Below are positions 1-64,000 of a stretch of DNA of 64,000 bases, piece by piece (positions within the stretch are counted from its first letter, which is position 1; each line of letters starts with the position of its first letter). This stretch comes from an uncultured Acidobacteriota bacterium (GTDB lineage: Bacteria; Acidobacteriota; Terriglobia; Bryobacterales; UBA6623): positions 91,429-155,428 of the forward strand of contig CAWFOP010000021.1 in the NCBI GenBank assembly GCA_963817465.1, read 5' to 3'. The notes beneath the pieces were generated by a model. The model was given only the letters and a program-made list of their open reading frames with translations, was not told the DNA's origin and did no database searches. The position numbers were made by a program, and so were the translations under genes.

Positions 1-335
1 AGATTGACGATCCATTCGCCCATCGCCGGCGGCCGGACGCCGAAAGCCATGTTCTGCGCGTAGTTCGCGCAGGTCGCGTGGTTGTCGCCGCAGATGCCGC
101 AGATCCGGCTCGTGATGAAGTGCGCATCACGAGGATCCTTGTTCTTCATGAAGATGCTGTAGCCGCGGAAAATCGACGACGTGCTATGACACTCCGCCAC
201 TTCCCGATTTTCAAAGTCGATCTTCGTGAAGATGCCGAGACTGCCGACGATCCGCGTGATCGGATCCCAGTTCATCTCAACCAAATTTCTTTTCTTGTCA
301 GATGTGTCCGAAGCGCTCAGCGTGGAGGTGGCCAT
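1..335 (-). CDS. [NiFe]-hydrogenase large subunit, N-terminal 111 codons (gene continues beyond window start)
   Basis: My own minus-strand translation from ATG at 335 gives MATSTLSASDTSDKKRNLVEMNWDPITRIVGSLGIFTKIDFENREVAECHSTSSIFRGYSIFMKNKDPRDAHFITSRICGICGDNHATCANYAQNMAFG. RICGICGDNH is the N-terminal Ni-binding CxxC (L1) motif, in the form I associate with group 1h/5 enzymes. The gene starts 20 nt after the small-subunit stop. It is absent from the ORF track because it has no stop inside the window. Confidence 0.85.
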   Translation of the reverse strand, partial: MATSTLSASDTSDKKRNLVEMNWDPITRIVGSLGIFTKIDFENREVAECHSTSSIFRGYSIFMKNKDPRDAHFITSRICGICGDNHATCANYAQNMAFGVRPPAMGEWIVN

Positions 336-355
336 GGCGGTTGTCTTTGCTCCTC

Positions 356-1417
356 TTAATATCCGCGGGGGTGGTAGCCGGTCGTCAGTTGTGTTCCCGG
401 ATGGCGCCACCTGGGTTCCTTATTGACCGTGGCATTGGTGAACGAACGCAAAGCTCGGATCGCTTTGCCGTACGTGCTGACCATGTTCGTCGACACGCGC
501 GCGCCGGGCGGCGCGTCCATGAAGGGCATGAACTTGTCGGGAAAGCCGGGCATGGTGCAGCCGATGCAGATTCCGCCTACGTTCGGACAGCCGCCGATGC
601 CGGCCATCCAGCCGCGCTTGGGCACGTTGCAGTTGACCACCGGCCCCCAGCAGCCGATCTTGACGATGCATTTCGGCGAGCCGTATTCCTCGGCGAAGTC
701 GCCCTGCTCGTAGTAGCCGGCCCGATCGCAGCCTTCGTGCACCGTGTCGCCGAACAGCCAGGTCGGCCGCAGTTGGTCGTCCAATGGAATCATGGGCGCC
801 AGACCCGCCACTTGGTAGAGCAGATACAGCAGCGTCTCCATGAAGTTGTCCGGCTGCACCGGGCAACCCGGCACGTTCACGATGGGCAATCCGGCCTTCG
901 ACCGCCAGCCCCAGCCCAGGTAGTCGGCCAACCCCATCGCGCCGGTGGGGTTGCCTTCCATGGCGTGGATGCCGCCGTAAGTCGCACAAGTGCCGCAGCC
1001 GACGACCGCCAGCGCGTTCGGCGACAACCGGTCGATCCACTCGTTGGTGGTGATCGGCTGGCCGGTGTTGGAATCGGTGCCCAGCGCCGCCCAATACCCT
1101 TCTTCCTTGATGCTCTCGTTCGGGATCGAGCCTTCGACGACGAGGACGAACGGGTCAAGCTTGCCCTCCGCCGCCATGTACCAATACTTCATGAAGTCGT
1201 CGCCGACCTCGTATGCGATCACGGGATTATGGACATGAACTTTAGGAAGCCCGGGGATCGCGCCCAGGACGATGTCTTCGATGCTTGGTTGCATCGCGGC
1301 CGTGATCGAAACCGAGTCTCCGTCGCAGCCCAGCCCCGAAGTCATCCATACCACGTGAATCTCCGGAACCGGCGAAGGTCGTTGCGTCTTCCGGCCGTAA
1401 GGAATGTTATCCGCCAT
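356..1417 (-). CDS. [NiFe]-hydrogenase small subunit (S1), no twin-arginine signal; probably a cytosolic group 1h-like enzyme
   Basis: 353-aa ORF with the FeS-cluster Cys motifs GLGCDGD, GCGTCATYGG, PGCP, HEGCDR, CIVKIGCWGP and GGCPNVGGICIGC. The N-terminus MADNIPYGRK lacks an RRxF Tat motif. It lies directly upstream of the large subunit. Confidence 0.9.
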   Translation of the reverse strand: MADNIPYGRKTQRPSPVPEIHVVWMTSGLGCDGDSVSITAAMQPSIEDIVLGAIPGLPKVHVHNPVIAYEVGDDFMKYWYMAAEGKLDPFVLVVEGSIPNESIKEEGYWAALGTDSNTGQPITTNEWIDRLSPNALAVVGCGTCATYGGIHAMEGNPTGAMGLADYLGWGWRSKAGLPIVNVPGCPVQPDNFMETLLYLLYQVAGLAPMIPLDDQLRPTWLFGDTVHEGCDRAGYYEQGDFAEEYGSPKCIVKIGCWGPVVNCNVPKRGWMAGIGGCPNVGGICIGCTMPGFPDKFMPFMDAPPGARVSTNMVSTYGKAIRALRSFTNATVNKEPRWRHPGTQLTTGYHPRGY

Positions 1418-1551
1418 ATCCGCCCTCCAGCGCCGTGATCGGTCCGCTTTACGTCGCGAATTGCGCCGTGCGACCCACAGTGCGCCTTATAACTAAGCCA
1501 TGAGGGGGATATGCCGCGAAAGCGGGTGCGCCCCGATCCTTTAGTCGGACA

Positions 1552-1580
1552 TTCCCCGTTAAATCGATCGGGGAATCCCC
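1552..1580 (-). other. Stem-loop / palindrome cluster immediately after the response-regulator stop codon
   Basis: TTCCCCG (1552-1558) pairs with CGGGGAA (1569-1575) around a 10-nt loop. This overlaps the palindrome GGGGAATCCCC (1570-1580). It sits 7 nt after the stop at 1587 and has no clear U-tract. Confidence 0.3.
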
Positions 1581-1586
1581 GGTGGA

Positions 1587-2234
1587 TCAGAGTTTATTCG
1601 TAACCGTCCACTCGACCGCGTAGCGCATCAGCTCGCGCACGCTGCCCAGCGCCAGCTTTTCCTTGAGGTGGGCTTCGTAGGTTTCGACCGTCTTCACGCT
1701 CAGGTGCAGCGCCTCGGCGATCTGTCGTGTGCCGGCGCCTTCGCCCATCAGCCGAAACACTTCGAGCTCGCGGTCCGACAGTCTCGAGATGGGCGAGCCC
1801 CCGGGATCGGCGCCTCGCGCCACTCGATGCAGCATGCGGCTCGAGATGTGATCGCTCACATAGATTTCGCCCGCCAGAATGCGCCGCACCGCAGTCAGCA
1901 CCTTCTCGGTCGCCTTCTGCTTCATGATGTAGCCGTTCGCTCCGGCTCGCAGCGCGCGCTCCGCGTAAGTGTCTTCATCGTGCATCGACAACATCAGCAC
2001 GGGCAGCGTCGCGTTGCGCGCGCGTATCATCTTGAGCAGTTCCAGCCCGTCCGGTCCGTTGAGCGAAATGTCCAAGATCACGAGGTGCGGATTCTGGGTG
2101 TCGACGGCCTTCAATGCGGCGTGCATCTCTTCCGCGTCGCCGCACACTTCGAGATCGGGCTCGCGGTTGATCAGCAGGCGCATGCCTTCGCGAATGATCG
2201 GATGATCGTCCACCACCAAGATCCTCCGCTTCAT
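1587..2234 (-). CDS. Response regulator, NarL/FixJ (LuxR-type HTH) family
   Basis: REC motifs MKRRILVVDDHP and LVILDISL. C-terminal LuxR HTH LSDRELEVFRLMGEGAGTRQIAEALHLSVKTVETY. I chose the ATG at 2234 (GAGGA 9 nt upstream); the longer ORF from the ATG at 2270 is also possible. Confidence 0.85.
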   Translation of the reverse strand: MKRRILVVDDHPIIREGMRLLINREPDLEVCGDAEEMHAALKAVDTQNPHLVILDISLNGPDGLELLKMIRARNATLPVLMLSMHDEDTYAERALRAGANGYIMKQKATEKVLTAVRRILAGEIYVSDHISSRMLHRVARGADPGGSPISRLSDRELEVFRLMGEGAGTRQIAEALHLSVKTVETYEAHLKEKLALGSVRELMRYAVEWTVTNKL

Positions 2235-2277
2235 CGTTTCCGGTCCTCGCTGAAGTTTGGCGGTTTGCATAATTTAC

Positions 2278-3765
2278 CTAATCCCCCGGAAAGTGACATG
2301 TCACGGTCGTGCCGCCGGCGGCCGACGCAATCTCGAGCGAGCCGCCGATCATCCTCGCGCGGTGCTCCATGATCTCGAGGCCCATTCCGCCGCCTTTCCG
2401 CGGCCGCGCCTGAATGCCGCATCCGGAGTCGTGAATGACCAGAGAGCTTTGTCCATTTCCGGCGGACAACAGGATTTCTATCCGCTGCGCGCCGCCATGC
2501 TTGATGCCGTTGTGAATAGCCTCCTGCGCGATGTGAAACAGATGGCTCGCCGCGCTGGGGTCTCGAATCAACACAGGCGGGCCCGGGTCGAAATGGCATT
2601 TTATGCCGAAAACATCCTCCACGTCTCGGGCGAGTTGTTCCAAACCTGTCATTAACCCGTCCGGTTTTGGCGAAATGGGCATCAAGCCCCGAGAAAGTTC
2701 GCGCGCTTTGCGAATCGCGTCATTCACATGCCGCACGATCGTCGCCGCGTCCGCCGCTTCGGGCAGCGATTTCTCGGCTAGCCTCTGCTCGTGGGCCTTG
2801 CTCACGAACGCAATCCCCGTCAGCAGTTGACCCAAGCCGTCATGCAGATCCTGTCCGATACGCCGCTGCTCGCGCCCGCTCGTCTCCAACAAGGCCGCCT
2901 CCAGCCGCTTGCGGTCCGTGATGTCGGTCCCGGTTGCGATGAAATATTGAACGGCGCCGGCTTCGTTGCACAGCATCGTGAGCGCCCACGAAACCAGCCG
3001 GGGAGCGCCGTCCGAACCGCCCCATTGGGTCTCGAAATCTTGGCTCGAGCCTTGCGTCTTCAACTGCTCCAGAGCTTCGCGAAAGCGGTGAGCTTGCTCG
3101 GGAAGCGGTATCAAGTCCCACAAATATCGGTTGTGAACGCGATCCGACGACAATCCCGTCGATTGCGTGCACACGCGGTTGAAGCGCACGATGCGCATCC
3201 GCGAGTCGAGCACGATCACCAACGTTCCCACCGAGTCCAAAATCGCCGACGCTACATTGCGCTCTTGCGCGAGCGCCGCTTCCGCGTTCTTCAGATCCGT
3301 GATGTCAAAGGCGATCCCGTGGATGAACCAAGGTTGACCGCTCGAGCGCCGCATCATGCGCGCCTCGCACTGGAACCAGACGGTCCGGCCCTCCTTGGAC
3401 AGCACCCGATAACCCGACCGCAGCGGCTTGCCCTGCAGCAGCATGTCCGCCGCCTCCACGCTCCAGCGCTCCTTGTCGTCCGGGTGGATCTGCTGATACC
3501 AGCGCACCGGGTCCTGCAGCCATTCGGTCTGCGAGAATCCCAGAGCCTCCTCGATTTGCGGGCTCACGTACGCCTGACCGGCGCCTTGCTCCAAGTCCGC
3601 CATGAACACGACCGCGGGGATCTGCTCCACCAGCGCCTGGTAGCGTGTCTCGACGCTGGGCGACGGCTCCTCGGGGCCAGCCTGGCCGAGCCCGTCCATC
3701 CGCAAGCCGAAGGACCCGGCCAAATCCCTGAGTAGGCTCTCCGCGGCGGCGTCGTAGCGCATCAT
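2278..3765 (-). CDS. Cytoplasmic sensor histidine kinase, two PAS domains + HisKA_3 + HATPase_c
   Basis: H-box RRIGQDLHDGLGQLL, N-box HNGIKHGGA, G-boxes HDSGCGI and GMGLEIMEHRA. PAS-like repeats precede them and there is no TM segment. The real start is MMRYDAAAE at 3765, where the ATG overlaps the upstream gene's TGA (ATGA, 3762-3765). The 216 extra N-terminal residues in the track ORF are an out-of-frame read through the upstream gene. Confidence 0.85.
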   Translation of the reverse strand: MMRYDAAAESLLRDLAGSFGLRMDGLGQAGPEEPSPSVETRYQALVEQIPAVVFMADLEQGAGQAYVSPQIEEALGFSQTEWLQDPVRWYQQIHPDDKERWSVEAADMLLQGKPLRSGYRVLSKEGRTVWFQCEARMMRRSSGQPWFIHGIAFDITDLKNAEAALAQERNVASAILDSVGTLVIVLDSRMRIVRFNRVCTQSTGLSSDRVHNRYLWDLIPLPEQAHRFREALEQLKTQGSSQDFETQWGGSDGAPRLVSWALTMLCNEAGAVQYFIATGTDITDRKRLEAALLETSGREQRRIGQDLHDGLGQLLTGIAFVSKAHEQRLAEKSLPEAADAATIVRHVNDAIRKARELSRGLMPISPKPDGLMTGLEQLARDVEDVFGIKCHFDPGPPVLIRDPSAASHLFHIAQEAIHNGIKHGGAQRIEILLSAGNGQSSLVIHDSGCGIQARPRKGGGMGLEIMEHRARMIGGSLEIASAAGGTTVTCHFPGD

Positions 3766-4964
3766 CGCTCGTTCTCCGCGTCGGTCTTGTCGCCTGTGCG
3801 GCGGTCTCTCCACGCCGGCGCCTTGTTCAGCGACGCTTGCGTAAATCGGCGCAGCGCATGAACCGCCCGGCCGTAGGTGGAAACCGCGCTCGACGACAGC
3901 AGCGATCCCGGCGGCTGGTTCATGAACGGCATGAACTTGTCCGGGAATCCCGGCATCGTGCAGCCGATGCAGATTCCTCCTACATTCGCGCAGCCGCCCA
4001 AGCCTCCCATCCAGCCGCGCTTGCCGACGTTGCACTGCACGACCGGACCCCAGCAGCCCAGCTTCACGATGCATTGCCGCGAGCCGTACTCGTCGGCGAA
4101 CTGGCCTTGCTCGTAGTAGCCGCCGCGGTCGCAGCCCTCGTGCACCGTCTCGCCGAAAAGCCAGGTCGGTCGCAGGGCGTCGTCCAGCGGAATCATCGGC
4201 GAACGACCCGCGGCCATGTACAGCAGATACAGCAACGTCTCGGTCATGTTGTCCGGCTGCACCGGACACCCCGGCACGCAGACGATCGGGACGCCGCCGC
4301 GCGACTTCCACTCCCAGCCCAAATAGTCCGGCAAACCCATGCACCCGGTCGGGTTGCCTTCCATAGCGTGCAGCCCGCCGTAAGCCGCGCACGTCCCGGT
4401 GGCCACCACCGCCCAAGCGTTCGGGGCCAAACGATCGATCCAGTCGCAGGTCCGCACCGGCGCCCCGGATTCGTCCGTCCCGAAGGTCGCCCAGTAGCCC
4501 TCGCCGGCCAGGCTCTCGTCCGGAATCGAGCCCTCCACTACCAAGATGTAAGCTCCTGCTTCATCTCGCGCCGCGCGGCGGAAGTGTTCAATGAACTCCT
4601 CGCCGTTGTCGTAGGACAAAAAAGCGTTGTGAAGTGTGACACGCGGCAGCCAAGGAAGTGAGCCGAGCAGCAGTTCTTCGATGCTCGGCTGGGTGGCGCC
4701 GGTCATGGCGATCGTGTCGCCGTCGCAGCTCAGGCCCGCGTTCAACCAGAGGATTTCGACTTCCTCAATAGGCTTCAATACGACCCCCGCGGTGGACTGG
4801 AGTATTCTAGCCCATCGCCCCTCCGCGCCAATCGGAATTCTGATGCGGCGCTGATTGGCCGGCTCTCCCCCGGGAAAATCCCCGGTACTGGGACCGCCGT
4901 ACTTGCGGTTTCCGCGTCTCACCCAGCCCGTCGGGGGGCCTTCCCACTCGTCCGTTAGTACCAA
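3762..4964 (-). CDS. Orphan [NiFe]-hydrogenase small-subunit paralogue (S2), no adjacent large subunit
   Basis: It aligns with S1 over ~330 aa (roughly two thirds identical by eye) and keeps all Cys motifs: GLSCDGD, GTCAAYGG, PGCP, HEGCDR, CIVKLGCWGP, GGCANVGGICIGC. The start is uncertain. The track uses TTG at 4964. An internal TTG at 4778, preceded by GGGGG, would give an N-terminus of similar length to S1. Confidence 0.8.
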   Translation of the reverse strand: MVLTDEWEGPPTGWVRRGNRKYGGPSTGDFPGGEPANQRRIRIPIGAEGRWARILQSTAGVVLKPIEEVEILWLNAGLSCDGDTIAMTGATQPSIEELLLGSLPWLPRVTLHNAFLSYDNGEEFIEHFRRAARDEAGAYILVVEGSIPDESLAGEGYWATFGTDESGAPVRTCDWIDRLAPNAWAVVATGTCAAYGGLHAMEGNPTGCMGLPDYLGWEWKSRGGVPIVCVPGCPVQPDNMTETLLYLLYMAAGRSPMIPLDDALRPTWLFGETVHEGCDRGGYYEQGQFADEYGSRQCIVKLGCWGPVVQCNVGKRGWMGGLGGCANVGGICIGCTMPGFPDKFMPFMNQPPGSLLSSSAVSTYGRAVHALRRFTQASLNKAPAWRDRRTGDKTDAENER

Positions 4965-5178
4965 TTCACATATGTGTCTTTACACTTAGGCCCCGCAATA
5001 CTTAAGTTGTATGCAGGTCGAGGGGAGCTGCTTAGGACCCTCGGCCGACCGCACTCCCCCTTGTCCGCGAGACGTTCTCGCCCGAAGCGACTCGACGGTT
5101 CCCCCCAGGTGCGACCTCTGATGGCATGCGGACGACGCACGAGCGGAGTTCGGATAGGAAGGGTGTGTAGAAAAATCG

Positions 5179-6216
5179 ATGCGGATTTTGATCACAGGCA
5201 ATGCGGGCTATTTGGGTCAGGCGGTTGCGCGGTTGCTCGCGGCGAACGGCCATGAAGTCGTCGGAGTTGACAACGACCTCTACAAGAGCTGTTTGCTCGA
5301 TGCGGAAACGCATCGCCCGACTCTTCAGATCAAGCGCGACATTCGCGACCTCGAGCCCGGCCACTTCAAGGGCGTCGGTGCGGTCATCCATCTGGCGGGG
5401 TTGTGCAATGAGTCGCTGGTCCGCCTGAACCCGCACCTGACTTTTGAAGTCAACATCGAAGGCGCCTTGGCCGTCGCACGCGCCGCCCGGGCCGCCGGGA
5501 CGCCGCGTTTCGTCTTCGCTTCCAGTTGCGACGTTTACGGCGCCGCCGCGGGACAACGCGTGGACGAAGACGCCCCCTTGCACCCGGACAGCGCCTACGG
5601 AGAATCCAAGGTCTTTGTGGAAGCCGAGCTGGCGAAGCTGGCGAGCGAGCATTTTTGCCCCGTTTCGCTGCGGCTGCCTGACGTCTACGGGTTCTCACCG
5701 CGCATGCGCTTCGACCTGACCGTAAACGGGCTCGCGGGCAGGGCCGCCGCGACCGGCCGCGTTCAGCTTCGGACGCCGCCCGCCGACTGGCTGCCGATCC
5801 TCCACGTCGACGACGCGGCGGAGGCGTTCCGGCTGGCCGCGACCGCACCTTCCTATCAAGTTTGGTCCGAAGCGTTGAACGTGGGCAGCGAGGAGGCGAT
5901 TCACCGCACGCACGACATCGCCGAGACGATCGCCCGCCATTTCGGCGGGGCGCCGGTGGAATTCGCGCTCGAACGGCGGCCGAGGGCCGCCGTCTGTCGC
6001 CCCTCCTTCCAAAAGATCCGCGAGCGGTTGTCCGGGTTCCAGCCCGCCTGGGACCTCGAGCGCGGCGTGATCCAAATGCGCGACGCGTTCTTCAAGAGAA
6101 ACGTGACGGCCGTGGACATCGAAGGTCCGCGCTTCGATCGCTTGGCGCACCTCCGCTGGCTGTTTGACGCCGGTTCTCTGACCGAAAATCTACGCTGGAC
6201 CGCCGCCGCGCCATGA
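5179..6216 (+). CDS. NAD-dependent epimerase/dehydratase (extended SDR) family protein
   Basis: MRILITGNAGYLG Rossmann motif and the SAYGESK (YxxxK) catalytic motif. Confidence 0.8.
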   Translation: MRILITGNAGYLGQAVARLLAANGHEVVGVDNDLYKSCLLDAETHRPTLQIKRDIRDLEPGHFKGVGAVIHLAGLCNESLVRLNPHLTFEVNIEGALAVARAARAAGTPRFVFASSCDVYGAAAGQRVDEDAPLHPDSAYGESKVFVEAELAKLASEHFCPVSLRLPDVYGFSPRMRFDLTVNGLAGRAAATGRVQLRTPPADWLPILHVDDAAEAFRLAATAPSYQVWSEALNVGSEEAIHRTHDIAETIARHFGGAPVEFALERRPRAAVCRPSFQKIRERLSGFQPAWDLERGVIQMRDAFFKRNVTAVDIEGPRFDRLAHLRWLFDAGSLTENLRWTAAAP

Positions 6217-6249
6217 CCGCCTGAGCGTGTGGGGACCTCCCACAACAAC

Positions 6250-6470
6250 AACCGCGCAGCGCGGCCCTCGTCCGGAGGACGAAGCAATTGATAGCCCCGG
6301 CTGGAGCGGAGCGGAACCCGGGGTCCTAAAACGCGATCCAAGATAATCTTTCCAATACTTTCCGTTCATTCGATCCCCGGATTCGGCTCCGCTGCATCCG
6401 GGGCTGTTCGTTGCTCCGCCCTTGCGGGCTCAAAGGCGAGCATCTCGTTTTCACACATGCTCGTAAGGGA
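6250..6470 (-). repeat. Family-1 dispersed intergenic repeat, copy 1 (inverted relative to copies 2 and 3)
   Basis: Its reverse complement aligns almost base-for-base with 35839-36055 (e.g. tgtgtgaaaacgagatgctcg...gcccgcaagggcggagcaacgaacagccccgg...ggaaagtattggaaagattatcttggatcgcgtttt...cttcgtcctccggacgagg). It lies between convergent genes (5179-6216 + and 6485-8578 -). Confidence 0.8.
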
Positions 6471-6484
6471 GCGGTCACCGCCGG

Positions 6485-8578
6485 CTATTTCTTCACCGGC
6501 ATCAACTGCGAAGCGAAGTAGGTGAACTCGAGCGCCGTCCGCATCGCGAGTTGGTCCTGATTCGACGTCCCCCCGTGGCCGCCCTCGATGTTCTCGTAGT
6601 AGTAGAAGGGGTAGCCGTACTCCGCCATCTTCGCCGCCATCTTCCGGGCGTGGCCCGGATGCACGCGGTCGTCCTTGGTCGAGGTGTAGAACAAGACCTT
6701 CGGGTATGACTTTCCGGGCTTCAGGTTCTGATACGGCGAATACTTCGAGATGTACGCCCACTGGTCGGGGATGTCAGGGTCGCCGTACTCGGCCATCCAA
6801 CTGGCGCCGGCCAGTAGGTGGCTGTAGCGTTTCATGTCGAGCAGCGGAGCCCCGCAGTCGATCGCCGCGTAGAGATCGGGGCGCTGCGTCAGCGCCACGC
6901 CCATCAGCAGGCCGCCGTTGGAGCGGCCGACGGCGCCGAGCTTCTTGGGGTCGGTGACGCCGCGGGCGATCAAGTCTTCCGAGACCGCGAAGAAGTCGTC
7001 GTACGCCCGCTGGCGGTTCTGCTTGAGCGCCGCGTCATGCCAGCGCGGTCCGTACTCGCCGCCGCCGCGAATGTTCGCCAGCACTATCACGCCGCCGCGC
7101 GACACCCACAACTTGCCCGCCAAGGCCCCGTGCTGCGGCCGCGACGGGTCTTCGTAATACACCGGGAGTATCGGGATCAAGAAGCCGCCGTAGCCGTATT
7201 GGATCGTGGGAGCATCGCCTTTCTCCAATACTTCCTTACGCCCCATGACGAAGTAAGGGACGCGCGTGCCGTCTTTGCTCTTGGCGAAATGCTGCTCGAC
7301 AACCACGTCGGACGCGTCGTAGAGCTCGGGCAGCGATTGCACCGTCGTCACGCGGTCGTCGGCTGCTACGTGATGCAGCGTCTGGGGCGTCGTCAAACTC
7401 TCGGTGAGCAGGAAGAAGTCGTCTCGCTCGCCGTCCGCGGCCGCGATGCTGACGACGCCGTTCGGAGGGACGGAAATCTCGTGGGCGGTCCAGCCGTTGT
7501 CGCCGCGCGTCAGACGCATGGCCTTGCCGACCACATCGTCGAGCAGCGTGATGAAAACCGCGGTCTTGCCCGCGGCGACGCCGTCGAGCGCCTGATTCCG
7601 CTTTGGCGTGAACACCGACTCCGCCGACATGTCGTCGAGACGCAGCACGATCAACGTCCCTTGGGGATACGTCTCGCCTCTGTGCTTCCATGACTCCAAC
7701 AACTCGGCCAAAATCCGCCCGCCGGTCGCTCCGGCGATGCGCACTCCCTTGGGCAACGGGAGTTCCGTCAGCTCGCCGTTGGTCCGCAGCCAAAAGTACT
7801 TCGACTCATAGAAGGTCAACGACTGCTCCACGATTGGATAAGCTTCGTCGCCGTGGCGCAACACGTACGCCCGGGTCGAGACGTCGTCGATATCGCCCGT
7901 GTAGACGACTTTGGCGTCGTTGAAGTCCTGCCCGCGAGTCCACTTCCGCACCGTACGCGGATAACCCGACTTGGTGCGCCCTTCGCCCCAATCCGAGCTC
8001 ACCAGCAGCGTGTCCTCGTCGATCCAGGCCGCTGAATTCTTGCCCGTCGGGACGACGAATCCCGACTCCACGAACGACTTGCCCGCGAGTGAAAACTCGC
8101 GCTCGATCGAGGCGTCCGAGCCGCCCGGCGAAAGCTCGATCATGCAGCGCTCATACGCCGGTCCCAGGCAGTCCGCGCCGTGCCAAACCCAGTTCTTGCC
8201 TTCCAAAGCCGCGAAAGCGTCGACGTCGAGCAGCGTCTCCCACTCCGGCTTCCCCGTGCGGTAGCTCGCGACTGTCGCGCGCCGCCACAGGCCGCGCACA
8301 TGCTCCTCGTCCTGCCAGAAGTTGTAGAGATAGTCGCCGTGAATATCACCGAGCGGGATGCGCTGCTTCGAAGTTAGAATCGCGAGCGCCTCCTGATGCA
8401 TCGGCTCGTAGCGCGGGTCGGCCTCGAGCTCCGTCAATGAGCGCGCATTTTGCTTGCGCACCCAATCGAGTTGGTCTTTGCCGTCGATGTTTTCGAGCCA
8501 AACAAAGGGATCGCCGGACTGCGCAGCCGCCGAACACGCCCAGGCCAACAACGCCAAGCTAGTGAGGAATCGTTTCAC
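6485..8578 (-). CDS. Prolyl oligopeptidase (S9) family serine peptidase, secreted
   Basis: GRSNGGLLMG nucleophile elbow, a C-terminal DDRVHPGHARK region and an N-terminal beta-propeller-type sequence. A GTG start at 8578 gives the signal peptide VKRFLTSLALLAWACSAAAQ. The track ORF extends to 8674. Confidence 0.8.
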   Translation of the reverse strand: MKRFLTSLALLAWACSAAAQSGDPFVWLENIDGKDQLDWVRKQNARSLTELEADPRYEPMHQEALAILTSKQRIPLGDIHGDYLYNFWQDEEHVRGLWRRATVASYRTGKPEWETLLDVDAFAALEGKNWVWHGADCLGPAYERCMIELSPGGSDASIEREFSLAGKSFVESGFVVPTGKNSAAWIDEDTLLVSSDWGEGRTKSGYPRTVRKWTRGQDFNDAKVVYTGDIDDVSTRAYVLRHGDEAYPIVEQSLTFYESKYFWLRTNGELTELPLPKGVRIAGATGGRILAELLESWKHRGETYPQGTLIVLRLDDMSAESVFTPKRNQALDGVAAGKTAVFITLLDDVVGKAMRLTRGDNGWTAHEISVPPNGVVSIAAADGERDDFFLLTESLTTPQTLHHVAADDRVTTVQSLPELYDASDVVVEQHFAKSKDGTRVPYFVMGRKEVLEKGDAPTIQYGYGGFLIPILPVYYEDPSRPQHGALAGKLWVSRGGVIVLANIRGGGEYGPRWHDAALKQNRQRAYDDFFAVSEDLIARGVTDPKKLGAVGRSNGGLLMGVALTQRPDLYAAIDCGAPLLDMKRYSHLLAGASWMAEYGDPDIPDQWAYISKYSPYQNLKPGKSYPKVLFYTSTKDDRVHPGHARKMAAKMAEYGYPFYYYENIEGGHGGTSNQDQLAMRTALEFTYFASQLMPVKK

Positions 8579-8692
8579 CGCCTCATATTGCCAGATGAAT
8601 CCGCCCGAGGAATCTGCGGCTCCGGAAACGGCATGGTTTCGGCACGTCCGCCGATTGTGCGCTGATGGCGGCATCGCCTAAGATGCTGCTTC

Positions 8693-10870
8693 ATGCGCTC
8701 AAATTGGGTCGCCGCCGTCTGGCTGCTGCTGTTCGCCGCTCATTTGCCGGGGCAGAGCATCACGGGCGAGCTCGAGCAGTGGCATGACGTCACGCTGACC
8801 TTCGACGGGCCGGCGGCGAGCGAGACCGGCGATCCGAACCCTTTTCTCGACTACCGCCTCGACGTCGTCTTCACCAAGGGCTCGAAATCGCTGCGGGTTC
8901 CCGGCTACTTCGCCGCCGACGGCAACGCCGCCGAGAGCAGCGCGACGGCCGGCGGCAAGTGGCGTGTTCACTTCGTCCCGGACGAGACCGGTGAATGGGC
9001 TTACACGGCCTCGTTTCGCGCGGGGCCGGGCGTCGCTGTGAGCTCTGATCCCGAGGCCGGCGCGGCGGCGCCGCCCGACGGAACATCCGGGCGCCTCGTC
9101 ATCGAACCAAGCGACAAGACAGGCCGCGACAATCGCCGCCGAGGCACGCTGCGCTATGTCGGCGAGCACTATGCGCGCTTCGCGGGTACGGGGGAATCCT
9201 TCATCCAGGCCGGCACGCAGAGCCCGGAAAACTTTCTGGCGTATTACCAGTTCGACGGCACGGCCGACCACGGCGGCGCGGCGAACAAGCTGGTCGACGG
9301 CCTGCACCGCTATGAGCCGCACGTCAAAGACTGGCGGCCCGGCGACCCGACCTGGCAAGGCGGCAAGGGAAAGGGGATCATCGGCGCCCTGAACTACCTG
9401 GCCGGCAAAGGCATGAACACGTTCTACTCGTTGACGATGAACGTGGGCGGCGACGGCCGCGAGATCTATCCGTGGACCGCTTACGACGAGCGCGTGCGCT
9501 ACGACGTCTCCAAGCTCGCGCAGTGGGAAATCGTCTTCTCCCATATGGACAAGCTGGGCATGCAGCTCATGGTCATCACCCAGGAGGAGGAGAACGAGCA
9601 ACTGCTGGGCAAGCTGACGCCGCAGCGCAAGCTCTACTACCGCGAGCTGATCGCGCGCTTCGCGCATCACCATGCCTTGCTGTGGGACCTGTCGGAGGAA
9701 GCCGACCGTTGGCGTTATTATTCGGGCGACGACCTCAAACAAATCGCGAGCTACATCAAGAGCCTCGATCCGTGGCGCCATCCCATCCAATACGTGCAGT
9801 GGAAAGGCGAGCTGATCCCCGACGCCAAAGGTTATGGTCGTCTCCTCGGCTTCAACGACTTCGACGGCGTCGCGCTGCAGCATGATCCCGAGCATACGCA
9901 CGCCCAGACATTGAAGTGGGTCGAGGCGTCGGAGCGCGCGGGCCACCCGTGGCTGACAGGCCTGATCGAGATCAACCCAACCAGCACCGGCGTCGTCCCC
10001 GATGAGAACGACTATTGGCACGACACCGTGCGCAAGCAGTCGATTTGGGGCAATTTGATGGCGGGCGGTTCGGGGTCGGTTTTCTTCTTCGGCTTTCGCT
10101 ATCCCAACAGCGACCTCGACACCGAAGACTGGCGCAGCCGCGACCACTTTTGGGACCTCGAGCGTTATGCCCACGACTTCTTCACCAAGTATTTGCCCTT
10201 CAACCGCATGCACAGCGCGGACGCGTTGACGCCGGCGGCGGACGACTTCGTCTTTGCCCAGCCCGGCGAGGTCTATGCGGTCTATTTGCCCGATGGCGGA
10301 ACGGCGCAGCTCGATCTGCGCGCGACCGCGGGGCGATTCGACGTGACCTGGTACGATCCGCGGCACGGCGGCGAGCTCCGGACCGGGAGCGTCCGCGAAG
10401 TCGAAGGCGGCGAAATCCGCTCGCTCGGCGAGCCGCCGAACGAGCCGTCGCAAGACTGGGCGGCGCTGGTGAAGCGGCGCGGCGAGCCGCCGCTGCTCAC
10501 GCTCTCCGAGCCGACGCGCTTTCTGGTCAAGCTGGGCCAAGACATCGGCTCGTCCGCGAGCCGTCCCGGCGACCTGGTGACCGCCGTCGTCATCTCGCCG
10601 GAGCGCTTCCTGGGCGGAAGCTTCGAGGGCGAAGTCGACCAAGCGTCTTCCTCCGGCCGGCCATCGCTAGGGTTTACATTCCACAGGCTGCGCTACAAGG
10701 CTTCGACCTACCGCGTCGCGTCCACGATCGCGGACTTCGTCAACTCCAAGGGTCACCACGCAGTCGACGAGCAAGAGCATGCAGTGCGGATCGTTGAAGG
10801 CGCGCTAACCGCCTCGTCGACGGAAATCTCAATCGCGGAGGGAGCGGAATTCCAACTCGACATAAAATGA
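8693..10870 (+). CDS. Secreted glycoside-hydrolase-like protein (DUF5060-type N-terminal domain + TIM-barrel GH5-like region)
   Basis: Signal peptide MRSNWVAAVWLLLFAAHLPGQS. The N-terminal WHDVTLTFDGP...LDYRLDVVF pattern recalls the DUF5060 family. This is assigned from memory of the family, not from a search. Confidence 0.5.
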   Translation: MRSNWVAAVWLLLFAAHLPGQSITGELEQWHDVTLTFDGPAASETGDPNPFLDYRLDVVFTKGSKSLRVPGYFAADGNAAESSATAGGKWRVHFVPDETGEWAYTASFRAGPGVAVSSDPEAGAAAPPDGTSGRLVIEPSDKTGRDNRRRGTLRYVGEHYARFAGTGESFIQAGTQSPENFLAYYQFDGTADHGGAANKLVDGLHRYEPHVKDWRPGDPTWQGGKGKGIIGALNYLAGKGMNTFYSLTMNVGGDGREIYPWTAYDERVRYDVSKLAQWEIVFSHMDKLGMQLMVITQEEENEQLLGKLTPQRKLYYRELIARFAHHHALLWDLSEEADRWRYYSGDDLKQIASYIKSLDPWRHPIQYVQWKGELIPDAKGYGRLLGFNDFDGVALQHDPEHTHAQTLKWVEASERAGHPWLTGLIEINPTSTGVVPDENDYWHDTVRKQSIWGNLMAGGSGSVFFFGFRYPNSDLDTEDWRSRDHFWDLERYAHDFFTKYLPFNRMHSADALTPAADDFVFAQPGEVYAVYLPDGGTAQLDLRATAGRFDVTWYDPRHGGELRTGSVREVEGGEIRSLGEPPNEPSQDWAALVKRRGEPPLLTLSEPTRFLVKLGQDIGSSASRPGDLVTAVVISPERFLGGSFEGEVDQASSSGRPSLGFTFHRLRYKASTYRVASTIADFVNSKGHHAVDEQEHAVRIVEGALTASSTEISIAEGAEFQLDIK

Positions 10871-10965
10871 TTGCCGCTTTAGCGGGCCGCGGTTGATCAA
10901 GTTCGCTCCCTTTTTGCAAAAAGCGTTGTCAAAATGTGACGAACGGGTGTTAGAATTCTCGCGCC

Positions 10966-12423
10966 ATGCCTGATCTTGAGATCCGCTTACTCGACGTCGG
11001 CGCGATTGAATACGGCGATTGCGTCCTCTGTACCGCCGGCGGGAAGAGCATTTTAATCGACGGCGGAAAGAAGAAAAGCAGCCAACAAACGGAAGACCGC
11101 GTCAACGGCCAAAACGTCACGCATCCGCCCATCCAGGAGCAGATCGAAAGCATCCTGGGTTCGACCGATGTGGATCTGCTCGTGGTCACCCACTGTCATT
11201 CCGATCACGTCGGCAATCTCCCCGCGTTGGTTACGGCGGGAGAGATCAATTGCGAGCACGCTCTGCTCGCCGACCCGCAGTTCGGCTTCGGTCTCGCCGG
11301 CGACGCCGCGGAACCCGGCTCCGCGTCAGACATGAGCCCGGCGGAAAAGCTCTGGATGGCGATGCGCGAGGAGCCGGTTCATTCGGCCGACGACGCGGAG
11401 GTCCTGCAGTTTATCGAGGATTCCGCGGCGGAATATGAGGAGTACCTGAGTCTCGTCACGACGCTGCAAGATCGCCTTGGGGACCGCTGTGTCCTTTACC
11501 GCGGCGCGAGCGAGGCGGAGTCGCCGGGGCTCGATGCGCTCTTGGAGGAGTTTCAAGACACGGGTCTGAAGATCTTCGGGCCAACGCAAGCCCAACTCGG
11601 CAACTGCGCTCTCTTTCTCGCCGGAAGAAGCGAGGACGTGGTCGAGATCCAAGACTCTCTCGACCGCGGCGGCGGAGTGGATTTGGTGGCCGCTTACCGC
11701 GAAGCCGTGCGCCTCGACGAAGCCCAGGACGCCGAGGACGCCGGCAGCAACGGCAACGCGGTCAACAACCAGAGCATCGTCTTGAGCGTCGGCGCCGGCC
11801 CGCAGCGGGCGCTGTTGACCGGCGACATGCAGTTCGTGAAACCGCAGCTCAGCAACGACGTCGTCAAGGCCGAGATGCTTGCCCTCAAAGACGCGATTTC
11901 CGCCGACGTGGACGCCAACGGCCCGTTCGGATTCGTCAAACTGTCGCACCACGGCGCGACGAACGGCCAGAACCAGACTCTCCTGAAGTCCTGGGGCGCC
12001 GAATTGTTCGGCATTTCGACCGGCAGCGGCAGCAACAAGCATCCGACCGCGGCGACCCTGACCGCTCTCAAGAAGCTCGTGATCCAGATGAGCGGCATGA
12101 AGTGGGCGCGTACCGACATGAACGGGATCGTCCGGTACACCGCCGACGGGAATCAACTTGGCCTGTTCAAGCAGCGCGGCAAGCTGAACGACGACACTCT
12201 TCCAGCCGGGCGCTCCGGCGACGCAGGCCCCGAGGAAGAGCCCATCGCCGCGCGCGCAGCGGTCTCGGCCGCGGCGGCTCCACAACCCGCGGTGCGGGTC
12301 GAGTCTTCATCAGGCGGCGAAGTCGAGGTCGTCGTGCGTTTGCCGTACGCCAAGACCCGCGTGACGATCACAGTCGATCTCGAACCGGGCGCCGCGTCAG
12401 GGGGACAAACCGGCCCTCTTTGA
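10966..12423 (+). CDS. MBL-fold metallo-hydrolase (ComEC/Rec2-related beta-lactamase-like domain)
   Basis: HxHxDH motif VVTHCHSDHVGN, then NNQSIVLSV...LLTGDM and KLSHHG motifs. It ends CTT TGA at 12418-12423, inside the open frame of the next gene. Confidence 0.7.
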   Translation: MPDLEIRLLDVGAIEYGDCVLCTAGGKSILIDGGKKKSSQQTEDRVNGQNVTHPPIQEQIESILGSTDVDLLVVTHCHSDHVGNLPALVTAGEINCEHALLADPQFGFGLAGDAAEPGSASDMSPAEKLWMAMREEPVHSADDAEVLQFIEDSAAEYEEYLSLVTTLQDRLGDRCVLYRGASEAESPGLDALLEEFQDTGLKIFGPTQAQLGNCALFLAGRSEDVVEIQDSLDRGGGVDLVAAYREAVRLDEAQDAEDAGSNGNAVNNQSIVLSVGAGPQRALLTGDMQFVKPQLSNDVVKAEMLALKDAISADVDANGPFGFVKLSHHGATNGQNQTLLKSWGAELFGISTGSGSNKHPTAATLTALKKLVIQMSGMKWARTDMNGIVRYTADGNQLGLFKQRGKLNDDTLPAGRSGDAGPEEEPIAARAAVSAAAAPQPAVRVESSSGGEVEVVVRLPYAKTRVTITVDLEPGAASGGQTGPL

Positions 12424-12538
12424 AACGCCCGCCGACCTCGGAGCTCTGGGGGGCGGCGGGCGCAAACTCCTTTTTGTAACCGACGAAGCGGCTCTCGCCG
12501 CCAACATCGGCTCCGCCGCCGCATCGCGCGCCCTCGAG

Positions 12539-13525
12539 TTGATTCGCGCGGCCGGCAAACCGCTCATCAACGCCCCAGGAGCGGAGTTGCTCGCGCGGAC
12601 CCAGGGTCGCATCCGCGAGGATCAGTCCATCGAGGGTGTCGTCCTTCTGGGCGGGACCGACGTCGTCCCCAGTCGCATCCTTTCGACGATTCCCAAGGAC
12701 TTGGAAGGATCACCCGCCGCCCGCTCGATCGAGTCGCGCGAGCGTGACCGGCTCCAGGTGTGGAGCGACGATTCCTACGGCGACCTCGACGGCGACGCCA
12801 TCCCGGAGCTTGCGGTGAGCCGCATCCCCGACGGCAAGGATCCCGCGCTGCTGCTGCTTGCCATGACGCGGCCGCCTGTTCGGACGCCGTTCGCCGCCGT
12901 GCGGGGCGTCCGAAATTCGCGGCGCCCGTTCGCCGACCTCGTCTTCGCGAAGCTGGACGGCGGCGCGCGCATGGACCAGTGCGTCAGCGATCGCCCGGGG
13001 CTCCCGCCCTATCCTCTGGACGGCGATTGTCTGTATGTGATGCTGCACGGATACTACGGGGAAGGGAACATCTTTCGCGGCGAGGACGACGACGGCTACC
13101 CCGAGGCGTTCAGCGCCGCGGACGTGCCCAATCCCGCCCCGAGCGTCGTGTTCAGCGGTTGTTGTTACGGGGCGTTGGCAGCGGTTAAGCCGGCTCGCGA
13201 CGCCCGACCGGACGAGCGCCACGAGGGACGCACGGCGCGCGATTCGATCGCCCTGACGTGCCTGCGCAACGGCGCGAACGCGTTCGTCGGCTGCACGGCG
13301 ATTCACTATTCGCCCGACAAGTCGCCGTTCACGTACTTGGGCGAGCCGATGCACCGCTACTTTTGGCGCGAAATCGCCGCCGGACAAGCGCCCGCTCGAG
13401 CCCTGCTGAACGCCAAGAAGCGATACGGACGAGAAATCCCCCATCTTCCCGGAGGAAAAACCGAGCTCCGTCTCATTGAGCACAAGATCCTGAGGGAGTT
13501 TACTTGTTTGGGGTTAGGCTGGTAG
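12539..13525 (+). CDS. Clan CD (gingipain C25 / CHAT-like) cysteine-peptidase-like protein
   Basis: WSDDSYGDLDGDAIPELAVSRIP resembles the C25 D-x-Y-x-D-x-D-x-x-P-E-L-x-V-x-R motif, with a candidate His (VMLHGYY) and Cys (FSGCCYG) dyad. The frame is open from 12365 and protein-like sequence (KLLFVTDEAALAAN) precedes the first canonical start (TTG 12539). The true N-terminus is unresolved. Confidence 0.5.
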   Translation: MIRAAGKPLINAPGAELLARTQGRIREDQSIEGVVLLGGTDVVPSRILSTIPKDLEGSPAARSIESRERDRLQVWSDDSYGDLDGDAIPELAVSRIPDGKDPALLLLAMTRPPVRTPFAAVRGVRNSRRPFADLVFAKLDGGARMDQCVSDRPGLPPYPLDGDCLYVMLHGYYGEGNIFRGEDDDGYPEAFSAADVPNPAPSVVFSGCCYGALAAVKPARDARPDERHEGRTARDSIALTCLRNGANAFVGCTAIHYSPDKSPFTYLGEPMHRYFWREIAAGQAPARALLNAKKRYGREIPHLPGGKTELRLIEHKILREFTCLGLGW

Positions 13526-13538
13526 TGAGGACCGCAAC

Positions 13539-14018
13539 GTGAAGCCCGACAAGGTGCGAGACATCCTGAAGAAGGAACGCCCCGACCTGATCGACGTCGA
13601 GCGCGAAGGCCGAAGCTCCGCGGCCGCCGCGGACGACGACTTCGTCGGCGCGGTGGACGAACGGGAAACAACCTCCGAGGCGTGGAAGAGCCGTCGTCGA
13701 GCCGACGCAAACGCCGACGAGACGAAGGCTGATGAGGTGAACGCAATGGCGGAGCGCAAGATCGACCCCACCCAAGGCATGTCCGCCGACGAGATCCGTG
13801 ACACTTTCGCGCCTCGCCGGTATGCCTCCAACTCCTCGGCGCAAGCCTCTTCCGATTCCGGTTCGGATGAGCCGTTCGATCCGAAGGCCGGCTTTGTTCG
13901 CGTCGTGAAGCGGAGGGATGTGGACACGGTAATCGCGGCGAATCTCGATGCCTCAGGCGCCGAGGCTAAAGATCTCTTCATTGACGAAGACGAAGGCATC
14001 CTCGGCTCGCAAGGCTAA
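13539..14018 (+). CDS. Hypothetical acidic, low-complexity protein
   Basis: 159-aa ORF (GTG start), 14 nt after the preceding gene. It is rich in D/E/S and has no recognisable domain. Confidence 0.4.
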   Translation: MKPDKVRDILKKERPDLIDVEREGRSSAAAADDDFVGAVDERETTSEAWKSRRRADANADETKADEVNAMAERKIDPTQGMSADEIRDTFAPRRYASNSSAQASSDSGSDEPFDPKAGFVRVVKRRDVDTVIAANLDASGAEAKDLFIDEDEGILGSQG

Positions 14019-14033
14019 GACCCCGGCGTTCCT

Positions 14034-14975
14034 TTACTGCGTGCGTTTGGCTAGGATTTCTTCAATCTGTTTTTCAGGTACCGGCAGGTGGCTCTTGTTT
14101 TCGCGGAGCCAACCGGTGAAGTCCTGCTCGATGGCGTCGCTCCAGCGCGTGTCGATTTGACCCGAGGTGTAGACGCCGGTCCTGAGCCGCTCATGGCCGA
14201 ACTCGTCGCGCAGGCGCGTGATCTCCGACATCGTTACGACCTTCTCGGCGAGGTGAGCCGGGATGAAGACCACTCCGCCGTCGCGCCCGAGCACGACGTC
14301 GCCCGGCATCACCATCACTTGTCCGATGCGGATGGGGCAGTTGATGCCCATCATCGTCGAGTTCAACCCCGGGCCGAGGGTCGAGAAGTGGTGCGACGGG
14401 TGGTAGCCGCGCACGAAGGAGGTGAAGTTTTCGAGGGCTTCGATGCCTTCGATGTCGCGGATGACCCCGTTGTACACAATGCCGTTGCCGCTCTTGGCGT
14501 AGATCGCGTTGGCTACGTTGTCGCCAATGGAGGCGCCGTTTTGGACGAGATCGAAATGGTCGCAGACGTAGACGTCTCCAGGCGCGAGCAGGTCGACCGG
14601 CCAAGCGTTTTGGCCGCCGATGCGTCCGTCTTTCTTGCCGACCTCGGCGACGACCTTGTGAACATCCGGACGTCCCGGCATCCAGACGGCTGTCAGGGCG
14701 CGTCCGACCAGCACTTTGTCCGGATGGATCTGCATCCAGTGGTCTTCGTACTGAAAGGTGAAGCCCTGGCTGCGCAGCAGGGCCCAGGCCTCTTCGAGCG
14801 TGACGGCCTTCATGCGATCGAGGATGTCGTCGGGAACCTTGGGGCGGCCGTCGGCGAAGCGCTCGCCGTGCCATTCGGGCGTGTATTGGATGAGATCTTC
14901 TTTGTTGAAGATATCCGGCTGAGCGAAGGCTTGAGCGGCGAAAAGGAGCGCGGCGGTCGCAGCGAGGTAACGCAT
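14034..14975 (-). CDS. RraA-family (aldolase / regulator of RNase E-like fold) protein with Sec signal peptide
   Basis: LLAPGDVYVCD...GASIGDNVANAIYAKSGNGIVYNGVIRD matches the RraA-family GDV-x-V-x-D...G-D-N...G-x-x-RD pattern. N-terminal signal MRYLAATAALLFAAQAFAQP. Confidence 0.6.
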   Translation of the reverse strand: MRYLAATAALLFAAQAFAQPDIFNKEDLIQYTPEWHGERFADGRPKVPDDILDRMKAVTLEEAWALLRSQGFTFQYEDHWMQIHPDKVLVGRALTAVWMPGRPDVHKVVAEVGKKDGRIGGQNAWPVDLLAPGDVYVCDHFDLVQNGASIGDNVANAIYAKSGNGIVYNGVIRDIEGIEALENFTSFVRGYHPSHHFSTLGPGLNSTMMGINCPIRIGQVMVMPGDVVLGRDGGVVFIPAHLAEKVVTMSEITRLRDEFGHERLRTGVYTSGQIDTRWSDAIEQDFTGWLRENKSHLPVPEKQIEEILAKRTQ

Positions 14976-15113
14976 ATCGGTCGGTAGGTTAGCAGACGAG
15001 GCCGGGGATCACGCGAGCCCGCACTTGCGCACTGCCGTGGCGCGCCGCCGGCGTGCCGCGGACCGATTCTTTGATTCGCAAGTCCCAGACCACCCGAGCG
15101 GCGCGCGCGGCTC

Positions 15114-16748
15114 TCAGATATTTTTCCGCGGCCGCGCGGGCGGCGTCGGGCGTCCGTAGGTGTAGCGTGTGGCCGTGAAAGGGGCCGTGAAGTATTCGCC
15201 CAGGTCGACTTGGCCCGCGATCTTGTCTCCGCTCACATCGCCGTCGAAGTCGAAACCGAAGGTCGCGCCTTCCCAATGATGGCGACTTTTGACGCGCAGC
15301 CGATTCCCGTCCATCCAGCCGCGGATGTCGCCGCCGGTGCGGTCGCCGCGATGGGCGCCGCTGAGCTCGGCGCCTTCCTGCTCGATGAAGAACGTATGTT
15401 GGGCGGGCGTGATGGGGTAGTCAATGGAGACCTCCCATTGACCGCCGACGTCGGGCACGTCGCCGCCGCGGGCGGGCTGGCCCAGCTTAGGCGGATTCGA
15501 AAGCATTCGATGCAGGACGTCCGCGATCACCTTCGCGTCGCCCGGCTGCATCATCCACGGCATGACCGAGACGCTGCTCCTGCCGCCGCCGCGGCGGTCG
15601 CCCGAGCCGCTCGCCAGGATAATGCGCGGATTCGTGGTCCACAGATGGCCTTCGAGCTCTTCGCCGTAGAGGCCGAGACGCTCGCTGTCCCAACTGATCT
15701 CGAGGCGCGGCGCGTAGTTCGACAGGCCTGAGGGTTGTTTGACCTCGGTCGAGACGCCGTCGACGCGCTGGACGCCGGCGGCGATCTCGTCCAGCCAGCC
15801 TTCCCAGGTCTTCCACTCGGCGTCGTGGTCGCGCTTGATCCACATCTCGACAGCCGCGAGCATGCCCATGATGTCTTCTTTGCCGGCCTTCATGGCGCGG
15901 CCGGGTGCGTGGTGCGGGGCGGAATTGGTCCAGGCGGCGCGGATGAGGTCTTTGCGGCCGATGAGCAGACCGGCGCTCTGGGGGCCGCGCAGCGCCTTGC
16001 CGCCGCTGTAGGCGACCAGATCGGCGCCGCGCTTCAAGTGAACGTTGGGGATCGTGAGCCCTTCGGCGGCGGCGTCGACCAGCACGGGAACGCCGAACTC
16101 GTGCGCCAGCTTCGCGATGGGCTCGAGGCCGAACTCGCCGGTATCGGGCGGCGAGGCCAAGACCATCACCATGGCGGTCTCGGGCCCCAGGGCGGCGCGC
16201 ATCTCGTCGAGGCTCGAGACCGTGACCATCTTCACGCCCACCATGCGGATGGCGTGGTCGTAGACGTTGCGCGAGTAGTCGGGCGCGACCACTTCGCCCT
16301 TGAGTCCGTCGAGGCGCGGCAGGCGCTGGATCATCTCCGGATTGCCGCCCGCGACGCAGCCGGCCGTGGCATGAGCGAGGGCCGCGGCGCAGCCGCAGGT
16401 GACGATCGCGGACTCCGCCCCGGTGATCTCCGCGATGCGCTTGCCGGCGGCGTCCATGACTTCGTCGATGTGAACGTAGTGCTTGGAGGCTTCGAGCATC
16501 GCCTCCTTCACCTCCGGCAGGCTCAGCGAGCCGCTCATGATGGTGAAGGTTCCTTTGGCGTTGATGACGGGCCTGACGCCGATTGACTCGTAGAGCTGCG
16601 GGCCGACTTGCAGCGGCGCCGCTTGGGACGGCCGCGGCGCGCCGGCCGCGCCGAGCAACGCGGCCAGACCGCCCGACTTGAACAGGCGGCGGCGAGTCAA
16701 TGCGCCGCGTTGGGCTTCGAGCCAACCAGTGAATCCTTCGTGTGCCAT
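15114..16748 (-). CDS. SelA-like PLP-dependent enzyme (aminotransferase class V fold) with Tat signal and extra C-terminal domain
   Basis: YSGGKALRGPQSAGLLIGRKDLI matches the SelA-type PLP-lysine motif. Tat motif TRRRLFKSGGLAALLGAAGA. Start is MAHEGF at 16748; the track's longer N-terminus is Pro/Arg-rich junk. Confidence 0.65.
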   Translation of the reverse strand: MAHEGFTGWLEAQRGALTRRRLFKSGGLAALLGAAGAPRPSQAAPLQVGPQLYESIGVRPVINAKGTFTIMSGSLSLPEVKEAMLEASKHYVHIDEVMDAAGKRIAEITGAESAIVTCGCAAALAHATAGCVAGGNPEMIQRLPRLDGLKGEVVAPDYSRNVYDHAIRMVGVKMVTVSSLDEMRAALGPETAMVMVLASPPDTGEFGLEPIAKLAHEFGVPVLVDAAAEGLTIPNVHLKRGADLVAYSGGKALRGPQSAGLLIGRKDLIRAAWTNSAPHHAPGRAMKAGKEDIMGMLAAVEMWIKRDHDAEWKTWEGWLDEIAAGVQRVDGVSTEVKQPSGLSNYAPRLEISWDSERLGLYGEELEGHLWTTNPRIILASGSGDRRGGGRSSVSVMPWMMQPGDAKVIADVLHRMLSNPPKLGQPARGGDVPDVGGQWEVSIDYPITPAQHTFFIEQEGAELSGAHRGDRTGGDIRGWMDGNRLRVKSRHHWEGATFGFDFDGDVSGDKIAGQVDLGEYFTAPFTATRYTYGRPTPPARPRKNI

Positions 16749-16855
16749 GGGAGAACCTCTGTGCGCCGCGGTCGCGCTGGGCGCCTTGCGTAGTATAGGC
16801 GCGAAAGGGCGGGGGATTCGGCTACACTTCAAGCAAGTTGCGCCCGCTGTAACCG

Positions 16856-17896
16856 ATGCCATCGCTCGCCTTGGGAATAATCGGTTGTGGCCGGGCCGCG
16901 ACCGCCCTGCATCTGCCCGCGCTTGCGAAGATTCCCCAAGTCCGCGCGGTTGCGGTTTGCGACACGAACGCCGCGGCGCTCGAGGACGCAAGGAGCAAGT
17001 TCGGGATCGAGAGCGCCTACGCAGACTATCGTGAGCTGATTGCGGATCCGCGGGTGGAGGCGGTGGCGATTTGCACGCCGGCCCCGCTGCACGCGGACGC
17101 GGCGGTCGCCGCGCTGGAGGCGGGCAAGCCGACATTCATCGAGAAGCCGCTGGCGTTGCGCCTGGAAGACTGCGACCGAATGCTCGCCGCGGCGGGCCGC
17201 GGCGGGGCGCTCGCGGCGGTGGGTCACAATCTGCGTTGCCATCGACTCGTCGAGCGGGCGCGAGAAGTGATTGCCGAGGGTGCGCTGGGTCGCGTCCAGA
17301 TGCTTCGCACGGTTTGGACGGCCGGCTTCAACCTGGGGCGTGAGATGCCGGCCTGGCGAGAGAAGCGCGACCTGGGCGGCGGGGCGCTGATCGAGCTCGG
17401 CGTGCATCACTTCGACCTGTGGCGGTTTCTGACCGGCCAGGAGGTTGCCGAGTGCAGCGCGGTCAGCTTGTCTGAAACCTCCGACGACCAGGCCGCGGCG
17501 GCCCAGGCGCAACTGACAGGCGGGGCGGTCTGCTCCACCGCGCTGAGCCAGCGCACCGCGGACTCGAATGAGATCGAGGTGTACGGCGATCGCGGGCGAC
17601 TGCGGTTTTCGATCTATCAGGCGGACAGTTTTGTGATGTATTCCACAGCGGACCTAGGAGGCGGCGTGGGGACGCGCCTGAAAGAGGCGCGCCAACGCGC
17701 GGCGCAGTTGCCCGGATTATTGCGGAGCATGCGAATCGGGGGCCCTTACATCGAAACCTACCAGCGAGAATGGTTGCGCTTCGCACAGGCTGTGGCGCAG
17801 GGCGCTGACCCGCCATGCAGTCTCGCGGACGGTCGCGAAGCGGTCCGCACGCTCGATCGGCTGCGGCGCTCGCTGACGGTTGGCGCCGCGAGCTGA
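16856..17896 (+). CDS. Gfo/Idh/MocA family oxidoreductase
   Basis: LGIIGCGRAA Rossmann start and EKPLAL motif. Confidence 0.8.
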   Translation: MPSLALGIIGCGRAATALHLPALAKIPQVRAVAVCDTNAAALEDARSKFGIESAYADYRELIADPRVEAVAICTPAPLHADAAVAALEAGKPTFIEKPLALRLEDCDRMLAAAGRGGALAAVGHNLRCHRLVERAREVIAEGALGRVQMLRTVWTAGFNLGREMPAWREKRDLGGGALIELGVHHFDLWRFLTGQEVAECSAVSLSETSDDQAAAAQAQLTGGAVCSTALSQRTADSNEIEVYGDRGRLRFSIYQADSFVMYSTADLGGGVGTRLKEARQRAAQLPGLLRSMRIGGPYIETYQREWLRFAQAVAQGADPPCSLADGREAVRTLDRLRRSLTVGAAS

Positions 17897-17921
17897 GGGG
17901 CCCGGAGAGAGGAGCGACACG

Positions 17922-18935
17922 GTGACAAACGACGCGCGGCCCAGCCTCTCTGTGGTCCTGAATACGGATCGCCCGATCGAGGCCCTTCGCAGGACGCTTG
18001 AGCATTTGAAGCGGCAGACGATCGCCCGGGAACTCGAGGTTGTGATCGTCTGCCCGCCGCAAACGCAACGGCGTTGGCTGTCCGAATTGACGAGCGCCTT
18101 CGATAGCGTGAGACTCGTGGAAACCGCGGGGCGCGTCTCGGTCGGGACCGCCAACGCCATGGGCGCCCGGACGGCCGCGGCGGAAGTGGTCGTCTTTGGC
18201 GAGGATCACTGTTTTCCGGAGCCGGAATGGGCGGCGGCTCTGGTCGCGGCGCATCGCGGCCCTTGGGCGGCGGTCGGTCCGGAGTTCGAGAACGCCAATC
18301 CCGACACCGCGGTCAGTTGGTGCGACTACTGGATCGGCTACGCGCCCTGGATGGCCCCGCAGCAGTCCGGCGAAGTCGAGCTGTTGCCGGGTCACAACAG
18401 CAGCTACAAAAAGACCGTGCTGCTGGATTGCGGCGAGGCCCTGCCCGAGTACTTGCAGGCCGAGACGGTGCTGTTTTACGACCTGGTCGCCAAGGGCCTC
18501 AAGCTGTACGTCGAGTCGCGTGCGCGCACCGCACATGTGAACTTCTCCTTGTTTAAGCCGTGGTCGAGGGCGCAGTTTTTGCATGGACGCATGTTCGGGG
18601 CGGAGAGATCGAAGCCCTGGGGATTGTTCCGGCGGGCGATCTACGGCGGCGGCGGCTTGTTGATTCCCTTGGTGCGGCTGGCGCGTATCTCGGCGCGATA
18701 TTTTTCCGCGCCGCGCCCGACCGGAAGATATTTGCGTTACTTGCCTTGCCTGCTTTACGGCCTCTACCTGGACGCTTTCGGACAGATGACCGGCTACTTG
18801 TTCGGCGCGGGCCGGACGGCTGAGCGCCTGGCGGGCATCGAGCGAAATCGCGCCGACAATGTGACGGAGAACGATCGTCGCATGCTGTTTCCGTCCGAGA
18901 CGGCCGCGGCGGCCGTTTCGGGAGGGAGCGATTGA
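17922..18935 (+). CDS. Glycosyltransferase family 2-like protein
   Basis: PSLSVVLNT...LEHLKRQT...VVVFGEDHCFPEPEW resembles a GT-A fold. GTG at 17922 lies behind GGAGAGAGGAG. Confidence 0.55.
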   Translation: MTNDARPSLSVVLNTDRPIEALRRTLEHLKRQTIARELEVVIVCPPQTQRRWLSELTSAFDSVRLVETAGRVSVGTANAMGARTAAAEVVVFGEDHCFPEPEWAAALVAAHRGPWAAVGPEFENANPDTAVSWCDYWIGYAPWMAPQQSGEVELLPGHNSSYKKTVLLDCGEALPEYLQAETVLFYDLVAKGLKLYVESRARTAHVNFSLFKPWSRAQFLHGRMFGAERSKPWGLFRRAIYGGGGLLIPLVRLARISARYFSAPRPTGRYLRYLPCLLYGLYLDAFGQMTGYLFGAGRTAERLAGIERNRADNVTENDRRMLFPSETAAAAVSGGSD

Positions 18936-19843
18936 CGGCGGCGCCCGAGTACGAGTTCTCCGTCATCATCCCGACCCACGGTCGGCCGCTGCAGTTGAGC
19001 CAGGCTCTCGCGGCAGTGACGCGCACGACATTGGCGCCCGACAGTTATGAGGTCGTCGTCGTCGCCGACGGCTGCGGGCAAGCTTTGGACGAGGCTCTCG
19101 CCGTCGTGCCGCCCGAGGTTCAGGTTGCATTGGTGGAGCAGGACCGCGACGGTCCGGGCGGCGCCCGCAACACCGGCGCGGCGCGGGCTCGAGGCCGCTA
19201 TCTGGCCTTCACCGACGACGATTGCCTGCCTAGTCCCGAGTGGTTGGAGACGCTGAGGCGGGCCCTGGCGGCGGCGCCCGGCGCGCTGGTCGGCGGTCTG
19301 ACGGTGAACGCTCTTAATGACAACGCCTATTCGGCGGCGAGCCAGTTGATCCATCAGATCGTCTACGACCACTACAACCGCGACCACGAACGCGCGACGT
19401 TCTTGGCGTCGAACAATCTGGCCGTTTGCGCCGAGCGATTCCGGGAGATCGGCGGCTTCGATCGCTCGTTTCGCATTGCGTCGGAGGATCGGGATTTTTG
19501 CGACCGTTGGCGGCTGCGGGGCTGGCCCATGCGATATGAGCCGCGAGCGCTGGTGCGGCATGCGCACGAGCTATCGCTGGCGCGATTCTGCCGTCAGCAT
19601 TTCCGCTATGGCCGCGGGGCCGCCGCCTATCACGAGGCCAGAGCCGCGCGCGGCAGCGGCCGCATTTCGGACGAGTTCTCGTTCCACGCGAACTTTCGGA
19701 ATTGGGCGCTGCGCCCTCTGAGCGAAGGCGGCCTCGCGCGTCGCCTCGAGGTGGCCGCGTTGCTGCTGGCCTGGCAAGGCTGCAACGCTTCGGGATATCT
19801 GTTTGAGCGCCTCAGGCGGACGGTCGGACGCCCAGCGTCTTGA
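18932..19843 (+). CDS. Glycosyltransferase family 2
   Basis: FSVIIPTHGRP, GPGGARNTG and LAFTDDDCLPSPEWL (DxD) motifs. The TTG start overlaps the upstream TGA (TTGA). Confidence 0.8.
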   Translation: MTAAPEYEFSVIIPTHGRPLQLSQALAAVTRTTLAPDSYEVVVVADGCGQALDEALAVVPPEVQVALVEQDRDGPGGARNTGAARARGRYLAFTDDDCLPSPEWLETLRRALAAAPGALVGGLTVNALNDNAYSAASQLIHQIVYDHYNRDHERATFLASNNLAVCAERFREIGGFDRSFRIASEDRDFCDRWRLRGWPMRYEPRALVRHAHELSLARFCRQHFRYGRGAAAYHEARAARGSGRISDEFSFHANFRNWALRPLSEGGLARRLEVAALLLAWQGCNASGYLFERLRRTVGRPAS

Positions 19844-19975
19844 GCCGGCCCGCCTGGGACGTTCTCGTCGTTGTCCACCCGGGATTCGCCCTCGCGGCTC
19901 GCTCATGGAACGCCAAAAAAGGAAGCGCATCGACGCAGCGGCCGGTAGAATGACTGCAACTGTTGGGAGGTGTTG

Positions 19976-20986
19976 ATGTCCGATAGCAATTCTCGCCGCG
20001 ACTTCTTCCACTGGATGTTCGGCGGCGCGGCGGCCGCCGCCCTGGCGCAGCAGGCGATCGCGCAACAAGCGAGCTCCGGCGGTTTGCCGACGCGTAAGCT
20101 CGGCAGAACCAACGAGCAGGTTTCCATCCTTGCTCTCGGCGGCTGGCACATCGGAGCCGTCGAGAACAAGGCTGAGGCGGTGCGCATCATGCACGCCGCC
20201 ATCGACCAAGGGCTTACATTCTTCGACAACGCCTGGGACTATCACGACGGCGGGTCCGAGGAAATCATGGGACGCGCCCTTGCGCAAGACGGCAAGCGCG
20301 ACAAAGTCTTCTTGATGTCCAAGAACTGCGAGCGCGATTACGCCGGCTCGATGAAATGCCTCGACCAAAGCCTCAAGCGCCTCAAGACGGACCACCTCGA
20401 CCTGTGGCAATTCCACGAGATGGTCTATGACAACGATCCCGATTGGGTGTTCGACAAGGGCGGCATCAAGGCCGCGCTCGAGGCGCAAAAGGCGGGCAAG
20501 GTGCGCTACATCGGATTCACGGGACACAAGGATCCGCGCATCCACAAAAAGATGCTCGACAAGCCCTATGACTGGGCGACGGCGCAGATGCCGATCAACA
20601 TCATGGACGCGCACTACCGCAGCTTCCAGAAGGAAGTCGTGCCGGTCTGCCTGAGCAAGAACGTCGGCGTCATCGGCATGAAATCCCTGGGCGGCGGCAG
20701 CCCCAAGGGCAAGATCCCGACCGACACGCCGATCACCCACGAGCAGTGCCGCCGCTTCGCCTTGAGCTTGCCCGTCTCGACGCTGTGCGTCGGCGTCATG
20801 ACGATGGACGAGCTGAAGGCCGAGATCGCGATCGCGCGCAACTTCAGGCCGATGCCGGACTCAGACAAGGAGAAGCTGCTTTCGATGGCCGCTCCCATGG
20901 CCGGAGACGGCCGCCACGAGCTGTTCAAATCGACGCAGGTTTTCGACGGACCCCACCACCGCCAACAACATGACTTCAGCATCTGA
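19976..20986 (+). CDS. Aldo/keto reductase with Tat-type signal
   Basis: SRRDFFHWMFGGAAAAALA signal, DNAWDYHDGGSEEIMGRAL and GFTGH motifs. ATG at 19976 is 5 nt after GGAGG. Confidence 0.8.
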   Translation: MSDSNSRRDFFHWMFGGAAAAALAQQAIAQQASSGGLPTRKLGRTNEQVSILALGGWHIGAVENKAEAVRIMHAAIDQGLTFFDNAWDYHDGGSEEIMGRALAQDGKRDKVFLMSKNCERDYAGSMKCLDQSLKRLKTDHLDLWQFHEMVYDNDPDWVFDKGGIKAALEAQKAGKVRYIGFTGHKDPRIHKKMLDKPYDWATAQMPINIMDAHYRSFQKEVVPVCLSKNVGVIGMKSLGGGSPKGKIPTDTPITHEQCRRFALSLPVSTLCVGVMTMDELKAEIAIARNFRPMPDSDKEKLLSMAAPMAGDGRHELFKSTQVFDGPHHRQQHDFSI

Positions 20987-21467
20987 CCGCTCGGCGTCGC
21001 TCGAGCAAGTCCGCGACGCCTTGGTCGCCTGGGAGTCGATCTTGGATCACGCCGCGGTCGCTTTACCGGCTCTGAACGACGAGGCGGCGTCCGCTCCGCT
21101 CAAGGGCAGCGGCTGGACGTCCAAGCAGGCCCTCGGACACTTGATCGACTCGGCGATGGTGAATGCCCAGCGATTCGTTCGCTCGCAGACCGGGCGCGGC
21201 TGCGGGCTCGACTACGATCCGGATCGGTGGGTCGAGTTGCAGGGCTATCAGAGCCGCGGTTGGGCGGCGCTGGTCGAGTTGTGGCTCGCGCTCAATCGCC
21301 ATGCTCTGGCGACGGCGCGGGCGATCCCCGCAGCCGAGCTCGAAAAGCCTTGCCAGGACGGTGCGACTCTGGGTTGGGTCGTCGCCGACTACTCGCGCCA
21401 CCTGGCGCATCACCTCAACCAAATCGACCAAGGCGAGATGACCGGTCGCAAATACGAGCCTTTCTAG
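20970..21467 (+). CDS. DinB-family protein
   Basis: 165-aa four-helix-bundle-type sequence with His-rich motifs (GHLIDSA, HLAHHLNQI). Confidence 0.6.
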   Translation: MTSASDRSASLEQVRDALVAWESILDHAAVALPALNDEAASAPLKGSGWTSKQALGHLIDSAMVNAQRFVRSQTGRGCGLDYDPDRWVELQGYQSRGWAALVELWLALNRHALATARAIPAAELEKPCQDGATLGWVVADYSRHLAHHLNQIDQGEMTGRKYEPF

Positions 21468-22468
21468 TCGAACGCACAGCGAAACGCATTCATCCGGATC
21501 GTCTCTAGATCATTCTCGCTAAGTCCTTGTCTCGCAGCGAGTTCAAATTCATTGTTCAACGATGTCTTGAAGAAGGCCGGGTCGTCCGTATTCAGCGTGA
21601 CCACGACGCCCGCGCGCTGCAGCCGGGCGAGCGGATGGTCCTCCTCGCTCGCGTAGACGCCCGTTCGGATGTTGCCCGTCGGGCAAACCTCGAGCGGAAT
21701 GCGATGCTCGGCCAGGTACTCGACCAGCGCCGGGTCTTCGACGGCGCGAACGCCGTGGCCGATGCGCTCGGCGCCGAGCAGCTTCACGGCGTCCCAAACG
21801 CTTTCAGGCCCCAGGGCCTCTCCCGCGTGGACGCTCAGCCGCAGGCCGGCGTCCTTGGCGCGGCGGTAGACGCCGGCGAAAGGCGCGGGCGGAAACTGGT
21901 GCTCCGCCCCGCCGAGCGTGATGCCGACCCAGCTTTTCGGCCGAATCGCCAAGAGCTTGTCGAGCAGATCGGCGGCGGCTTGGGGGCCGAGGTTGCGGAC
22001 CAGGTCGACGATCCAGCGGATGCGCGGTCCGGGCGCGGCCGCCGCCTCGTCCATCAGCTCGCACAGCGCCTCGTGCGTCATAGCGGCGTGCGGCAGGTGC
22101 TCGGCGGGTGAGAGAGTGATCTCGGCGTACTCGATGTTCTGCTCCGCGAGCCGCGCGCGGACGGCCGCGGCCAGCCGGCGCAGGTCATCGGGATCACGCA
22201 GGAAAAACGTCGACAGAAAGTAGGAGGCCAGGAAGCCCTCGAAGGTGCGAAAGCGGTACAGGTCGGCGGCCCGGCCCCGGCCGGCGAGCACGTCAGCGAG
22301 GTGCGCGTGTTTCGCGAAAAATTCGCGGTGCCGCGGCAGCGCGTCGCTCAACGCCGTCTCGATGCCGTACTTGTCGATGAGACCGTCGAGAAACTCGGGC
22401 TGCATCGCCCCGACCAGGTGGACGTGCAGCTCGGCTTTGGGCGCCTCGAGATACCGCTCGGCCACCAA
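21464..22468 (-). CDS. add: Adenosine deaminase family protein
   Basis: ELHVHLVG, SVHAGE and TLNTDDPAFF metal and catalytic motifs. Confidence 0.8.
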   Translation of the reverse strand: MVAERYLEAPKAELHVHLVGAMQPEFLDGLIDKYGIETALSDALPRHREFFAKHAHLADVLAGRGRAADLYRFRTFEGFLASYFLSTFFLRDPDDLRRLAAAVRARLAEQNIEYAEITLSPAEHLPHAAMTHEALCELMDEAAAAPGPRIRWIVDLVRNLGPQAAADLLDKLLAIRPKSWVGITLGGAEHQFPPAPFAGVYRRAKDAGLRLSVHAGEALGPESVWDAVKLLGAERIGHGVRAVEDPALVEYLAEHRIPLEVCPTGNIRTGVYASEEDHPLARLQRAGVVVTLNTDDPAFFKTSLNNEFELAARQGLSENDLETIRMNAFRCAFD

Positions 22469-22496
22469 TCGAGCCTAGCACCCGAAGCCGAGCCGC

Positions 22497-23813
22497 TTGC
22501 CAGCTAAACTGACGAAGGTGCGCCGGTTTTCAGCGTTTCGCGAGCTGAAGCTTCGCTGCTCGATCATTTTGCTTGTTTGCGCGCTGCCGCTCGCCGCGCA
22601 GGCGCCCCTGGACGGCGTGTGGGCCAACGGCGAGTTGACTCTGCGGCTCGCGGGCGACGGTGCGCAATACTCCGGCACGATCGAGTTCCAGCAGCAGACG
22701 TTCCCGACCAAGGCCGTCTTTGACGGCCTGTCTCTCGACGGTTCGTTCGTGAGCCAGGGCGACGAGTTCTTCTATCAAGGGCGCCTCGAAGACGGCGTCA
22801 TGGTATTCGAGACCGGCGGAACCGCATATCGCCTGGCGCGAGAGTCGGATAAACCGAAGTCCGCCAATCCGCTGGCGAAGAAAGACCCGGCGCCCAATGC
22901 GCCGGAGCCGGCGGCCGATACGCCCCTGCAAACCGGCGCCGGGCCGTACAAGGTGGACTTGCCCGAAGGCTGGACGGCGCAGCCGGACCCCGAGGCCGGC
23001 GTAGCCCTGATTCCGCCCGACGCGGCGCCGGACAACCAGGAGGTCTACGCCATCACGCACCTGCCTGGCATGACGGGGCCGGAAGATCCTCGCGCCGCGG
23101 CGATGTTGCAGAACATGCTGGGGGCGGCGGCCATGGCGGCGACCTACCGCATCGAGGAGCTGAAGGCGGCCGGCCGCACCGTGATTCTGCACGCCTTCGA
23201 TTTGCCCGCCGCCGATCGCCGTCTGTATGCGTATCTGAGCTCATCGAACGGACAGACGCTGGCGGTGATGGCGAGCGGGGTGAACAAGCTCGTCAAGAAA
23301 AGGGAGGAAGAGATTCTACAGATCGCCGGGACCGCGGAGTTCGTCGGACAGGCGGCGCCGCCGGCCGCGGCGCGGCAGCCGGTCGCGCAACCCGGAAACA
23401 TTCAGATCCACCCCGACGCGCCGCCCATCGTGCCGGGTGAGTTGGCCGACGGCAAGCCGCAGTCGTTGCAGTGGCTCGCCCGCCTGAACGGTAAGCTGCT
23501 GACCAAGATGGAGAGCTACTCGAGCGGCGCCTCAGGCGGCTATTCATCCAGGGATCAAACGGTGCTGTTCCCCAACGGCCGGTTTCAAAACTACACGTCG
23601 TCCAACGTATCGGCCGACGTGCCTGGCGCCAACGCGAACAGCGGAGGACAAGCGACGCTGACCGGCACGTGGCGCATCGTCACGGCCAACGGACTCACCT
23701 TCCTGGCCGTCGTTCCGGACGGCGCGCGCCAGGAGTCTTACTTGCAGCTCAGTGTGCGGAACAATCAAACGTTCATCGACGGCAAGCGCGTGCTGGTGAC
23801 CGTGCCGCAATAG
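22497..23813 (+). CDS. Hypothetical secreted protein
   Basis: Hydrophobic signal CSIILLVCALPLAAQAP. No recognisable domain. Start uncertain (TTG 22497 or GTG 22518). Confidence 0.45.
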   Translation: MPAKLTKVRRFSAFRELKLRCSIILLVCALPLAAQAPLDGVWANGELTLRLAGDGAQYSGTIEFQQQTFPTKAVFDGLSLDGSFVSQGDEFFYQGRLEDGVMVFETGGTAYRLARESDKPKSANPLAKKDPAPNAPEPAADTPLQTGAGPYKVDLPEGWTAQPDPEAGVALIPPDAAPDNQEVYAITHLPGMTGPEDPRAAAMLQNMLGAAAMAATYRIEELKAAGRTVILHAFDLPAADRRLYAYLSSSNGQTLAVMASGVNKLVKKREEEILQIAGTAEFVGQAAPPAAARQPVAQPGNIQIHPDAPPIVPGELADGKPQSLQWLARLNGKLLTKMESYSSGASGGYSSRDQTVLFPNGRFQNYTSSNVSADVPGANANSGGQATLTGTWRIVTANGLTFLAVVPDGARQESYLQLSVRNNQTFIDGKRVLVTVPQ

Positions 23814-23819
23814 CGGCGC

Positions 23820-24347
23820 TCAGCTCGGCAACACTTCAAACTCGAAGGTCATCACCTTGCCGCGGATGACGAAGCACAAGTAGTGCTCCCAAAACTTGCG
23901 AAAGCCCCGCGAATGATTCACGAGAAACTCGAAGCCGAGCAGCCGCCACAGCCGCAATAGCTTCACGTAGAGAGAGCGCTCGCGCAGACGCCTCCGGCTG
24001 TAGTAGCTGAAGCCGCCGTCTTGGGTGAAGTAGCGGAACGAGTAGGTGTTCAAATGCCAGCGGTGCGTGGGGTCGCAGAACGAGCTGAAGTCGGTGTAAT
24101 GCGGCGTCTCGATGCGGATGAGGGCGCCCGGGCGGCAGACGCGGTGAGCTTCTTCGACGGTCGTGATGACGTTGTCGACGTGCTCGATCACGTGGATCAG
24201 AGAAACTTCATCGAACACCCGGTCGCGGAACGGCAGCGCGCCTTTGTTGATGTCGGCCAGCACGTCGGCGGCGGAGTCGGCGTTGAAGTCGACGCCGATC
24301 GCGCCGGGGCGCTTGTTGATGCCGCATCCGAGATCGAGGATTCGCAA
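23820..24347 (-). CDS. Class I SAM-dependent methyltransferase
   Basis: MRILDLGCGINKRPG (motif I) and FDEVSLIHVIEHV. Confidence 0.75.
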   Translation of the reverse strand: MRILDLGCGINKRPGAIGVDFNADSAADVLADINKGALPFRDRVFDEVSLIHVIEHVDNVITTVEEAHRVCRPGALIRIETPHYTDFSSFCDPTHRWHLNTYSFRYFTQDGGFSYYSRRRLRERSLYVKLLRLWRLLGFEFLVNHSRGFRKFWEHYLCFVIRGKVMTFEFEVLPS

Positions 24348-24570
24348 ACCAGAAAGCGTAGCACCTGAAGCCGCCGGCGCTCCGTGTCAGGCGCCAGGAG
24401 TCGGATCAGACCCAAGCGCCGGGAACAGCTTGCCGCACGCAAGCCCTTGATACGCCGGGGCTTGGTGCGGCGGAACCTGTCGGCATCGCTGCCATGAATC
24501 GCCGATTCGGCCGCACGATCGCCAACAACCCGCCAAAAACCCGCCAAAAAGCTGACGTGAAATAGCCGGG

Positions 24571-24628
24571 AAATGGTGAAAAGGGGTGAAAAGGGTGAAA
24601 AGGGGACAATGAAAAGGTGGTGAAAAGG
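24571..24628. repeat. Short tandem purine-rich repeats (GGTGAAAAGG-like, about 5 units) abutting repeat A
   Basis: aatggtgaaaaggggtgaaaagggtgaaaaggggacaatgaaaaggtggtgaaaagggg. The 12-mer AAAAGGGGACAA occurs twice (24598-24609 and 24623-24634). Confidence 0.7.
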
Positions 24629-24821
24629 GGACAACGCCCATTTTGGAGTTCGACTAGCTGGCCCAACGCGCCGGAAGTCTTGTCGCGTACCAGGTCGAGG
24701 TACGTTCGGCTCGGATCGTTCGACGAAGCGGCGGGGCGCTCCTGAGGCGTGTTCCGTCTATGAAGCCTCATGGAATCAGTTGGTTAGCCGAGTTCCTCGC
24801 CCGGAAATAGGCGTTGTCCCC
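24627..24821. repeat. Family-2 element, copy A (~195 bp, 17-bp perfect terminal inverted repeat)
   Basis: GAAAAGGGGACAACGCC (24622-24638) is the exact reverse complement of GGCGTTGTCCCCTTTTC (24810-24826). The core is near-identical to copy B. Confidence 0.8.
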
Positions 24822-24978
24822 TTTTCCCCCTCTCTCCCCCTCGCAAGTGAGCGCCAGCCTAAAATCGTTGCGTCGCCGAAGTGGGATCGGCTAATCTGCC
24901 AAGACGGAAATCCCGATTACGGTTGCGTTTCGCCTTGCGTCGTAATGGCCAAACTATTCGCTGTTGTGGAGAGAAGGG

Positions 24979-25836
24979 ATGGAGGAACGAAACACGCCTC
25001 GAGAGATGATTTCAGAAATCGCGAAACATGTGAGGACGACTCATCTCGCGATGTTGCTTGTATGCGCAGCCACGTATCTCACGCTCGCCACTCGATCGTC
25101 GTCAGACTTAACGATTGAAATCGAGACCGCATACCAGATTTCACAGGAATGGCGAGAGTTGATTGACCAATGGCGTCGCCATTCCCAAAAGTGGCTTCTT
25201 GATCACGACGAAAAGTATCCAGAGAATCTGCCCAGCGGCTCATTGTTCATCTCTCCTGACGACGCGGCGGACATAAATCGAGGCTCGTGGCTGCAGTTGC
25301 TGTATCCGGTCGTCACGACATGTGGACCTGCAAAGTACTTCGGGCAGGCAAGACTCCGGTTTCCGGACACCGAAAAACAACCTACCACCCTAGATGATAT
25401 GGCGCGGGCATGGGACAGCGTCAGCTCATGTTCATCACTAAGGATCACGGCGAAGATTCAGGACCTTAATATAGAAGATGTCGAAGGGCGAAGAGTCAGC
25501 GTCAGTTTGAGAACTTCTCCGGGAAAGGAACACGCACGCAATTTAGATTGGATGGAAACGGAAAAATGCTCAGACGAGCTACGCCAGTCCGCTTCTTACC
25601 GCGATTTCGCTAGTGGCCTCAACCGGCGTCCAGTCTGCGCCTTGGTTAACGGCTATATGATTTCCCTGACCGTTGACTCAGTGTCCCTAATAGCACCCGA
25701 TGATTTCGTGCACTGGTTGGCCGATCGGAAGAATCTAATGCTCCCCGCCACCGGAGATAAGACTTTCGATAACGTGTTTCCAAGACTGTCAGCATCGACC
25801 GTGCACAAACGAACTTCGCCTTGTCAGAATTGGTGA
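24979..25836 (+). CDS. Hypothetical membrane-anchored protein (low-GC orphan)
   Basis: N-terminal TM helix HLAMLLVCAATYLTLA. No recognisable motif and visibly lower GC than the surrounding genome. It is the only sizeable ORF inside the islet. Confidence 0.4.
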   Translation: MEERNTPREMISEIAKHVRTTHLAMLLVCAATYLTLATRSSSDLTIEIETAYQISQEWRELIDQWRRHSQKWLLDHDEKYPENLPSGSLFISPDDAADINRGSWLQLLYPVVTTCGPAKYFGQARLRFPDTEKQPTTLDDMARAWDSVSSCSSLRITAKIQDLNIEDVEGRRVSVSLRTSPGKEHARNLDWMETEKCSDELRQSASYRDFASGLNRRPVCALVNGYMISLTVDSVSLIAPDDFVHWLADRKNLMLPATGDKTFDNVFPRLSASTVHKRTSPCQNW

Positions 25837-26416
25837 ACCCGAAAATCGCGATCAGTTAAGTTCTTCCGACACACAATTTCTATAGCAAAGATGTGTTAGG
25901 GCTCGCGATAAACAAGACTACTCTGAATTTTGCCTTTACAGTTATCGTTTTGATCCAATAAGATTTACCTTTTGGTTCATCTGAGGGAAACTTGCGAGAT
26001 TTAGGTCTCAGATTCCGCAACAAGTAGATATTGCTTGGATGGGGCTATACCGTGACAAATGGGCTAGACGTTTAGCGGCACTCGGCTTATGGGTGCCAAC
26101 TCTGAGGAGCACGCCTGATTGATGGAGTCTTCTTACTTAGGAGTTCAGCCCCTGGCACCTCTTATTGGGCTTCTACGTGTTCTTTTCACTGGATGTTGAA
26201 AACGTGGCAGACGCTCAAGGCCGTCAATGGCGTGCAGCACTGACGAATGCACGATGGTCAGATGACGGCACCAAGAGCATGCGTTAACCGCAGAGGACGA
26301 GGCCGACTGACGATTAGACGTCACCAGCGATAACCAATCTTCAATTCTTCAAACCGATCAGACAACTGCTGCCCCGTCTATTCGGAATTCTGTAGAAAGG
26401 GTGAAACCCTTTCCTT

Positions 26417-26672
26417 GGTGGACAACGCCCATTTGCGTGGAGTTCGACTGGCTGCCGCCCAACGCAATGCCGGTGCAAGTACTTGTAACGTTGGGTACCA
26501 GGACTTTTTCGAGATAACGTTCGGACTGGCGAACAATGAATCTCGTTTCTGCAAGCCGTGAAGGGTCGGGGCGCCTGCCCTGAGGTCGTCTGGGTGGTAG
26601 GCCGCTTTGTGACGGCTCAAATTGGGTATTCAGTTGCAGTGTAGCCGATCTCACGACGCGCAAACCGGAAAG
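26417..26672. repeat. Family-2 element, diverged copy C (same orientation as A and B)
   Basis: Shares ordered blocks with A: gacaacgcccattt, ggagttcgact, cccaacgc, gtaccagg, acgttcgg, cggggcgc, cctgagg, tcagttg, tagccga, ccggaaa. Variable-length segments lie between the blocks. Confidence 0.6.
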
Positions 26673-26825
26673 GAAATGAGGGAAAGGTGACAAGGAAGGG
26701 AATTCAATTGTCTTGTTGGAAGTAGGCGCGCAGGCATCCGGAGCACATGCCGCCGCTGCGGTCCTCGTCGCGGCACAATTCCTGGCATTGATCGCAGGTG
26801 ACATATTCGCGGGGGAAAGGGGGAA

Positions 26826-27018
26826 GGACAACGCCCATTTTGGAGTTCGACTAGCTGGCCCAACGCGCCGGAAGTCTTGTCTCGTACCAGGTCGAGGTAC
26901 GTTCGGCTCGGATCGTTCGACGAAGCGGCGGGGCGCTCCTGAGGCGTGTTCCGTCTATGAAGCCTCACGGAATCAGTTGGTTAGCCAATCTCATCGCCCG
27001 GAAATAGGCGTTGTCCCC
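26826..27018. repeat. Family-2 element, copy B (direct repeat of copy A)
   Basis: By eye only 2 substitutions versus A from ggacaacgccc to cagttggttagcc, then a diverged ~12-nt patch, then the shared aaataggcgttgtcccc. The subterminal 15-mer TGTCCCCTTTTTCCC is duplicated (27012-27026 and 27042-27056). Confidence 0.8.
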
Positions 27019-27544
27019 TTTTTCCCTTACCGAATTGAGTCTGTCCCCTTTTTCCCAGATTCATCACCGTCGTAGTGCGGCGGAGGTCAATCGCACCTTC
27101 AAGCGGGCCTTCGTCGAAGCCGACAATCTGGAGCCGACGCAGGAACCCAGCCAATCCCCGCTCTCGCGCTTCCCGTCGAAGGGGTCTCGACAAAACGGGT
27201 CGTACATCGAGCGGCAAAGGTCGCATTGCACGCCGTCGTAATCGGACCCGGTCATGTGGCTGCCATTGGTCGCGTCCTAGCGCCCGGCCAACCAGCCTCG
27301 CGGGAAGCGACAGCGGAGACAAATCTCGGTCGAGTTGGCGGAGTTCAACGCACCTCCGTCCCAATACTGTCGTACTGAGGGAATTCGCACGAGCATCTCC
27401 ATCAGCGAGGCTGTCCACCTGCTGTGAACCCACAATCCCAACTGGAAGCAGGGCGGCGACCGGTCATCTCCGAACTCAGCTAAGATAGCGACCGTGAACC
27501 AGACTTTTCGTGTCTTGGTTGAAGAGACAAGAAGGAGTTAAGCG

Positions 27545-28987
27545 ATGTCAATACACAGTAGGGCGCTTGGGCGACGATCATTTCTGAAACGGGGAGCCGC
27601 GGCTGCGGGCCTTGGCCTGTTTGCTGACCTTGAGGCCTATCCCCAAAACGTCAACCGGAATTCGAAGCCGTCGGATTTGAGAATCACCGACATGCGCATC
27701 GCCGTTTGCAGAACGCCGCCAGGTCAGGCGGGCGGGGGCGCGGCGGGGCGGGCGGAGGCTCGGCAACGCCGCCCCCTGTGTTTCCCCACACGGGAGGCGC
27801 CTCAGGAGGCACGATCCTTGTCCGAATAGATACCAATCAGGGAATTTCGGGCTACGGCCAGACGATTAATGACGGCCCCCGGCCTAGCTACGTGCTTACG
27901 CATAAGTCCCGGGTGGTCGGCGAGAATCCTTGCAACGTCGACAAGATCTTCCGCAAGATGAAAATGCATGGCGGGTATAACCGTCAGGGGAGCGGCGTCA
28001 ACGCGATTGAGAACGCGTTGTGGGATCTGGCCGGCAAAGCTTATGACGTGCCGATCTATCAAATGCTTGGCGGGAAATTCCGCGAAAGGATCCGCATGTA
28101 CACCGAGGGTGCGGTGCGCTCGAATGACCCGAAAGAAATCGGCGCCGCATATAAGGCGCGAGTCGAAGCCGGGTTTACGATGGTCAAGTATGATCTGAAC
28201 GTAGCTGAGAATTCTCGGAGACACGCCGGGCACGATATATGCCCCGGCAGGATATCAGGGGGAACCGGGGGAGGACCCTGAGAACTACTATCAGGGAATC
28301 GAGATCAGCAATAAAGGGTGCGAACTCGTAACGGACCATGTCGCTGCGATTAAGGAGGCCATGGGCGACGCCGCCGACGTTCCCATGGGGCACGACCATT
28401 TCGGGCACCTTACCGTGGACAGTATCATCAAGCTCGCTCGCGCGTTGGAGAGGGTCACTCCTTCGTATTTGGAAGACTGTGTCCCGTGGTTCCGCGTGAA
28501 GGAGTGGAAGAACATCACCGAGTCGATCCAGATACCCACCCTGACCGGCGAAGACGCCTACCTGGTGGAATCGCTCGAGCCGCTTTGCGAGGAGCGCGCG
28601 GTCGATTATATCCACCCGGATCACAATGTTATCGGCGGCTGTCTCGAATTGAAGAAGGTGGGCGACATGGCGGCCAAATACGCGGTAGGGATGCTGGTCC
28701 ACAGCAACGCTACTCCAATCGGTTACGCTGCCGGCGTACACGCGATAGCCGCCACCCAAAATTTCCTAGCCATGGAATGGCACCAGCCGCAGCCGGCCTG
28801 GCACAAAGACATATGCGACAAAGGGGACCTCGTGGTAAACGGTTACATTCCCGTTCCGACGGGGCCCGGCTTGGGCATCAATGTCAATGAAGAGGCGATT
28901 CGCGCGGTTTGCAGGGAGGGTGAGTTCTTCACCGATCCTACGGAGTATTGGGATACGCAAAAAGGCGGGGAGAAGGGATATACGTAA
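27545..28987 (+). pseudogene. Enolase-superfamily (mandelate racemase / D-galactonate dehydratase-like) gene with Tat signal, split over three frames
   Basis: Frame 2: MSIHSRALGRRSFLKRGAAAAGLG...LRITDMRIAV. Frame 1: GGTILVRIDTNQGISGYG...NAIENALWDLAGKAYDVPIYQMLGG...MVKYDLNVAE. Frame 2 again: ILGDTPGTIYAP...MGHDHFGHL...LTGED...PTGPGLGINV. The shifts lie within the G-rich tract ~27715-27745 and at ~28205-28212. Confidence 0.75.
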
Positions 28988-29278
28988 GCAGAACCCGTTT
29001 ACACCGTTCAAGGGACGGCGTTAAATGGGACGGAGCCCAAAGAGGAGCGCACTTCGCGCCCCGGTCCGTCCCTCCGTCACTTCCTGGGCGATCTGCCGTC
29101 GCGCGCCGCAACTGCTACGGTCGTACCGCGAGGAAAGAAAGCCCCTGCGGTGTGAGCATCTGCGCCTGCAATCGGTTCAGGTGACGGAGAAGCGGACGCG
29201 ATCGAGGGTCATATAACCGCTGACGGATTGCGGTCGAGCCGCAGCCAGGGCCATCCTCATCCTGGAGGCCTCTCCGCC

Positions 29279-29767
29279 ATGACCGACGCCCAACTCGCCG
29301 ACCTGCGCTCTCGCCCCGAAGTCCGCCGCGACATCATCCTGGGTTTCGCCGCCCTCGTCGCCGGCCTCTTGCTCAACACGGCCATCGACGAGCTTCTGAT
29401 TCCGGCGCTCGCTCAATCGTTGCCGCCGCACTTGGCGTTCTATATCGGCGGGACATTGGCCGCCTTCATCGTCGCCGCCGTCGGCGTCTACATAGGCTGG
29501 AATGGAGCGGGCCTCATCCTCATGAGAAAGGCGATAGAAGCTCAGCGCAGCCGACGCAACCGCCGCCCGCTGCGGACGCCCTACCTGTTCTGCGCCGTCG
29601 CCGCCGTGCTGTTCTCCGCCGGACTCGCCTTAGGCGTCTGGCAGGCGCTCGGCGGGCTGCTCATGATCGGCGCGATCGCCCTCGGCTGTCTGCTGCGAAG
29701 CGCCGCCGGCCGCGGAGGATTTTGCGACCCGAATATACGGAGCGCTTCAGAGCAGCAGGCCTTCTAG
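29279..29767 (+). CDS. Hypothetical integral membrane protein
   Basis: Four predicted hydrophobic helices (e.g. IILGFAALVAGLLLNTAI, LFCAVAAVLFSAGLALGVW). ATG at 29279 follows GGAGG. Confidence 0.5.
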   Translation: MTDAQLADLRSRPEVRRDIILGFAALVAGLLLNTAIDELLIPALAQSLPPHLAFYIGGTLAAFIVAAVGVYIGWNGAGLILMRKAIEAQRSRRNRRPLRTPYLFCAVAAVLFSAGLALGVWQALGGLLMIGAIALGCLLRSAAGRGGFCDPNIRSASEQQAF

Positions 29768-29926
29768 CAGGGTTGGCCCGGGGGCATCCTCTCGGCGCGC
29801 GCCGCGGCGCTTGTTTGACACGAGCTGGGACGCCCTCGTCCGAGAGGCCGGTCTCGTTGCCTTTCGGCGCAACCTCGCTATAGTGGTGGTATCCCTAGGC
29901 TGCGTTCGCCGCGGCCTTTTCTATTT

Positions 29927-30982
29927 ATGCTCCTGCTACTACCCTTCCTCCTTCTGGCCACCGGTCTTGCTCAACAGCCGCAGGCCTCTCCGGTGCGCTA
30001 CACGCCCGCCGTTTCGCACGCCTTTCAGGCTGAGGTCGAGTTGCCGGGGACGGTCGAGGCGCCCGTCGTCAGCACCGTCGCCGGCGAGGTCGAGGGGCTG
30101 GTCGAGCAGTTCAGCATCCGCGAGGGCGACCACATCAAGAAAGGCGATCTGCTCGCGAAGCTGCGCACCAAGCAGCTCGAGTTGCAGAAGGCCGACCTCG
30201 CGGCGCAGCTCGACGAATCCCTCGCGCGCCGCCAGCTCGCCGAGCGCGACTTCAAGCGCGCCCAAGAGCTCTTCGACGCGCAAGTGATTCCGCAAGACCA
30301 GCTCGACTCCAAGAAGTACGAGCTCGACGCCTGGGAAAGCCGCGATGCGCAGCTCAAGGCGCAGATCGACCGCATCGACGACAGCATCGCGAGCGCCAGC
30401 ATCTACGCGCCGTTCGACGGCGTCGTCATCTCCAAAGGAACCGAGGTCGGCGAATGGCTCGGCAAGGGCGATCCGGTCGTCGATCTGATGTCGGTCACCG
30501 ATCTCGAAGTCAGCGTCGACGTGCCCGAGCGCTACTACGATCGCTTCCGCGTCGGCGCCAAGGTGCCGATCGTGCTGCAAGCGCTCGACGGCCGCCGCAC
30601 TATCGGCGTCGTGCGGGCGGTCATCCCGCAAGCCGACGCTACGTCGCGCTCGTTTCCGGTCAAGGTCAGCATCAACGCCAAGGGCCTCAACGTCGCCCCC
30701 GGCATGATCGCCTCCGCGGTCTTCCCCGGCGGCGAGCGCGCCACGCGCACCATCGTTCCCAAAGACGCGCTTGTGCTCCAGGGAGCGCAGCAGAGCGTCT
30801 TCGTGGTTACCGAAGAAGGCACCGTCCGCCCCGTCACCGTGCGCGCCGACCAAGGCGTCGGACAATGGATCGCGGTTGACGGCGCAGTCAAATCGGGCGA
30901 CAAGGTCGTCACCCGCGGCAACGAGCGGCTGCAGCCGGGGCAACCGGTCTCAGCCCAACTGCTGGAGTACAAGCTGCCATGA
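29927..30982 (+). CDS. Efflux RND transporter periplasmic adaptor (MFP/HlyD family)
   Basis: Lipoyl, coiled-coil and beta-barrel pattern (GDHIKKGDLLAKL, long Q/L/E coiled coil, IYAPFDGVV). It overlaps the downstream RND pump by 4 nt. Confidence 0.85.
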   Translation: MLLLLPFLLLATGLAQQPQASPVRYTPAVSHAFQAEVELPGTVEAPVVSTVAGEVEGLVEQFSIREGDHIKKGDLLAKLRTKQLELQKADLAAQLDESLARRQLAERDFKRAQELFDAQVIPQDQLDSKKYELDAWESRDAQLKAQIDRIDDSIASASIYAPFDGVVISKGTEVGEWLGKGDPVVDLMSVTDLEVSVDVPERYYDRFRVGAKVPIVLQALDGRRTIGVVRAVIPQADATSRSFPVKVSINAKGLNVAPGMIASAVFPGGERATRTIVPKDALVLQGAQQSVFVVTEEGTVRPVTVRADQGVGQWIAVDGAVKSGDKVVTRGNERLQPGQPVSAQLLEYKLP

Positions 30983-33900
30983 AGGTCGTCAAGAGCGCCA
31001 TCGAGCTGCCGGTCACCACCGCCGTCGGCGTGATCCTGCTCGTGATGTTCGGGGCCATCGCCCTTTACCGCATCCCGATTCAGCTCACGCCCACAGTCGA
31101 TGAGCCGCAGATCACCGTCTCGACGCTCTGGCCCGGCGCCACGCCCTACGAGGTCGAGCGCGAGATCGTCGAGCAACAAGAAGAGCAGCTCAAGAACGTC
31201 CAGGGCGTGGTCAAGATGGAGTCGCAGTCGGCCGAGAACACGGGCACGATTACGCTCACGTTCCAGACCGGCACCGACCTGGACACTTCTCTGATTCGCG
31301 TCTCGAACAGTCTCGACCAAGTCCCGCGGTATCCCGACGACGCGGACAAGCCGGTCATCCGCACCGACGATTTGCGCGAGAACGCCATCGCCTGGTTAAT
31401 GCTGCTGCCGACCGAGAACGATCCGAACGCGTTCTCGGGCGACATCTTCAACCTCTACGACTTTCTCGACAACTATGTGAAGCCGGAATTCGAGCGCGTG
31501 CCGGGCGTGGGCTCCTCGTTCGTGTTCGGCGGACGCGAGACGGAGCTGCACGTGATCGTCGAGCCGGAGAAGCTGGCCGCGCACGGCATCACCTTCAACC
31601 AGCTCGGCGCGGCGCTCGACCGCGAGAATCGCAACTACTCGGGCGGCACGTTCGATGAAGGCAAGCGGCGCTACCGCGTCCGCACGATGGGCGAATACGG
31701 GGCGCCCGAGCAGATCGACGACGTCGTGGTCGCCGTCAAGAACGGCGTGCCGGTTTACGTGCGCGATCTGGGCCACGCCGAGATCGGCTACCGCAAGGCG
31801 ACGGGGCGGCCTTACTACTTCGGCCAGCCGGCGCTGGCGATGAACGTGACGAAAGAGCCCGGCGCCAACGTGCTGCAAGTGATGGATCAGGTCAAGGCGC
31901 GCCTCGCCGAGCTCAACGACGGGTTGCTCAAGTCGCGCGGCCTGCGCTTGCTGCAGGCCTACGACCAGACCGATTACATCTACAGCGCGATCGACCTGGT
32001 CGTGCAAAACCTGTACGTCGGCGGCGCGCTCGCCGTGCTCATCCTGTTGCTGTTCTTGCGCAACTTTTCGAGCACGTTGATCGTGGCCATCGCGATCCCG
32101 ATCAGCATTATCGGCACGTTCCTGATGATGCAGGCCTTTGACCGCACGATCAACGTCATCAGCTTGGCGGGCATGGCTTTCGCCGTCGGCATGGTCGTCG
32201 ACAACTCGATCGTGTCGCTCGAGAACATCTACCGCCACAGGCAGATGGGCAAATCGCGCGCGCAAGCGGCGTACGACGGCGCCCGCGAAGTTTGGGGCGC
32301 GGTGCTGGCCAGCACCTTGACGACGATCGCCGTCTTCCTGCCGATCATCTTCATCCAAGAGGAAGCCGGGCAGTTGTTCAAGGACATCGCGATCGCGCTG
32401 AGCTGCTCGGTCGGCCTCAGCCTGATCGTCGCCGTCACAGTGATCCCGAGCCTGGCGGCGAAGATTCTGGTCAAGCCCAAGGAAGTCGGCAAGTACAACA
32501 TTCGCAATCTGTTCGGACTGGCGTCGGCGATGTCGAGCTTGACCGACGGCATCGCGAACTTCGTCTATTGGCTCTGCGGCGGCGTGTTTCGCAGGCTGCT
32601 GGTTGTGGTCGGGCTGACGGGCATCTCGATCTATCTAAGCTGGCAGCTCATGCCCAAGACCGAGTACCTGCCGCAGGGCAACCGCAACCTGCTGTTCGGC
32701 ATGCTGCAGCCGCCGCCCGGCTACAACATCGACGAAGTCTCGAACATGCGCAACGTCTTCATCAAGGAGCTTGGTCAGCTCTGGCAAGGGACCCCCGAAC
32801 AGCTCCACGCAGAACCCGGCGGAGGCGTCGACCGCTGGTTCTTCATCGCGCTCAGCAACCAAGCCTTCTACGGCATTCGCGCGAAGGAGCCGACTCGCGT
32901 GCGGGAGCTGCTGCCGGAGTTCACGCGCGTGAGCCGCATGTTCCCGGGGACGATCGGCTTTATCCAGCAGTCGAGCCTGTTCCAGAGCGGCCGCGCCCCG
33001 GGACGCTCGATTGACATCGAGCTGAGCGGCCCGACGCTCGAAGGCCTGGTCGAGCGCGGCGGCCAAGTGTTCGGCACGGTCCGGAGTCTGATGCCCGACG
33101 CCCAAGTGCAGCCGATCCCGAGCCTGGATCTCGGCGACCCCGAGATGCGCGTGATTACCGATCGCCGCCGCGCCGCGGAAGTCGGCGTCAGCAATCGCGA
33201 GCTGGGCTTTACCGTGAGCGCGCTCATCGACGGCGCCAAGGCCAGCGACTACCCGTATGAGAGCCGCGAGATCGACCTGAAGGTCATGTCGCCGCGATCC
33301 TACGCCGACCGGACGCACTTGATCGAACAGATGCCGGTCGCCACGCCCGGCGGCAAGCTCGTCACGGTCGGATCACTGGCCAAGGTCGAGATGACGACCG
33401 GGCCCGCGCAGATCAACCACGTCGAGCGCCGGCGTTCGATCGTCGTGCGCGTGCTGCCGCCCGACAACATGCCGCTCGAGCAGGCGATGGACACCATTAC
33501 GAACGACGTGCTGGGTCCCATGCGAGCCGACGGCCGTCTCGGCGGCGAATTTCAGGCGCGTCTTGCCGGCACGGCCGACAAGCTGGCGCTGATGCTGCAA
33601 ACGCTGAAGTGGAACTTCCTGCTCGCGCTCGCGATCACCTACTTGCTGATGGCGGCGCTGTTTGAAAGCTTTCTCTACCCGTTCGTCATCATGTTCAGCG
33701 TGCCGCTGGCGGCGCTGGGCGGCTTCTTGGGATTGGCGCTGCTCAACCAGTTCACCTTCCAGGCGCTGGACATTCTGACGATGCTCGGCTTCATCATCCT
33801 GATCGGCACGGTGGTGAACAACGCGATTCTAGTGGTTCACCAAGCGCTCAATCACATCCGCGACGAAGGCCTGGCCGAACGCGAGGCGATCCGCGAATCG

Positions 33901-34161
33901 ACCCGCACGCGCATTCGTCCGATCTTCATGAGCGTGACGACGAGCGTGTTCGGCATGTTGCCGCTGGTGCTGTTCCCCGGCGCCGGCTCGGAGCTCTACC
34001 GCGGGCTGGGCAGCGTGGTGGTCGGCGGCTTGGTCGTCTCGACGGTGTTCACGCTGTTCCTAGTGCCGGCGCTGTTCAGCCTGGTGATGGACGCGCGCAA
34101 CGCCATCGTCGGCGTGTTTACCTCGCGCGGCGGCGGTCAGCAGCCGGCCGAGGGCGACTAG
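30979..34161 (+). CDS. Efflux RND transporter permease (AcrB/CzcA family)
   Basis: 1060 aa, 12-TM RND layout, motifs INVISLAGMAFAVGMVVDNSIV and ILIGTVVNNAILVV. Confidence 0.9.
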   Translation: MKVVKSAIELPVTTAVGVILLVMFGAIALYRIPIQLTPTVDEPQITVSTLWPGATPYEVEREIVEQQEEQLKNVQGVVKMESQSAENTGTITLTFQTGTDLDTSLIRVSNSLDQVPRYPDDADKPVIRTDDLRENAIAWLMLLPTENDPNAFSGDIFNLYDFLDNYVKPEFERVPGVGSSFVFGGRETELHVIVEPEKLAAHGITFNQLGAALDRENRNYSGGTFDEGKRRYRVRTMGEYGAPEQIDDVVVAVKNGVPVYVRDLGHAEIGYRKATGRPYYFGQPALAMNVTKEPGANVLQVMDQVKARLAELNDGLLKSRGLRLLQAYDQTDYIYSAIDLVVQNLYVGGALAVLILLLFLRNFSSTLIVAIAIPISIIGTFLMMQAFDRTINVISLAGMAFAVGMVVDNSIVSLENIYRHRQMGKSRAQAAYDGAREVWGAVLASTLTTIAVFLPIIFIQEEAGQLFKDIAIALSCSVGLSLIVAVTVIPSLAAKILVKPKEVGKYNIRNLFGLASAMSSLTDGIANFVYWLCGGVFRRLLVVVGLTGISIYLSWQLMPKTEYLPQGNRNLLFGMLQPPPGYNIDEVSNMRNVFIKELGQLWQGTPEQLHAEPGGGVDRWFFIALSNQAFYGIRAKEPTRVRELLPEFTRVSRMFPGTIGFIQQSSLFQSGRAPGRSIDIELSGPTLEGLVERGGQVFGTVRSLMPDAQVQPIPSLDLGDPEMRVITDRRRAAEVGVSNRELGFTVSALIDGAKASDYPYESREIDLKVMSPRSYADRTHLIEQMPVATPGGKLVTVGSLAKVEMTTGPAQINHVERRRSIVVRVLPPDNMPLEQAMDTITNDVLGPMRADGRLGGEFQARLAGTADKLALMLQTLKWNFLLALAITYLLMAALFESFLYPFVIMFSVPLAALGGFLGLALLNQFTFQALDILTMLGFIILIGTVVNNAILVVHQALNHIRDEGLAEREAIRESTRTRIRPIFMSVTTSVFGMLPLVLFPGAGSELYRGLGSVVVGGLVVSTVFTLFLVPALFSLVMDARNAIVGVFTSRGGGQQPAEGD

Positions 34162-34249
34162 CGGACGAGTTCAGCGAAACCTGCGAACCACGGAATGGGT
34201 TCGCGGCACAACTGGAGTTGCGCGCGACAGTTGCGCGCGACAAGGCCGG

Positions 34250-34630
34250 TTAACCAGTCACGACGTGCTCGCGAAGGGCCTTGGCTTCCTCCACGCGGAT
34301 CTGCGCGAGCTTGATGGCTTGCTGGACCACCGCCCTTGCCGCCTGAGCTCTGGTCTGCGGCGAGGCGTCGGAATCAACCATGATTTCGCGCAGGATGCGG
34401 ACGGCGTAAGGCGTCGTGCCTTCGAGCTGCTTGAGGCCCGTGCTGTAGGCGTCCTGCCACAGGAAGCTGAGCTCGCGGCGAAAATCTTGGTTTTCGCGAA
34501 CCCAGCGGTAGAGCGTACTCAACGGCACACCGGAAATTGCAGCGGCCTTGCGCATGTTCGGCTGCTCGACGATCGCATATAAAGCCTTGAAATGCTTGGA
34601 CTTGAGTCCGAATTTCAAACTAGCGGACAT
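34250..34630 (-). CDS. Small helix-turn-helix protein (phage terminase-small-subunit-like HTH)
   Basis: MSASLKF start at 34630 with GGTGGGGAGAG just upstream. HTH is AAAISGVPLSTLYRWVRENQDF. The longer track ORF upstream has no coding look. Confidence 0.55.
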   Translation of the reverse strand: MSASLKFGLKSKHFKALYAIVEQPNMRKAAAISGVPLSTLYRWVRENQDFRRELSFLWQDAYSTGLKQLEGTTPYAVRILREIMVDSDASPQTRAQAARAVVQQAIKLAQIRVEEAKALREHVVTG

Positions 34631-34653
34631 GGTTCTCTCCCCACCTTTCTGTT

Positions 34654-34696
34654 CCATTCCGTGCCATTTGGCGCCATTCCGTGCCACTGTGTGCCA
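34654..34696. promoter_or_regulatory. Direct-repeat operator candidate upstream of the HTH gene
   Basis: CCATTCCGTGCCA occurs at 34654-34666 and 34674-34686 (20-bp period), with a third GTGCCA at 34691-34696. The first repeat lies 24 nt upstream of the start at 34630. Confidence 0.3.
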
Positions 34697-34929
34697 CGGT
34701 GCGCCGTTTCGGGCCGGCTGTTGCCGGCGACTGCCGCGCTGAGCCGATTCGCACCAGAGCATGCCGCGGCCCGAGCCTTCCGGGCGCACGGCCGTTCGGC
34801 CGCGCGTTCGGCAGGAAATGCGATACCGGGCTGTTCCGGGAGCGAAGCCGGCGAAAGCGGCCTCTGATATCTAGGATAAACCGCCGCACCAAATCTTCCT
34901 GGGGTCGAAGGCGCTTGACACGTGACTAT

Positions 34930-35733
34930 ATGGTCACATATCATCGACTTGTGACCGACGATCGCGTCTTCAAGGCTCTGGCCGACGCTACGCGGCGCGC
35001 GCTGCTGGATCTGCTGTTCGAGCGGGACGGCCGCACGCTCACCGAGCTGGAAGCTCAGGCCGACATGACCCGGTTCGGCGTCATGAAGCACCTGCGCGTA
35101 CTCGAAGAAGCCGGTCTGGTCATTACGCGGCGGTCAGGGCGCAAGAAGCTGCACTTCCTCAATCCCATGCCGATCCGGCTCATCCACGACCGCTGGATCG
35201 ACAAGTACACCGAGCCCTGGGCGGCCGCTCTCAGCGAACTCAAGAAGGATCTGGAAAAAACCATGGAAAAAGTGTTTGAGATCTATATCAAGACCACTCC
35301 CGAACGCCTGTGGCAGGCGATCACGGACCCCGCAATGCGACGCAAGTACACCTTCGGCGTCACGGTGACCTCGGACTGGACGCCCGGCTCGGCGTACAAG
35401 GGCGAGGCCGGCGACCCGCTGATGCCGATCTTGGAAGGCGAAAACCTCGAAGTGGATCCGCCGCGGCGGTTGGTGCAAAGCTTTCGCGCGCTGTGGAGCG
35501 ACGAAGTGAAGGCGGAAGGAACGTCGCGCGTCACGTGGGAGATCACGCCGGTCGGCGACTCTTGCCGGCTTGTTGTGACCGCGGATCAACTGCGCGAAGG
35601 CGCGAATCCCGAGCTTTACGGCGGCTGGATGATGGTGCTGTCGGGGCTGAAGACGCTGCTCGAGACCGGCGAGTTTTTGACGACGCCGGGGTCGCAGCGG
35701 TTTTTGGGTCCGCAGCCGGTCGAGTCGGCGTGA
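34930..35733 (+). CDS. ArsR-family transcriptional regulator fused to an SRPBCC (AHSA1-like) domain
   Basis: VFKALADATRRALLDLL...MKHLRVLEEAGLV wHTH, followed by IYIKTTPERLWQAITDP...SRVTWEITP SRPBCC. Start is ATG 34930 or GTG 34951. The palindrome GTGAC-N6-GTCAC (34922-34937) overlaps the ATG. Confidence 0.75.
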   Translation: MVTYHRLVTDDRVFKALADATRRALLDLLFERDGRTLTELEAQADMTRFGVMKHLRVLEEAGLVITRRSGRKKLHFLNPMPIRLIHDRWIDKYTEPWAAALSELKKDLEKTMEKVFEIYIKTTPERLWQAITDPAMRRKYTFGVTVTSDWTPGSAYKGEAGDPLMPILEGENLEVDPPRRLVQSFRALWSDEVKAEGTSRVTWEITPVGDSCRLVVTADQLREGANPELYGGWMMVLSGLKTLLETGEFLTTPGSQRFLGPQPVESA

Positions 35734-35838
35734 AGAAGGTGGAATTGCGGCGTTGTGGGCGGGATGATGTTGTGTCGTCCCGTCCCGAGCTTACGCTCTC
35801 GCTTGGCGAATCGCGATTGTTGGACGCGGCCTTACGGG

Positions 35839-36055
35839 TCTGTGTGAAAACGAGATGCTCGTGTTGAGCCCGCAAGGGCGGAGCAACGAACAGCCCCGGA
35901 TTGAGCGGAGCGGAATCCGGGGATCGACTGGAGACGGAAAGTATTGGAAAGATTATCTTGGATCGCGTTTTGGGACCCCGGGCGCCGCTACGCTCCACCC
36001 GGGGCTATCCATTGCTTCGTCCTCCGGACGAGGTCGCGCCGGCGTTTTCACACAG
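35839..36055 (+). repeat. Family-1 dispersed intergenic repeat, copy 2 (full length, with terminal inverted repeats)
   Basis: Ends ctgtgtgaaaac (35839-) and gttttcacacag (-36055) are inverted repeats. Internal hairpins include GCCC-GCAA-GGGC, GGAGCG..TCCGGGG / CCCCGGG..CGCTCC and CTTCGTCC-TCC-GGACGAGG. It is flanked by 40-bp direct repeats at 35798-35837 and 36074-36113 with 1 mismatch. Confidence 0.8.
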
Positions 36056-36134
36056 GCTCTTGCGGTCAGGGCACTCGCTTCGCGAATCGCGATTGTTGGA
36101 CGCGGCCTTACGGCCGCGGCTCTGTTGCGGCTGT

Positions 36135-36995
36135 TCAGGGTCTAGCGTCTAGGCCGAAATCGCGCTCGACGGAGGCGTACCAGTCTTCGTCGTTTTGCGC
36201 TCCCCACGCGACCCAATCTTCGTCGGACATGGAGGCGCGCCACGCTAGGAACGGCTCGGCGTCGGGGCCGACCGGGTGTCGCAACACCGCCCCGTCATCC
36301 TGTGCGACTTCGAGAATCTTGTCGGCGACAAGCGACGGTTCGACCGGGTTTTGCAGGGAGGCGGCGAAGAGGCGCGAAAAACGGTAGACCTGCGGATAGG
36401 CGGCTTTCGGCGGCGGTTCGCCGATGCGTCGGGCCATCGCGGTGTCGATGATGCCGGGCTCGACCAGCGCGACTCGAACGTTGTAGGTCTTCATCTCCTG
36501 AGCCAACCCCTCGGTCAACGCTTCCAAGGCCCACTTCGACGCCGCATACGGCGTTAGCGGGGAGTTTGAGATTTTGCCGGCAACCGAGCTGATGTTGATG
36601 ATGCAGCCGCCGCGCCTTTCGCGCATTTCGCCGACCACGGCCTGAATGCAGCGGATCGCGCCGAAATAGTTCGTCTCCATGATGCGGCGGAACACATCCA
36701 ACGGCAGCTCTTCGATCGAGCCCGAGGCTTCGATGCCGGCGTTGTTGACGAGCACATCGACGCCGCCGGCCTGCTCGCGGATCTTCGCGACGGAGGCGGC
36801 GACCGACTCGTCGGAGTCGACGTCCATCACCGAGACATGAATCGGCAGACCTTCGGCGGCGGCGGTCTGAGCCAGTTGCGGCGAGCGCTGAGGGTCGCGC
36901 ATGGCGGCGAAGACCTGGTGGCCGGCGCGCGCGAAGGCCAGCGCCGCCGCGTAACCGATGCCTTTGCTGGTTCCGGTGATCAAGACTCTCGACAT
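36135..36995 (-). CDS. SDR-family oxidoreductase
   Basis: MSRVLITGTSKGIGYA (TGxxxGIG), NNAG and YAASKWAL (YxxxK). ATG at 36995 follows GAGGAG. Confidence 0.85.
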   Translation of the reverse strand: MSRVLITGTSKGIGYAAALAFARAGHQVFAAMRDPQRSPQLAQTAAAEGLPIHVSVMDVDSDESVAASVAKIREQAGGVDVLVNNAGIEASGSIEELPLDVFRRIMETNYFGAIRCIQAVVGEMRERRGGCIINISSVAGKISNSPLTPYAASKWALEALTEGLAQEMKTYNVRVALVEPGIIDTAMARRIGEPPPKAAYPQVYRFSRLFAASLQNPVEPSLVADKILEVAQDDGAVLRHPVGPDAEPFLAWRASMSDEDWVAWGAQNDEDWYASVERDFGLDARP

Positions 36996-37139
36996 TTTTT
37001 GCAGCTCCTCGGTTTCGATCGCCCGAATATAGCGCAGTTCGACGCGCGTCCGCCCCAAAGCTCTTGCCGAAATCCCGGCCGGCTTCCACTAGACTACGAA
37101 ACGGGACGCGGCATTCCGCGCAGCTTGCGCGAAACCCCA

Positions 37140-37851
37140 ATGGACACGACAAAAGCTCACGGCAAGCCGCCTCGCGCGTGTCAGATTTGCGGCTCCGAAC
37201 ACTCGAACCAATTGCGGCGGGCGGCGCTGGTGCGGCCCGCTGTCGCGAACATCATCGAGAAGGAAACCGGCCACTGGGATCCGGACGGCTGGATCTGTCA
37301 GGACGACCTGCAGAAGTACCGCGATCTCTACGTGCAGTCCTTGCTCAAGGACGAGCGCACCGAGATCACCGACCTCGAGCGCGAAGTCATCGAGAGTCTG
37401 CGCGAGAACGAGACGCTGTCTCGCAATCCGGACGAGGAGTTTGAAGCCGATCTAACGGTCGGGCCAACGGCTCGCTGACCACATCGCAAGCTTCGGCGGC
37501 AGTTGGACGTTCATCGTCTCGTTCGCCCTGGTGCTGTTCGTTTGGATGTTTCTGAACTCGGCGCTGTTGGTCGCGCGGCCTTTCGATCCGTTCCCGTATA
37601 TCTTCTTGAACTTGATCTTGTCGTGCCTGGCGGCGGTGCAGGCGCCGCTGATCCTGATGAGTCAAAAGAGGCAGGAATCTCGCGACCGCGCGCGAGCGAT
37701 GCACGATTACCAGGTCAACCTCAAGGCCGAGCTCGAGATTCGCCACTTGCACCAAAAAGTCGACCACTTGCTGTCGAACCAGTGGGAACGCCTGGTCGAG
37801 ATCCAAGAGATTCAGATGGAGCTGGTGAATGAGCTGCGCAGCCGCCGCTAG
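37140..37851 (+). pseudogene. DUF1003-family membrane protein gene with one frameshift
   Basis: Frame A runs MDTTKAHG...EEFEADLTVG to a stop at 37476-37478. Frame B continues QRLADHIASFGGSWTFIVSFALVLFVWMFLN...MSQKRQESRDR (family signature). The frames join if one G of the GGG run at 37461-37463 is removed. Confidence 0.75.
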
Positions 37852-37860
37852 GGGCGACGG

Positions 37861-39228
37861 CTACCAGCTCAATAGGCGCGGCGAGATCTTGACGCCCTTC
37901 AGGTCGCCCAGCATGGCCAGCGACAGGTTGTAGGGCGTGATCCACGTGGTCGCGATCTGGTGCAGCTTCTCGGGAGTCACCTCCTGGAGGGCCGCGATCT
38001 CGTCGGTGAGCGGCGCGATTCTTCCAAAATAGCGCTCGCTGCGCGCCAGGCTCGTTGCTCGCGTGCGCAGCGAGTCGAGGTCTTTCATCAGATCGGTCTT
38101 GCGGCGTGCGCGAATCCGTGACATGGCGTCATCCTCGAGCGGCGTCACGGTGAGCGCGCGCAGCTCGGCGACGGTCTTCTCGAGGGCTTCGACGGCTTGC
38201 TTGCGCGCGGTGCGGGCGCGAATCCAGATGCAGCCCGTGTCGGCGTACATCTCGAGCACGGACTCGATGTCGAGCGCCGGCAAGTCGCCTTCGCTGACCT
38301 CGCGTTTGAGCTTCGATCCCGGGCCGGCGGCGATGGCGCAGTTGAGCAGGGCGGCGACGTGTCTGAGGTCGTCGGCGGCGGGGCAGGTCGGAAAGCCGAG
38401 CTGGAAGCGAACTTTCGAAAACTGCGGTCGATTTCGAAACGCCAGGAACTTGTGGGACGGCGGGCTGGTTGTCGAGACGGTCTTCTTCGGCGTTTCGAGC
38501 TCGCCGAAGTACTTCTCCGCGAGAGCGGTGATTTCGGCGTGCTCGATATCGCCGGAGGCCACGATTGTCATGCCTTCGGGGCGATGGCTGCGCGTGTGGA
38601 AGCTTTGCAGACGCTTGGGCTTGAAGTCCTCGATCCGCGTGTGGCCGCGGACGGTGAGCAGGCGTCCGCGAGGCGGCCGGCACAAGCCGTGTCCCTTCCA
38701 GAGGCTGCGCAGGAACATGCGCTCGAGGTTGAAGTCGGCGTCCTTCTCGGCTTCGCGCAGCTCTTCGAGCAGGATCGTTGCCTCGGCCGACAGCGCCGTC
38801 TTCGTCAAAGTGGGTCGCAGCACGAGATCGGCGAGCAGATTGACGCAGTCTTCCAGGCTTTCCGGCTCGACCTGCGCCTGATAGTTGGCGTAGTCGCGGT
38901 CGGTCTCGATCCAGACGTCGCCGCCCAGCGCGTCGACCGCCTTGGCGATCTGCGCCGCGGAGCGCTGCTCGGTCCCGTGGAAAGACAGCCGCTGAATCAC
39001 GTGAGTGGCGCCGCTCTCGTTGAGATCCTCATAGCGCGACCCGGCGTCGAGCCAGACGCCGAACACGACGGCGGGCGCGTCTTTGACCTGTTCGCTGATG
39101 ACTCGGACGCCGTTTTGCAGAACGATGCGTTCGACGTCACGCTCCGGGGACTTGGATTTGCTCGGGCGCCGTGTGGTCTTTTTCGTAGTCGCCTTCTTTG
39201 TCTTCTTTTTTGTTGTTTTCTTCGCCAA
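37861..39228 (-). CDS. M16 (pitrilysin) family peptidase-like protein with degenerate zinc motif and Lys-rich N-terminus
   Basis: M16 fold pattern (GVWLDAGSRYE, SGATHVIQRLSFHGT). The HxxEH zinc site reads HVIQR and lacks the Glu. N-terminus is MAKKTTKKKTKKATTKKTTRRPSKSKS. Confidence 0.65.
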   Translation of the reverse strand: MAKKTTKKKTKKATTKKTTRRPSKSKSPERDVERIVLQNGVRVISEQVKDAPAVVFGVWLDAGSRYEDLNESGATHVIQRLSFHGTEQRSAAQIAKAVDALGGDVWIETDRDYANYQAQVEPESLEDCVNLLADLVLRPTLTKTALSAEATILLEELREAEKDADFNLERMFLRSLWKGHGLCRPPRGRLLTVRGHTRIEDFKPKRLQSFHTRSHRPEGMTIVASGDIEHAEITALAEKYFGELETPKKTVSTTSPPSHKFLAFRNRPQFSKVRFQLGFPTCPAADDLRHVAALLNCAIAAGPGSKLKREVSEGDLPALDIESVLEMYADTGCIWIRARTARKQAVEALEKTVAELRALTVTPLEDDAMSRIRARRKTDLMKDLDSLRTRATSLARSERYFGRIAPLTDEIAALQEVTPEKLHQIATTWITPYNLSLAMLGDLKGVKISPRLLSW

Positions 39229-39277
39229 ATCAATAGTTTAGCGAAGCAGGCGGCTGAGCACCACGCAGGGGCCGTGC

Positions 39278-40762
39278 TTAGGGCTCGATGTGCGTCAGCT
39301 TGAAGGTCCAGGCGTAGCGGCACGGCAGCTTGTCGGCCGTGAGCTGCGGGACCTCGATGATCACGTCGTCGCGCTTGCTGGTCCAGGCCAGAGGCTCGTC
39401 GATTCCGAGCATGGTGACCTGGGTCGAGCGCTTGTCGGCCTGAACGTCTTTGAGGATGAGCTGCTCGCCGGGCCAGCCGGGCGTGATGGCGTAGAGCGTG
39501 TCGCCTTTGGAGGTGAAGAAGACCTGCTTGACGGCCTTGCCGTCGCGCGGCTGCTGGCCGGCCGCTTCGAGCACGTCGTACTGGACGCGGAACTCGCCGA
39601 AGCTCTGCTCGGGAGGCGTCCCCTCGGTGTATTGGGCGGAGCGCTTCCAGGCGCGCGTGCCGTAGATCGCCTCGCCGTTGACGGCCAGCCAGTCGCCGAG
39701 CTCGAACAGGCGCTGCTGCATGATCTCGGGGATGCGGCCGTCGGCGTAGGGGCCGACGTTGAGCAGCAGGTTGCCGCCGCGGGCGACCAGGTCGGCGAGC
39801 ATCCAGACCAGCTCCTTGCCGGTGCGATAGTTCTCGAGCGGCTCGGCGCGGTTGTAGCCGTAGGAGAAGCCCATGCCGCGGTTCTCTTCCCACGGATGGG
39901 TGGCGTCGGGCATGCCGGCGCCGTACTCGGTGGTGTAATAGCCGCCGTGATGGTGGCGGGCGCCCTCGCCCCAGCGATCGTTGACGATCACGTGATCCTT
40001 GACGGGCGACTCGTTGTAGAGCCAGGCGAGCAGCTCGGCGCTCTTCCAGTCGGCGGGAGGCATGTCCCACTCGCCGTCGGAGAAGATGATCGACGGCTTG
40101 TAGCGCGTGACTGCGTCTTTGAACTGCGGAATCATGTGCTTGTCGACGTAGAGGTTACGGTCGGTGAGCCAGAGCGGGTTGTACCACTCGTAGAGCGAAT
40201 AGTAGAAGCCCATCTCGAGTCCGGCGGCGCGTACGGCATTGCTCAGGTCGCCGAGCAAGTCACGATGCGGTCCCGCGTCGACGGCGTTCCACGGGCGGCC
40301 CCAGTCGCGGTTGGCCTCTTCGCTCTTGAACAGCGCGAAGCCGTCATGGTGTTTCGAGGTGAGCACGACGTACTTGGCGCCGGCGCGCTTGAAGATCTCC
40401 GCCCACTTCGCCGGGTCGAACAGCTCGGCCTTGAACATGGGGGCGAACTGCGAGTACGAAAAGTCAGCGCCGAAGACGCGGTTGTGGAACTCCTGGGTCA
40501 TGCGCCGGTTGCGGCTGTCGCGTTCGTTGCCGCCGTCGGCGGGTTCGCGCAAGTTGCGCCAGTACCACTCGGCGTAGCTGTCGGGCGCGGCGTAAGAGGG
40601 CACCGAGTAGAGGCCCCAGTGGATGAAGATGCCGAACTTGGCGTCGAGGTACCACTCCGGGGCGGGGCGGGAGTCCAGGGATTCCCAGTTGGGCTGATAG
40701 GGAGCGGCGAAGGCGCCGGCGGCGAGCAGGAGGAAGGCGGCGAGGATGGGGAGACGTTTCAT
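39278..40762 (-). CDS. Alpha-L-fucosidase (GH29), secreted
   Basis: AKFGIFIHWGLYSVP, KYVVLTSKHHDGF and YYSLYEW motifs. Signal peptide MKRLPILAAFLLLAAGAFA from ATG 40762. Confidence 0.85.
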   Translation of the reverse strand: MKRLPILAAFLLLAAGAFAAPYQPNWESLDSRPAPEWYLDAKFGIFIHWGLYSVPSYAAPDSYAEWYWRNLREPADGGNERDSRNRRMTQEFHNRVFGADFSYSQFAPMFKAELFDPAKWAEIFKRAGAKYVVLTSKHHDGFALFKSEEANRDWGRPWNAVDAGPHRDLLGDLSNAVRAAGLEMGFYYSLYEWYNPLWLTDRNLYVDKHMIPQFKDAVTRYKPSIIFSDGEWDMPPADWKSAELLAWLYNESPVKDHVIVNDRWGEGARHHHGGYYTTEYGAGMPDATHPWEENRGMGFSYGYNRAEPLENYRTGKELVWMLADLVARGGNLLLNVGPYADGRIPEIMQQRLFELGDWLAVNGEAIYGTRAWKRSAQYTEGTPPEQSFGEFRVQYDVLEAAGQQPRDGKAVKQVFFTSKGDTLYAITPGWPGEQLILKDVQADKRSTQVTMLGIDEPLAWTSKRDDVIIEVPQLTADKLPCRYAWTFKLTHIEP

Positions 40763-40857
40763 CGCGTCCCTCAGCTTACTGTAGTTTTGACGCCGAGCAT
40801 GGACTTGCGCCCTCGGGACAGCGACAGGGCGGCGGAACAGCCGGAACGGCATTTCGC

Positions 40858-43135
40858 ATGCTTCACTCGTTCTTAGTGAGACGTGTCTCGATCGTTTGCG
40901 CGGCGATGACGGCGCTGCTGTGGGGCGGCCTCGGTTTGGCTCAGGAGCCGCCGGCCGAAACGCCCACCGTGGAGCTCGCCTCGTTCGCGCCGGGCGGCAA
41001 TTCGCTGTTCGTCGACTACAGGACGGGAAGCCCGGGATGGCCGCGGGCCGCGGTGGGCGCGGACGGATCGTTGTATGTCGCGAGCACGGGCGACAGCTAC
41101 GTTCCGGTCCCTCACGGCGGCGGATACATCAGCTCCATCGCGTTGCTCAGCCGGCTGCGGGAAGGCGGCGAGGAACTCGACAACTGGGTGATGCTCGACG
41201 ATGCCAAGCCGACGGCTGTCGCGACGGGCCCGGACGGAGCGGTCTATTTCGCCGGGGAGCTGAGGCAAAGCGACGCGCTGGAGGCGACGGAAGGGGCGCT
41301 CGATGAGCCCGGCGCGAAGGGCTTTGTGATGAAGCTGTCGGCTGACGGGGAAATCTTGTTTGCGGCGAAACTGCACGGCCGGCCGCAGACCGTCGCGGCC
41401 GATGCGCAGGGCCGGATCTATCTAGCCGGGGCCGCCGCGTCGGACTTCGAGGCGACCGCGGGCGCCTACCAAACGGCGACCGGAGCCGCCGTCTGTGTTC
41501 CATACCCGGATGCGGAACCGGAGGCGTGCGACAGCGGCTTCGCCGCGCGGCTGAGCGCTGACGGCTCGCGCCTCGAGTGGGCGACGTTTCTTGGGGGCGG
41601 GGGAGACGATTGGATCGCGCGGATCGCGGTCGATGCGACGGCGATCCATTTGGCGGGGCAGACGGTTTCGGCGGACTTCCCGGTGACTGCCGGGGCGTTT
41701 CAGTCGGCGTATCGGGGAGGCAAGCAAGTTGGGTTCGCCGAGTTGGGCGATGCGTTCGTCGCGAAGATGTCGCTCGACGGACGCGAGTTGCTCTACTCGA
41801 CTTACCTGGGCGGCTCGTCCGGCGAGCAGGTGGGCGGACTGGCGGTCGACGGTTCCGGGGCCGCCTTGGTGACTGGGACGACCTACTCCGCCGACTTTCC
41901 GGCGACCGGGGGCGCTCCGCAGACCGCCTATGGAGACGGCGACGTGGGCGAGGGCGGCGCGGGCGAGGGCGGCGACGCTTTTTACTTGCTGCTCGATGCG
42001 GGAAACGAGGCTCTCGTGTCGAGCTACCGGGGCGGCGCGGCGGCGGAGTCCGGACGCGGGGCGGTTGCGCTGGACGATGCCGAAGGCGGCGGCTTCGCGG
42101 TCGATGTCGGCCGCGGGCCTGCGTTCAATCCCTGCTCGCGCAACGAATCTATTCTCCGGCTCGACAGGCGGGGGCGGCCGATCGAGCAATTCGAGATGGC
42201 GGCGGGCCTTGTCAGCGGGGACCTGATCGCGGCGAGCGGGAGCTTGGTGTTGGCGGGTCAATCCGTGACCGGATATCGACCCAATGATTTCGCGGTGACG
42301 CCGGGCGCGCCGCAACGGCAAGGCGATGTCTGGATCGCGCGGTTCCGGCTCGAGGCGGACGAGCGGCCTCTGGCGGACTGCGTCGTGAGCGCCGCCTCGT
42401 TTCTCGCGGGGCGGCAGTACGGCTACTTGTCGATCGCGGCCGTGTCGCCGGGGGAGATCGTGTCGATTTTCGGGCGCAATCTTGGGCCGGCGGAAGGGGC
42501 GGTCTTCCAGGTCGGCGATGACGGGCTGGTTCCCACGGAATTGGCGGGCACGACGCTCAGCATCGGAGGGACGGCCGCGCCGCTGCTGTATGTGGGCGAC
42601 GGGCAAGTGAACGCGGTCGTTCCCTTTGGGGTCGGGGCCGGGGAGCGAAAGCGTGCGGCTTACGACGCCGGACGGCGCGACGCGGGAGTACGGCGTCGAG
42701 GTGTTCGATAGCGTGCCGGGCGTCTTCTCGCTCGACGCGAGCGGTTCGGGGCAGGCCGCGGCGCTCAATCAGGACGGCACGTTGAACTCGCCGAGCAACC
42801 CGGCGCACAAGGGCGAAGTGATGACGTTCTACGTCACGGGATTGGGAGCCTTCGATGCGCCGGTCGAGGACGGGTCGGTGATCGGCGCGGCGCCGCCGTT
42901 CCCGCGGACGGTCGAGCCTTTTCAGATTTACGTGCAAGCGCCGTTCGGGTCGGGAGCGGCGGGGATGCCGGTCGAATACGCGGGCGCCGCGCCGGGGTTC
43001 GTCGCGGGGCTGGTGCAGATCAACGCTCGAGTTCCGGAGGCGGCGTCGACCGGAGACGCGGTGCTGGTGCGTATCGTGATGGACGCGCCGAACTTCGAAC
43101 GTTCGCAGGACGGGTTGACGATTGCGGTGGAGTGA
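40858..43135 (+). pseudogene. Secreted beta-propeller-repeat protein with TIGR03437-type (Solibacter) C-terminal domain, one frameshift
   Basis: ORF 40858-42711 ends ...LLYVGDGQVNAVVPFGVGAG and then runs out of frame. ORF 42626-43135 continues SESVRLTTPDGATREYGVEVFDSVPGVFS...YAGAAPGFVAGLVQINARVP...TIAVE. The shift lies in the G-runs at 42628-42643 (e.g. GGGG at 42640-42643). Confidence 0.7.
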
Positions 43136-43344
43136 TTCGCTGGGTTCGGGCTGCGTCCGCGATTCAGCAAGTCCGCGATTAGCCCGGCGGTTGTCGCCTC
43201 CCCGGAGTGAGGTGATGCGCAACGCCCTCCGCGACCATGCGGGCTCGCCGTGGACATTGCCGATTCGACGCCGGCATGCCACGCGGCCGGCCTCATTCCG
43301 CGCCTTTCACCTATCTTTCACCGATCTCTCCAGGACCAGCGATC

Positions 43345-44415
43345 TCAAGCGCGCCGCCTGGGAAGGTACACTCCTTCAAAAAAGGCACGTCGACCTTGAT
43401 GGCGACCCGCGTCCATTGGTATTAAGTTCGCCTGGATCAGAACCGAGTGGACAGTCTCATCAAGCTCCCGACGTCCCTCCGGCTGGATTTGCCGCTCCAC
43501 CCTCACCGATCGAAGGCCTTTCGTATAGACGACCCGTCCAACCATGCCGGCAATCATGATCAACAGGACCACGACGTGCCACCAACCGAACGGGAGCACA
43601 CCGATTAGCTCGAGCGCGATCACGGCTGCGGTCAGCAGCACGGCGGTCAGCTGCGGTTCTGAGAACGCATATACGAAATACCGTCCTGGATCTCCCCTCA
43701 GGAATTCAAACGAGAAACGCCCGGCGCCATAGCCCACAATGTATAAGGCAACGTTCTCACCCGGCGCATGATGTAGGATGTGCGTGGCGATTGCGAGCCC
43801 GGCTAGCATAAATAGCCACGTAGCCTCCACCAGCTGAACCGGAAAGAGCCGTACTCCTCTGACAAAATAGAAGTATCCGGTTGCGGCGTGCCTGCTTCCA
43901 TAGCGGACGCCCCATCCGCTGGGTCGACCGTGACAGCATCCCGCCATAAAACACCCCACTCTGCCAAAAGCCTGATACACGAGCAGGGCAACGACTAGAA
44001 TGTCCAAATATGCGAAGACAGGTTCTCTCAGCAGTAGAAGGAGCGCTACGGTGAAGATCAGCGCCACAATCTGAAAATGATAGACGCCCTTCTTCGCCCA
44101 GTTCAGCAGGGAGTAAGAGCGCCGTAGCAGTTTAGTGCTCTTGAACAGGGCGAACGACAACATAGCCACCAATCCCACGATTGTCGCTAGCACCGAGATG
44201 GAAACCGGGGCCGTAGAGGCGAGTGCGAAAAGAACGCCGGTACCCACGACCACCCCGGAGTAGATCCATACGAAGTAGCTATTCCAGGTTCGTCCAAAAC
44301 AGGTAATCTCGCGCTTCGCGGCCGCGTCCATGAGAAGATTAAAGAGCCGTTGAATTTGAGCTTTCATGAACGTTCTTTTGCTCCTTATCGCTATTCCTAA
44401 TCCTTCACCGATCAT
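43345..44415 (-). CDS. Lgt-family (prolipoprotein diacylglyceryl transferase-like) polytopic membrane protein
   Basis: Seven or so hydrophobic helices plus FGRVGCFMAGCCHGRP, the G-R-x-G-C-x-x-x-G-C-C-x-G variant of the Lgt signature as I recall it. It is the last gene of the RiPP island. An alternative start is ATG 44367. Confidence 0.55.
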   Translation of the reverse strand: MIGEGLGIAIRSKRTFMKAQIQRLFNLLMDAAAKREITCFGRTWNSYFVWIYSGVVVGTGVLFALASTAPVSISVLATIVGLVAMLSFALFKSTKLLRRSYSLLNWAKKGVYHFQIVALIFTVALLLLLREPVFAYLDILVVALLVYQAFGRVGCFMAGCCHGRPSGWGVRYGSRHAATGYFYFVRGVRLFPVQLVEATWLFMLAGLAIATHILHHAPGENVALYIVGYGAGRFSFEFLRGDPGRYFVYAFSEPQLTAVLLTAAVIALELIGVLPFGWWHVVVLLIMIAGMVGRVVYTKGLRSVRVERQIQPEGRRELDETVHSVLIQANLIPMDAGRHQGRRAFFEGVYLPRRRA

Positions 44416-44422
44416 GATTTAC

Positions 44423-46759
44423 TTATATCTCAAGCGCATCACGCTCCAGTAAGAGAACGGAAGGCGCTTTCCGATCGTACAGCCGGAGATAGAAGTAGCC
44501 GACGCCGCTAAGCCCAAGCATGAGCCCCGGCGCTCTCGACCCTAGAGAGCCGAAGGGCCATTGATGTCGTCGTGCTCCATGCTTGCGAATCCCCTCAGCA
44601 GCCACTTTCATGGCCACTTCGCGGCCATCGGGGAAGGCGTCCCCGAGGATCTCAGAACCAATGGTGAGAATGTCGGCATTGCCGGCAAGACCGTGGCAGA
44701 GCGAGAAATTGAATACTCCAGAGTCGAGGGTGCGCAAAGTCCATCGCAGCGTCGTCGTCAAGGCCGTGAGGGCTTCGGATCTACAGCGCTCATCGTCCAA
44801 GACACGGAAGGCATGGAGGCGCGAAAGGGCGATGCCGGCGGCTCCATGGCACCAGAAGGCCGGGAAGTCGACAGGACAGTCGATCCTTGTCGCACGCGCA
44901 GGCACGCCGCGGAAGTCCGGCCAATTACCCAACTCTTCGTTGAACCAGAGCCGCTCATACTTGAAGGCGTCTTGGGCGAGGTCGCGGTACTCGGTATTTT
45001 GAGTGGCCCGATACAATTCGATCAGGCCGTGGGCGACGCCCGCCGTACCATGTGAGAGTCCGAGCAACCCGCGTTGTTTTGGAAAGTCCGGAGACTTCCA
45101 GGAACAACATTCGCCTTTTCTTTGTGCGGCTCGAACGAGTTGGCTCCCTAGTTGAACTGCGAAGTCCGAACGGTCAAAGCCGCCCAGGATATGGCCCAAT
45201 ATCAGGAGTGCAACGATAGCGCCGCCGCTCCCGGATACCAGGTCGGCGCTAGAAACAACCGGATTCCGCCGCAGGGCATCCTCCACTAGGTGCACGGCGC
45301 GGCGGACAAGGTCCTCCTCGCCGAGCCGCCTGCCGACGTAGGCGGCCGCGACCGCTACGCCCAGGACGCCTTCATATAAGCCCAGCCCTTTGCACAACGA
45401 CGGCGAACAGGAGGCGGATATCGCCTGCCGAATTGCACCGAGAGCAGTCCGCCGCACGGCAATCTCGCCAGTGGCCGCATGCAGTTCCGCCAGAAACAAG
45501 GCAATGCCACTCGTCCCGGCATAAAAATCGGGTCCAAGCGTCTGATACGCCAACCCAGAGTCATACTGCCGCGGAAGGCTATTTTGCGGAAACCCGACAC
45601 CCATCCAGTTGCATCGCTCGTCGTGCCAAATCGCGGCCTCACAAAGAAGGCTCCCGATGTCAAATGCTGTCTCCAATAGCGTCTCTCGGCGGATCGCGGG
45701 CTGTTTGGGAATTCGACGGCCTCTCGCGGTTCCGGGGAGCCGGGAACGGGGTGCAAGGTGGAAAATGTCTTCAGAACCAGGATTGAGAAACGGCTGATCG
45801 AGCGAGACTCCCTGTTCGTCAAAATAGTCCTGCACGGCCGCTACACGCCCGCTGACCGCTGTTTCGCGCAACTCCGCAACGCGCACTAGACCTTCGGCCA
45901 GTATTTGACAGCGGTGCATGCCGAAACTAACCCCCCGGTTTGGCTGCTCCGCTATCCCGAGGCCCAGGCGGAGCCGCTTGGTAAATGCCGGCGTCTCGTT
46001 CTTTAGGTACGGCGCCACTTTGGGCTGAATCAACTCCAGCAGCGGCCGGATACGCGAGTAATCCTCTTTGGCCGTGTAGAGGACCGCAGAATCAGCCCGT
46101 ATGAATAAGTTGGGGTCGTCCACGACCTTCAGCCTGTACGGAATGCGGTCCCGGTTGAATGTTGAAGTTAGAGCCCGCATCAGGACGGTCGCCCCTTCCG
46201 CATGAAGATTCCAATACAGCCTGACGACGGGCGTGTTGCCGCCCGTTGGCAAAACCTCATCTCCCATCGCCTGGTAGAATCCCGGCGACATGAAGGGCAG
46301 CTCTTTCGGCATCGATGTCGAGACTTTATCGCCCTTGATCGGTTCAACTCGAAGAAAGGAGGTCTCACCGTCATTGACATAGAGGCGAAGTCCATTCTGT
46401 TGTATGGCGATCAAATCGCCTTTTTGGTCAATCACCTCCCAACCATGCTGCACAAATCCTTTGCCGTGGTTGGCTGCGGAAAGTGCATTGACAAACGCGC
46501 TCTTTGATGAAACCGGCGAGGGTTGCGCCTCGAAGGATTGCACCGGCACAGCAGCGCCTTTGCAGTAGAAGTGGCTATAGAGCCTCTGTTGCAGTCCGTG
46601 AATGAGGCAGGTCCGCGCGGTTTCCGGAGGTAGCGACCGTCTCAGGCGCAGCGGAAGGGTAGTCTCATGTTCCCAAAACCAAAACCAGGAGAAGGGAGGT
46701 TGAACCTGCGTGGCCTGCACGGCTGACCGCAATCGCTCAACGTGTTCACACGTGCTCAT
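44423..46759 (-). CDS. Fusion protein: N-terminal HopA1-like (putative phospho-Ser/Thr lyase) domain + C-terminal LanC-like lanthionine cyclase
   Basis: C-terminal LanC motifs: AGTSGIALFLAELH, LSHGTAGVAHGLIEL, FWCHGAAGIALSRL and SLCHGLAGNADIL (Zn ligands Cys, Cys-His). The N-terminal ~340 aa (RLYWNLHAEG...RLKVVDDPNLFIRADSAVLY...PAFTKRLRLGLGIAEQPNRGVSFGMHRCQILAEGL) matches my memory of the HopA1 effector-family pattern. No search was run. Confidence 0.7.
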   Translation of the reverse strand: MSTCEHVERLRSAVQATQVQPPFSWFWFWEHETTLPLRLRRSLPPETARTCLIHGLQQRLYSHFYCKGAAVPVQSFEAQPSPVSSKSAFVNALSAANHGKGFVQHGWEVIDQKGDLIAIQQNGLRLYVNDGETSFLRVEPIKGDKVSTSMPKELPFMSPGFYQAMGDEVLPTGGNTPVVRLYWNLHAEGATVLMRALTSTFNRDRIPYRLKVVDDPNLFIRADSAVLYTAKEDYSRIRPLLELIQPKVAPYLKNETPAFTKRLRLGLGIAEQPNRGVSFGMHRCQILAEGLVRVAELRETAVSGRVAAVQDYFDEQGVSLDQPFLNPGSEDIFHLAPRSRLPGTARGRRIPKQPAIRRETLLETAFDIGSLLCEAAIWHDERCNWMGVGFPQNSLPRQYDSGLAYQTLGPDFYAGTSGIALFLAELHAATGEIAVRRTALGAIRQAISASCSPSLCKGLGLYEGVLGVAVAAAYVGRRLGEEDLVRRAVHLVEDALRRNPVVSSADLVSGSGGAIVALLILGHILGGFDRSDFAVQLGSQLVRAAQRKGECCSWKSPDFPKQRGLLGLSHGTAGVAHGLIELYRATQNTEYRDLAQDAFKYERLWFNEELGNWPDFRGVPARATRIDCPVDFPAFWCHGAAGIALSRLHAFRVLDDERCRSEALTALTTTLRWTLRTLDSGVFNFSLCHGLAGNADILTIGSEILGDAFPDGREVAMKVAAEGIRKHGARRHQWPFGSLGSRAPGLMLGLSGVGYFYLRLYDRKAPSVLLLERDALEI

Positions 46760-47894
46760 GACGCCGTCCCGGCAACGGAAGCCCCAATAGCTGCACAGCG
46801 GCTTCCATCGGCCGGGCTAAGATGTTGGAACATAGTTGCAGTAGAGAAACGGCACGAGCGCCAACGCTAGCTTCAACCTGCGATTGCTCGTATGCGGTTT
46901 GGACGAGCCTGACGCCAGCGAAGCTGACGGCGCGCAAGAGCCAAGCCTCTTCTTCGGCAGCGGAAATTCTCATTCGACGGCGGTAGACGCTCCAGAAGGC
47001 TCGTAAAGCAGGCTGCATCCGATGCAGTGGAAACAGGGCAAGACTCAGGAATTGGTCGGGCGGGTGATCGTTGGAGATCGGGATCGATGACAGCCAAAGC
47101 GTCAAGTATTCACTGAAGACCGTGCCGACGTCCCAGCAGGGGTCGCCCAATCGCGCCAACTCCCAGTCGACGATCTTCAACTCAGCCTCCGGGCGAGGCG
47201 CCTCGGCGCATATCAGGCAGTTGTCCCACTTGAGGTCGCCATGGATGAACGTCTCATTCGTCCACTGACCTCTGCAAGCTTCGAATGACTTGCAGAGCTG
47301 ATCCGATTCCTGAATGATCTTAATCAGATCCAGACTCGCCAGGCTGGAATGTAGATAGACCCATTGATCAGGAACGGGAAGAAAAAACACCCATGGCGGC
47401 TTTTCGGGCGCGCGAAGGCTCTTGGTTACGTGGGTTCTTTCCAGCGGCGACGTGTTGTGACACTCGGCAAGCGCCGCAGCCAGCAACCGGGCGATTGTGG
47501 ACGGGAAACGGCCTCGACGCAAGCAATGATCCCGAAGAGTCGTCGATTCCAAGAAAGCTTCGATGATCAGGACTTGCTCGGCGCTATCGAACGCGTAGTA
47601 GCGAGGAAGCGCATGAAAGCCGGCTCGACCGGAATAGACAGTCGCCAGCAATTCATAGACGGCAGCCTCGTACGCAACCGTGGCGAACTTCCGGCGCCGT
47701 GGCGGACTCCCCCTGGTTTCCTGCTTGAGGAAATAATGCGGCCCTTTGCCGTTGATCACTTTAAGGTTGCCGTTGCGCCGAGACGCATTCACAACAGAGA
47801 CGCCGTCGCCAACGACCGCCGCACTCGACACCCACCCCTCGTTCAGCAGGTAGCGTACGACATCTCCGTATCCGGTCAGCACTGACCTAGGCAC
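46746..47894 (-). CDS. Stand-alone phosphotransferase (APH / protein-kinase-like fold)
   Basis: Brenner motif FIHGDLKWDNCLI and IVDWELARLGDPCWDVG. Its stop overlaps the next gene's ATG by 14 nt. Confidence 0.75.
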   Translation of the reverse strand: MPRSVLTGYGDVVRYLLNEGWVSSAAVVGDGVSVVNASRRNGNLKVINGKGPHYFLKQETRGSPPRRRKFATVAYEAAVYELLATVYSGRAGFHALPRYYAFDSAEQVLIIEAFLESTTLRDHCLRRGRFPSTIARLLAAALAECHNTSPLERTHVTKSLRAPEKPPWVFFLPVPDQWVYLHSSLASLDLIKIIQESDQLCKSFEACRGQWTNETFIHGDLKWDNCLICAEAPRPEAELKIVDWELARLGDPCWDVGTVFSEYLTLWLSSIPISNDHPPDQFLSLALFPLHRMQPALRAFWSVYRRRMRISAAEEEAWLLRAVSFAGVRLVQTAYEQSQVEASVGARAVSLLQLCSNILARPMEAAVQLLGLPLPGRRHEHV

Positions 47895-47947
47895 CCATCG
47901 AGGAAGTTAGGGCTTAGTTTGCGCGAGCGTGCAGAGCACCGCTGAAA

Positions 47948-48448
47948 TCAACACCCGCAGCCAGTGGGAGGGTTCGGCCCGCAGAGCGGAGGCGATGAAG
48001 TTGTCGGTATGGGACAATTCGGGTCTCCGGGGAGGTCTGTCGGACAGCCGCCCCAAGACGTGCCTCCGCCAGTCCCTACCAAGGCCGAGATCAGACCGCT
48101 GACGCCAGTCGCTCTTCGCCCATGCGCGGCTTGGATGCTTCCCTTCAGGAAGTCGCCCGACACGACACCTGTGGAGATCAACTGCACCCTCAAGTCTCCA
48201 GGTATCCATACGGCAATTTGCCCGGCGGGAAAACGCTTGACACCGAGGATCCGGTCGACCGGCACCTGAAAGTACTGATTCAGATGGAGCGACGTGTACA
48301 CGCGCAGCGTTTTAGCGTCCGGCCCCCTTCCAATGAGTGTGCCAACCAGTACGTTCACATCCGGATTGTTCGGATCAGGAATTAACCGGTTGATCAGATC
48401 GTCCTCGGTCAACTCCTTCCATCCTTCAGTTGGTCCTTTTTCCGCCAC
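47948..48448 (-). CDS. Putative RiPP (lanthipeptide-type) precursor: ~129-aa Cys-free leader + 37-aa Cys/Ser/Thr/Pro-rich core
   Basis: GTG start at 48448 is 5 nt after GGAGG. The C-terminus TSWGGCPTDLPGDPNCPIPTTSSPPLCGPNPPTGCGC has 5 Cys, 8 Ser/Thr and 10 Pro. There is no Cys anywhere upstream of it. It is the first gene of the island operon. Confidence 0.7.
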   Translation of the reverse strand: MAEKGPTEGWKELTEDDLINRLIPDPNNPDVNVLVGTLIGRGPDAKTLRVYTSLHLNQYFQVPVDRILGVKRFPAGQIAVWIPGDLRVQLISTGVVSGDFLKGSIQAAHGRRATGVSGLISALVGTGGGTSWGGCPTDLPGDPNCPIPTTSSPPLCGPNPPTGCGC

Positions 48449-48747
48449 TTCGACCTCCGATCCGACTGTGAATTTAAGAGACTAAGGTACTCTAATCCGC
48501 GTCCGGCGGGTTGTCAACAGATTTTATGGCGCCCTCTAAAAAGGTCGGTGAGACGCAAGGAAGCTGGAGGAATTTGGCAGGGAATTTGGTTTTCTCAGTT
48601 GGGACTCACCGAGGGGCAAGGGTCGCCCGCCTGGCGGCGGCGGCGGGAGGGGACGTCCACTGCGCGGGTTCCCGCGTTGTATCGGGTTCGGGCGGCATGG
48701 GACAGGGCCCGTGGCGGGCGCTTTCTTGAGTGCTGCAGATTTGGGAC

Positions 48748-48778
48748 GAACAGATCGGCGACGGAACAGATCGGCGAC
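48748..48778. repeat. Tandem 15-bp direct repeat (GAACAGATCGGCGAC x2)
   Basis: Copies at 48748-48762 and 48764-48778 are identical and 1 nt apart. They lie ~300 bp upstream of the precursor gene and just downstream of the transglutaminase-like gene. Confidence 0.6.
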
Positions 48779-48785
48779 AGGCGCG

Positions 48786-49663
48786 CTAGGCGGCGGTGAT
48801 GCGTTCGACTCTTACTTTGGCTTCGACGTCGTGCTCGCCGCCGCCCAGGATGACGCCTGTTACCGGGCTGACGTCGCTGTAGTCGCGGCCCCAGGCGACC
48901 GAGAAGTGGCCGTCGCTGGGCATGACGTTGTTGGTGGGGTCGAAGTCGACCCAGCCGAACTGCGAGCACCAGGCCGAGACCCAGGCGTGTGAAGCTTGGT
49001 CGCCGACGACCCTGGGGCCGGGCTTGAGGTAGCCGCTGACGTAGCGCGCGGGCAGGCCGATCGAGCGCATGCAGCCGATCATCAATTGGGCGAAGTCTTG
49101 GCAGACGCCGCGCTTGTTCTTGACGACCTCTTCGAGCGGCGTGGCCACGGTGGTCGCCTCGGGGTCGTACTCGAATTCGCTGATGGATGCGCTCGCCTGA
49201 GCTCGCGGGCGGCCTCGAGCAGCGGGCGGCCGGGCGTGAAGCTTTTTCGGCGTAGGCGGCCAACTGGGGCCGCAGGCGGACGTTCGGGCGACTCGAAGCA
49301 GAATTCAAAGGCGTCGAGCGCGTCGAGCGTTTCATGGGCGCGGACGACGGCTTTGACGTCTTCCCACGGCGGACTCATGGCCGCGGCCGGGGGCTCGCCG
49401 CCGGTCAGCTCGATAAGGGAGACGCCGCTGACGCTCATCTTCGAATGCGGCTCGCCGATCGTGAAGTAGTTGACGTAGTTGCCGAAGTAGTCTTGGCGCA
49501 GCGCGGTGTCGTAGGGCGCGGGTTCGACGATCAGGCGGTGGCGCACGACCTTCTGGCGATCGCCGGCGCGCGGGCGCAGGCGCACCTCGTTGTAGCAGAG
49601 GGAAACGCGCTCGGTGTAGCCGTAGATCGTCGTGTGGGTGACGCGAAACAACATGGCGATCAA
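48786..49663 (-). pseudogene. Transglutaminase-family protein gene (Bact_transglu_N + Cys-His-Asp core) broken by about 4 frameshifts within ~110 bp
   Basis: The N-terminal part MIAMLFRVTHTTIYGYTERV...DALDAFEFCFES is in one frame and the core ATPLEEVVKNKRGVCQDFAQL...SHAWVSAW...DFDPTN is in another. The joining segments SPNVRLRPQLAAYAEK / SFTPGRPLLEAAREL / SERIHQ / EFEYDPEATTV alternate between frames. Candidate indels are at GGG 49286-49288, TTTTT 49244-49248, ~49196-49201 and ~49179-49181. Confidence 0.75.
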
Positions 49664-52122
49664 TTCCGCGACAGTTGGCGCGACGCGACGGCGTGAATGA
49701 GGTAGCGCCGCGTGAGAGCCTCGGAAACAGCGGGCAATTCCTCGGCGAGCTTCGCGAGCAGCTCTTCGAGGTGAACGCGGGAGCCGTCGGGCCCGAGCGA
49801 AGCCAGGCGCTCGAGGTCGGCCAGTCGCACCGCCGTCAAGGCGCCGAGAACGATGCGAGCGGCGGGCGAGCGGCGCACGGTGGGCGGCCCTTGCGGCAGC
49901 TCGTCGATGTGCTCGCTCATGCGCGCGAGCTGAAACGCCACCGAGCGCGGGTTGGCCTCGTCGATGAGCAGCAAGTCGATGGTCAAGTCGTCTTGCAGCG
50001 ACGTGAGGTAGCGCGAGCGGTAGGTGATGGAGCTGTCGGCGATCTCGAGCAGCATCTCGAGGCGCGCGCGGCTGTTTTCGGCGGGCGTGGCCAAGCCGCG
50101 GCGCAGCAGTTGGACCAGTTGGATGGCGCGCTCGAGGCGGCGGCCGACTTCGAGCAGGCGCCAGCCGTGGCCCCGCGTCATGCTCTCCATCACCAGGCCC
50201 GAGAAGGCTGAAAGCGAGATGATCGCGCGGTCGAGCAGATCGAGCGCCGAGCTGACGCGCGTGGGCTCGACCGGGTGCGATTCGGTGAAGTCCTGATGCA
50301 GCCGGTTGAGGATGCGCCAGGCGTCGGCGGAGATGCGGTCGCGCAGCAGCCAGGCGAGCCGGCGCAAGTTCTGAACTCCCCAGCCGAAGCCGCCGCGGCG
50401 CTTGGCGTCGTAGATCATCGCCGTCAGCTCGCGTTCGAGCAGACGCGCGGGGTTGCGCCGGGCGTCTACGCCCTCGGCGATGGTCAGGTAACCCATGTCG
50501 CGCAGCAGCGAGACGGCGGCGTGAAGCGCCGAGGCGGCGCCGCGGACCGACTCCTCGGCGAGCAGCGGCAGCACGCTGCGCACGATGCGTACCGAGGCGT
50601 CGACGCGTTCGGCGTAACGGCCGAGCCAGAAGAGATTCTCGGCGACGCGGCTGGGCAGGTCGAACGTCGCGCGGCTGACGTCGATGGGCTGCGCGCGGGG
50701 TCGCAGCAGCGTGAGGTCGGGCGATTCGGTGTCGCCCAGCACCCAGGTGTCTTTGCTGCCGCCGCCCTCTTGCATCGAGACGTCGAGCGTGTCGATGGAG
50801 GGGGTAAAGCGCGACAGACCGCCGGGCATCACGGCGTAGTTGTCGCCATCGGAGACGGCGTAGACGCGGACGACCAGGTAGCGCGGCTGCATCTTGCCGT
50901 CGACCCAGGTGGGCGTGGTCGACAGGGACACGCGCTCTTGCGCGATATAGCGGTGCGGCGAGGCGCGCATCTTCGCGAGCAGCGATTCGCGCTCGTTGGC
51001 GCTGAGCTTCGAAGCAAAGATCGGCTCGCGGCGGCGGCGGACGGTCGCGCCCTTGACGACTAATTCGTCGAGGTGGTCGATGACATAGGAGCGCGGCTTA
51101 TCTTGCCCGCACCACCAGGTCGCGACCGACGGGACGCGCAGCTCTTCGCCAAGCAGCGTACGGCAAAGCGCCGGCAGGAAAGCCGCCATGGCCGGCGCCT
51201 CGACCAGGCCCGAGCCGAGCGAGTTGGCGACGGTGACGCCCCCGGCGCGGACGGCTTGAACGAGCCCGGGCACTCCGAGCATGGAGTCGCCGCGCAGCTC
51301 GAGCGGGTCGCAAAAACTGTCGTCCTGGCGGCGCAGGACGAGGTCGATCGGCAGCAGGCCGCCGAGGGTCTTGAGGTAGACGCGGTTGTCGCGGCAGGTC
51401 AGATCGCCGCCCTCGACGAGCGTATAGCCGAGGTAGCGGGCCAGGTAGGCGTGCTCGAAGTAGGTCTCGTTATAGGGCCCGGGCGTGAGGACCGCGATGC
51501 GCGGATTCTCTTGCACGCTGTGGGCCTGCGCGATGAGCGCGTCGCGCAGCTTTTGGAAGTAGTGCGCCAGCCGGCGCACGTTCGCCTTCTCGAAAAGGTC
51601 GGGGAAAGAGCGCCGCATGACGATGCGGTTTTCCAGAGCGTAGCCCGAGCCGGACGGCGCTTGCGTGCGATCGGCGACGACCCACCACTGGCCGTCGGGC
51701 GCGCGCACCAGGTCGGCGGCGTAGATCGTGAGGAATGAGCCGTTGTTGGGCTCGATGCCGTGACAGGGGCGCAGATAGCCGGGATGGCTGAAGATCAGGT
51801 CGGGCGGCAGGCGGTTCTCGGCGAGCAGGCGGCGGGGACCGTAAAGGTCCTTGAGGATCAGGTTGAACAGGCGCGCGCGCTGCTGGATGGCCGCCTCGAG
51901 GCGCGCCCACTCGTCGCCCGCCATGATCTGCGGCATCATGTCGAGCGGCCACGGACGTTCTAGGTTGTCCTGGCTTTCGCTGTAGACGTTGTAGGTGATG
52001 CCGTTGTCGTGGATCAGGCGCAGGGCCTGTTCCCAGCGATTGCGGATTTCGGCGGGTCCGAGACCGTCGAGGCCGCTGAGCAGCTTTTGCCAGTGCGGAC
52101 GGCGGGCGCCGTCGGCCATCAT
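49660..52122 (-). CDS. Fused circularly permuted type-2 ATP-grasp protein + alpha-E domain protein
   Basis: 820 aa. The N-terminal half matches the COG2308-type pattern (WPLDMMPQI, GYLRPCHG, YAADLVRAPDGQWWV) and the C-terminal half is an alpha-E-like helical domain (NLFWLGRYAERVDA). It directly precedes the transglutaminase-like gene, which is the classical operon order. Confidence 0.75.
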   Translation of the reverse strand: MMADGARRPHWQKLLSGLDGLGPAEIRNRWEQALRLIHDNGITYNVYSESQDNLERPWPLDMMPQIMAGDEWARLEAAIQQRARLFNLILKDLYGPRRLLAENRLPPDLIFSHPGYLRPCHGIEPNNGSFLTIYAADLVRAPDGQWWVVADRTQAPSGSGYALENRIVMRRSFPDLFEKANVRRLAHYFQKLRDALIAQAHSVQENPRIAVLTPGPYNETYFEHAYLARYLGYTLVEGGDLTCRDNRVYLKTLGGLLPIDLVLRRQDDSFCDPLELRGDSMLGVPGLVQAVRAGGVTVANSLGSGLVEAPAMAAFLPALCRTLLGEELRVPSVATWWCGQDKPRSYVIDHLDELVVKGATVRRRREPIFASKLSANERESLLAKMRASPHRYIAQERVSLSTTPTWVDGKMQPRYLVVRVYAVSDGDNYAVMPGGLSRFTPSIDTLDVSMQEGGGSKDTWVLGDTESPDLTLLRPRAQPIDVSRATFDLPSRVAENLFWLGRYAERVDASVRIVRSVLPLLAEESVRGAASALHAAVSLLRDMGYLTIAEGVDARRNPARLLERELTAMIYDAKRRGGFGWGVQNLRRLAWLLRDRISADAWRILNRLHQDFTESHPVEPTRVSSALDLLDRAIISLSAFSGLVMESMTRGHGWRLLEVGRRLERAIQLVQLLRRGLATPAENSRARLEMLLEIADSSITYRSRYLTSLQDDLTIDLLLIDEANPRSVAFQLARMSEHIDELPQGPPTVRRSPAARIVLGALTAVRLADLERLASLGPDGSRVHLEELLAKLAEELPAVSEALTRRYLIHAVASRQLSRN

Positions 52123-52270
52123 CTCGTCAAAATGCCCGGAAATCGGGTTATATCCGCGGTCGCTCCGCCAGGGCGCCGCGGCCGGAGTCTCGACTGACGT
52201 TTCGGTCGCGATGATCCGATTCTTACACAGGATTCAGCGACCGCGGGACGAGGCTAGGGTCCGCTAAGCG

Positions 52271-53242
<972 letters not shown>

Positions 53243-53245
53243 AAA

Positions 53246-54559
53246 CTACTCGGCTAGGCGCACGCCGCTGAACTGCCAGCGCGCCTCGGGCGGAAAGAAA
53301 TTGCGATACGTCGAGCGCATATGGTCTTGAGACGTTACGCACGAGCCGCCGCGCAGCACGAACTGATTGCACATGAACTTGCCGTTGTACTCGCCGACGG
53401 CGCCCGGCGCGGCGCGGAAGCCCGGGTAGGGCGAGTAGGGGCTCGCCGTCCACTCCCAGACGTCGCCGAACATTTGAACCAAGCCGGGTCCGGGCGGCGC
53501 GGGGGCGGGGTGATGGCGGCCGGCGTCGCGGAAGTTGCCGACGATCTCGATTCCGTCGGCCGCGATCTCCCACTCGGCCTCGGTCGGCAGACGCTTGCCG
53601 GCCCAGTTGGCGTAGGCGTCGGCCTCGAAGTAGCTGAGGTGGGTGACCGGCTCGTTCTCATCGAGCGGCACGACGCCGCCCAGGGTGAACGCGCTCCAGC
53701 GGCCGTTACCGCAGTTGCGCCAGTAGAGCGGGGCTTCCCAGCGGTTTTCGAGGACGGCCGCCCAGCCCAGCGACAGCCAATGCTCGGGCTTGCGATAGCC
53801 GCCGTCTTCGATGAACTCGAGGTACTCGCCGTTGGTGAGCAAGCGCGAGGCTAAGCGGAAGGGCTCGAGATAGACCTTGTGGCGCGGCGATTCATTGTCG
53901 TAGGCGAAGGCTTCTCCGTGGTAGCCGATCTCGCGGACGCCGCCTGGGAACTCGACCCACTCGCACGGCGCCGGCTCAATCGTGAACTCGGCGATCTCGG
54001 GGAACGCTTGATAGACGGGGTCGAGCGGGTTAGTCGCCAAAATGTGCTTGAAGTCGGTGAACAGCAGCTCTTGGTGTTGCTGTTCGTGGTTGAAGCCCAG
54101 CTCGAGCAACCCGCCGATTTTCAGCCAGTCGTCGTCGGAGGCATTGGCGAGCAGCGCGGCCATGCCGCGGTCAACATGGCCGCGGTAGGCGTAGGTGTCG
54201 CTTACCGTCGGGCGGCTCAGCAGGCCGCGCTCGGGGCGGGGATGGCGCTCGCCGACCGCCTCGTAATACGAATTGAACAGGTAGTTATAGCGCGGATGGA
54301 ACTTGCGGTATTCCTGGTCGAAGGCCTCGAGCAGGAACGTCTCGAAGAACCAGGACGTGTGCGCCAGATGCCATTTGGGCGGGCTGACGTCGGGCATCGT
54401 CTGCACGACGTAGTCCTCCACGGCGAGCGGACGGCAGATCTGTTCGGACACCGCCCGGATGCGCTTGTAGCGCTCGAGCGCGGCGTCACGATCGGTTGCG
54501 GCCGCTGCGGGAGCGGAGTCGGGGGACTGCAGGGAGGCCATACGCGAGGAGGTCCTCAT
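53246..54559 (-). CDS. egtB: Ergothioneine biosynthesis sulfoxide synthase EgtB (DinB_2 + FGE-sulfatase domains)
   Basis: PPKWHLAHTSWFFE, GFNHEQQHQELL and the C-terminal GDVWEWTASPY...RGGS motifs. Start is ATG 54559 or 54541. The track's 754-aa ORF adds about 317 residues, most of them antisense to hemB. Confidence 0.85.
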   Translation of the reverse strand: MRTSSRMASLQSPDSAPAAAATDRDAALERYKRIRAVSEQICRPLAVEDYVVQTMPDVSPPKWHLAHTSWFFETFLLEAFDQEYRKFHPRYNYLFNSYYEAVGERHPRPERGLLSRPTVSDTYAYRGHVDRGMAALLANASDDDWLKIGGLLELGFNHEQQHQELLFTDFKHILATNPLDPVYQAFPEIAEFTIEPAPCEWVEFPGGVREIGYHGEAFAYDNESPRHKVYLEPFRLASRLLTNGEYLEFIEDGGYRKPEHWLSLGWAAVLENRWEAPLYWRNCGNGRWSAFTLGGVVPLDENEPVTHLSYFEADAYANWAGKRLPTEAEWEIAADGIEIVGNFRDAGRHHPAPAPPGPGLVQMFGDVWEWTASPYSPYPGFRAAPGAVGEYNGKFMCNQFVLRGGSCVTSQDHMRSTYRNFFPPEARWQFSGVRLAE

Positions 54560-54658
54560 GTTAGCGTGCGAACTTCGCTCCATCTTGTAAACACCGCCGG
54601 CTGAAACAGAGTTACAACAGAGGCGTGCGGACTCGTACGCCGCGTTAAGATTGGGACG

Positions 54659-55627
54659 ATGTTCCAACGTCCTCGCCGCAACCGGATCAACGCCGCGATG
54701 CGCGGCCTCGTGCGCGAGACGCGGCTCGACGCCTCGAACCTGGTTTTGCCTGTCTTTGTCGAGGAAGGCAAGCAGGTGCGGCGGCCGATTCCGTCGATGC
54801 CGGGCGTGGTGCGCTACTCGATCGACGAATTGGTCAAGGACGCGGCCGAAGCGTTCGCGCTGGGCGTGCCGGGCGTGGCGCTGTTCCCGGCGCTCGCCGA
54901 CAATCTCAAGGATTCCAAGGGCTCGGAGAGCGTGAACCCCGACGGCTTGCTGCAACGCGCCGTCCGCGCGCTCAAGAAAGACGTGCCGGGTCTGCTGGTG
55001 ATCACCGATGTGGCGCTCGACCCCTATTCGAGCGACGGGCACGACGGCGTGTTGCGCGACGGCAAGATCTTGAACGACGAGACTCTGCCGCTGCTCGCGA
55101 AGATGGCCGTGGCGCAAGCGGCCGCCGGAGCGGACGTCGTGGCGCCGTCGGACATGATGGACGGCCGCGTCGGCGCGATTCGCGAGGCGCTCGACGACGC
55201 CGGGTATACGAACGTTGCGATCTGCAGCTACTGCGCCAAGTACGCTTCGTCGTTCTACGGGCCGTTCCGCGACGCGCTCGATTCCGCGCCGAAGAGCGGC
55301 GACAAGAAGACCTACCAAATGGACCCGGCGAACGCACGCGAGGCGTTGCGCGAGATCGAGCTCGACGAGGCCGAGGGCGCGGATTGGATTCTGATCAAGC
55401 CGGGGCTGCCTTACCTCGACATCGTGCGGCTGGCGCGCGAGTCGACCGCGCTGCCCGTCGCGGCGTACCACGTCTCGGGCGAGTACGCCATGCTCAAAGC
55501 CGCCGCGCAAAACGGCTGGCTCGACTACGACAAGTGCCTGATCGAGGCGCTGACCTGCTTGCGGCGGGCCGGGGCCGACATCATCTTCACCTACGGCGCG
55601 GTCGAAGCGGCGAAGCTGCTGGGCTAG
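54659..55627 (+). CDS. hemB: Porphobilinogen synthase (delta-aminolevulinate dehydratase)
   Basis: RPRRNR...LVLPVFV, VAPSDMMDGRV, YASSFYGPFRDA and KPGLPYLDI motifs. Confidence 0.9.
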   Translation: MFQRPRRNRINAAMRGLVRETRLDASNLVLPVFVEEGKQVRRPIPSMPGVVRYSIDELVKDAAEAFALGVPGVALFPALADNLKDSKGSESVNPDGLLQRAVRALKKDVPGLLVITDVALDPYSSDGHDGVLRDGKILNDETLPLLAKMAVAQAAAGADVVAPSDMMDGRVGAIREALDDAGYTNVAICSYCAKYASSFYGPFRDALDSAPKSGDKKTYQMDPANAREALREIELDEAEGADWILIKPGLPYLDIVRLARESTALPVAAYHVSGEYAMLKAAAQNGWLDYDKCLIEALTCLRRAGADIIFTYGAVEAAKLLG

Positions 55628-55663
55628 CCGCGCCGCCGTTCTTCCTCGTACAATGCCGCAAGC

Positions 55664-56911
55664 ATGTCGAGGATCGCTGTTCTCTTACTTCTCTTGTCGA
55701 TTCGCGCTGTCGCCGCGGACTGGCCGCAGTGGCGCGGGCCCGAGCGTACCGGCATCTCGAGCGAGACGGAGCTGCTCGACCAGTGGCCGGAAGGCGGCCC
55801 GCGGCTGCTGTGGAAGGTCGAAGGCATCGGCGACGGATATGCGACGCCGTCGGTGGTGGGCGACCGCATCTACGCTCTGGGCAACCATGGCATGGACAAC
55901 GAGTTCGTGCAGGCGCTGGCGGTCGAGGACGGCCGCCAAATCTGGTCGGTGAAGCTCGGCGGAGTCGGGAACCCGGATCAGGAGCCGTCGTACCCGATGG
56001 CGCGCTCAACGCCGACGATCGACGGCGATGTGCTGTACGCATTGAGCTCGGACGGCGACTTGGTCGCGGTCCAGACGTCGACGGGTGAAGAGCTGTGGCG
56101 CAAGAGCCTGCGGCGCGATTTCGCCGGGCTGCCGGGCAAGTGGGCGTACGCCGAGTCGCCGCTGATCGACGGCGACACGCTGGTCGTCTCGCCGGGCGGG
56201 GAAGAGGCGACCGTCGTGGCGCTGAACAAGACGAACGGCGAGGCGATCTGGAAGTCGCGGGTGCCGGACGGCGATGCGGCGGCCTACTCGTCGCCGATCG
56301 TCATCGACGCGGCGGGACGCAGGCAATACGTCGTCTTCCTCGACAAGGGCGTCGTCGGCGTCGACGCCGAGACGGGCGAGTATCTGTGGCGCTACAACCG
56401 CACCGCCAACGGCCCGGCGAACATCCCGACGCCGGTGCACCAAGACGGCTACGTTTACAGCGCCAACGCACGGCGCTTCGGCGGCGGTCTGGTGCGGCTC
56501 GCGGCGAACGGCGGCGGCGTGACGGCCGAGGAAGTCTACTTCGCACGCACAGTGCCGAACACACTGGGAGGCCAGGTGTTGCTCGACGGCCGCCTCTACG
56601 GCACGAACCCGGAAGGGCCGGTGTCGGTGGACTTTTTGACCGGCGAGGTCAACTGGCAAGCGCCGGGCGGGCCGGGGGCCGTGCTCTACGCTGACGGTGA
56701 CTTCTACATTCACTTTGAGAGCGGCGAGGTGGCGCTGGCCGAGGCGACGCCCGAGGCGTATCGCGAAAAGGGGCGCTTCAGGCCGCCGGGTCCGCCGGCG
56801 CACGCGCTCGGACCGAGCGAGATGGCATGGGCGCATCCGGTGGTGGCGAACGGGCGGCTGTATATCCGCGACCTGGGCACGCTGTGGTGCTACGACGTCA
56901 AGGCGCGCTGA
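55664..56911 (+). CDS. PQQ-like beta-propeller repeat protein (BamB-like), secreted
   Basis: Signal peptide, then ADWPQWRGPERTG and repeated PQQ-type blades (ATPSVVGDRIYALG, STPTIDGDVLYAL, SPLIDGDTLVV). Confidence 0.75.
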   Translation: MSRIAVLLLLLSIRAVAADWPQWRGPERTGISSETELLDQWPEGGPRLLWKVEGIGDGYATPSVVGDRIYALGNHGMDNEFVQALAVEDGRQIWSVKLGGVGNPDQEPSYPMARSTPTIDGDVLYALSSDGDLVAVQTSTGEELWRKSLRRDFAGLPGKWAYAESPLIDGDTLVVSPGGEEATVVALNKTNGEAIWKSRVPDGDAAAYSSPIVIDAAGRRQYVVFLDKGVVGVDAETGEYLWRYNRTANGPANIPTPVHQDGYVYSANARRFGGGLVRLAANGGGVTAEEVYFARTVPNTLGGQVLLDGRLYGTNPEGPVSVDFLTGEVNWQAPGGPGAVLYADGDFYIHFESGEVALAEATPEAYREKGRFRPPGPPAHALGPSEMAWAHPVVANGRLYIRDLGTLWCYDVKAR

Positions 56912-56984
56912 GGCGCGTCCCGCTCGCCCATGGCAACGACCGCGAAGCTCGAGATCGCGCACGTTACGCGCCTGCGCGAGGGCG

Positions 56985-57150
56985 AGAGCACGTGTAGCAG
57001 CCTGCAGGATGCAGCGGAGCGGAATCCGGGGATCGACTGGACGGGAAGTCTTGGAAAGATTATCTTGGATCGCGTTTTAGGGCCCCGGGTGTCCGCTACG
57101 CTCGACCCGGGGCTATCCATTGCTTCGTCCTCCGGACGAGGTCGCGCCGG
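56985..57150 (+). repeat. Family-1 dispersed intergenic repeat, copy 3 (left arm internally deleted)
   Basis: gcagcggagcggaatccggggatcgactgg...cttggaaagattatcttggatcgcgtttt...ggggctatccattgcttcgtcctccggacgaggtcgcgccgg aligns with copy 2. It lies between convergent genes (55664-56911 + and 57156-57944 -). Confidence 0.75.
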
Positions 57151-57155
57151 GAGGT

Positions 57156-57944
57156 CTAGCGGGCCGCTGCGAGTCCGTCGGTGAGCTCGATGTAGGTGCC
57201 CCAGGGATCGGTGAGAAACGCGATCGATGTGTGGATGGCGTCGACGTGGCGGTAGGGCATGTCGAACTTCACGCCCTTGGCTTCGAGCTGCTTGCAGAAG
57301 GCTTCGAGGCCTTTGATCTCAAAGCCGATGTGGTCGACGGCGCGGCCTTTTGTCCCCACGGGCTTTTCTTCGGCTTGTCCGATCGACAGCCGCACGCCGG
57401 GGAACCACACTTCCTCCCAGCGTCCACGCTGGCCGGCCTTGCCGCCGAACATGTCGACGTACCACTGCTGCATGGCGGCGACATCGGTCGTGTAGAGGTG
57501 AATGTGATGATGCGCGACGGGCACGGTCAGCGTCGGGTCTTCGCTCAGCTCCACTTTGATGTCGCCGGGGAGGCGCAAGAAAGCCTGCGTCGGGCTGGGC
57601 CGCGTGGGATAGACCTCGAAGCCCAAGCTTTCCCAGTGCGCGACTTGTTTTTCGAGGTCGCGGACGTAGAAGCCCAGGTGGTTGACGGTCGAGCCCTCGG
57701 AGCCTCCGGTCGGCTCGCCCTTCTTGAGGATGATCATCGCGCCCGGCAACAGCAAGGCGTTCAGCGAGCCGATGGTCGCCGGTCGTGCGCCGAGGCCCTC
57801 GACCCAGGCCCTTTGCTGCGCCGCGAAGTTGGCTTCGCTGACCAGCAAGTGCAAATGGCCCATGCCGACTTCGCCGGGTCCGAGCTGCGGGATCTGCGCC
57901 GACAGGCAGCCGGCGACAAGGAGAAGGGAAGCGAGTACTTTCAT
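57156..57944 (-). CDS. VOC (glyoxalase/bleomycin-resistance/dioxygenase) family protein, two domains, signal peptide
   Basis: MKVLASLLLVAGCLSA signal. Two VOC modules are recognisable (VNHLGFYVRDLEK and VDHIGFEIKGLEA). Confidence 0.7.
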   Translation of the reverse strand: MKVLASLLLVAGCLSAQIPQLGPGEVGMGHLHLLVSEANFAAQQRAWVEGLGARPATIGSLNALLLPGAMIILKKGEPTGGSEGSTVNHLGFYVRDLEKQVAHWESLGFEVYPTRPSPTQAFLRLPGDIKVELSEDPTLTVPVAHHHIHLYTTDVAAMQQWYVDMFGGKAGQRGRWEEVWFPGVRLSIGQAEEKPVGTKGRAVDHIGFEIKGLEAFCKQLEAKGVKFDMPYRHVDAIHTSIAFLTDPWGTYIELTDGLAAAR

Positions 57945-58009
57945 TTTGTGTGAGCGACGTCGCGATGCGACTGTCGGGGGGAATTATACCCGCATTGAGC
58001 GGGACGCCG

Positions 58010-59152
58010 TCACCTGACGGCTTGCTCGCCGCCGGCGGGCGGCCCGTGAGCGGCGGCGGCGCGCTGCGCAAGCACCTGGTCCACGTCGGAGGAGGAGCCG
58101 AGCAGAACGGCGATCCAGCGCGTCTGGTCGGATGCGTCCATGGCGATCTTGACCGCCATGGTCAGCGGAATCGACAGCAGCATGCCCACCGGTCCGAGGA
58201 TCCAGCCCCAAAAGATCAAGGAGACGATGACGGCGAAGGTCGACAAGCCGAGGCCCTCGCCCATGAACTTGGGTTCAACGATGTTGCCGATCACGTTGTT
58301 GATCAAGACGTAGCCGACCAGGATGATGCCGGCCCGCCCCGGGCCGAGCTGCACGGCGGCCAGCAAGACGGGCGGAACCGCGGCGACGATCGATCCGATA
58401 TTGGGCACGTAGTTGAACAGGAATGCGAGCAGGCCCCAGAGCAGCGGGAAGTCGACGCCGACGATCGCGCACAGCAAGCCGGCGATGAGTCCGGTCAGCA
58501 GGCTGACCCAGGTCTTGATGAGCAGGTACTGGTTGATGCTCGAGCCCAGCGTGCGGAAGCGCAGGATCGAGGTTCCGTCGCCGCCGAACGCCGCTCGCAG
58601 CTTGTCCGGGAAGCCTTCCATCTCGAGCAGCAGGAAGATCACCATGATGACGATCAGGAAGCCGTTAGCCAGTATGCTGCCCAGGCCGCTGAACAGGTTG
58701 GCGGCGAGATCGAGAACCTGATTGGGGTTGACGAGGTCGCCGGCGAGGCGTTCGATTTCGAGCGATACTCCGTAGTCGCCGAGATAGTCGCTGACTTCGT
58801 TGAAGCTTTCGCGCGCTCGCGCTTCGTACACGGGCAACTGGCGGCGGAAGTCGCTGACCGAGGAGCCGACGATGCCGGCCATGAAGGCGAAGACACCGAG
58901 CACCGCGGTCACCACCAAGGCCAGGCTGACCGCGAAAGGCGCACCCTTGCCGTAAAGGAAATAGACCGCCGGCGCGACCGCTACGGCCACGAATACAGCC
59001 GCAAGCACGATCAGGACGAGGTCTTGGGCGGCTTTGAGGCCCGCCACGACGACGACGAAGGCGGCCAACGTGAACAGAAAGCTGCTGCGTTGCGGTCGCA
59101 AGATCGAATCGATCTTCTCGGGCGCGACCGGATCTGGGGCCGAGGCGGTCAA
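58010..59152 (-). CDS. AI-2E family transporter (PerM-like)
   Basis: Eight hydrophobic helices and the motifs FNYVPNIGSIVAAVPP and NVIGNIVEPKFMG. Confidence 0.8.
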   Translation of the reverse strand: MTASAPDPVAPEKIDSILRPQRSSFLFTLAAFVVVVAGLKAAQDLVLIVLAAVFVAVAVAPAVYFLYGKGAPFAVSLALVVTAVLGVFAFMAGIVGSSVSDFRRQLPVYEARARESFNEVSDYLGDYGVSLEIERLAGDLVNPNQVLDLAANLFSGLGSILANGFLIVIMVIFLLLEMEGFPDKLRAAFGGDGTSILRFRTLGSSINQYLLIKTWVSLLTGLIAGLLCAIVGVDFPLLWGLLAFLFNYVPNIGSIVAAVPPVLLAAVQLGPGRAGIILVGYVLINNVIGNIVEPKFMGEGLGLSTFAVIVSLIFWGWILGPVGMLLSIPLTMAVKIAMDASDQTRWIAVLLGSSSDVDQVLAQRAAAAHGPPAGGEQAVR

Positions 59153-59438
59153 GTAGTCAATAGGGTAACCGGTTGCGGGAATGAAGATGGTCCGTTTTGG
59201 TCAAAGCGGGGGAGGTCAGTATCGGACAGGGTCATCCGACCGTCGGCAAGGCGCCGACTCTCGCGATCCTCATGCGGAGGTCGGTGACGGAAGGCAACCC
59301 TTTTGACCAGGGTAGGCGCGGTCCCACCAAACAGCCTAGATCGGGTAGGTTCCGCGAAATTCCAATAGTCAGGAAGTTACTCTCAGCCCCGCCCTGGCAG
59401 CCCTTTCAGCCCTCGCAGAGAGCTACAATTCCCCTGTC

Positions 59439-60056
59439 TTGCACATCGGGTCCGGCATCAGCCACTACAAGATCGTCGAGAAGCTCGGCGAGGGCGGCAT
59501 GGGTGTCGTCTATAAGGCTGAGGACACCAAGCTCGAACGCACGGTCGCGCTCAAGTTCTTGGCTGACCACCTGTTGAGCGACGCGGAGGCCAAGGAGCGC
59601 TTTTTGCGTGAGGCGAAGGCGGCGGCCGCGTTGGATCATCCTAACGTCTGCCCGGTTCACGAGATCGACGAGGTCGACGGCAAGACTTTCCTGGCTATGG
59701 CGTTTCTCAAGGGTGTACGTCCATTCCCGAACGGCGCTGGCCACTGGCAAGCGTCGGTGGACGGCGGATCACAACCGCGTTGGAGCCGAGACGGCAAGGA
59801 GTTGTTCTACGTAAAGGATCTGACTCTTCTGAGCGTTTCGGCCGCGACGGGAGATCGGGTTACGCTGGGCCAGCCGCAGGAGCTGTTTCAATCCGACGAC
59901 CTGCGGTCCGGTATCCCGGTGCCGCAGTACGACGTTTCCGCCGACGGCCAGCGGTTCTTGACGGTGGGTCCCGCTGAACAGGGCGCCGAAGCCGCCCCGC
60001 CCAAGATCCGCGTCGTCCAGAACTGGTACGAAGAGTTCCGTAATAGGGAGCAGTAG
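59439..60056 (+). CDS. Remnant Ser/Thr protein kinase: N-lobe (~92 aa) fused in frame to a terminal TolB/PD40-like blade (internal deletion)
   Basis: YKIVEKLGEGGMGVVYKAED...VALKFL...HPNVCPVHEI...KTFLAMAFLKG covers kinase subdomains I-V. It is followed directly by PFPNGAGHWQASVDGGSQPRWSRDGKELFYV...YDVSADGQRFL...IRVVQNWYEEF. The catalytic loop (HRDLK) and the DFG and APE motifs are absent. Confidence 0.6.
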   Translation: MHIGSGISHYKIVEKLGEGGMGVVYKAEDTKLERTVALKFLADHLLSDAEAKERFLREAKAAAALDHPNVCPVHEIDEVDGKTFLAMAFLKGVRPFPNGAGHWQASVDGGSQPRWSRDGKELFYVKDLTLLSVSAATGDRVTLGQPQELFQSDDLRSGIPVPQYDVSADGQRFLTVGPAEQGAEAAPPKIRVVQNWYEEFRNREQ

Positions 60057-60135
60057 AAGGCCCAGAACCACAGCCTCGAATCGGCCTTTGCCGAGTAGCT
60101 TCCGACAAGTCCGGCGGTCTCGCATAATAAACCCC

Positions 60136-61083
60136 ATGTCTTCCCGTGCTGAATGGCCCAAGCTTCCCTATCAAGTCTGGACAGAGACCCTCTCCACGCT
60201 ACACCGCCATTTTCAGATCGTCGGCAAACTTCGCGTACAACTTAACCCCTGGTTCAACCATTCGTGGGGAACCTCTCTCTACCTCACTGCTCGGGGTCTC
60301 ACGACCTCACCCATGCCGTTCGACCGGCGCGACATCGAAGCCCAATTCGACTTTATTGACCATGCCCTAATCATCTCCACCAGCGATGGTCAGGTAGAAC
60401 GCATCGAGTTGGTACCCAAGACCGTTGCAAAGTTCTACTCCGAAGTCATGGGCGCCGTCGAGAGGTTGGGTTGCGATGTTGCTATCCACAACGCCCCGAA
60501 CGAAGTCCCCAACCCGATTCCGTTCGCGGAAGACGAGGAACACGCCGCTTACAACCCAGAGCACGCAGCCCAATTGTGGAACGCCTTGCGTCACACCGCT
60601 CGCGTCATGGCTGAATTCCGCGCACAATTCATCGGCAAGGTCAGCCCAATCCATTTCTTCTGGGGTGCGCCCGACCTTGCTGTCACTCGGTTCTCAGGGC
60701 GCCTGGCGCCGGAGCACGCGGGCGGCGTCCCTAACCTGCCCGACTCGATTGCCCGCGAAGCCTATTCGCATGAAGTTTCAAGCTGCGGTTTCTGGCCCGG
60801 CGGCGAGGGCTACCCCGACCCGGTTTTTTACGCGTACGCCTATCCGACGCCGGATGGGTTTTCTGAAGCTGAGGTCAAGCCCGATGCGGCATTTTGGCAC
60901 AAGGGTCTTGGCGAGTTCGTGCTGCCTTACGAAGTTGTGCAGCTCTCCGCCGACCCCGACGAGATGCTGCACGAGTTCTTCCAGAGCACCTACGAAGCGG
61001 CCGCCGACCTGGCATCCTGGGATCGGGCCAACCTTGAACGTCCTCGTGGCTTCCATCCCTCTGCCGTGAGTCGGCAAGCGTAG
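60136..61083 (+). CDS. DUF5996-family protein
   Basis: WPKLPY..W..T..TLH...QIVGK pattern as I recall it for DUF5996. Start chosen at MSSRAEW (60136). Confidence 0.55.
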   Translation: MSSRAEWPKLPYQVWTETLSTLHRHFQIVGKLRVQLNPWFNHSWGTSLYLTARGLTTSPMPFDRRDIEAQFDFIDHALIISTSDGQVERIELVPKTVAKFYSEVMGAVERLGCDVAIHNAPNEVPNPIPFAEDEEHAAYNPEHAAQLWNALRHTARVMAEFRAQFIGKVSPIHFFWGAPDLAVTRFSGRLAPEHAGGVPNLPDSIAREAYSHEVSSCGFWPGGEGYPDPVFYAYAYPTPDGFSEAEVKPDAAFWHKGLGEFVLPYEVVQLSADPDEMLHEFFQSTYEAAADLASWDRANLERPRGFHPSAVSRQA

Positions 61084-61198
61084 ATTCCTACAAGTCCGCG
61101 TGTAGGAAATGACCCGGTGGTCCAGGTAGGCGAAAGGGAACCTTTTCGCCCATTCCGAGGGCGGCGCCGGTTGCCGCAGAGTGCAGGCTTCGATTCGT

Positions 61199-61230
61199 GA
61201 TATCGTTTCAAGATATCGACTTCGGATATC
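61199..61230. repeat. Three GATATC palindromes at 13-bp spacing
   Basis: GATATC at 61199-61204, 61212-61217 and 61225-61230, in the 320-bp lower-GC spacer upstream of the PadR-TolC-RND genes. Confidence 0.6.
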
Positions 61231-61405
61231 ATCGTCCCACTGCAATTTTCGCGACCACGCGGCGAGATTCGCGTGACGACCGAGCCGTGCGGGGCGCTGT
61301 TAATTGGTCGGCACAAGGTCGCGATGCGCGCCGCCGGTTTTGAAGAGCAGATCCGTCCGCCCCAACCGTCGGGGCGGGCAAGGTTGGGAGGTTAGCATCC
61401 GAGAA

Positions 61406-61771
61406 ATGCCTGGACACAAACCGCAGTTCGATTTCGTGGAGCTTCACATCTTGCACCATGCCTCCGAAGCGCCGCTGTATGGCCTCTGGATGATCGAGGA
61501 GTTGGCCGAACACGGCTACAAGCTCAACGCCAGTCAGCTTTACCCGCGCTTCCACCGTCTGGAGCGCGGCGGTTACTTGGATCGCGATGACCGGGTGGTG
61601 GACGGGAAGCTTCGCAAGTACTACCGCCTCACGCCCGCCGGACAAGGCTATCTCGATGAGCAGAAACGGCGCTTGCTCGAGCTCATCAGTGAAGCGCTCA
61701 CCGTGACTGAGCTTTCCCAGGCGCTGGACCGACGCCGCCGTCGCGAGGAGGCGAAACGGCCCCCTGCCTGA
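61406..61771 (+). CDS. PadR-family transcriptional regulator
   Basis: ELHILHHASEAPLYGLWMIEELAEHGYKLNASQLYPRFHRLERGGYL...KYYRLTPAG is a typical PadR wHTH. Confidence 0.8.
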   Translation: MPGHKPQFDFVELHILHHASEAPLYGLWMIEELAEHGYKLNASQLYPRFHRLERGGYLDRDDRVVDGKLRKYYRLTPAGQGYLDEQKRRLLELISEALTVTELSQALDRRRRREEAKRPPA

Positions 61772-61797
61772 ACCGGTGGATTCGTTTCTCAAACCCC

Positions 61798-63195
61798 ATG
61801 GACAGATCGATGCAGCGACTTCTTTGTCTGGCGGCCATGGCCGCCGCCTCGCTGGCCGCGCAAGCTGTGCCGGCCGAGCCCCCGCAGACGCCGCTCACCA
61901 TTGAGCAAGCGGCGCGCCTCTCGGCGCGCAACTACCCGGCGATCCGTTCCTCTCTGGCGGAGATCGCCGCAGCGGGAGGAGGAGTCGACTTGGCCAAGAC
62001 GGCGTATTTGCCGCATGCCGACTTGCGGCTAGCGGTCAACCGCGCCACTCGCAACAACGTCTTTGGACTGACCTTTCCCAATAGCGTGATTCCGGCAATC
62101 TCCGGGCCTGTCCAGGATGAGTCGACGATCAACAGCACATTCGGCAGCGCGGCGGGCGTGTTGTTTTCCTACGAGCCCTTCGACTTTGGGTTGCGGCGCG
62201 CCAACGTCGCCGTCGCCGAGGCCGTCAGGGCTCGCGCCGAGGCCGGCAAGTCGGTCACCGAGTACGAGGTTTCGTTGGCTGCGACGGACGCCTACTTGGA
62301 GGCGGTCGTCCACCGCAAGGCGGTAGAGGCCGCGCAAGCGACCGTAGACCGCATGCAGGTCTTCTTGGATTCGGTTGACGTGCTGGTCCGCAACGAGCTG
62401 CGTCCGGGCGCGGACGCATCGCGGGCCCGCGCTGAGCTGGCGCGCGCTCGCACCGAGATGATTCGCGCCGAACAGGAAGCGCAAACGGCTTTGGCCACGC
62501 TCGCCGAGTGGTTAGGCTTCGCCGGCCAACCCGTCGAGATCGCGCCGGCGTCCTTGCTGGGCGATCCTCCGTCGGGGCTCGCTGAGAGCGGGGCCCTCGA
62601 TGCGCACCCGCTGGCGGCCGCGCAGCAAGCGGATATCGCCGTCAGTGAAGCGCGCCAAGCGGCGCTCGAGAAGGAGTGGCGGCCGACATTTGAGCTGCAA
62701 TCGGCTCTTTATGGACGCGGAACAGGGGCGCGTGTCGACGGCACCTTTCAGGGCGGCGCGAACGGCCTTGCACCGTCCGCCGGAAACTGGGCCGTTGGCT
62801 TCAACATGGAATTCGAGCTGTTCGACTACAAGAAGAATCGCGTCGAGCGCCGTATCGCGGGCCATCAAATCGAGCGCGAACAAGCTCGCAAGGACGTTGT
62901 GCTGCAACAGATCCGGGGCGAAGTCGCCCGCGCCAGGATCGCCGTCGGAGCCGCTCGTCAAGTAGCGGCGAATACGCCTGTCGAACTGGAAGCCGCGCGC
63001 ACCTTGGAAATTCAGGCTCAAGCGCGCTACAAAGCCGAGCTTGGCACGGTGATCGAAGTCGCCGAAGCGCAACGTCTTCTGCGTCAGGCCGAGGTAGACG
63101 ACGCACTAGCCCGCCTCGGAGTGTGGCGCGCCCTTTTCGCGCTCGCCGCAGCCGAGGGAGAGACGGACGAACTGCTGACGGCGGCTAGCCGCTAG
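61798..63195 (+). CDS. TolC-family outer-membrane efflux protein
   Basis: Signal peptide, then two OEP repeats ([18 protein letters not shown]..., coiled-coil-rich sequence). Confidence 0.8.
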
Positions 63196-63214
63196 CCCGA
63201 GGAGAAACAAGACA

Positions 63215-64000
63215 GTGTGGCTCATTCATGCCGCCATGCGGCGGCCTATCACGATTCTGATGGTCATCCTCGGCGTGGCCTTGACCTCCATCCTGGCGTT
63301 CAACCGGATGAAGGCCGATATCTTCCCCGATCTGGGGACGCCGGTCATCTACGTCGCGCAGCCCTACGGCGGCATGGACCCCGCCCAAATGGAAGGCTAT
63401 CTCGTGAACTACTACGAGTATCACTTCCTCTACATCCGCGGAATCGACCATGTCGAGTCGCGCTCGATCCAGGGCGCGGCCCTGATGAAGCTCAACTTCC
63501 ACGAGGGCACGGATATGGCGACGGCGATGTCGGAGACCGTCGCGCAGGTCAACCGTGCGCGATCGTTCATGCCGCCCGGCACCGTGCCGCCTTTCATCAT
63601 GCGCTTCGACGCCGGCAGCGTTCCGGTCGGTTATCTGGTCTTTTCGAGCGAGACACGATCCGTTGATGAGATTTCGGACTTGGCGCTGTTTCGCATCCGG
63701 CCGATGTTTTCGCGCCTCGAAGGCGTCTCCGCGCCGCCTCCGTTCGGCGGCAGCGCCCGCAGCTTGGTCGTGCGCGTGCAGCCGGAAAAGCTTCGCGCCT
63801 ACGGAATGTCACCCGACGACGTGGTGCAGGCCATCGCGAAAACCAATACGATCTCGCCCTCGGGCAGTGTTCGCATCGACGACAAGAACTATCTCTCGCC
63901 GGTGAACTCGACGGTCGTTCAAGCCGTCGATCTCAACGACGTCCCGATCCGCGGCGGACCCGGCCCAACGGTCTACCTGCGCGATGTGGGCTATGCCGAG
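63215..64000 (+). CDS. Efflux RND transporter permease, N-terminal 262 codons (continues beyond window end)
   Basis: My own translation from GTG 63215 (GGAGAAA 8 nt upstream) gives [71 protein letters not shown]...[26 protein letters not shown]. It is absent from the track because there is no stop in the window. The listed ORF 63217-63666 is the wrong frame. Confidence 0.8.

Follow-up and report, generated by a model that had tools for sequence, protein, structure and literature searches.

Much of the uptake of atmospheric H2 by soils is linked to group 1h [NiFe]-hydrogenases, and the Acidobacteriota rank with the most abundant bacteria of soils. In the H2-sensing hydrogenases of group 2b, the small subunit HoxB docks the kinase HoxJ through its C-terminal region, and NreB of Staphylococcus senses oxygen by an Fe-S cluster held on four cysteines inside its PAS domain. 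The closest of all described systems is that of Acidobacteriaceae KBS 83 and Edaphobacter aggregans, for which Giguere et al. (2021, PMC8027828) reported an additional copy of the group 1h small-subunit gene hhyS, upstream of hhySL at a distance of about 3,600 bp. A hhyS homologue within a putative two-component system goes back to Greening et al. (2015), as that work is cited in PMC8027828. The arrangement has thus been noted before, but only as a brief remark accompanied by qPCR, and the statement in the preliminary description of the present locus that it is not a described arrangement has to be withdrawn.

The locus lies at the beginning of a 64-kb window, which is the whole stretch of DNA that was analysed. 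All of its genes are on the minus strand, in the order S2, kinase, regulator, S1 and large subunit, and every one of these gene calls proved real. S2 (3762-4778) is a paralogue of the group 1h-type [NiFe]-hydrogenase small subunit, carrying the Pfam domains Oxidored_q6 and NiFe_hyd_SSU_C; it is followed by a soluble sensor histidine kinase of 495 aa (2278-3765; PAS_3, PAS_4, HisKA_3 and HATPase_c) and a NarL/LuxR-type response regulator of 215 aa (1587-2234; Response_reg, i.e., REC, and a GerE helix-turn-helix). S1 (356-1417, 353 aa), with the same two Pfam domains as S2, is the catalytic small subunit HhyS, and the N-terminal 111 codons of the group 1h large subunit HhyL occupy 1-335 (translation, Pfam NiFeSe_Hases, L1-type motif TSRICGICGDNH), the gene continuing past the window start. 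On direct reading neither small subunit has a twin-arginine signal, as had been noted earlier.

Nothing structural separates this locus from the published module. The order is the same, the hhyS copy lies at a distance of 3,361 nt in the window, 3,582 nt in the E. aggregans DSM 19364 locus (L082) and ca. 3600 bp in PMC8027828, and the divergence of the two hhyS genes is comparable (65% identity and 81% similarity between S2 and S1 of the window, about 70.7% similarity in PMC8027828). Kinase and regulator stand next to the copy, and both kinase and S2 are orthologous to the published ones: the E. aggregans locus was itself retrieved as an orthologue, its kinase is 54% identical to the window kinase over residues 6-493, and the same order is also found in Tunturibacter empetritectus (L046). 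The window is therefore a further instance, from another acidobacterial lineage. What is added here is the spread of the module over hundreds of species, clade-specific residues of S2, a selection analysis and a promoter palindrome.

The start of S2 had first been placed at 4964, but a TTG at 4778 is likelier. The sole sigma-70-like match in positions 1-5400, TTGGCG-16-TAGAAT (minus strand, 4831-4804), falls within the extension of the open reading frame to 4964, TAGAATAC is the most frequent exact 8-mer upstream of S2 (17 of 76 loci), and most homologues among the matches listed are about 330-365 aa long; for these reasons the coding sequence is likely 3762-4778, encoding 338 aa, and the match at 4804-4831 would be a promoter-like site of the S2-kinase-regulator unit. 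A looser -10-like pattern is present within 120 nt upstream of S2 in 34 of 76 loci. The ATGA by which the S2 stop and the kinase start were said to overlap (3765-3762) is present in the sequence; as a feature of the family it does not hold, the 4-base overlap being available in only about 5 loci and most others having gaps of roughly 0-130 nt.

The association of the genes is far better conserved than this overlap. Among related loci, nearly all of them from Acidobacteriota, the kinase gene directly follows S2 in 77 of 80 and is itself directly followed by the regulator in 82. The order S2, kinase, regulator is syntenic and co-directional beside hhySL in about 70 independent genomes, a repetition far beyond chance, and the module is present in several hundred species of soil Acidobacteria and abundant in soil metagenomes. 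Where loci are split or divergent, S2 keeps with the kinase and not with hhySL, and the three loci that depart from the S2-kinase adjacency are also without hhySL in reach.

This linkage bears on the possibility that S2 can stand in for S1 as the catalytic small subunit, forming with HhyL an isoenzyme of other redox tuning or acceptor beside which the two-component genes are merely co-located. Such a role would suit a protein that has kept all its clusters, with changes near the proximal and distal ones, in loci with a single L gene. It accounts poorly for the two regulatory genes that stand between S2 and hhyL, for the tight bond with the kinase, at some loci down to overlapping codons and preserved where the units come apart, and for the joint absence at the three exceptional loci, and we regard it as improbable.

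A large subunit of its own was not found for S2. A tblastn search with full-length HhyL over the whole 64 kb matches 1-335 only, a fragment that shares 90% identity with the complete HhyL of locus L002, where maturation genes follow downstream of HhyL and no second large subunit is among them. About 20 kb was inspected per related genome, and within 10 kb of the locus hhyL was found in 69 of 73 loci and two copies in none, in agreement with the initial claim that S2 lacks a cognate partner nearby. If that partner were encoded elsewhere in the genome, S2 would belong to a conventional small+large sensor hydrogenase whose genes have come apart, and a survey of about 20 kb per genome plus 64 kb of one contig leaves room for this. 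However, known sensor hydrogenases, to our knowledge, keep the small and large genes adjacent, and together with the 0 of 73 count this makes a split-gene sensor very improbable. Isolates carrying the module, moreover, have a single large-subunit gene (Eichorst et al., 2018).

The S2 protein is nearest to the group 1h small subunit. Its closest solved relative is HofK of R. eutropha (5aa5_A, E 5e-156, 523 bits), which is also the top Foldseek match (E 2e-34), and the group 2a Huc small subunit follows at E 1e-31 and 112-113 bits. S2 orthologues are 70-86% identical to that of the window and form one clade, monophyletic with 92.5% bootstrap and of 83.5% mean identity. In the same comparison S2 is 71% identical to S1, S1 has 78% mean identity to HofK, and a grouping of S1 and S2 exclusive of HofK receives only 4% bootstrap. 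S2 is an old small-subunit clade evolving separately, and the word "inserted" in the preliminary description, which implied a recent event, does not fit it.

That S2 might instead be a copy of hhyS that is decaying or has no function could be suspected from the TTG start of the window copy and from the transcript of its E. aggregans homologue, which was undetected. The selection data effectively refute this reading: at a dN/dS of 0.053, compared with 0.040 (S1), 0.044 (L) and 0.114 (kinase), S2 evolves under strong purifying selection. Its reading frame is uninterrupted in 66 genomes, the cluster ligands are fully conserved, and beyond the coherence of the clade many S2 clusters have hundreds of metagenomic member sequences each. 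Since no second large-subunit gene was found, the S2-kinase pairing recurs in relatives and S2 is not decaying, the sensor reading proposed at the outset, with HhyL either borrowed or dispensed with in a stand-alone Fe-S protein, stays the most sensible one.

The twelve cluster ligands of S2 (C18, D21, C130, C171; H213, C216, C236, C242; C249, C263, C270, C273) show little or no variation across 66 genomic and 120 metagenomic sequences. By homology, and going by 5AA5, we take them to hold three [4Fe-4S] clusters, the proximal one on three Cys and one Asp; the ligands for all three are common to S1 and S2, as the preliminary description had it. Two extra cysteines, Cys111 and Cys167, are near-invariant and specific to S2. 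In all, S1 and S2 have the same invariant residue in 170 alignment columns, and the 12 fixed differences between them are conservative or more hydrophobic, unlike the pattern that would result from solvent exposure of a former subunit interface. They are concentrated next to two of the clusters: near the proximal-cluster motifs DGD-SVS is replaced by DGD-TIA and N by C four residues before PGCP, and at the distal cluster NVPKRGW is replaced by NVGKRGW. Region-specific constraint has been gained in S2 at residues 294-323 (C-terminal helix) and lost at 34-63, a loop fixed in S1 and HofK and relaxed in S2. The S1 tails, N-terminal PYGRxTQ and C-terminal ELTTGYH, are conserved in acidobacterial catalytic HhyS and absent from the S2 clade, whose tail is short, basic and variable. 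A mirror-tree analysis gave no signal, with a partial r of -0.11 for S2-L, and was without power, since even S1-L, an established pair, came to just 0.13.

These features divide over whether S2 binds a large subunit at all. It has to be considered that S2 binds none and is a stand-alone Fe-S sensor, gating the kinase and through it hhySL expression during starvation, with cellular redox, O2, Fe-S or iron status, or electrons from S1 or from the acceptor of the hydrogenase as its input. The missing cognate large subunit, the lost S1-type tails and the relaxed loop 34-63 speak for it, the two extra cysteines could make a redox-active pair, locus L010 carries S2, kinase and regulator without hhySL within 10 kb, and HisKA_3 kinases with Fe-S sensing, NreB among them, provide a precedent. 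The 170 shared invariant columns and the non-polar fixed differences are hard to fit with a solvent-facing interface, though; the constraint on S2 equals that on the catalytic subunits, and [NiFe] small subunits are as a rule not stable when isolated. On this evidence, together with the carbon-starvation response of hhySL discussed below, we judge a stand-alone sensor rather unlikely, albeit a serious competitor.

The kinase and the regulator have the parts of a classical two-component system of the HisKA_3/NarL class: the H-box DLHDGLGQ with an invariant H308, the HATPase_c domain, the receiver residues DD9-10 and D55 as read from the sequence, and the helix-turn-helix. At least 120 kinase homologues were retrieved, and among the matches listed none falls below 56% identity to the query. 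No transmembrane segment is evident on reading the kinase sequence; its N-terminus carries a conserved amphipathic motif. The PAS domains have one invariant cysteine only, and a recognisable cofactor motif was looked for in them and not seen, which counts against the explanation that we favour below.

The intergenic region between regulator and hhyS1 contains a palindromic operator-like site (1567-1584, unstranded) with the core GGGGAATCCCC at 1570-1580, and a degenerate second core, GGGGAATGTCC on the minus strand (1547-1557), at 23 bp from the first copy; alignment of the spacers shows a similar degenerate second site at other loci. The family consensus ATCGGGGAATCCCCGAT marks the hhyS1 promoter region. 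With at most 1 mismatch the core is found in 32 of 63 regulator-S1 spacers where 0.19 are expected from shuffles, an enrichment of about 170-fold, and 38 of its 59 occurrences in 1.6 Mb fall within 300 nt after the regulator gene. It occurs once in the window, and in five rearranged loci it stays upstream of hhyS1. The palindrome may be regarded as a candidate operator of the module's regulator, assigned to it through synteny only.

Taken together, we consider it probable (roughly 0.7) that S2, kinase and regulator constitute an Fe-S sensory module that controls hhySL. S2 would carry the Fe-S clusters and serve the soluble PAS kinase as its input subunit, co-produced with it and docked to it, probably through the C-terminal helix of S2 (about 294-323) and/or the conserved N-terminal motif of the kinase. 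Autophosphorylation at the HisKA_3 histidine would be modulated by how far the S2 clusters are reduced, and the phosphorylated NarL-type regulator would bind the palindrome as a dimer and set transcription of hhyS1-hhyL. As to the source of the signal, our best guess, put at somewhat less than even odds, is that HhyL is shared between S1 and S2: a small fraction of the single HhyL would pair with S2 instead of S1, and the oxidation of H2 at the common Ni-Fe site would reduce the S2 clusters. The full explanation, an Fe-S input subunit of a two-component system that controls hhySL, probably by sharing HhyL, is accordingly graded as tentative. The division of labour it would entail, in which HhyL serves mostly with S1 as a respiratory oxidase of atmospheric H2 and a minority with S2 passes electrons to the docked PAS kinase, we put forward with rather more reserve. 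Atmospheric H2 is nearly constant, so that sensing it brings a less evident benefit than it does to Knallgas bacteria; this consideration, like locus L010, weighs against the full explanation.

Expression in isolates points in more than one direction. In KBS 83 the S2 homologue is expressed in exponential phase and 13-fold up in stationary phase, and exponential-phase cells contain detectable transcript of hhyL but not of hhyS1 (PMC8027828), which means that an S2:HhyL pair would be possible. The E. aggregans homologue of S2 went undetected in both growth phases (PMC8027828), a result counted against the explanation preferred here. The induction of hhySL in isolates by carbon starvation and not by H2 (PMC8027828) favours a stand-alone sensor.

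If HhyL is indeed shared, a high-affinity enzyme would double as its own H2 sensor, independently of group 2b and possibly at sub-ppm H2, which would amount to an H2-sensing route across a dominant soil phylum and to a new design principle for gas sensing. The S2-kinase-regulator module is in any case the obvious candidate regulator of the atmospheric-H2 hydrogenase in Acidobacteriota. HhyL sharing and a stand-alone Fe-S sensor are now posed as clear alternatives, the S2 clade can be diagnosed by Cys111, Cys167, DGD-TIA and the C-terminal helix, and isolates that carry the module exist (E. aggregans, KBS 83 and Tunturibacter empetritectus).

Compared with the known systems, the module resembles most in plan the group 2b sensors HoxBC-HoxJ-HoxA of Cupriavidus necator and HupUV-HupT-HupR of Rhodobacter and Bradyrhizobium, which likewise combine a non-exported small subunit, a soluble PAS kinase and a regulator, and whose genes likewise adjoin those of an uptake hydrogenase. 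Those sensors, however, are dedicated small+large pairs encoded together, whereas the S2 module is without a dedicated large subunit; the lineage of S2 is group 1h and not group 2 (523 bits to HofK against 112-113 bits to Huc); its kinase is HisKA_3 where theirs is HisKA; and its regulator consists of REC and GerE with no AAA+/sigma-54 interaction domain, where theirs is an NtrC-type sigma-54 activator. With HhyS/HofK (PDB 5AA5) S2 shares about 70% identity, the same twelve ligands including the proximal Asp, and the lack of a Tat signal; unlike these, it is not beside a large subunit, is missing both tails, has two extra cysteines and altered residues by the proximal and distal clusters, and has a specifically conserved C-terminal helix. 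NreB-NreC of Staphylococcus, like the S2 module, pairs a soluble PAS-HisKA_3 kinase with a NarL-type regulator, but the Fe-S cluster lies within the kinase PAS domain in NreB and on a separate protein, S2, in the acidobacterial module. The shared-HhyL design would be a functional analogue of HoxBC-HoxJ, reached by swapping small subunits and not by means of a dedicated sensor hydrogenase.

The minus strand, read from 5300 down to 1 with a Pfam scan of the products, carries the gene order that the preliminary description had proposed: a NiFe-hydrogenase small-subunit paralogue (S2; Oxidored_q6 and NiFe_hyd_SSU_C), a kinase (2278-3765; PAS_3, PAS_4, HisKA_3 and HATPase_c) in which no transmembrane segment was seen when the sequence was read by eye, a regulator (1587-2234) combining a receiver with a GerE helix-turn-helix domain, a second small subunit (S1, encoded by hhyS1; 356-1417), likewise assigned by Pfam, and, after a gap of 20 nt, the first 111 codons of the NiFe large-subunit gene hhyL (1-335), bearing the motif TSRICGICGDNH. 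An ATGA at 3765-3762 is shared by the stop of S2 and the start of the kinase, again as described, and the upstream neighbour is an NAD-dependent epimerase on the plus strand (5179-6216; Pfam). S2 and S1 of the window share 65% identity and 81% similarity, and an exact-sequence look-up of S1 returned no recorded match. The 5′ end of S2 had been placed at 4964, and the reading frame can indeed be extended to a TTG there. However, this extension contains the sole sigma-70-like match in 1-5400 (TTGGCG-16-TAGAAT, 4831-4804, minus); moreover, TAGAATAC is the most frequent exact 8-mer 5′ of S2 (17 of 76 loci), and homologues among the matches listed are mostly about 330-365 aa long. Taken together, these features argue for a shorter gene, most likely occupying 3762-4778 (minus), with a TTG start and 338 aa.

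Across the whole 64 kb no tRNA gene was found, nor any Rfam family at gathering score. A 778-aa protein (44423-46759, minus) has both a HopA1-family and a LanC-like cyclase domain and is flanked by ORFs at 46746-47894 and 43345-44415, both minus; this group (43345-47894) may be a lanthipeptide-type peptide-modification cluster. Also present are an 820-aa fusion of a circularly permuted ATP-grasp with an Alpha-E domain (49660-52122, minus) and a 754-aa protein (53246-55510, minus) joining DinB_2 to FGE-sulfatase, the pairing known from the ergothioneine enzyme EgtB, with about 340 N-terminal residues that have no Pfam match.

Among solved structures, S2 comes closest to HofK, which is the small subunit in the R. 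eutropha hydrogenase of actinobacterial type (group 1h/5; 5aa5_A, E 5e-156), with other small subunits far weaker (NiFeSe, E 1e-42; Huc of group 2a, E 1e-31). Foldseek with the AlphaFold2 model of S2 returned 5AA5 again; this monomer model has a mean pLDDT of 64, is confident in the N-terminal domain only, and falls below 50 in residues 195-291. S1 and the large subunit are of group 1h type too, a group in which a Tat signal is normally absent.

Kinase homologues number in the thousands, the 120 matches listed each sharing 56% identity or more with the query, and a scan with one genome per species found a relative in more than 500 species. The best 80 loci of these are almost all from Acidobacteriota (Terriglobia), and include the isolates Edaphobacter aggregans DSM 19364 and Tunturibacter empetritectus. 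When S2, kinase, regulator, S1 and large subunit were mapped on all related loci, a small-subunit gene lay directly 5′ of the kinase in 77 of 80, so that the pairing seen in the window is general among its relatives, and the regulator lay directly 3′ of the kinase in 82 loci. That S2 is an alternative isoenzyme subunit is unlikely. The ATGA overlap itself is not general, a 4-base overlap being possible in about five loci, with gaps of mostly about 0-130 nt elsewhere. Some loci depart from this order: in one (L034) S2 lies downstream of the regulator, and in two others (L005, 2797-4362, and L068) the kinase-regulator pair lacks both S2 and a neighbouring hhySL. L068 retains 42 aa from the C-terminal end of S2 (9869-9994) just 5′ of its kinase, which points either to S2 having been lost secondarily or to a break in the assembly. 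Non-acidobacterial labels occur on some otherwise typical loci, namely L085/L086 (kinase cluster P0115, “Burkholderiales” according to one source) and L042 (a Deferrimicrobiaceae MAG). A spread to Proteobacteria on the strength of the P0115 label was rejected, since this is the same locus and the genes flanking L085 make the name look like a binning label.

It is unlikely that S2 has a distant second large subunit as its partner. In line with the earlier claim that no second large-subunit gene adjoins S2, tblastn with full-length HhyL matches 1-335 alone in the 64 kb, and no related locus carries two large subunits; in the isolates that have this arrangement, a single copy of the large-subunit gene is reported (Eichorst et al., 2018). 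hhyL itself is present in 69 of the 73 loci with enough sequence, and in 66 of these 69 it lies downstream on the same strand. The genes past the window start were taken from the closest syntenic relative, L002, and were also read in L003 and L085; in all three, hhyL is followed by NifU-like, DUF5947, DUF6084, HycI, HypC, HypD and HypE genes, the accessory and maturation genes typical of group 1h, with no second large subunit.

The two small subunits form distinct lineages. Mean identity is 87% within S1 and 83.5% within S2, compared with 71% between them (63-75% inside one genome), and HofK is 78% identical to S1 and 70.5% to S2. In neighbour-joining bootstraps rooted on a NiFeSe small subunit, S2 was monophyletic in 92.5% of replicates, and S1 and S2 grouped without HofK in only 4%, which suggests, with the root position uncertain, that the duplication is old when set against the spread of group 1h. 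S2 is clearly not in decay, and a dead duplicate unlikely, in view of an S2 dN/dS of 0.053, close to those of S1 (0.040) and the large subunit (0.044), with the kinase at 0.114 and the regulator at 0.095; these Nei-Gojobori values are rough, as they come from the 235 of 1,225 genome pairs that are unsaturated, where dS is still about 1.5-1.9. In a mirror-tree analysis, in which the pairwise distances of S1, S2, large subunit, kinase and regulator were compared by partial correlation, the known partners S1 and large subunit reach a partial r of only 0.13.

The spacer between regulator and hhyS1 holds a palindrome (consensus ATCGGGGAATCCCCGAT), whose 11-mer core is present in 32 of 63 spacers when up to one mismatch is allowed (0.19 expected from shuffles) and in 49 of 63 when up to two are allowed (2.4 expected). 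A second, degenerate copy often comes next, ahead of a CCCGCTTGTGA block, which is conserved, and of a strong Shine-Dalgarno sequence. In 1.6 Mb of loci the core occurs 59 times, 38 of them within 300 nt past the regulator gene, and in the 64-kb window once, at 1570-1580; upstream of S2 it was found in none of 76 loci at one mismatch. In five loci in which hhySL stands apart from the regulator (L003, L026, L047, L075 and L077) the site stays 5′ of hhyS1, and it is therefore part of the hhyS1 promoter and not of the regulator 3′ end. A terminator of the regulator gene was likewise rejected, because no T-run follows the palindrome and it travels with hhyS1 when the units separate. The CCCGCTTGTG motif was also considered as a sigma-54 promoter and discarded as such, the spacing being wrong by eye and the regulator having no sigma-54 activation domain. 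A recurrent GGGGAATCCCG match to the core about 2.45 kb past the regulator in five loci (L008, L021, L023, L041 and L069) falls at the mapped hhyL; we attribute it to the conservation of the coding sequence and do not regard it as an operator. Synteny and the dimeric helix-turn-helix class suggest that the palindrome is the site of this NarL-type regulator. We consider it probable (roughly 0.7) that S2, kinase and regulator form a conserved sensory module controlling hhySL, with S2 as its Fe-S input.

NCBIfam and PDB sequence searches gave no dedicated family for either signalling protein, the matches being generic (MctS/MctR, NarQ/NarL, and the PAS domains of TodS and FixL). The kinase N-terminus is hypervariable save for a short amphipathic motif, AExxLxELAxVF, at residues ~8-20 (window ~3742-3704, minus; kinase alignment A1), a candidate docking peptide for S2. 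In S2, residues 294-323, a predicted long helix, are far more constrained than in S1 by per-region entropy.

As to how S2 receives its signal, we tentatively favour, at somewhat below even odds, a reading in which HhyL would pair with S2 as well as with S1 and thereby feed S2 its signal. All twelve Fe-S ligands, assigned to the proximal (C18/D21/C130/C171), distal (H213/C216/C236/C242) and medial (C249/C263/C270/C273) clusters by homology, are retained in the S2 sequences compared (66 genomic, 120 metagenomic), in line with the intact motifs noted earlier. Sharing of HhyL is favoured because S2 keeps very many invariant positions in common with S1, 170 alignment columns being invariant and identical in both clades and only 12 fixed differently. 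These changes are conservative or more hydrophobic (among them V to F, V to I, I to N, Q to M, A to G, N to Q and T to S), and not polar as a solvent-exposed former interface would give. They concentrate around the proximal and distal clusters, with DGD-SVS becoming DGD-TIA directly after the proximal motif, P becoming G beside the distal cysteines and N becoming C four residues ahead of the PGCP ligand, a pattern which suggests that redox properties were tuned and that electrons leave to a new partner. Expression data also allow HhyL without S1, since in exponential phase the hhyL transcript was detected while hhyS was undetectable (Giguere et al., 2021; PMC8027828).

The main rival, which we rate as somewhat less likely, is that S2 is a stand-alone redox or O2 sensor. 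It draws on the loss of the S1-type tails (N-terminal PYGRxTQ and C-terminal ELTTGYH), the S2 tail being short, basic and variable, and on the relaxed constraint, by per-region entropy, of residues 34-63, where S1 and HofK hold an invariant loop GAIPGLPKVHLH. It also draws on an extra cysteine pair, Cys111 (118 of 120 sequences; start of helix 110-120 in the AlphaFold2 model) and Cys167 (117 of 120; strand 166-168; Asn in S1 and HofK), and on the induction of hhySL by starvation. Finally, one locus (L010; CAVUQA010000016.1, 3407-24888) carries S2, kinase and regulator with no hhyS1 or hhyL within 10 kb, and could be the one case able to test whether S2 needs HhyL.

The arrangement had been thought undescribed, which the literature contradicts: an extra hhyS in a putative two-component system, some 3,600 bp 5′ of hhySL in Acidobacteriaceae KBS 83 and E. 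aggregans, was noted by Giguere et al. (2021; PMC8027828), where Greening et al. (2015, PNAS) is cited for the arrangement of the hhyS homologue. The same study found the S2 homologue of KBS 83 to be expressed, 13-fold higher in stationary phase, and its transcript undetected in E. aggregans (SI-2). The window thus adds a further member to an acidobacterial hhyS-homologue module known as an observation, and the gene order itself would not surprise a hydrogenase specialist. Our literature searches found no functional study of the S2-kinase-regulator module, whose mechanism would add a new form of sensing, of H2 or of redox state. The module is the best available handle on the control of atmospheric H2 oxidation in a dominant soil phylum, and the S2 residues and the palindrome defined here make hhySL regulation directly testable. 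Closest to it in its presumed function are the HoxBC-HoxJ-HoxA and HupUV-HupT-HupR systems. Unlike these, it has no dedicated large subunit, and its small subunit belongs to group 1h, its kinase to the HisKA_3 type and its regulator to the NarL type, hence it falls outside the Hox/Hup family.

Follow-up and report, generated by a model that had tools for sequence, protein, structure and literature searches.

We analyzed a 64-kb window of the genome of an uncultured soil acidobacterium of the Bryobacterales (GCA_963817465.1, contig CAWFOP010000021.1, positions 91,429-155,428; coordinates below count from the first base of the window). Between a methyltransferase gene and an enolase-superfamily (MR_MLE) gene lies a low-GC islet that carries three related repeats, designated A, C, and B in their order along the forward strand (Table 1). 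Position 24347, which the first-pass annotation of this DNA had taken for the end of the methyltransferase gene, is its start, since this gene lies on the minus strand. The enolase-family gene reported from 27545 was confirmed as MR_MLE but not as a single gene: it is split over three reading frames, with the Pfam domains MR_MLE_N and MR_MLE_C falling on separate ORFs. Its third-position GC content is 0.69-0.73, and it is a neighbor, outside the repeat system. GC content is 0.64-0.65 in the flanks versus 0.52 between A and B, with a range of 0.45-0.52 in the islet; by composition, the DNA between A and B is foreign to the host. GC skew showed no switch at the islet and is uninformative at the 64-kb scale.

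Table 1. Features of the islet and its borders, in window coordinates
Feature	Position	Strand	Details	Basis or remark
Spacer, noncoding	24348-24570		GC 0.64	Relatives' homology ends at ~24365
A, purine-rich subterminal tract	24571-24634	+	GGTGAAAAGG x5.2, 10-bp period	TRF, inverted repeat, sequence
Element A	24619-24829	+	Left inverted repeat 24619-24643; 161-nt interior; right inverted repeat 24805-24829	
A, pyrimidine-rich right extension	24830-24856	+	CTCTCTCCCCCTCGCAAGTGAGCGCC	Sequence comparison
Orphan ORF	24979-25836	+	285 aa, GC 0.516	GGAGA-type ribosome-binding site upstream
ORF-free stretch	25837-26394		GC 0.475, lowest of the islet	Composition, ORF list
Element C	26420-~26680	+	Old copy, no right inverted repeat	blastn, gapped alignment
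Degenerate left-type terminus	26680-26695	+	GGGAAAGGTGACAAGG; directly after C	Read from sequence, weak
Cys-rich ORF	26704-26838	-	44 aa, CxxC...CxxC; host-like third-position GC	ATG inside left core of B
Element B	26803-27026	+	Purine-rich degenerate extension 26803-26825; left core 26826-26840; right inverted repeat 27002-27026	
Extra subterminal copy of terminal motif	27040-27056	+		Inverted repeat, motif search, sequence
Candidate Cys-rich gene	27064-27255	-	63 aa	ORF list; ends where the extension of B ends
MR_MLE gene	27545-28987	+	Split over frames 2/1/2	ORFs, Pfam

The left edge of the islet coincides with a break in synteny, 18 nt before the methyltransferase start. In blastn comparisons, matches to three relatives end at 24363-24365, and beyond ~24365 relatives carry a GH172 gene, or cytochrome c and PQQ-dehydrogenase genes, instead of the islet. 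A close strain has positions 24348-24507 in common with the source window; the same spacer contains an 11-bp tandem repeat (CGCCAAAAACC, 2.8 copies at 24520-24550; TRF). Comparison with relatives had been proposed as a way to find the segment present or absent with breakpoints at A and B. The segment is indeed missing from the three closest available relatives, whose synteny ends ~18 nt upstream of the methyltransferase start; an empty site broken cleanly at A and B was not recovered, the gene content of the relatives being different on that side. At the other end, the 63-aa Cys-rich candidate, an uncertain gene, had no family match and is absent from the recorded called genes; if real, it marks the right edge of the islet.

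Elements A and B are direct repeats of 201 nt each (24629-24829 and 26826-27026), 97% identical by repeat search and blastn and spaced 2197 nt apart, start to start. In register they differ at seven positions: 24685 (G/T), 24771 (T/C), four substitutions within 24790-24796, and 24826 (C/T). These data bear out the first-pass annotation in its description of A and B as long, nearly identical direct repeats around a foreign segment, while the diverged patch it gave as 12 nt long spans 7 nt (24790-24796). Missing from that annotation were the terminal inverted repeats of 24-25 nt present in both elements and the purine- and pyrimidine-rich extensions beyond them. The arms of A are 25 nt long and 92% complementary, with the core GGGGACAACGCCCATTT / AAATAGGCGTTGTCCCC, and the left arm of A forms an inverted repeat with the right arm of B over 21 nt at 95%. 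The consensus of the terminal core, 18-21 nt, is GGGGACAACGCCCAyTTT(CCG), an 8-6-8 quasi-palindrome in shape (AAAAGGGG-ACAACG-CCCATTTT). Exact 15- to 16-nt duplicates of the terminal motif sit 25-30 bp outside both outer ends: on the left, the 16-mer GGTGAAAAGGGGACAA occurs twice in the tract of A (24594-24609 and 24619-24634), and on the right, 27042-27056 (TGTCCCCTTTTTCCC) repeats 27012-27026 exactly at a distance of 30 bp. A comparable subterminal layout is seen at the multi-site ends of Tn7, Mu, and IS21. With extensions included, the units measure about 255-290 bp (A, ~24571-24856; B, ~26803-27057); their exact outer limits are not definable, since the ends fade into low-complexity purine and pyrimidine tracts. 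The 64 kb contain five occurrences of the 10-mer GGACAACGCC or its complement, all in the islet, against ~0.1 expected (4^-10 arithmetic), and every core instance in the window falls inside 2.5 kb. Both elements are noncoding: frames starting in the core yield unrelated peptides in different copies, and small ORFs overlapping the repeats were absent from the protein collection.

Both elements have strong folding potential. Relative to shuffled sequences, A folds with a z-score of -5.2 as RNA and -5.7 as DNA, and B with a z-score of -2.9. The folding of A, together with the 46 nt at the 5' end that A, B, and C conserve, would fit structured small RNA genes, with A, C, and B as tandem paralogues in an AT-richer intergenic region, as is common for small RNAs. 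We consider this very unlikely. Rfam returned nothing relevant for the repeats, either at gathering thresholds or at E ≤ 10, and no promoter or terminator signal was found. Both strands fold equally well, as expected for a DNA palindrome; C is unstructured (z-score, -0.77), and the covariation term of the alignment fold of the three sequences is unfavorable (+1.14). Further, the patch specific to A alters only one side of a helix, and conservation across genomes is limited to the termini.

Inverted repeats of this length around 161 bp, upstream of a gene for a possibly membrane-anchored protein, also call to mind an inverton, in which the segment between the 24-nt repeats would be flipped by a trans-acting invertase and toggle the downstream gene. 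Multi-locus invertons of the Bacteroides Mpi type conserve their inverted repeats and less so their interiors, and the repeats studied here are conserved in the same way. This alternative is nevertheless rated very improbable, a shade below the small RNA reading: a search of A and B returned no sigma-70-like promoter, the 64 kb have no invertase gene, C lacks the right arm, no same-strand gene start lies within 500 bp of B, and the purine/pyrimidine extensions and extra half-sites are left unexplained.

Element C had been described as a much older copy in the same orientation. Our data agree with an old copy in that orientation. Only its first 46 nt were matched to A and B by blastn (87%), and conservation covers the left core and ~30 nt beyond it. 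Alignment of the remainder breaks into short collinear blocks separated by numerous indels and is significant only when gaps are cheap (z-score of 9.1, versus 1.9 with stricter gaps). The 44-aa ORF near the start of B had no significant family match; it could be an ORF arisen by chance or an older gene cut short.

The 285-aa ORF, which starts 150 nt downstream of A, is the one convincing gene in the segment that A and B enclose. Its product is an orphan, as the first-pass annotation had it: it matched only itself among 5.8e9 clustered and 1.84e9 representative proteins, had no Pfam or NCBIfam match, and was modeled by AlphaFold2 with a pLDDT of 31. The membrane anchor ascribed to it in the same annotation is a weak call from an N-terminal hydrophobic segment. 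The stretch of about 570 bp said to be free of ORFs was recovered at 25837-26394; it had no Rfam match above chance and no match in phage or plasmid collections.

Outside the window, the terminus (~25-45 nt) was the only part of the repeats found, in one other Bryobacterales genome (L009/L010), where 23 nt (GAAAAGGGGACAACGCCCATTTT) are identical to the source. There the core occurs two to three times within 8 kb, versus 0.07 expected. The L010 copy is preceded by a similar purine tract (GAGAAAAGGGAGAAAAGGGG), has a degenerate inverted partner, directly follows a low-GC gene, and adjoins IS110, IS1182-like, and IS481 elements; the termini of the IS1182-like and IS481 elements differ from those of the repeat. 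CCCCCTCTCT and TGAGCGC follow both the right side of A and the L010 copy, CCCCCTCTCT not being significant on its own, and an alignment test detected no significant likeness between the interiors of A and the L010 copy. Homologues of the SEC-C gene of L010 were found in three other contexts, all without the motif, so the motif does not travel with this gene. The exact 22-nt interior pattern was absent from GTDB representative genomes and viral contigs and gave one chance coding match in metagenome contigs, while an interior of the A/B/C type gave nothing in 241 million metagenome records. No terminus pattern was detected in viral contigs; blastn of element, islet, and terminus against plasmids and phages gave nothing or chance matches only; and a full-text literature search for the motif returned irrelevant primer matches only. 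The pattern searches show the element to be rare, not ubiquitous.

We searched for the signatures of known mobile systems. Among the ORFs of the 64 kb that were checked, by Pfam (including Phage_integrase) and further searches, none was recognized as a transposase, integrase, or other recombinase gene, and ARAGORN found 0 tRNA or tmRNA genes. Among 3750 boundary pairs scanned per target (A, B, and the A-to-B composite), matches of at least 4 bp, as a target-site duplication would give, numbered 13, 9, and 0, respectively, versus ~15 expected, none above chance. No autonomous parent with the same termini was present in the window or the fetched loci. Several other classes were considered and rejected. 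A retron was dismissed on a downstream ORF with neither a reverse transcriptase family match nor a YxDD motif, and template and variable repeats of a diversity-generating retroelement on A/B differences that are not adenine specific. As for a dif/Xer site, the core is unlike the dif site predicted for Solibacter, ACTTCCGATAACGAATATTATGTCAACT (PMC3025954 supplement), and the window contains no dif-like site at up to 3 mismatches.

Direct repeats around foreign DNA at a variable locus are also what attL/attR islands and Xer-dependent IMEX/pdif modules present, and the core shares with these the order of arm, 6-nt spacer, and arm. The repeats differ from them in having no integrase, no tRNA or tmRNA target, and no resemblance to the Solibacter dif site, and in being whole palindromic units rather than a duplicated gene end; the attL/attR of a decayed integrated element, one of two origins suggested earlier, thus finds no backing here. 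A cluster of integron attC sites lacking an integrase (CALIN), in which the orphan ORF would be the gene cassette, is similar in other respects: imperfect palindromes in one orientation with AAC...GTT ends (GGACAAC / GTTGTCC), a low-GC orphan ORF, and no integrase nearby. Acidobacteria carry chromosomal integrons (PMC8352920), and the consensus of their attC profile is GCCTAAC-AACTC-GTTGAAGCG...CGCTTAAC-TCGAGC-GTTAGGC (PMC8352920 supplement). Against this profile, however, the 5' halves of A/B/C scored -14.2 bits and the 3' halves -13.2 bits, where a member is expected to score +22.7 and +22.5; these values, at about the 95th-99th percentile of random window positions, are far under those of a true member. 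The R boxes scored only +2.4 and +1.1 bits although the AAC/GTT of R''/R' is present, the L boxes were not matched, and no extrahelical, bulged bases near the ends would give strand asymmetry. At 191-201 bp the repeats exceed the usual attC length, tblastn with IntI1 revealed no intI in the window (best E value, 1.0), and the right arm at L010 lacks GTT. We regard the integron explanation as the least credible of those considered, and improbable in the extreme.

The main rival to a miniature-element origin is a site-specific recombination module of another kind, in which a tyrosine or serine recombinase from another locus would act on the 22- to 28-nt core and foreign segments would be caught and lost between cores, loosely as in integron cassettes or the pdif modules of Acinetobacter, with A and B resembling attL and attR. 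Several observations point this way: the 8-nt inverted arms of the core around the 6-nt center ACAACG; the start of A/B/C homology at exactly one same base, at the GG/ACAACG junction; the clustering of copies, mostly in one orientation, at junctions of host and low-GC DNA in two genomes; and the absence of target duplications and of a local mobility gene, which fits a host-encoded or distant recombinase. Against it, neither locus has a linked recombinase, attC-profile scores of the ends are -14 and -13 bits versus about +22 expected per half, the core is not like the Solibacter dif site, and the SEC-C homologues elsewhere lack the motif. Each of A and B, moreover, comprises two inverted cores and a conserved interior, unlike a simple att site. 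On balance we judge such a module unlikely. Decidedly less likely again is that the core, together with its phased purine-rich half-site repeats, is the recombination site of an undescribed Bryobacterales gene-capture system, whose distant recombinase would insert and excise short foreign segments; this would explain the one-orientation clustering at host/foreign junctions in two genomes without target duplications or local mobility genes.

Taking these comparisons together, we favor, with a probability of about 45%, a reading of A, B, and C as copies of a lineage-restricted (Bryobacterales), noncoding, nonautonomous, MITE-like repeat, in an arrangement that resembles a composite built from two miniature elements. 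They look like small nonautonomous mobile repeats, ordinary in kind, of a family so far undescribed. MITEs are defined as noncoding elements of 50-800 bp with inverted repeats of at least 10-15 bp and a target-site duplication of 2-10 bp (PMC11602168), and bacterial examples such as Correia/NEMIS and ERIC (PMC11602168) share with A and B a short, noncoding, hairpin-forming sequence with inverted termini and no transposase of its own. The 201-nt length, 97% identity, 24- to 25-nt inverted termini, strong hairpin potential, and lack of coding capacity argue for the MITE-like reading, as do the conservation of precisely the termini across two genomes, the duplicates of the subterminal motif outside both outer ends, and the foreign cargo (GC content of 0.52 versus 0.64, with an orphan gene) at a plastic locus with a synteny break. 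Unlike in MITEs, no 2- to 10-bp target-site duplication flanks A, B, or the composite at plausible boundaries; the termini are extended by purine-rich subterminal repeats; and no parent insertion sequence was identified. Also counted against the reading are outer ends that are not fixable; copies that look few and clustered rather than dispersed (three copies in the 64 kb of the source genome read, all clustered, and a single exact terminus, a 19-mer, in the L009 genome); and the 8-6-8 shape of the core, which is commoner in recombinase core sites than in transposase ends.

Further support comes from directly oriented composites of miniature elements that are already documented. In TIME-COMPs, directly oriented miniature elements of 209-256 bp enclose 1.3-4.8 kb; some lack flanking duplications, and these are proposed to have formed when a circle integrated into a resident copy by homologous recombination (PMC13367494). 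These Tn3-derived composites (IS101, MITESen1, and TIME244; PMC13367494, PMC4133298) resemble A and B in placing two 200- to 260-bp elements around 1-5 kb of unrelated DNA and in directly repeated copies that invite deletion; they differ in that A and B have no 5- to 6-bp flanking duplications and lie in an acidobacterial chromosome with an orphan gene as cargo. A kinship with Tn3-type inverted repeats was considered in its own right and looks doubtful: of the features of those repeats (~38 bp, GGGG ... TAAG), only the outer GGGG is shared by the ends of A and B, with CGGCTAAC at positions 32-39 of the right end, and alignment to the TIME244 and IS101 repeats was no better than to shuffles (z-score of -2.3 to 1.4), a comparison of low power since references of different subgroups align mutually at a z-score of only 0.4-2.6. 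The other earlier suggestion, a composite of two MITEs, corresponds in architecture to TIME-COMPs, and the data give no sign, in duplications above chance, that A, B, or the composite transposed.

Under the MITE-like reading, each unit would consist of a 160- to 250-nt interior between inverted termini, with the core preceded by purine-rich repeats of its outer half. The termini would be the functional part, most likely as the places where a transposase or recombinase from another locus of the genome binds and cuts, so that the repeats would be mobile in trans. Copies may have accumulated at a variable spot just upstream of the conserved methyltransferase gene, and the young pair A and B now brackets what would be ~2 kb of low-GC DNA acquired by lateral transfer and containing a single orphan gene. 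For the origin of the pair we infer one of two routes: two insertions, or a circle with one copy that integrated by homology into a resident copy. The arrangement would now be inert except for RecA-mediated recombination between A and B, which, as already predicted from their direct orientation, would delete the segment and leave one copy.

If the MITE-like reading is true, these repeats would constitute an undescribed miniature repeat family for Acidobacteriota, a phylum in which mobile DNA has received little study, and they would provide a chromosomal case of two miniature elements forming a composite around an orphan gene. Such a result would help annotation and the understanding of local genome plasticity, but would not be surprising; it would matter more if the core were the recombination site of a new gene-capture mechanism.

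A repeat search and BLAST both recovered elements A and B as direct repeats, 97% identical and 2197 nt apart. Of the seven in-register mismatches, four fall within 24790-24796 and the others are single positions (24685, 24771, 24826). Only the first 46 nt of the older third copy, C, were aligned with them by BLAST (87% identity); the remainder matched in short collinear blocks with numerous indels, a similarity significant under cheap gap costs alone (z 9.1, versus 1.9 otherwise). The segment separating A and B had a GC content of 0.52, dropping to 0.475 at 25837-26394, against 0.636 for the window and 0.65 for the flanking genes. The ORF within this low-GC islet has a plausible ribosome-binding site. 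It retrieved only itself, both in a search of 5.8 billion clusters and when 1.84 billion representatives were scanned in full with HMMER, and it had no Pfam, NCBIfam or meaningful PHROG match; its single-sequence structure model was unusable (pLDDT 31). The observation made in the first-pass annotation was confirmed and its interpretation is supported in part: the long direct repeats around foreign DNA stand. Its description of the feature was accurate but incomplete, leaving out the inverted termini and the purine/pyrimidine extensions.

Coordinates of features at the repeat region and elsewhere in the window
Feature	Position	Details
Methyltransferase gene	23820-24347	minus strand; left neighbour of repeat region
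Tandem array left of A	24520-24550	CGCCAAAAACC x2.8
Tandem array left of A	24575-24630	GGTGAAAAGG x5.2; 10-bp (helical) period
Inverted repeats of A	24619-24643 + 24805-24829	25 nt, 92% complementary
Element A	24629-24829	201 nt; direct repeat
Orphan ORF	24979-25836	
Element C	starts 26420	third copy
Element B	26826-27026	201 nt; direct repeat
MR_MLE (enolase-superfamily) gene	27545-28987	Tat-like signal; ORFs 27545-27829, 27706-28281, 28361-28987
Candidate lanthipeptide-type block	43345-48448	LGT-like protein, 778-aa HopA1+LanC-like protein, APH-type kinase
Adjacent gene pair	52271-55510	EgtD-like (Methyltransf_33) + EgtB-like (DinB_2 + FGE-sulfatase)

Homologues of the neighbouring methyltransferase carried source names including Solibacterales and Bryobacter, which puts the window in Acidobacteriota, within or close to the order Bryobacterales. 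In the three closest available relatives the gene was 84-89% identical, with synteny kept on its other side. Some 18 nt upstream of the start codon (window position ~24365), nucleotide homology to these loci ended, and GH172, cytochrome c and PQQ-dehydrogenase genes took the place of the islet. A closely related strain, represented by one Logan contig, matched the window up to 24507, where the contig ends. Beyond the islet, the MR_MLE gene was broken across three reading frames, with third-position GC (0.69-0.73) below that of its neighbours, and is either a pseudogene or affected by assembly indel errors. B is flanked by two small minus-strand ORFs (26704-26838, 44 aa; 27064-27255, 63 aa) that are Cys-rich, contain CxxC motifs and have a host-like codon GC; family searches returned no match for either. 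B's left core supplies the ATG of the 44-aa ORF, and the two could be what is left of an older gene that B interrupted.

Both A and B end in inverted repeats, with a terminal core (left GGGGACAACGCCCATTT, right AAATAGGCGTTGTCCCC) shaped as the quasi-palindrome AAAAGGGG-ACAACG-CCCATTTT. Flanks beyond the cores were purine-rich leftward and pyrimidine-rich rightward; the 16-mer GGTGAAAAGGGGACAA occurred twice at A's left end (25 bp spacing) and TGTCCCCTTTTTCCC twice right of B (30 bp spacing). Relative to shuffled sequences, A folded strongly on either strand, as RNA or DNA (z -5.2, -5.2, -5.7), B more weakly (z -2.9), and C, which lacks the right inverted arm, not above shuffles (z -0.77). The patch at 24790-24796 is a substitution cluster at which C agrees with B; in A it turns the right arm into GAGTTC, the hexamer of its left arm (24647-24652), improving the hairpin, and may reflect a templated or conversion event. 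A structured RNA found no support: there was no Rfam match or covariation, and the palindrome folds equally on both strands. A small RNA is a minor reading of the repeats.

Searches with a 22-nt pattern taken from inside A/B/C found nothing in 185,579 representative genomes or in viral contigs, and a single chance match, within coding sequence, among 241 million metagenome records. Four matches came from a 19-nt terminus pattern, with about nine expected by chance from the collection size; three were isolated and in unrelated taxa. The fourth, in a Bryobacterales MAG (locus L009; L010 is the same locus offset by 3671 nt), is not a chance match, given its 23-nt identity to A's left end, extra copies, purine tract and inverted partner. 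Another copy sits 83 bp upstream of it, and a third, weaker match is 7.7 kb distant (three core matches, 0.07 expected); the core is preceded by a purine tract of the same kind as the window's and followed by a degenerate inverted partner (I8). The L010 copies follow a low-GC SEC-C-domain gene, starting 6-14 nt past its stop codon, and adjoin IS110, IS1182-like and IS481 elements. Since similarity to A was limited to the ~45-nt terminus, with none significant past it, the terminus is the conserved, presumably functional, part of the repeat. L010 is a dense mobile-element hotspot: 84-nt direct repeats (5830-5913 and 6756-6839, 99% identical) surround an IS110 fragment, 6941-8380 is occupied by an IS1182-like element whose inverted ends are 35 nt long, and ~91-bp tandem repeats (12120-12320) lie upstream of a sulfatase gene.

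We scored both halves of the Acidobacteria attC profile (consensus GCCTAAC-AACTC-GTTGAAGCG ... CGCTTAAC-TCGAGC-GTTAGGC; PMC8352920 supplement) along the whole window. Scores at the termini of A, B and C were -14 and -13 bits, versus about +22 per half for a member; integron attC sites were rejected on this test and count as a minor reading. IntI-like sequence was absent from the window. The top 5'-half match (ACCCAACTCTTCGTTGAACCAGAGCC, 44927-44952, 22 bits), inside the LanC-like gene, is probably chance, since no 3' half accompanies it. A dif/Xer site was rejected as well: the core bears no relation to the dif site predicted for Solibacter (PMC3025954 supplement), which the window lacks. Retrons and DGRs were contradicted by the ORF and the substitution pattern. 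The attL/attR pair suggested by the first-pass annotation lacked its defining marks, with no tRNA or tmRNA in the window and no transposase or recombinase domain among the ORFs checked.

Elsewhere in the window, the block at 43345-48448 (third-position GC 0.62-0.66, lower) resembles a split lanthipeptide synthetase set of class III/IV type and may likewise be of lateral origin. The adjoining EgtD-like and EgtB-like genes suggest an ergothioneine biosynthesis pair.

The best-supported reading, with a probability of about 0.45, is that the repeat is a lineage-restricted, non-autonomous, MITE-kind element. A and B have the size, non-coding nature and inverted termini of MITEs. Factors acting in trans would recognise the conserved multi-site termini. 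Copies have built up at a plastic locus, where the young pair brackets DNA acquired laterally, in the manner of a composite of two miniature elements. The annotation's composite-of-two-MITEs option survives. Its architecture is documented: composites with directly oriented copies are known, some without flanking duplications, and one proposed origin is a circle that integrated into a resident copy by homologous recombination (PMC13367494). Confidence is held at this level by three things: target-site duplications that do not exceed chance for A, B or their composite, copies that look few and clustered within the 64 kb, and the lack of a parent element in the window and the related loci. With Tn3-derived miniature elements the termini had only an outer GGGG in common, and in a low-power test their alignments to TIME244/IS101 inverted repeats did no better than shuffles. 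The missing duplications, few copies and absent parent would equally suit a site-specific recombination module based on the quasi-palindromic core. We consider this module unlikely, and a new gene-capture system, the most ambitious version of it, more improbable still; an inverton is a minor reading. The five readings (MITE-kind repeat, recombination module, inverton, small RNA and attC sites) together account for most of the probability, the remainder being reserved for unlisted explanations. However the pair arose, RecA-mediated recombination between A and B would remove 24830-26825 together with one copy of the repeat.

Follow-up and report, generated by a model that had tools for sequence, protein, structure and literature searches.

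Class V lanthipeptide systems and the layout of the island

Class V lanthipeptide systems have been split into classes Va and Vb. In PMC11186320 and PMC12291118, class Vb is defined by a kinase (LanK), a lyase (LanY), and a dedicated LanC cyclase, as in mSmoA and SmoKYC. SmoK, SmoY, SmoC, and mSmoA come from Pei et al. (JACS 2022, doi 10.1021/jacs.2c06808), as relayed in the same two articles and in PMC12328550. Class Va, represented by LxmK-LxmY (PDB 9DK1-3) and CaoK-CaoY, includes LanD and LanX, lacks LanC, and produces AviMeCys. A HopA1-type lyase joined to a LanC domain is not new either: in a bioinformatic survey of GenBank as of 2020, which searched for short peptides near a bait protein, 20% of 1,340 HopA1 proteins were near or fused to LanC, and the fusions were called a possible new, uncharacterized lanthionine synthetase (Eyles et al. 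2021, PMC8153245).

Here, we analyzed a stretch of 64 kb of DNA (the window), in which positions 43345-48448 of the minus strand carry four co-directional genes, for a precursor, an APH-type kinase, a HopA1-LanC fusion, and an Lgt-like membrane protein. Judged by its protein domains, this island is very probably a compact class V-type lanthipeptide cluster with class Vb chemistry, in a variant whose lyase and cyclase are fused. As the Smo system is portrayed in these articles, the island shares with it an APH-type LanK, a HopA1-type LanY, a dedicated LanC, the lack of LanD and LanX, and (here predicted) lanthionine rings as the sole core modification. It differs in that the three Smo enzymes are separate proteins and in having a leader of about 100 aa and an attached Lgt-like gene, a comparison made with the published description of the Smo system. 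Like the clusters of Families 11/20 and 22 in PMC8153245, it has a phosphotransferase beside a HopA1 protein near or fused to LanC. The features are as follows.

48489..48517, minus: promoter-like site, TTGACA, 17-nt spacer, TAGAGT (10/12 matches), about 40 nt upstream of the precursor start
48454..48458, minus: Shine-Dalgarno sequence GGAGG, 5 nt before the precursor GTG, read from the sequence
47948-48448, minus: precursor ORF, 166 aa, GTG start
48119-48448, minus: conserved precursor leader domain, residues 1-110
48047-48118, minus: precursor Gly-rich linker, residues 111-134
47951-48046, minus: precursor core CPTDLPGDPNCPIPTTSSPPLCGPNPPTGCGC, rich in Cys, Ser, Thr, and Pro, residues 135-166
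46746-47894, minus: kinase ORF, 382 aa, GTG start; stand-alone APH-fold Ser/Thr kinase, LanK-type (PF01636, 8e-11)
44423-46759, minus: HopA1-LanC fusion ORF, 778 aa, ATG start; stop codon at 44423-44425
45740..46759, minus: LanY-type phosphoSer/Thr lyase domain, fusion residues 1-340 (HopA1 PF17914, 2.7e-42, residues 156-325)
44426..45709, minus: zinc-type LanC cyclase domain, fusion residues about 351-778 (LANC_like PF05147, 1.8e-53)
43345-44415, minus: longest Lgt-like ORF, 356 aa, ATG start; polytopic membrane protein with signature GRVGCFMAGCCHGRP (LGT PF01790, 1.7e-19)

The genes are closely packed: 53 nt separate the precursor stop from the kinase start, the kinase and fusion genes overlap by 14 nt, and 7 nt lie between the fusion gene and the longest Lgt-like ORF. 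A first-pass annotation made from the DNA alone had given this packing and these spacings, and the ORF coordinates bear them out; all of the motifs that it quoted (FWCHGAAG, SLCHGLAG, SHGTAG, HGDLKWDN, and DWE..GDP) are found in the translations. The 14-nt overlap would fit translational coupling and, by analogy with the known CaoK-CaoY, a kinase-lyase complex. The class Va pairs and the island have in common their catalytic residues and adjacent or overlapping genes, consistent with a heterodimer. The promoter-like site is weak evidence, since chance alone would give 1.6 such sites in the region and two are present.

GC content is 58.0% in the island and 64.1% in the rest of the window, and GC3 is 0.63 to 0.66 across the four genes and 0.89 to 0.91 in flanking genes (about 0.64 versus about 0.90); a GC below both flanks, first judged by eye, is thus substantiated. 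The island was probably acquired horizontally by its Acidobacteriota host, itself a plausible assignment because one flanking gene has a profile match to TIGR03437 (Soli_cterm). Foreign codon usage, several frameshift-split neighboring genes, and the absence of export or protease genes would also suit a transferred cluster that survives only as an inactive remnant. This is most improbable, however, given that none of the four ORFs is broken or truncated by comparison with homologs, with catalytic residues in place and a good ribosome-binding site (GGAGG). The island's GC dip is not unique in the window; a second and lower one lies at about 23.7-29 kb.

Kinase, lyase, and cyclase

The reading of the 382-aa protein as an APH-type kinase holds. 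Its top NCBIfam match is LxmK (NF038156, 1.5e-27), at 96.6 bits far below the cutoff of 315, and its top PDB match, 9DK1_A, is also LxmK, whose D221, Q226, and D241 align with the HGDLKWDN and VDWE motifs. In 76 of 85 independent loci, a kinase gene immediately precedes the lyase gene. Likewise, the resemblance of the N-terminal part of the fusion to HopA1, at first only suggested, is now an HMM match (PF17914). The top PDB match of this domain is 9DK1_B, or LxmY (7e-13), and R, K, R, D, and Y positions are identical to those of LxmY in a direct alignment. R180, K211, R221, and Y228 are invariant among 20 fusion homologs of 32 to 51% identity, and their spacing (31/10/7) is close to that of R187, K219, R229, and Y236 of CaoY (32/10/7). 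Catalytic roles of the lyase and kinase residues are described in PMC9486802 and PMC12291118. The two class Va pairs are thus the best solved-structure matches to the kinase and the lyase domain, although similarity to LxmK-LxmY is low, the kinase scoring 25 bits and the lyase 51 bits.

The C-terminal part of the fusion matches PF05147 over residues 408-768, covering profile positions 3-348 of 350, and the LanM C-terminal model TIGR03897 at 4.4e-72. Its SHG, WCHG, and CHG motifs line up with their counterparts in LicM2 (PDB 6ST5), and H570, W636, C637, C688, and H689 are invariant in the 20 fusion homologs; the zinc ligands proposed earlier therefore align, and the domain is a zinc-type LanC. 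All catalytic residues of the system are conserved. The PDB sequence matches of the LanC domain include LANCL1 and LANCL2, as would be expected if it formed no intramolecular rings and instead added an external small thiol, as eukaryotic LanCL proteins do, or shielded dehydro residues. We consider this very unlikely: its best matches are the cyclase domains of LanM, Cys is about 60-fold more abundant in precursor-family tails than in the leaders, as intramolecular cyclization predicts, and the split homolog SmoC is reported to direct ring formation.

[quoted passage not shown] In those enzymes, however, the kinase belongs to the same polypeptide and is PF00069-type (III and IV) or a LanM dehydratase domain, and the lyase is OspF-type rather than HopA1-type.

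The order precursor-kinase-lyase-cyclase occurs in 75 of the 85 loci, from at least 10 phyla, and this recurrence means that it reflects more than chance. [quoted passage not shown] More than 110 fusion clusters occur in metagenomes. Since class Vb consists of LanK, LanY, and a true LanC, and the same set is found fused or split among the 85 loci, we assign the island to the class Vb type, as its fused variant. The first-pass annotation was right in seeing a lanthipeptide-type pathway with a kinase in trans and a lyase-LanC fusion, as profile matches and aligned catalytic residues attest, but not in stating that it fits no known class; its premise that class V cyclases are not LanC-like is outdated, class Vb having a dedicated LanC (PMC11186320, PMC12291118). 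The split form is already named and characterized, as SmoKYC of class Vb, which does not extend to the fused form, for which we found no experimental work in the searchable literature.

Based on its gene content, we propose with a probability of about 0.75 that the island converts its precursor, by phosphorylation and elimination, into a peptide with (methyl)lanthionine rings. The 166-aa precursor would be synthesized in the cytoplasm, with a domain of about 100 aa at its N terminus serving as the recognition (leader) element. The stand-alone kinase would phosphorylate core Ser/Thr with ATP and Mg, and the LanY domain would eliminate the phosphate to give dehydroalanine/dehydrobutyrine, with K211 as the base assisted by R180, R221, and Y228. 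In the LanC domain, with zinc held by C637, C688, and H689 and an acid provided by H570, Cys thiolates would be added to the dehydro residues, closing the rings. No further gene family, proteases and transporters included, is conserved across the 85 loci; leader removal and export, if any, would therefore depend on enzymes encoded elsewhere.

Precursor and its leader-domain family

The precursor has no Pfam or NCBIfam matches in profile searches, and inspection of its sequence shows no signal peptide. The 32-aa core has five Cys and six Ser/Thr, with two further Ser/Thr directly upstream, and the five-Cys core is conserved in 32 close homologs. The family combines a conserved leader with a hypervariable tail: among 66 members, the Cys content is 0.15% in the leader and 9.3% in the tail, where Ser/Thr account for 15.8%. 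An AlphaFold2 (AF2) model predicts a beta domain at residues 30-92 and disorder at 96-166, with moderate confidence for the leader (pLDDT 67 to 83), and the predicted leader fold has no structural match. The leader is far longer than in characterized class V precursors. It belongs to a family of 763 clusters/representatives, in every one of which the domain of about 100 aa is N-terminal, with Cys-rich tails of 25 to 774 aa. This leader-domain family, which lacks a Pfam/NCBIfam model, appears to be undescribed.

Some of these properties raise the question of whether the substrate is a protein rather than a peptide. The leader domain would then stay on, yielding a small protein cross-linked by thioethers, which in relatives would be very large and possibly structural or surface associated. 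A predicted beta domain conserved across phyla, the lack of a conserved protease or transporter, and tails of up to 774 aa with as many as 82 Cys and repeated motifs all point this way. Class III and IV lanthipeptide clusters, however, commonly have no dedicated protease. Furthermore, the disordered Gly-rich linker ends in GG directly ahead of the first core Cys and resembles a cleavable junction, and repeated cores, present in the precursor at locus L078, are typical of multicore precursors that are cut into several peptides. On balance, we regard a protein product as unlikely.

The Lgt-like membrane protein

The unusual part of the island is its tightly linked Lgt-like membrane enzyme, not the lyase-cyclase layout, which was noted in 2021. 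Lgt is the prolipoprotein diacylglyceryl transferase, which lipidates lipoproteins. No mention of such a partner was found in the main text of PMC8153245 or in the supplementary files examined. The PF01790 match agrees with the original annotation of an Lgt-like protein, and the score against TIGR00544 is 36 bits, under the 119-bit cutoff. An AF2 model (pLDDT 87.5) has E. coli Lgt (PDB 5AZB) as its sole significant PDB match (E 1.3e-5, TM 0.43/0.52). The two share Pfam family and overall fold, but the protein here has an additional helix at its N terminus, another transmembrane helix at its C terminus, and a cytoplasmic tail. By the positive-inside rule, its loop charges suggest the opposite membrane orientation to that of Lgt, with the signature loop in the cytoplasm. 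GRxGCxxxGCCHG replaces the Lgt signature GRxGNFxNGExxG, and residue mapping against E. coli Lgt places Cys at both N146 and E151. Equivalents of Lgt H103, R143, G154, Y235, R239, E243, and R246 are retained, and three Cys and one His show complete or almost complete conservation.

Within the clade to which the window belongs, 7 of 7 loci have the gene after the fusion, and none of about 78 others has it. Given this clade-restricted linkage, it is a specific partner of the synthetase and not a chance neighbor. We tentatively suggest, at somewhat under even odds, that it performs a tailoring reaction as the last and least certain step of the pathway. Its substrate would be the modified peptide, met on the cytoplasmic side of the membrane, and the reaction most likely S-alkylation or lipidation of a non-ring Cys; alternatively, it would dock or export the peptide.

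That the protein does no peptide tailoring, and serves in export, self-protection, or synthetase docking or is a mobile accessory gene with another substrate, is almost as likely. The replacement of the catalytic N146 and E151 of Lgt and the lack of a canonical lipobox in the precursor core are in keeping with it, as is the setting of distant relatives, 4 of 5 examined being among eCIS_core (PF13699) genes of contractile injection system loci that have no lanthipeptide genes. It fits less well with the strict linkage to one enzyme and precursor clade and with the position for cotranslation with the fusion, the two genes being 7 nt apart here and overlapping in locus L001. Moreover, because the Lgt residue equivalents and the Cys/His set are conserved, the protein is more readily seen as catalytic than as passive.

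Lgt-like genes in RiPP and injection system clusters contrast with the housekeeping context of Lgt itself. Both the clade-restricted enzyme of the RiPP loci and its relatives within contractile injection system clusters appear to be undescribed. The public gene call for the protein in the window (P0153) is 328 aa long, its start being 28 codons downstream of that of the longest ORF.

Enzymes and class of the island

The island consists of four co-directional genes:

47948-48448, minus strand, precursor ORF (166 aa, GTG start)
46746-47894, minus strand, kinase ORF (382 aa)
44423-46759, minus strand, lyase-cyclase fusion ORF (778 aa)
43345-44415, minus strand, Lgt-like ORF (356 aa)

The first-pass annotation had read these ORFs and their spacings from the sequence (53 nt between precursor and kinase, an overlap of 14 nt between kinase and fusion, and 7 nt before the last gene), and all were reproduced exactly. 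The motifs it quoted are present in the translations, and each of its domain guesses matched the corresponding Pfam HMM (APH, HopA1, LANC_like, and LGT). The public gene call for the Lgt-like protein (P0153) is 28 codons shorter than the 356-aa ORF.

We place the island with the class Vb lanthipeptide type, likened by description to the Smo system, and regard it as a variant of that type with fused enzymes. Based on homology, we estimate a probability of about three in four that the kinase phosphorylates the precursor core, the LanY domain eliminates the phosphate, and the LanC domain forms (methyl)lanthionine rings. Far less confidence attaches to any role for the Lgt-like enzyme. The enzyme logic of kinase, HopA1-type lyase, and LanC is not new, being that of class Vb, and the value of the locus lies in its surroundings. 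The main interest is in the Lgt-like partner and a large unannotated precursor family, rather than in the fusion.

The kinase is a stand-alone APH-fold protein (PF01636, 8e-11) encoded beside the lyase, as in class V systems. Its best solved-structure match is LxmK, and its HGDLKWDN and VDWE motifs align with LxmK Asp221, Gln226, and Asp241. The fusion protein comprises a complete LanY and a complete LanC joined by a variable linker. Its lyase domain (HopA1 PF17914, 2.7e-42, residues 156-325) has R180, Y182, K211, R221, D223, and Y228 invariant in an alignment of 20 homologues with 32-51% identity. The same residues occupy these positions in the best solved-structure match, 9DK1 chain B (7e-13); 9DK1-3 represent LxmK-LxmY, the pair that acts on lexapeptide, a class Va lanthipeptide (PMC12291118). 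In CaoY, the catalytic residues identified by mutagenesis are Arg187, Lys219, Arg229, and Tyr236 (PMC9486802). The HopA1-fold domain studied here carries this Arg/Lys/Arg/Tyr set as R180/K211/R221/Y228, spaced 31/10/7, compared to 32/10/7 in CaoY.

The cyclase domain (LANC_like PF05147, 1.8e-53, fusion residues 408-768) is closest to the C termini of LanM proteins (TIGR03897, 4.4e-72; LicM2, 6ST5), and its SHG, WCHG, and CHG motifs align with those of LicM2 6ST5. H570, W636, C637, C688, and H689 are invariant in the 20-homologue alignment. The domain is thus a Zn-type LanC with the Cys/Cys/His ligands expected for class Vb. The precursor, for its part, has the N-terminal leader and the Cys- and Ser/Thr-rich C-terminal core found in lanthipeptides of any class.

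NCBIfam model scores reject membership in classes I, II, III, and IV; the models for classes II, III, and IV cover only the cyclase part, and all fall under their cut-offs. For class II, the N-terminal dehydratase domain of LanM is absent, and TIGR03897 covers profile positions 539-931 only, with 243 bits versus 304. The class III and IV models for LanKC and LanL (NF038150 and NF038151) likewise match nothing outside the cyclase part, with scores far short of their cut-offs; the central PF00069 kinase domain and OspF-type lyase that those classes carry on the cyclase chain are absent. Class Va comprises LanK, LanY, LanD, and LanX without a LanC, whereas class Vb rings are formed by a dedicated LanC (PMC11186320, PMC12291118, PMC12328550); the earlier statement that the class V cyclase is not LanC-like is therefore outdated. 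Class Va is ruled out by the kinase score against the LxmK equivalog NF038156 (96.6 bits, compared to a cut-off of 315) and by the absence of LanD and LanX from the island, which holds four genes only. Nor was any flavoprotein or second kinase-like family conserved with the system in all-against-all ORF clustering of the loci. The departure from class V as usually described is that lyase and cyclase, instead of being separate polypeptides alongside the kinase, share the 778-aa ORF.

The proposal of a lanthipeptide-type pathway is thus upheld by domains and catalytic residues, but its placement outside the known classes is not. Eyles et al. (2021) mined 1,340 HopA1 proteins, 96% of which adjoin a phosphotransferase, and flagged a HopA1-LanC fusion (PMC8153245). 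In PMC11186320, PMC12291118, and PMC12328550, mSmoA (Pei et al. 2022) is given as the sole characterized class Vb member. The architecture has therefore already been recorded, and the chemistry has a characterized split relative. The fused form is common, and the literature searched, with the full text of Pei et al. 2022 lying outside it, yielded neither experimental work on a fused enzyme nor a characterized member. Neither the 100-aa leader family nor an Lgt-like partner was found described in that same literature.

The precursor and its leader family

The precursor and four diverse relatives have no Pfam or NCBIfam match, and no signal peptide or lipobox was detected in the precursor. Its AF2 model has a mean pLDDT of 54.6; residues 30-92 are modelled as a small beta domain (pLDDT 67-83), and residues 96-166 as disordered. 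A Foldseek search of the model against the PDB returned nothing below E = 0.1. In 32 close homologues, a leader of about 110 aa and a Gly-rich linker are followed by the same conserved core, GGGTS(W/F)GG-CPTDLPGDPxCPIPxTxSPPLCGPNPPTGCxC.

An HMM built from the leader only retrieved 66 proteins in 61 loci. Cysteine makes up 0.15% of leader residues in these proteins, compared to 9.3% of tail residues, and Ser/Thr (15.8%), Pro, and Gly are likewise abundant in the tails (25-774 aa). When 1.84 billion representatives were searched with a profile, the family grew to 763 members (E ≤ 1e-3), and the leader domain is N-terminal in every one of these proteins, which reach 832 aa. Judged from sequence, a conserved leader followed by a hypervariable Cys-rich core is a RiPP signature, and the pattern argues for intramolecular thioether formation. 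Lying outside Pfam and NCBIfam, the leader domain defines several hundred precursor clusters, some with dozens of Cys, and could serve as a direct query in genome mining.

Seven of the related loci fetched from other genomes encode giant precursors with the same leader (L030, 3915-6668; L034, 4206-6584; L048, 3861-5933; L053, 4171-6462; L070, 5137-6786; L037, 4958-6751; and L031, 4833-6671). Their tails of 385-774 aa contain 42-82 Cys and 72-117 Ser/Thr. In some of the precursors GCPxTSTCPP is repeated 5-10 times, and the motif P-S-x-[VIL]-D-A-C-P-[TS] recurs in seven loci. All adjoin split kinase, lyase, and cyclase genes. They may be precursors with several cores, or else proteins heavily cross-linked by thioethers.

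Distribution and genomic setting

A search of 5.8 billion proteins that required PF17914 and PF05147 on one chain found more than 110 protein clusters with the two domains fused. The scan of species-representative genomes gave 512 relatives, which were retrieved by LanC-domain patterns and are not countable as 512 fused or three-gene systems, and 80 loci were fetched and classified. These come from Chloroflexota, Acidobacteriota, Actinomycetota, Bacteroidota, Pseudomonadota, Planctomycetota, Verrucomicrobiota, Gemmatimonadota, and Cyanobacteria. Acidobacteriota and Chloroflexota have many such clusters and few characterized RiPPs.

In a search of 85 loci with HMMs made from the proteins of the window, the kinase lay immediately upstream of the lyase in 76. 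[quoted passage not shown] A rough neighbour-joining tree of the cyclase domains does not set fused loci apart from split ones; the two are interleaved. All-against-all ORF clustering found no further gene family conserved among the loci, including no protease or transporter; the core system is therefore precursor, kinase, lyase, and cyclase.

Cultured strains that carry the fused form include Pseudomonas spelaei CCM 7893, Plantactinospora veratri NEAU-FHS4, and Catellatospora sp. NPDC049111. The P. spelaei locus (L078) has a fused lyase-cyclase without the 100-aa leader family; directly upstream of its kinase is a 202-aa ORF (6120-6728) with five T(K/Q)TCKPTRNPCCK repeats. The fused enzyme thus serves more than one precursor family, and does so in a cultured strain. 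Another locus (L006) encodes a kinase and a fused lyase-cyclase with 39% identity to those of the window on a 5.1-kb contig binned as a Nitrososphaeraceae archaeon, which reflects either a binning error or transfer into archaea.

The lower GC content noted by eye in the first pass was borne out by measurement: 58.0% in the island versus 64.1% in the rest of the window, with GC3 of 0.63-0.66 in the island genes versus 0.89-0.91 in neighbouring genes. This contrast is compatible with horizontal acquisition. A search for insertion-site marks around the island found neither a tRNA nor direct repeats on its flanks, and PADLOC assigned no defence system. A ribosome-binding site, GGAGG, lies 5 nt ahead of the precursor's GTG, and a promoter-like TTGACA-17-TAGAGT occurs ~40 nt upstream of the precursor, a match no better than chance frequency. 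Between this site and a transglutaminase-like gene, at window 48748-48778, the 15-mer GAACAGATCGGCGAC is perfectly duplicated in tandem, with one base separating the copies.

A second low-GC patch, at about 23750-29000, has a GC content of 0.55-0.57, below that of the island; its ORFs are short or broken up, among them a methyltransferase fragment and a split MR_MLE gene. Frameshift-type splits appear to affect three flanking genes (window 42626-42711, 49082-49148, and 27706-28987). In one, the TIGR03437 Soli_cterm domain, the feature that makes an Acidobacteriota host plausible, is shared between ORFs of 617 aa and 169 aa; in another, the N-terminal and core domains of a transglutaminase are on overlapping ORFs; in the third, the N and C domains of MR_MLE are on separate ORFs. 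These frameshifts are either assembly indels or gene decay. In contrast to these three, the four island genes are intact.

The Lgt-like partner

The fourth protein has a Pfam LGT domain (PF01790, 1.7e-19; 70.5 bits versus a cut-off of 24.9) and an Lgt fold: its AF2 model (pLDDT 87.5) has E. coli Lgt 5AZB as its only significant PDB match. Because sequence and profile searches against PDB sequences found nothing, the homology to Lgt is established by Pfam, hhalign, and fold comparison. The protein falls well short of the Lgt equivalog TIGR00544 (36.2 bits versus 118.9) and lacks N146 and E151 of the Lgt signature.

A profile alignment maps the E. coli Lgt residues onto the window protein. H103 (window H113), R143 (R152), G154 (G163), Y235 (Y229), R239 (R233), and R246 (R240) are kept, whereas N146 and E151 are each replaced by Cys (C155 and C160). 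Among 34 diverse relatives, R152, C155, C160, C161, G163, R233, R240, D242, and R245 are invariant and H162 nearly so. The Asn, Glu, and Trp of E. coli Lgt give way to three Cys that are invariant and a His that is nearly so, and these four residues could form a metal site. The protein also differs from E. coli Lgt in having an additional N-terminal helix and an additional C-terminal transmembrane helix.

Among the first 85 loci, the Lgt-like gene was found only in the window and in two others (L001 and L005). Scanning metagenomes with the precursor subfamily of the window brought in four more loci that reach beyond the fusion gene, and all four carry the Lgt-like gene. The gene is thus present in 7 of 7 loci in the window's clade and in 0 of ~78 elsewhere, the seven forming one clade in the cyclase tree. 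Accidental proximity of a housekeeping lgt is ruled out by the divergent signature and this clade-specific linkage.

The distribution of Lys and Arg suggests that the protein is inserted opposite to E. coli Lgt. In the 34 relatives, the mean number of Lys plus Arg per sequence is 5.7 in the N-terminal 47 residues, 2.9 in loop 93-113, 4.0 in loop 160-194 (after the signature), 2.5 in loop 240-255, and 13.4 in the C-terminal tail, compared to 0.2-0.7 in the alternate loops; the homologous loops of E. coli Lgt have the opposite pattern. By the positive-inside rule, the signature loop is predicted to be cytoplasmic, an orientation opposite to that of the signature loop in E. coli Lgt, which works from the periplasmic side on exported lipobox Cys. 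The predicted inversion agrees with a cytoplasmic substrate that has no signal peptide.

A tentative and on balance unlikely reading is that the Lgt-like protein acts as a cytoplasm-facing S-alkyl or S-lipid transferase. A Cys3/His site (C155, C160, C161, and H162), possibly metal-binding and replacing Asn/Glu, would serve to modify the finished lanthipeptide at a free Cys with diacylglyceryl or a related group. If this were true, the product would be a new kind of lipidated lanthipeptide, and a lipidation step would be implied in the contractile injection system loci where relatives lie amid eCIS_core proteins. The clade-strict pairing with a divergent Lgt-like enzyme offers a testable route to new peptide lipidation, and may hint at what the same enzyme family does in contractile injection systems.

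Five distant relatives with 33-38% identity and the same GCxxxGCCHG signature were examined in other genomes (L098, 6001-7215; L099 and L100, 6001-7137; L102, 7001-8296; and L103, 7001-8215). Four of the five lie directly among eCIS_core (PF13699) genes within extracellular contractile injection system clusters, which also have genes for sheath, tube, Pvc16_N, AAA ATPase, and baseplate.
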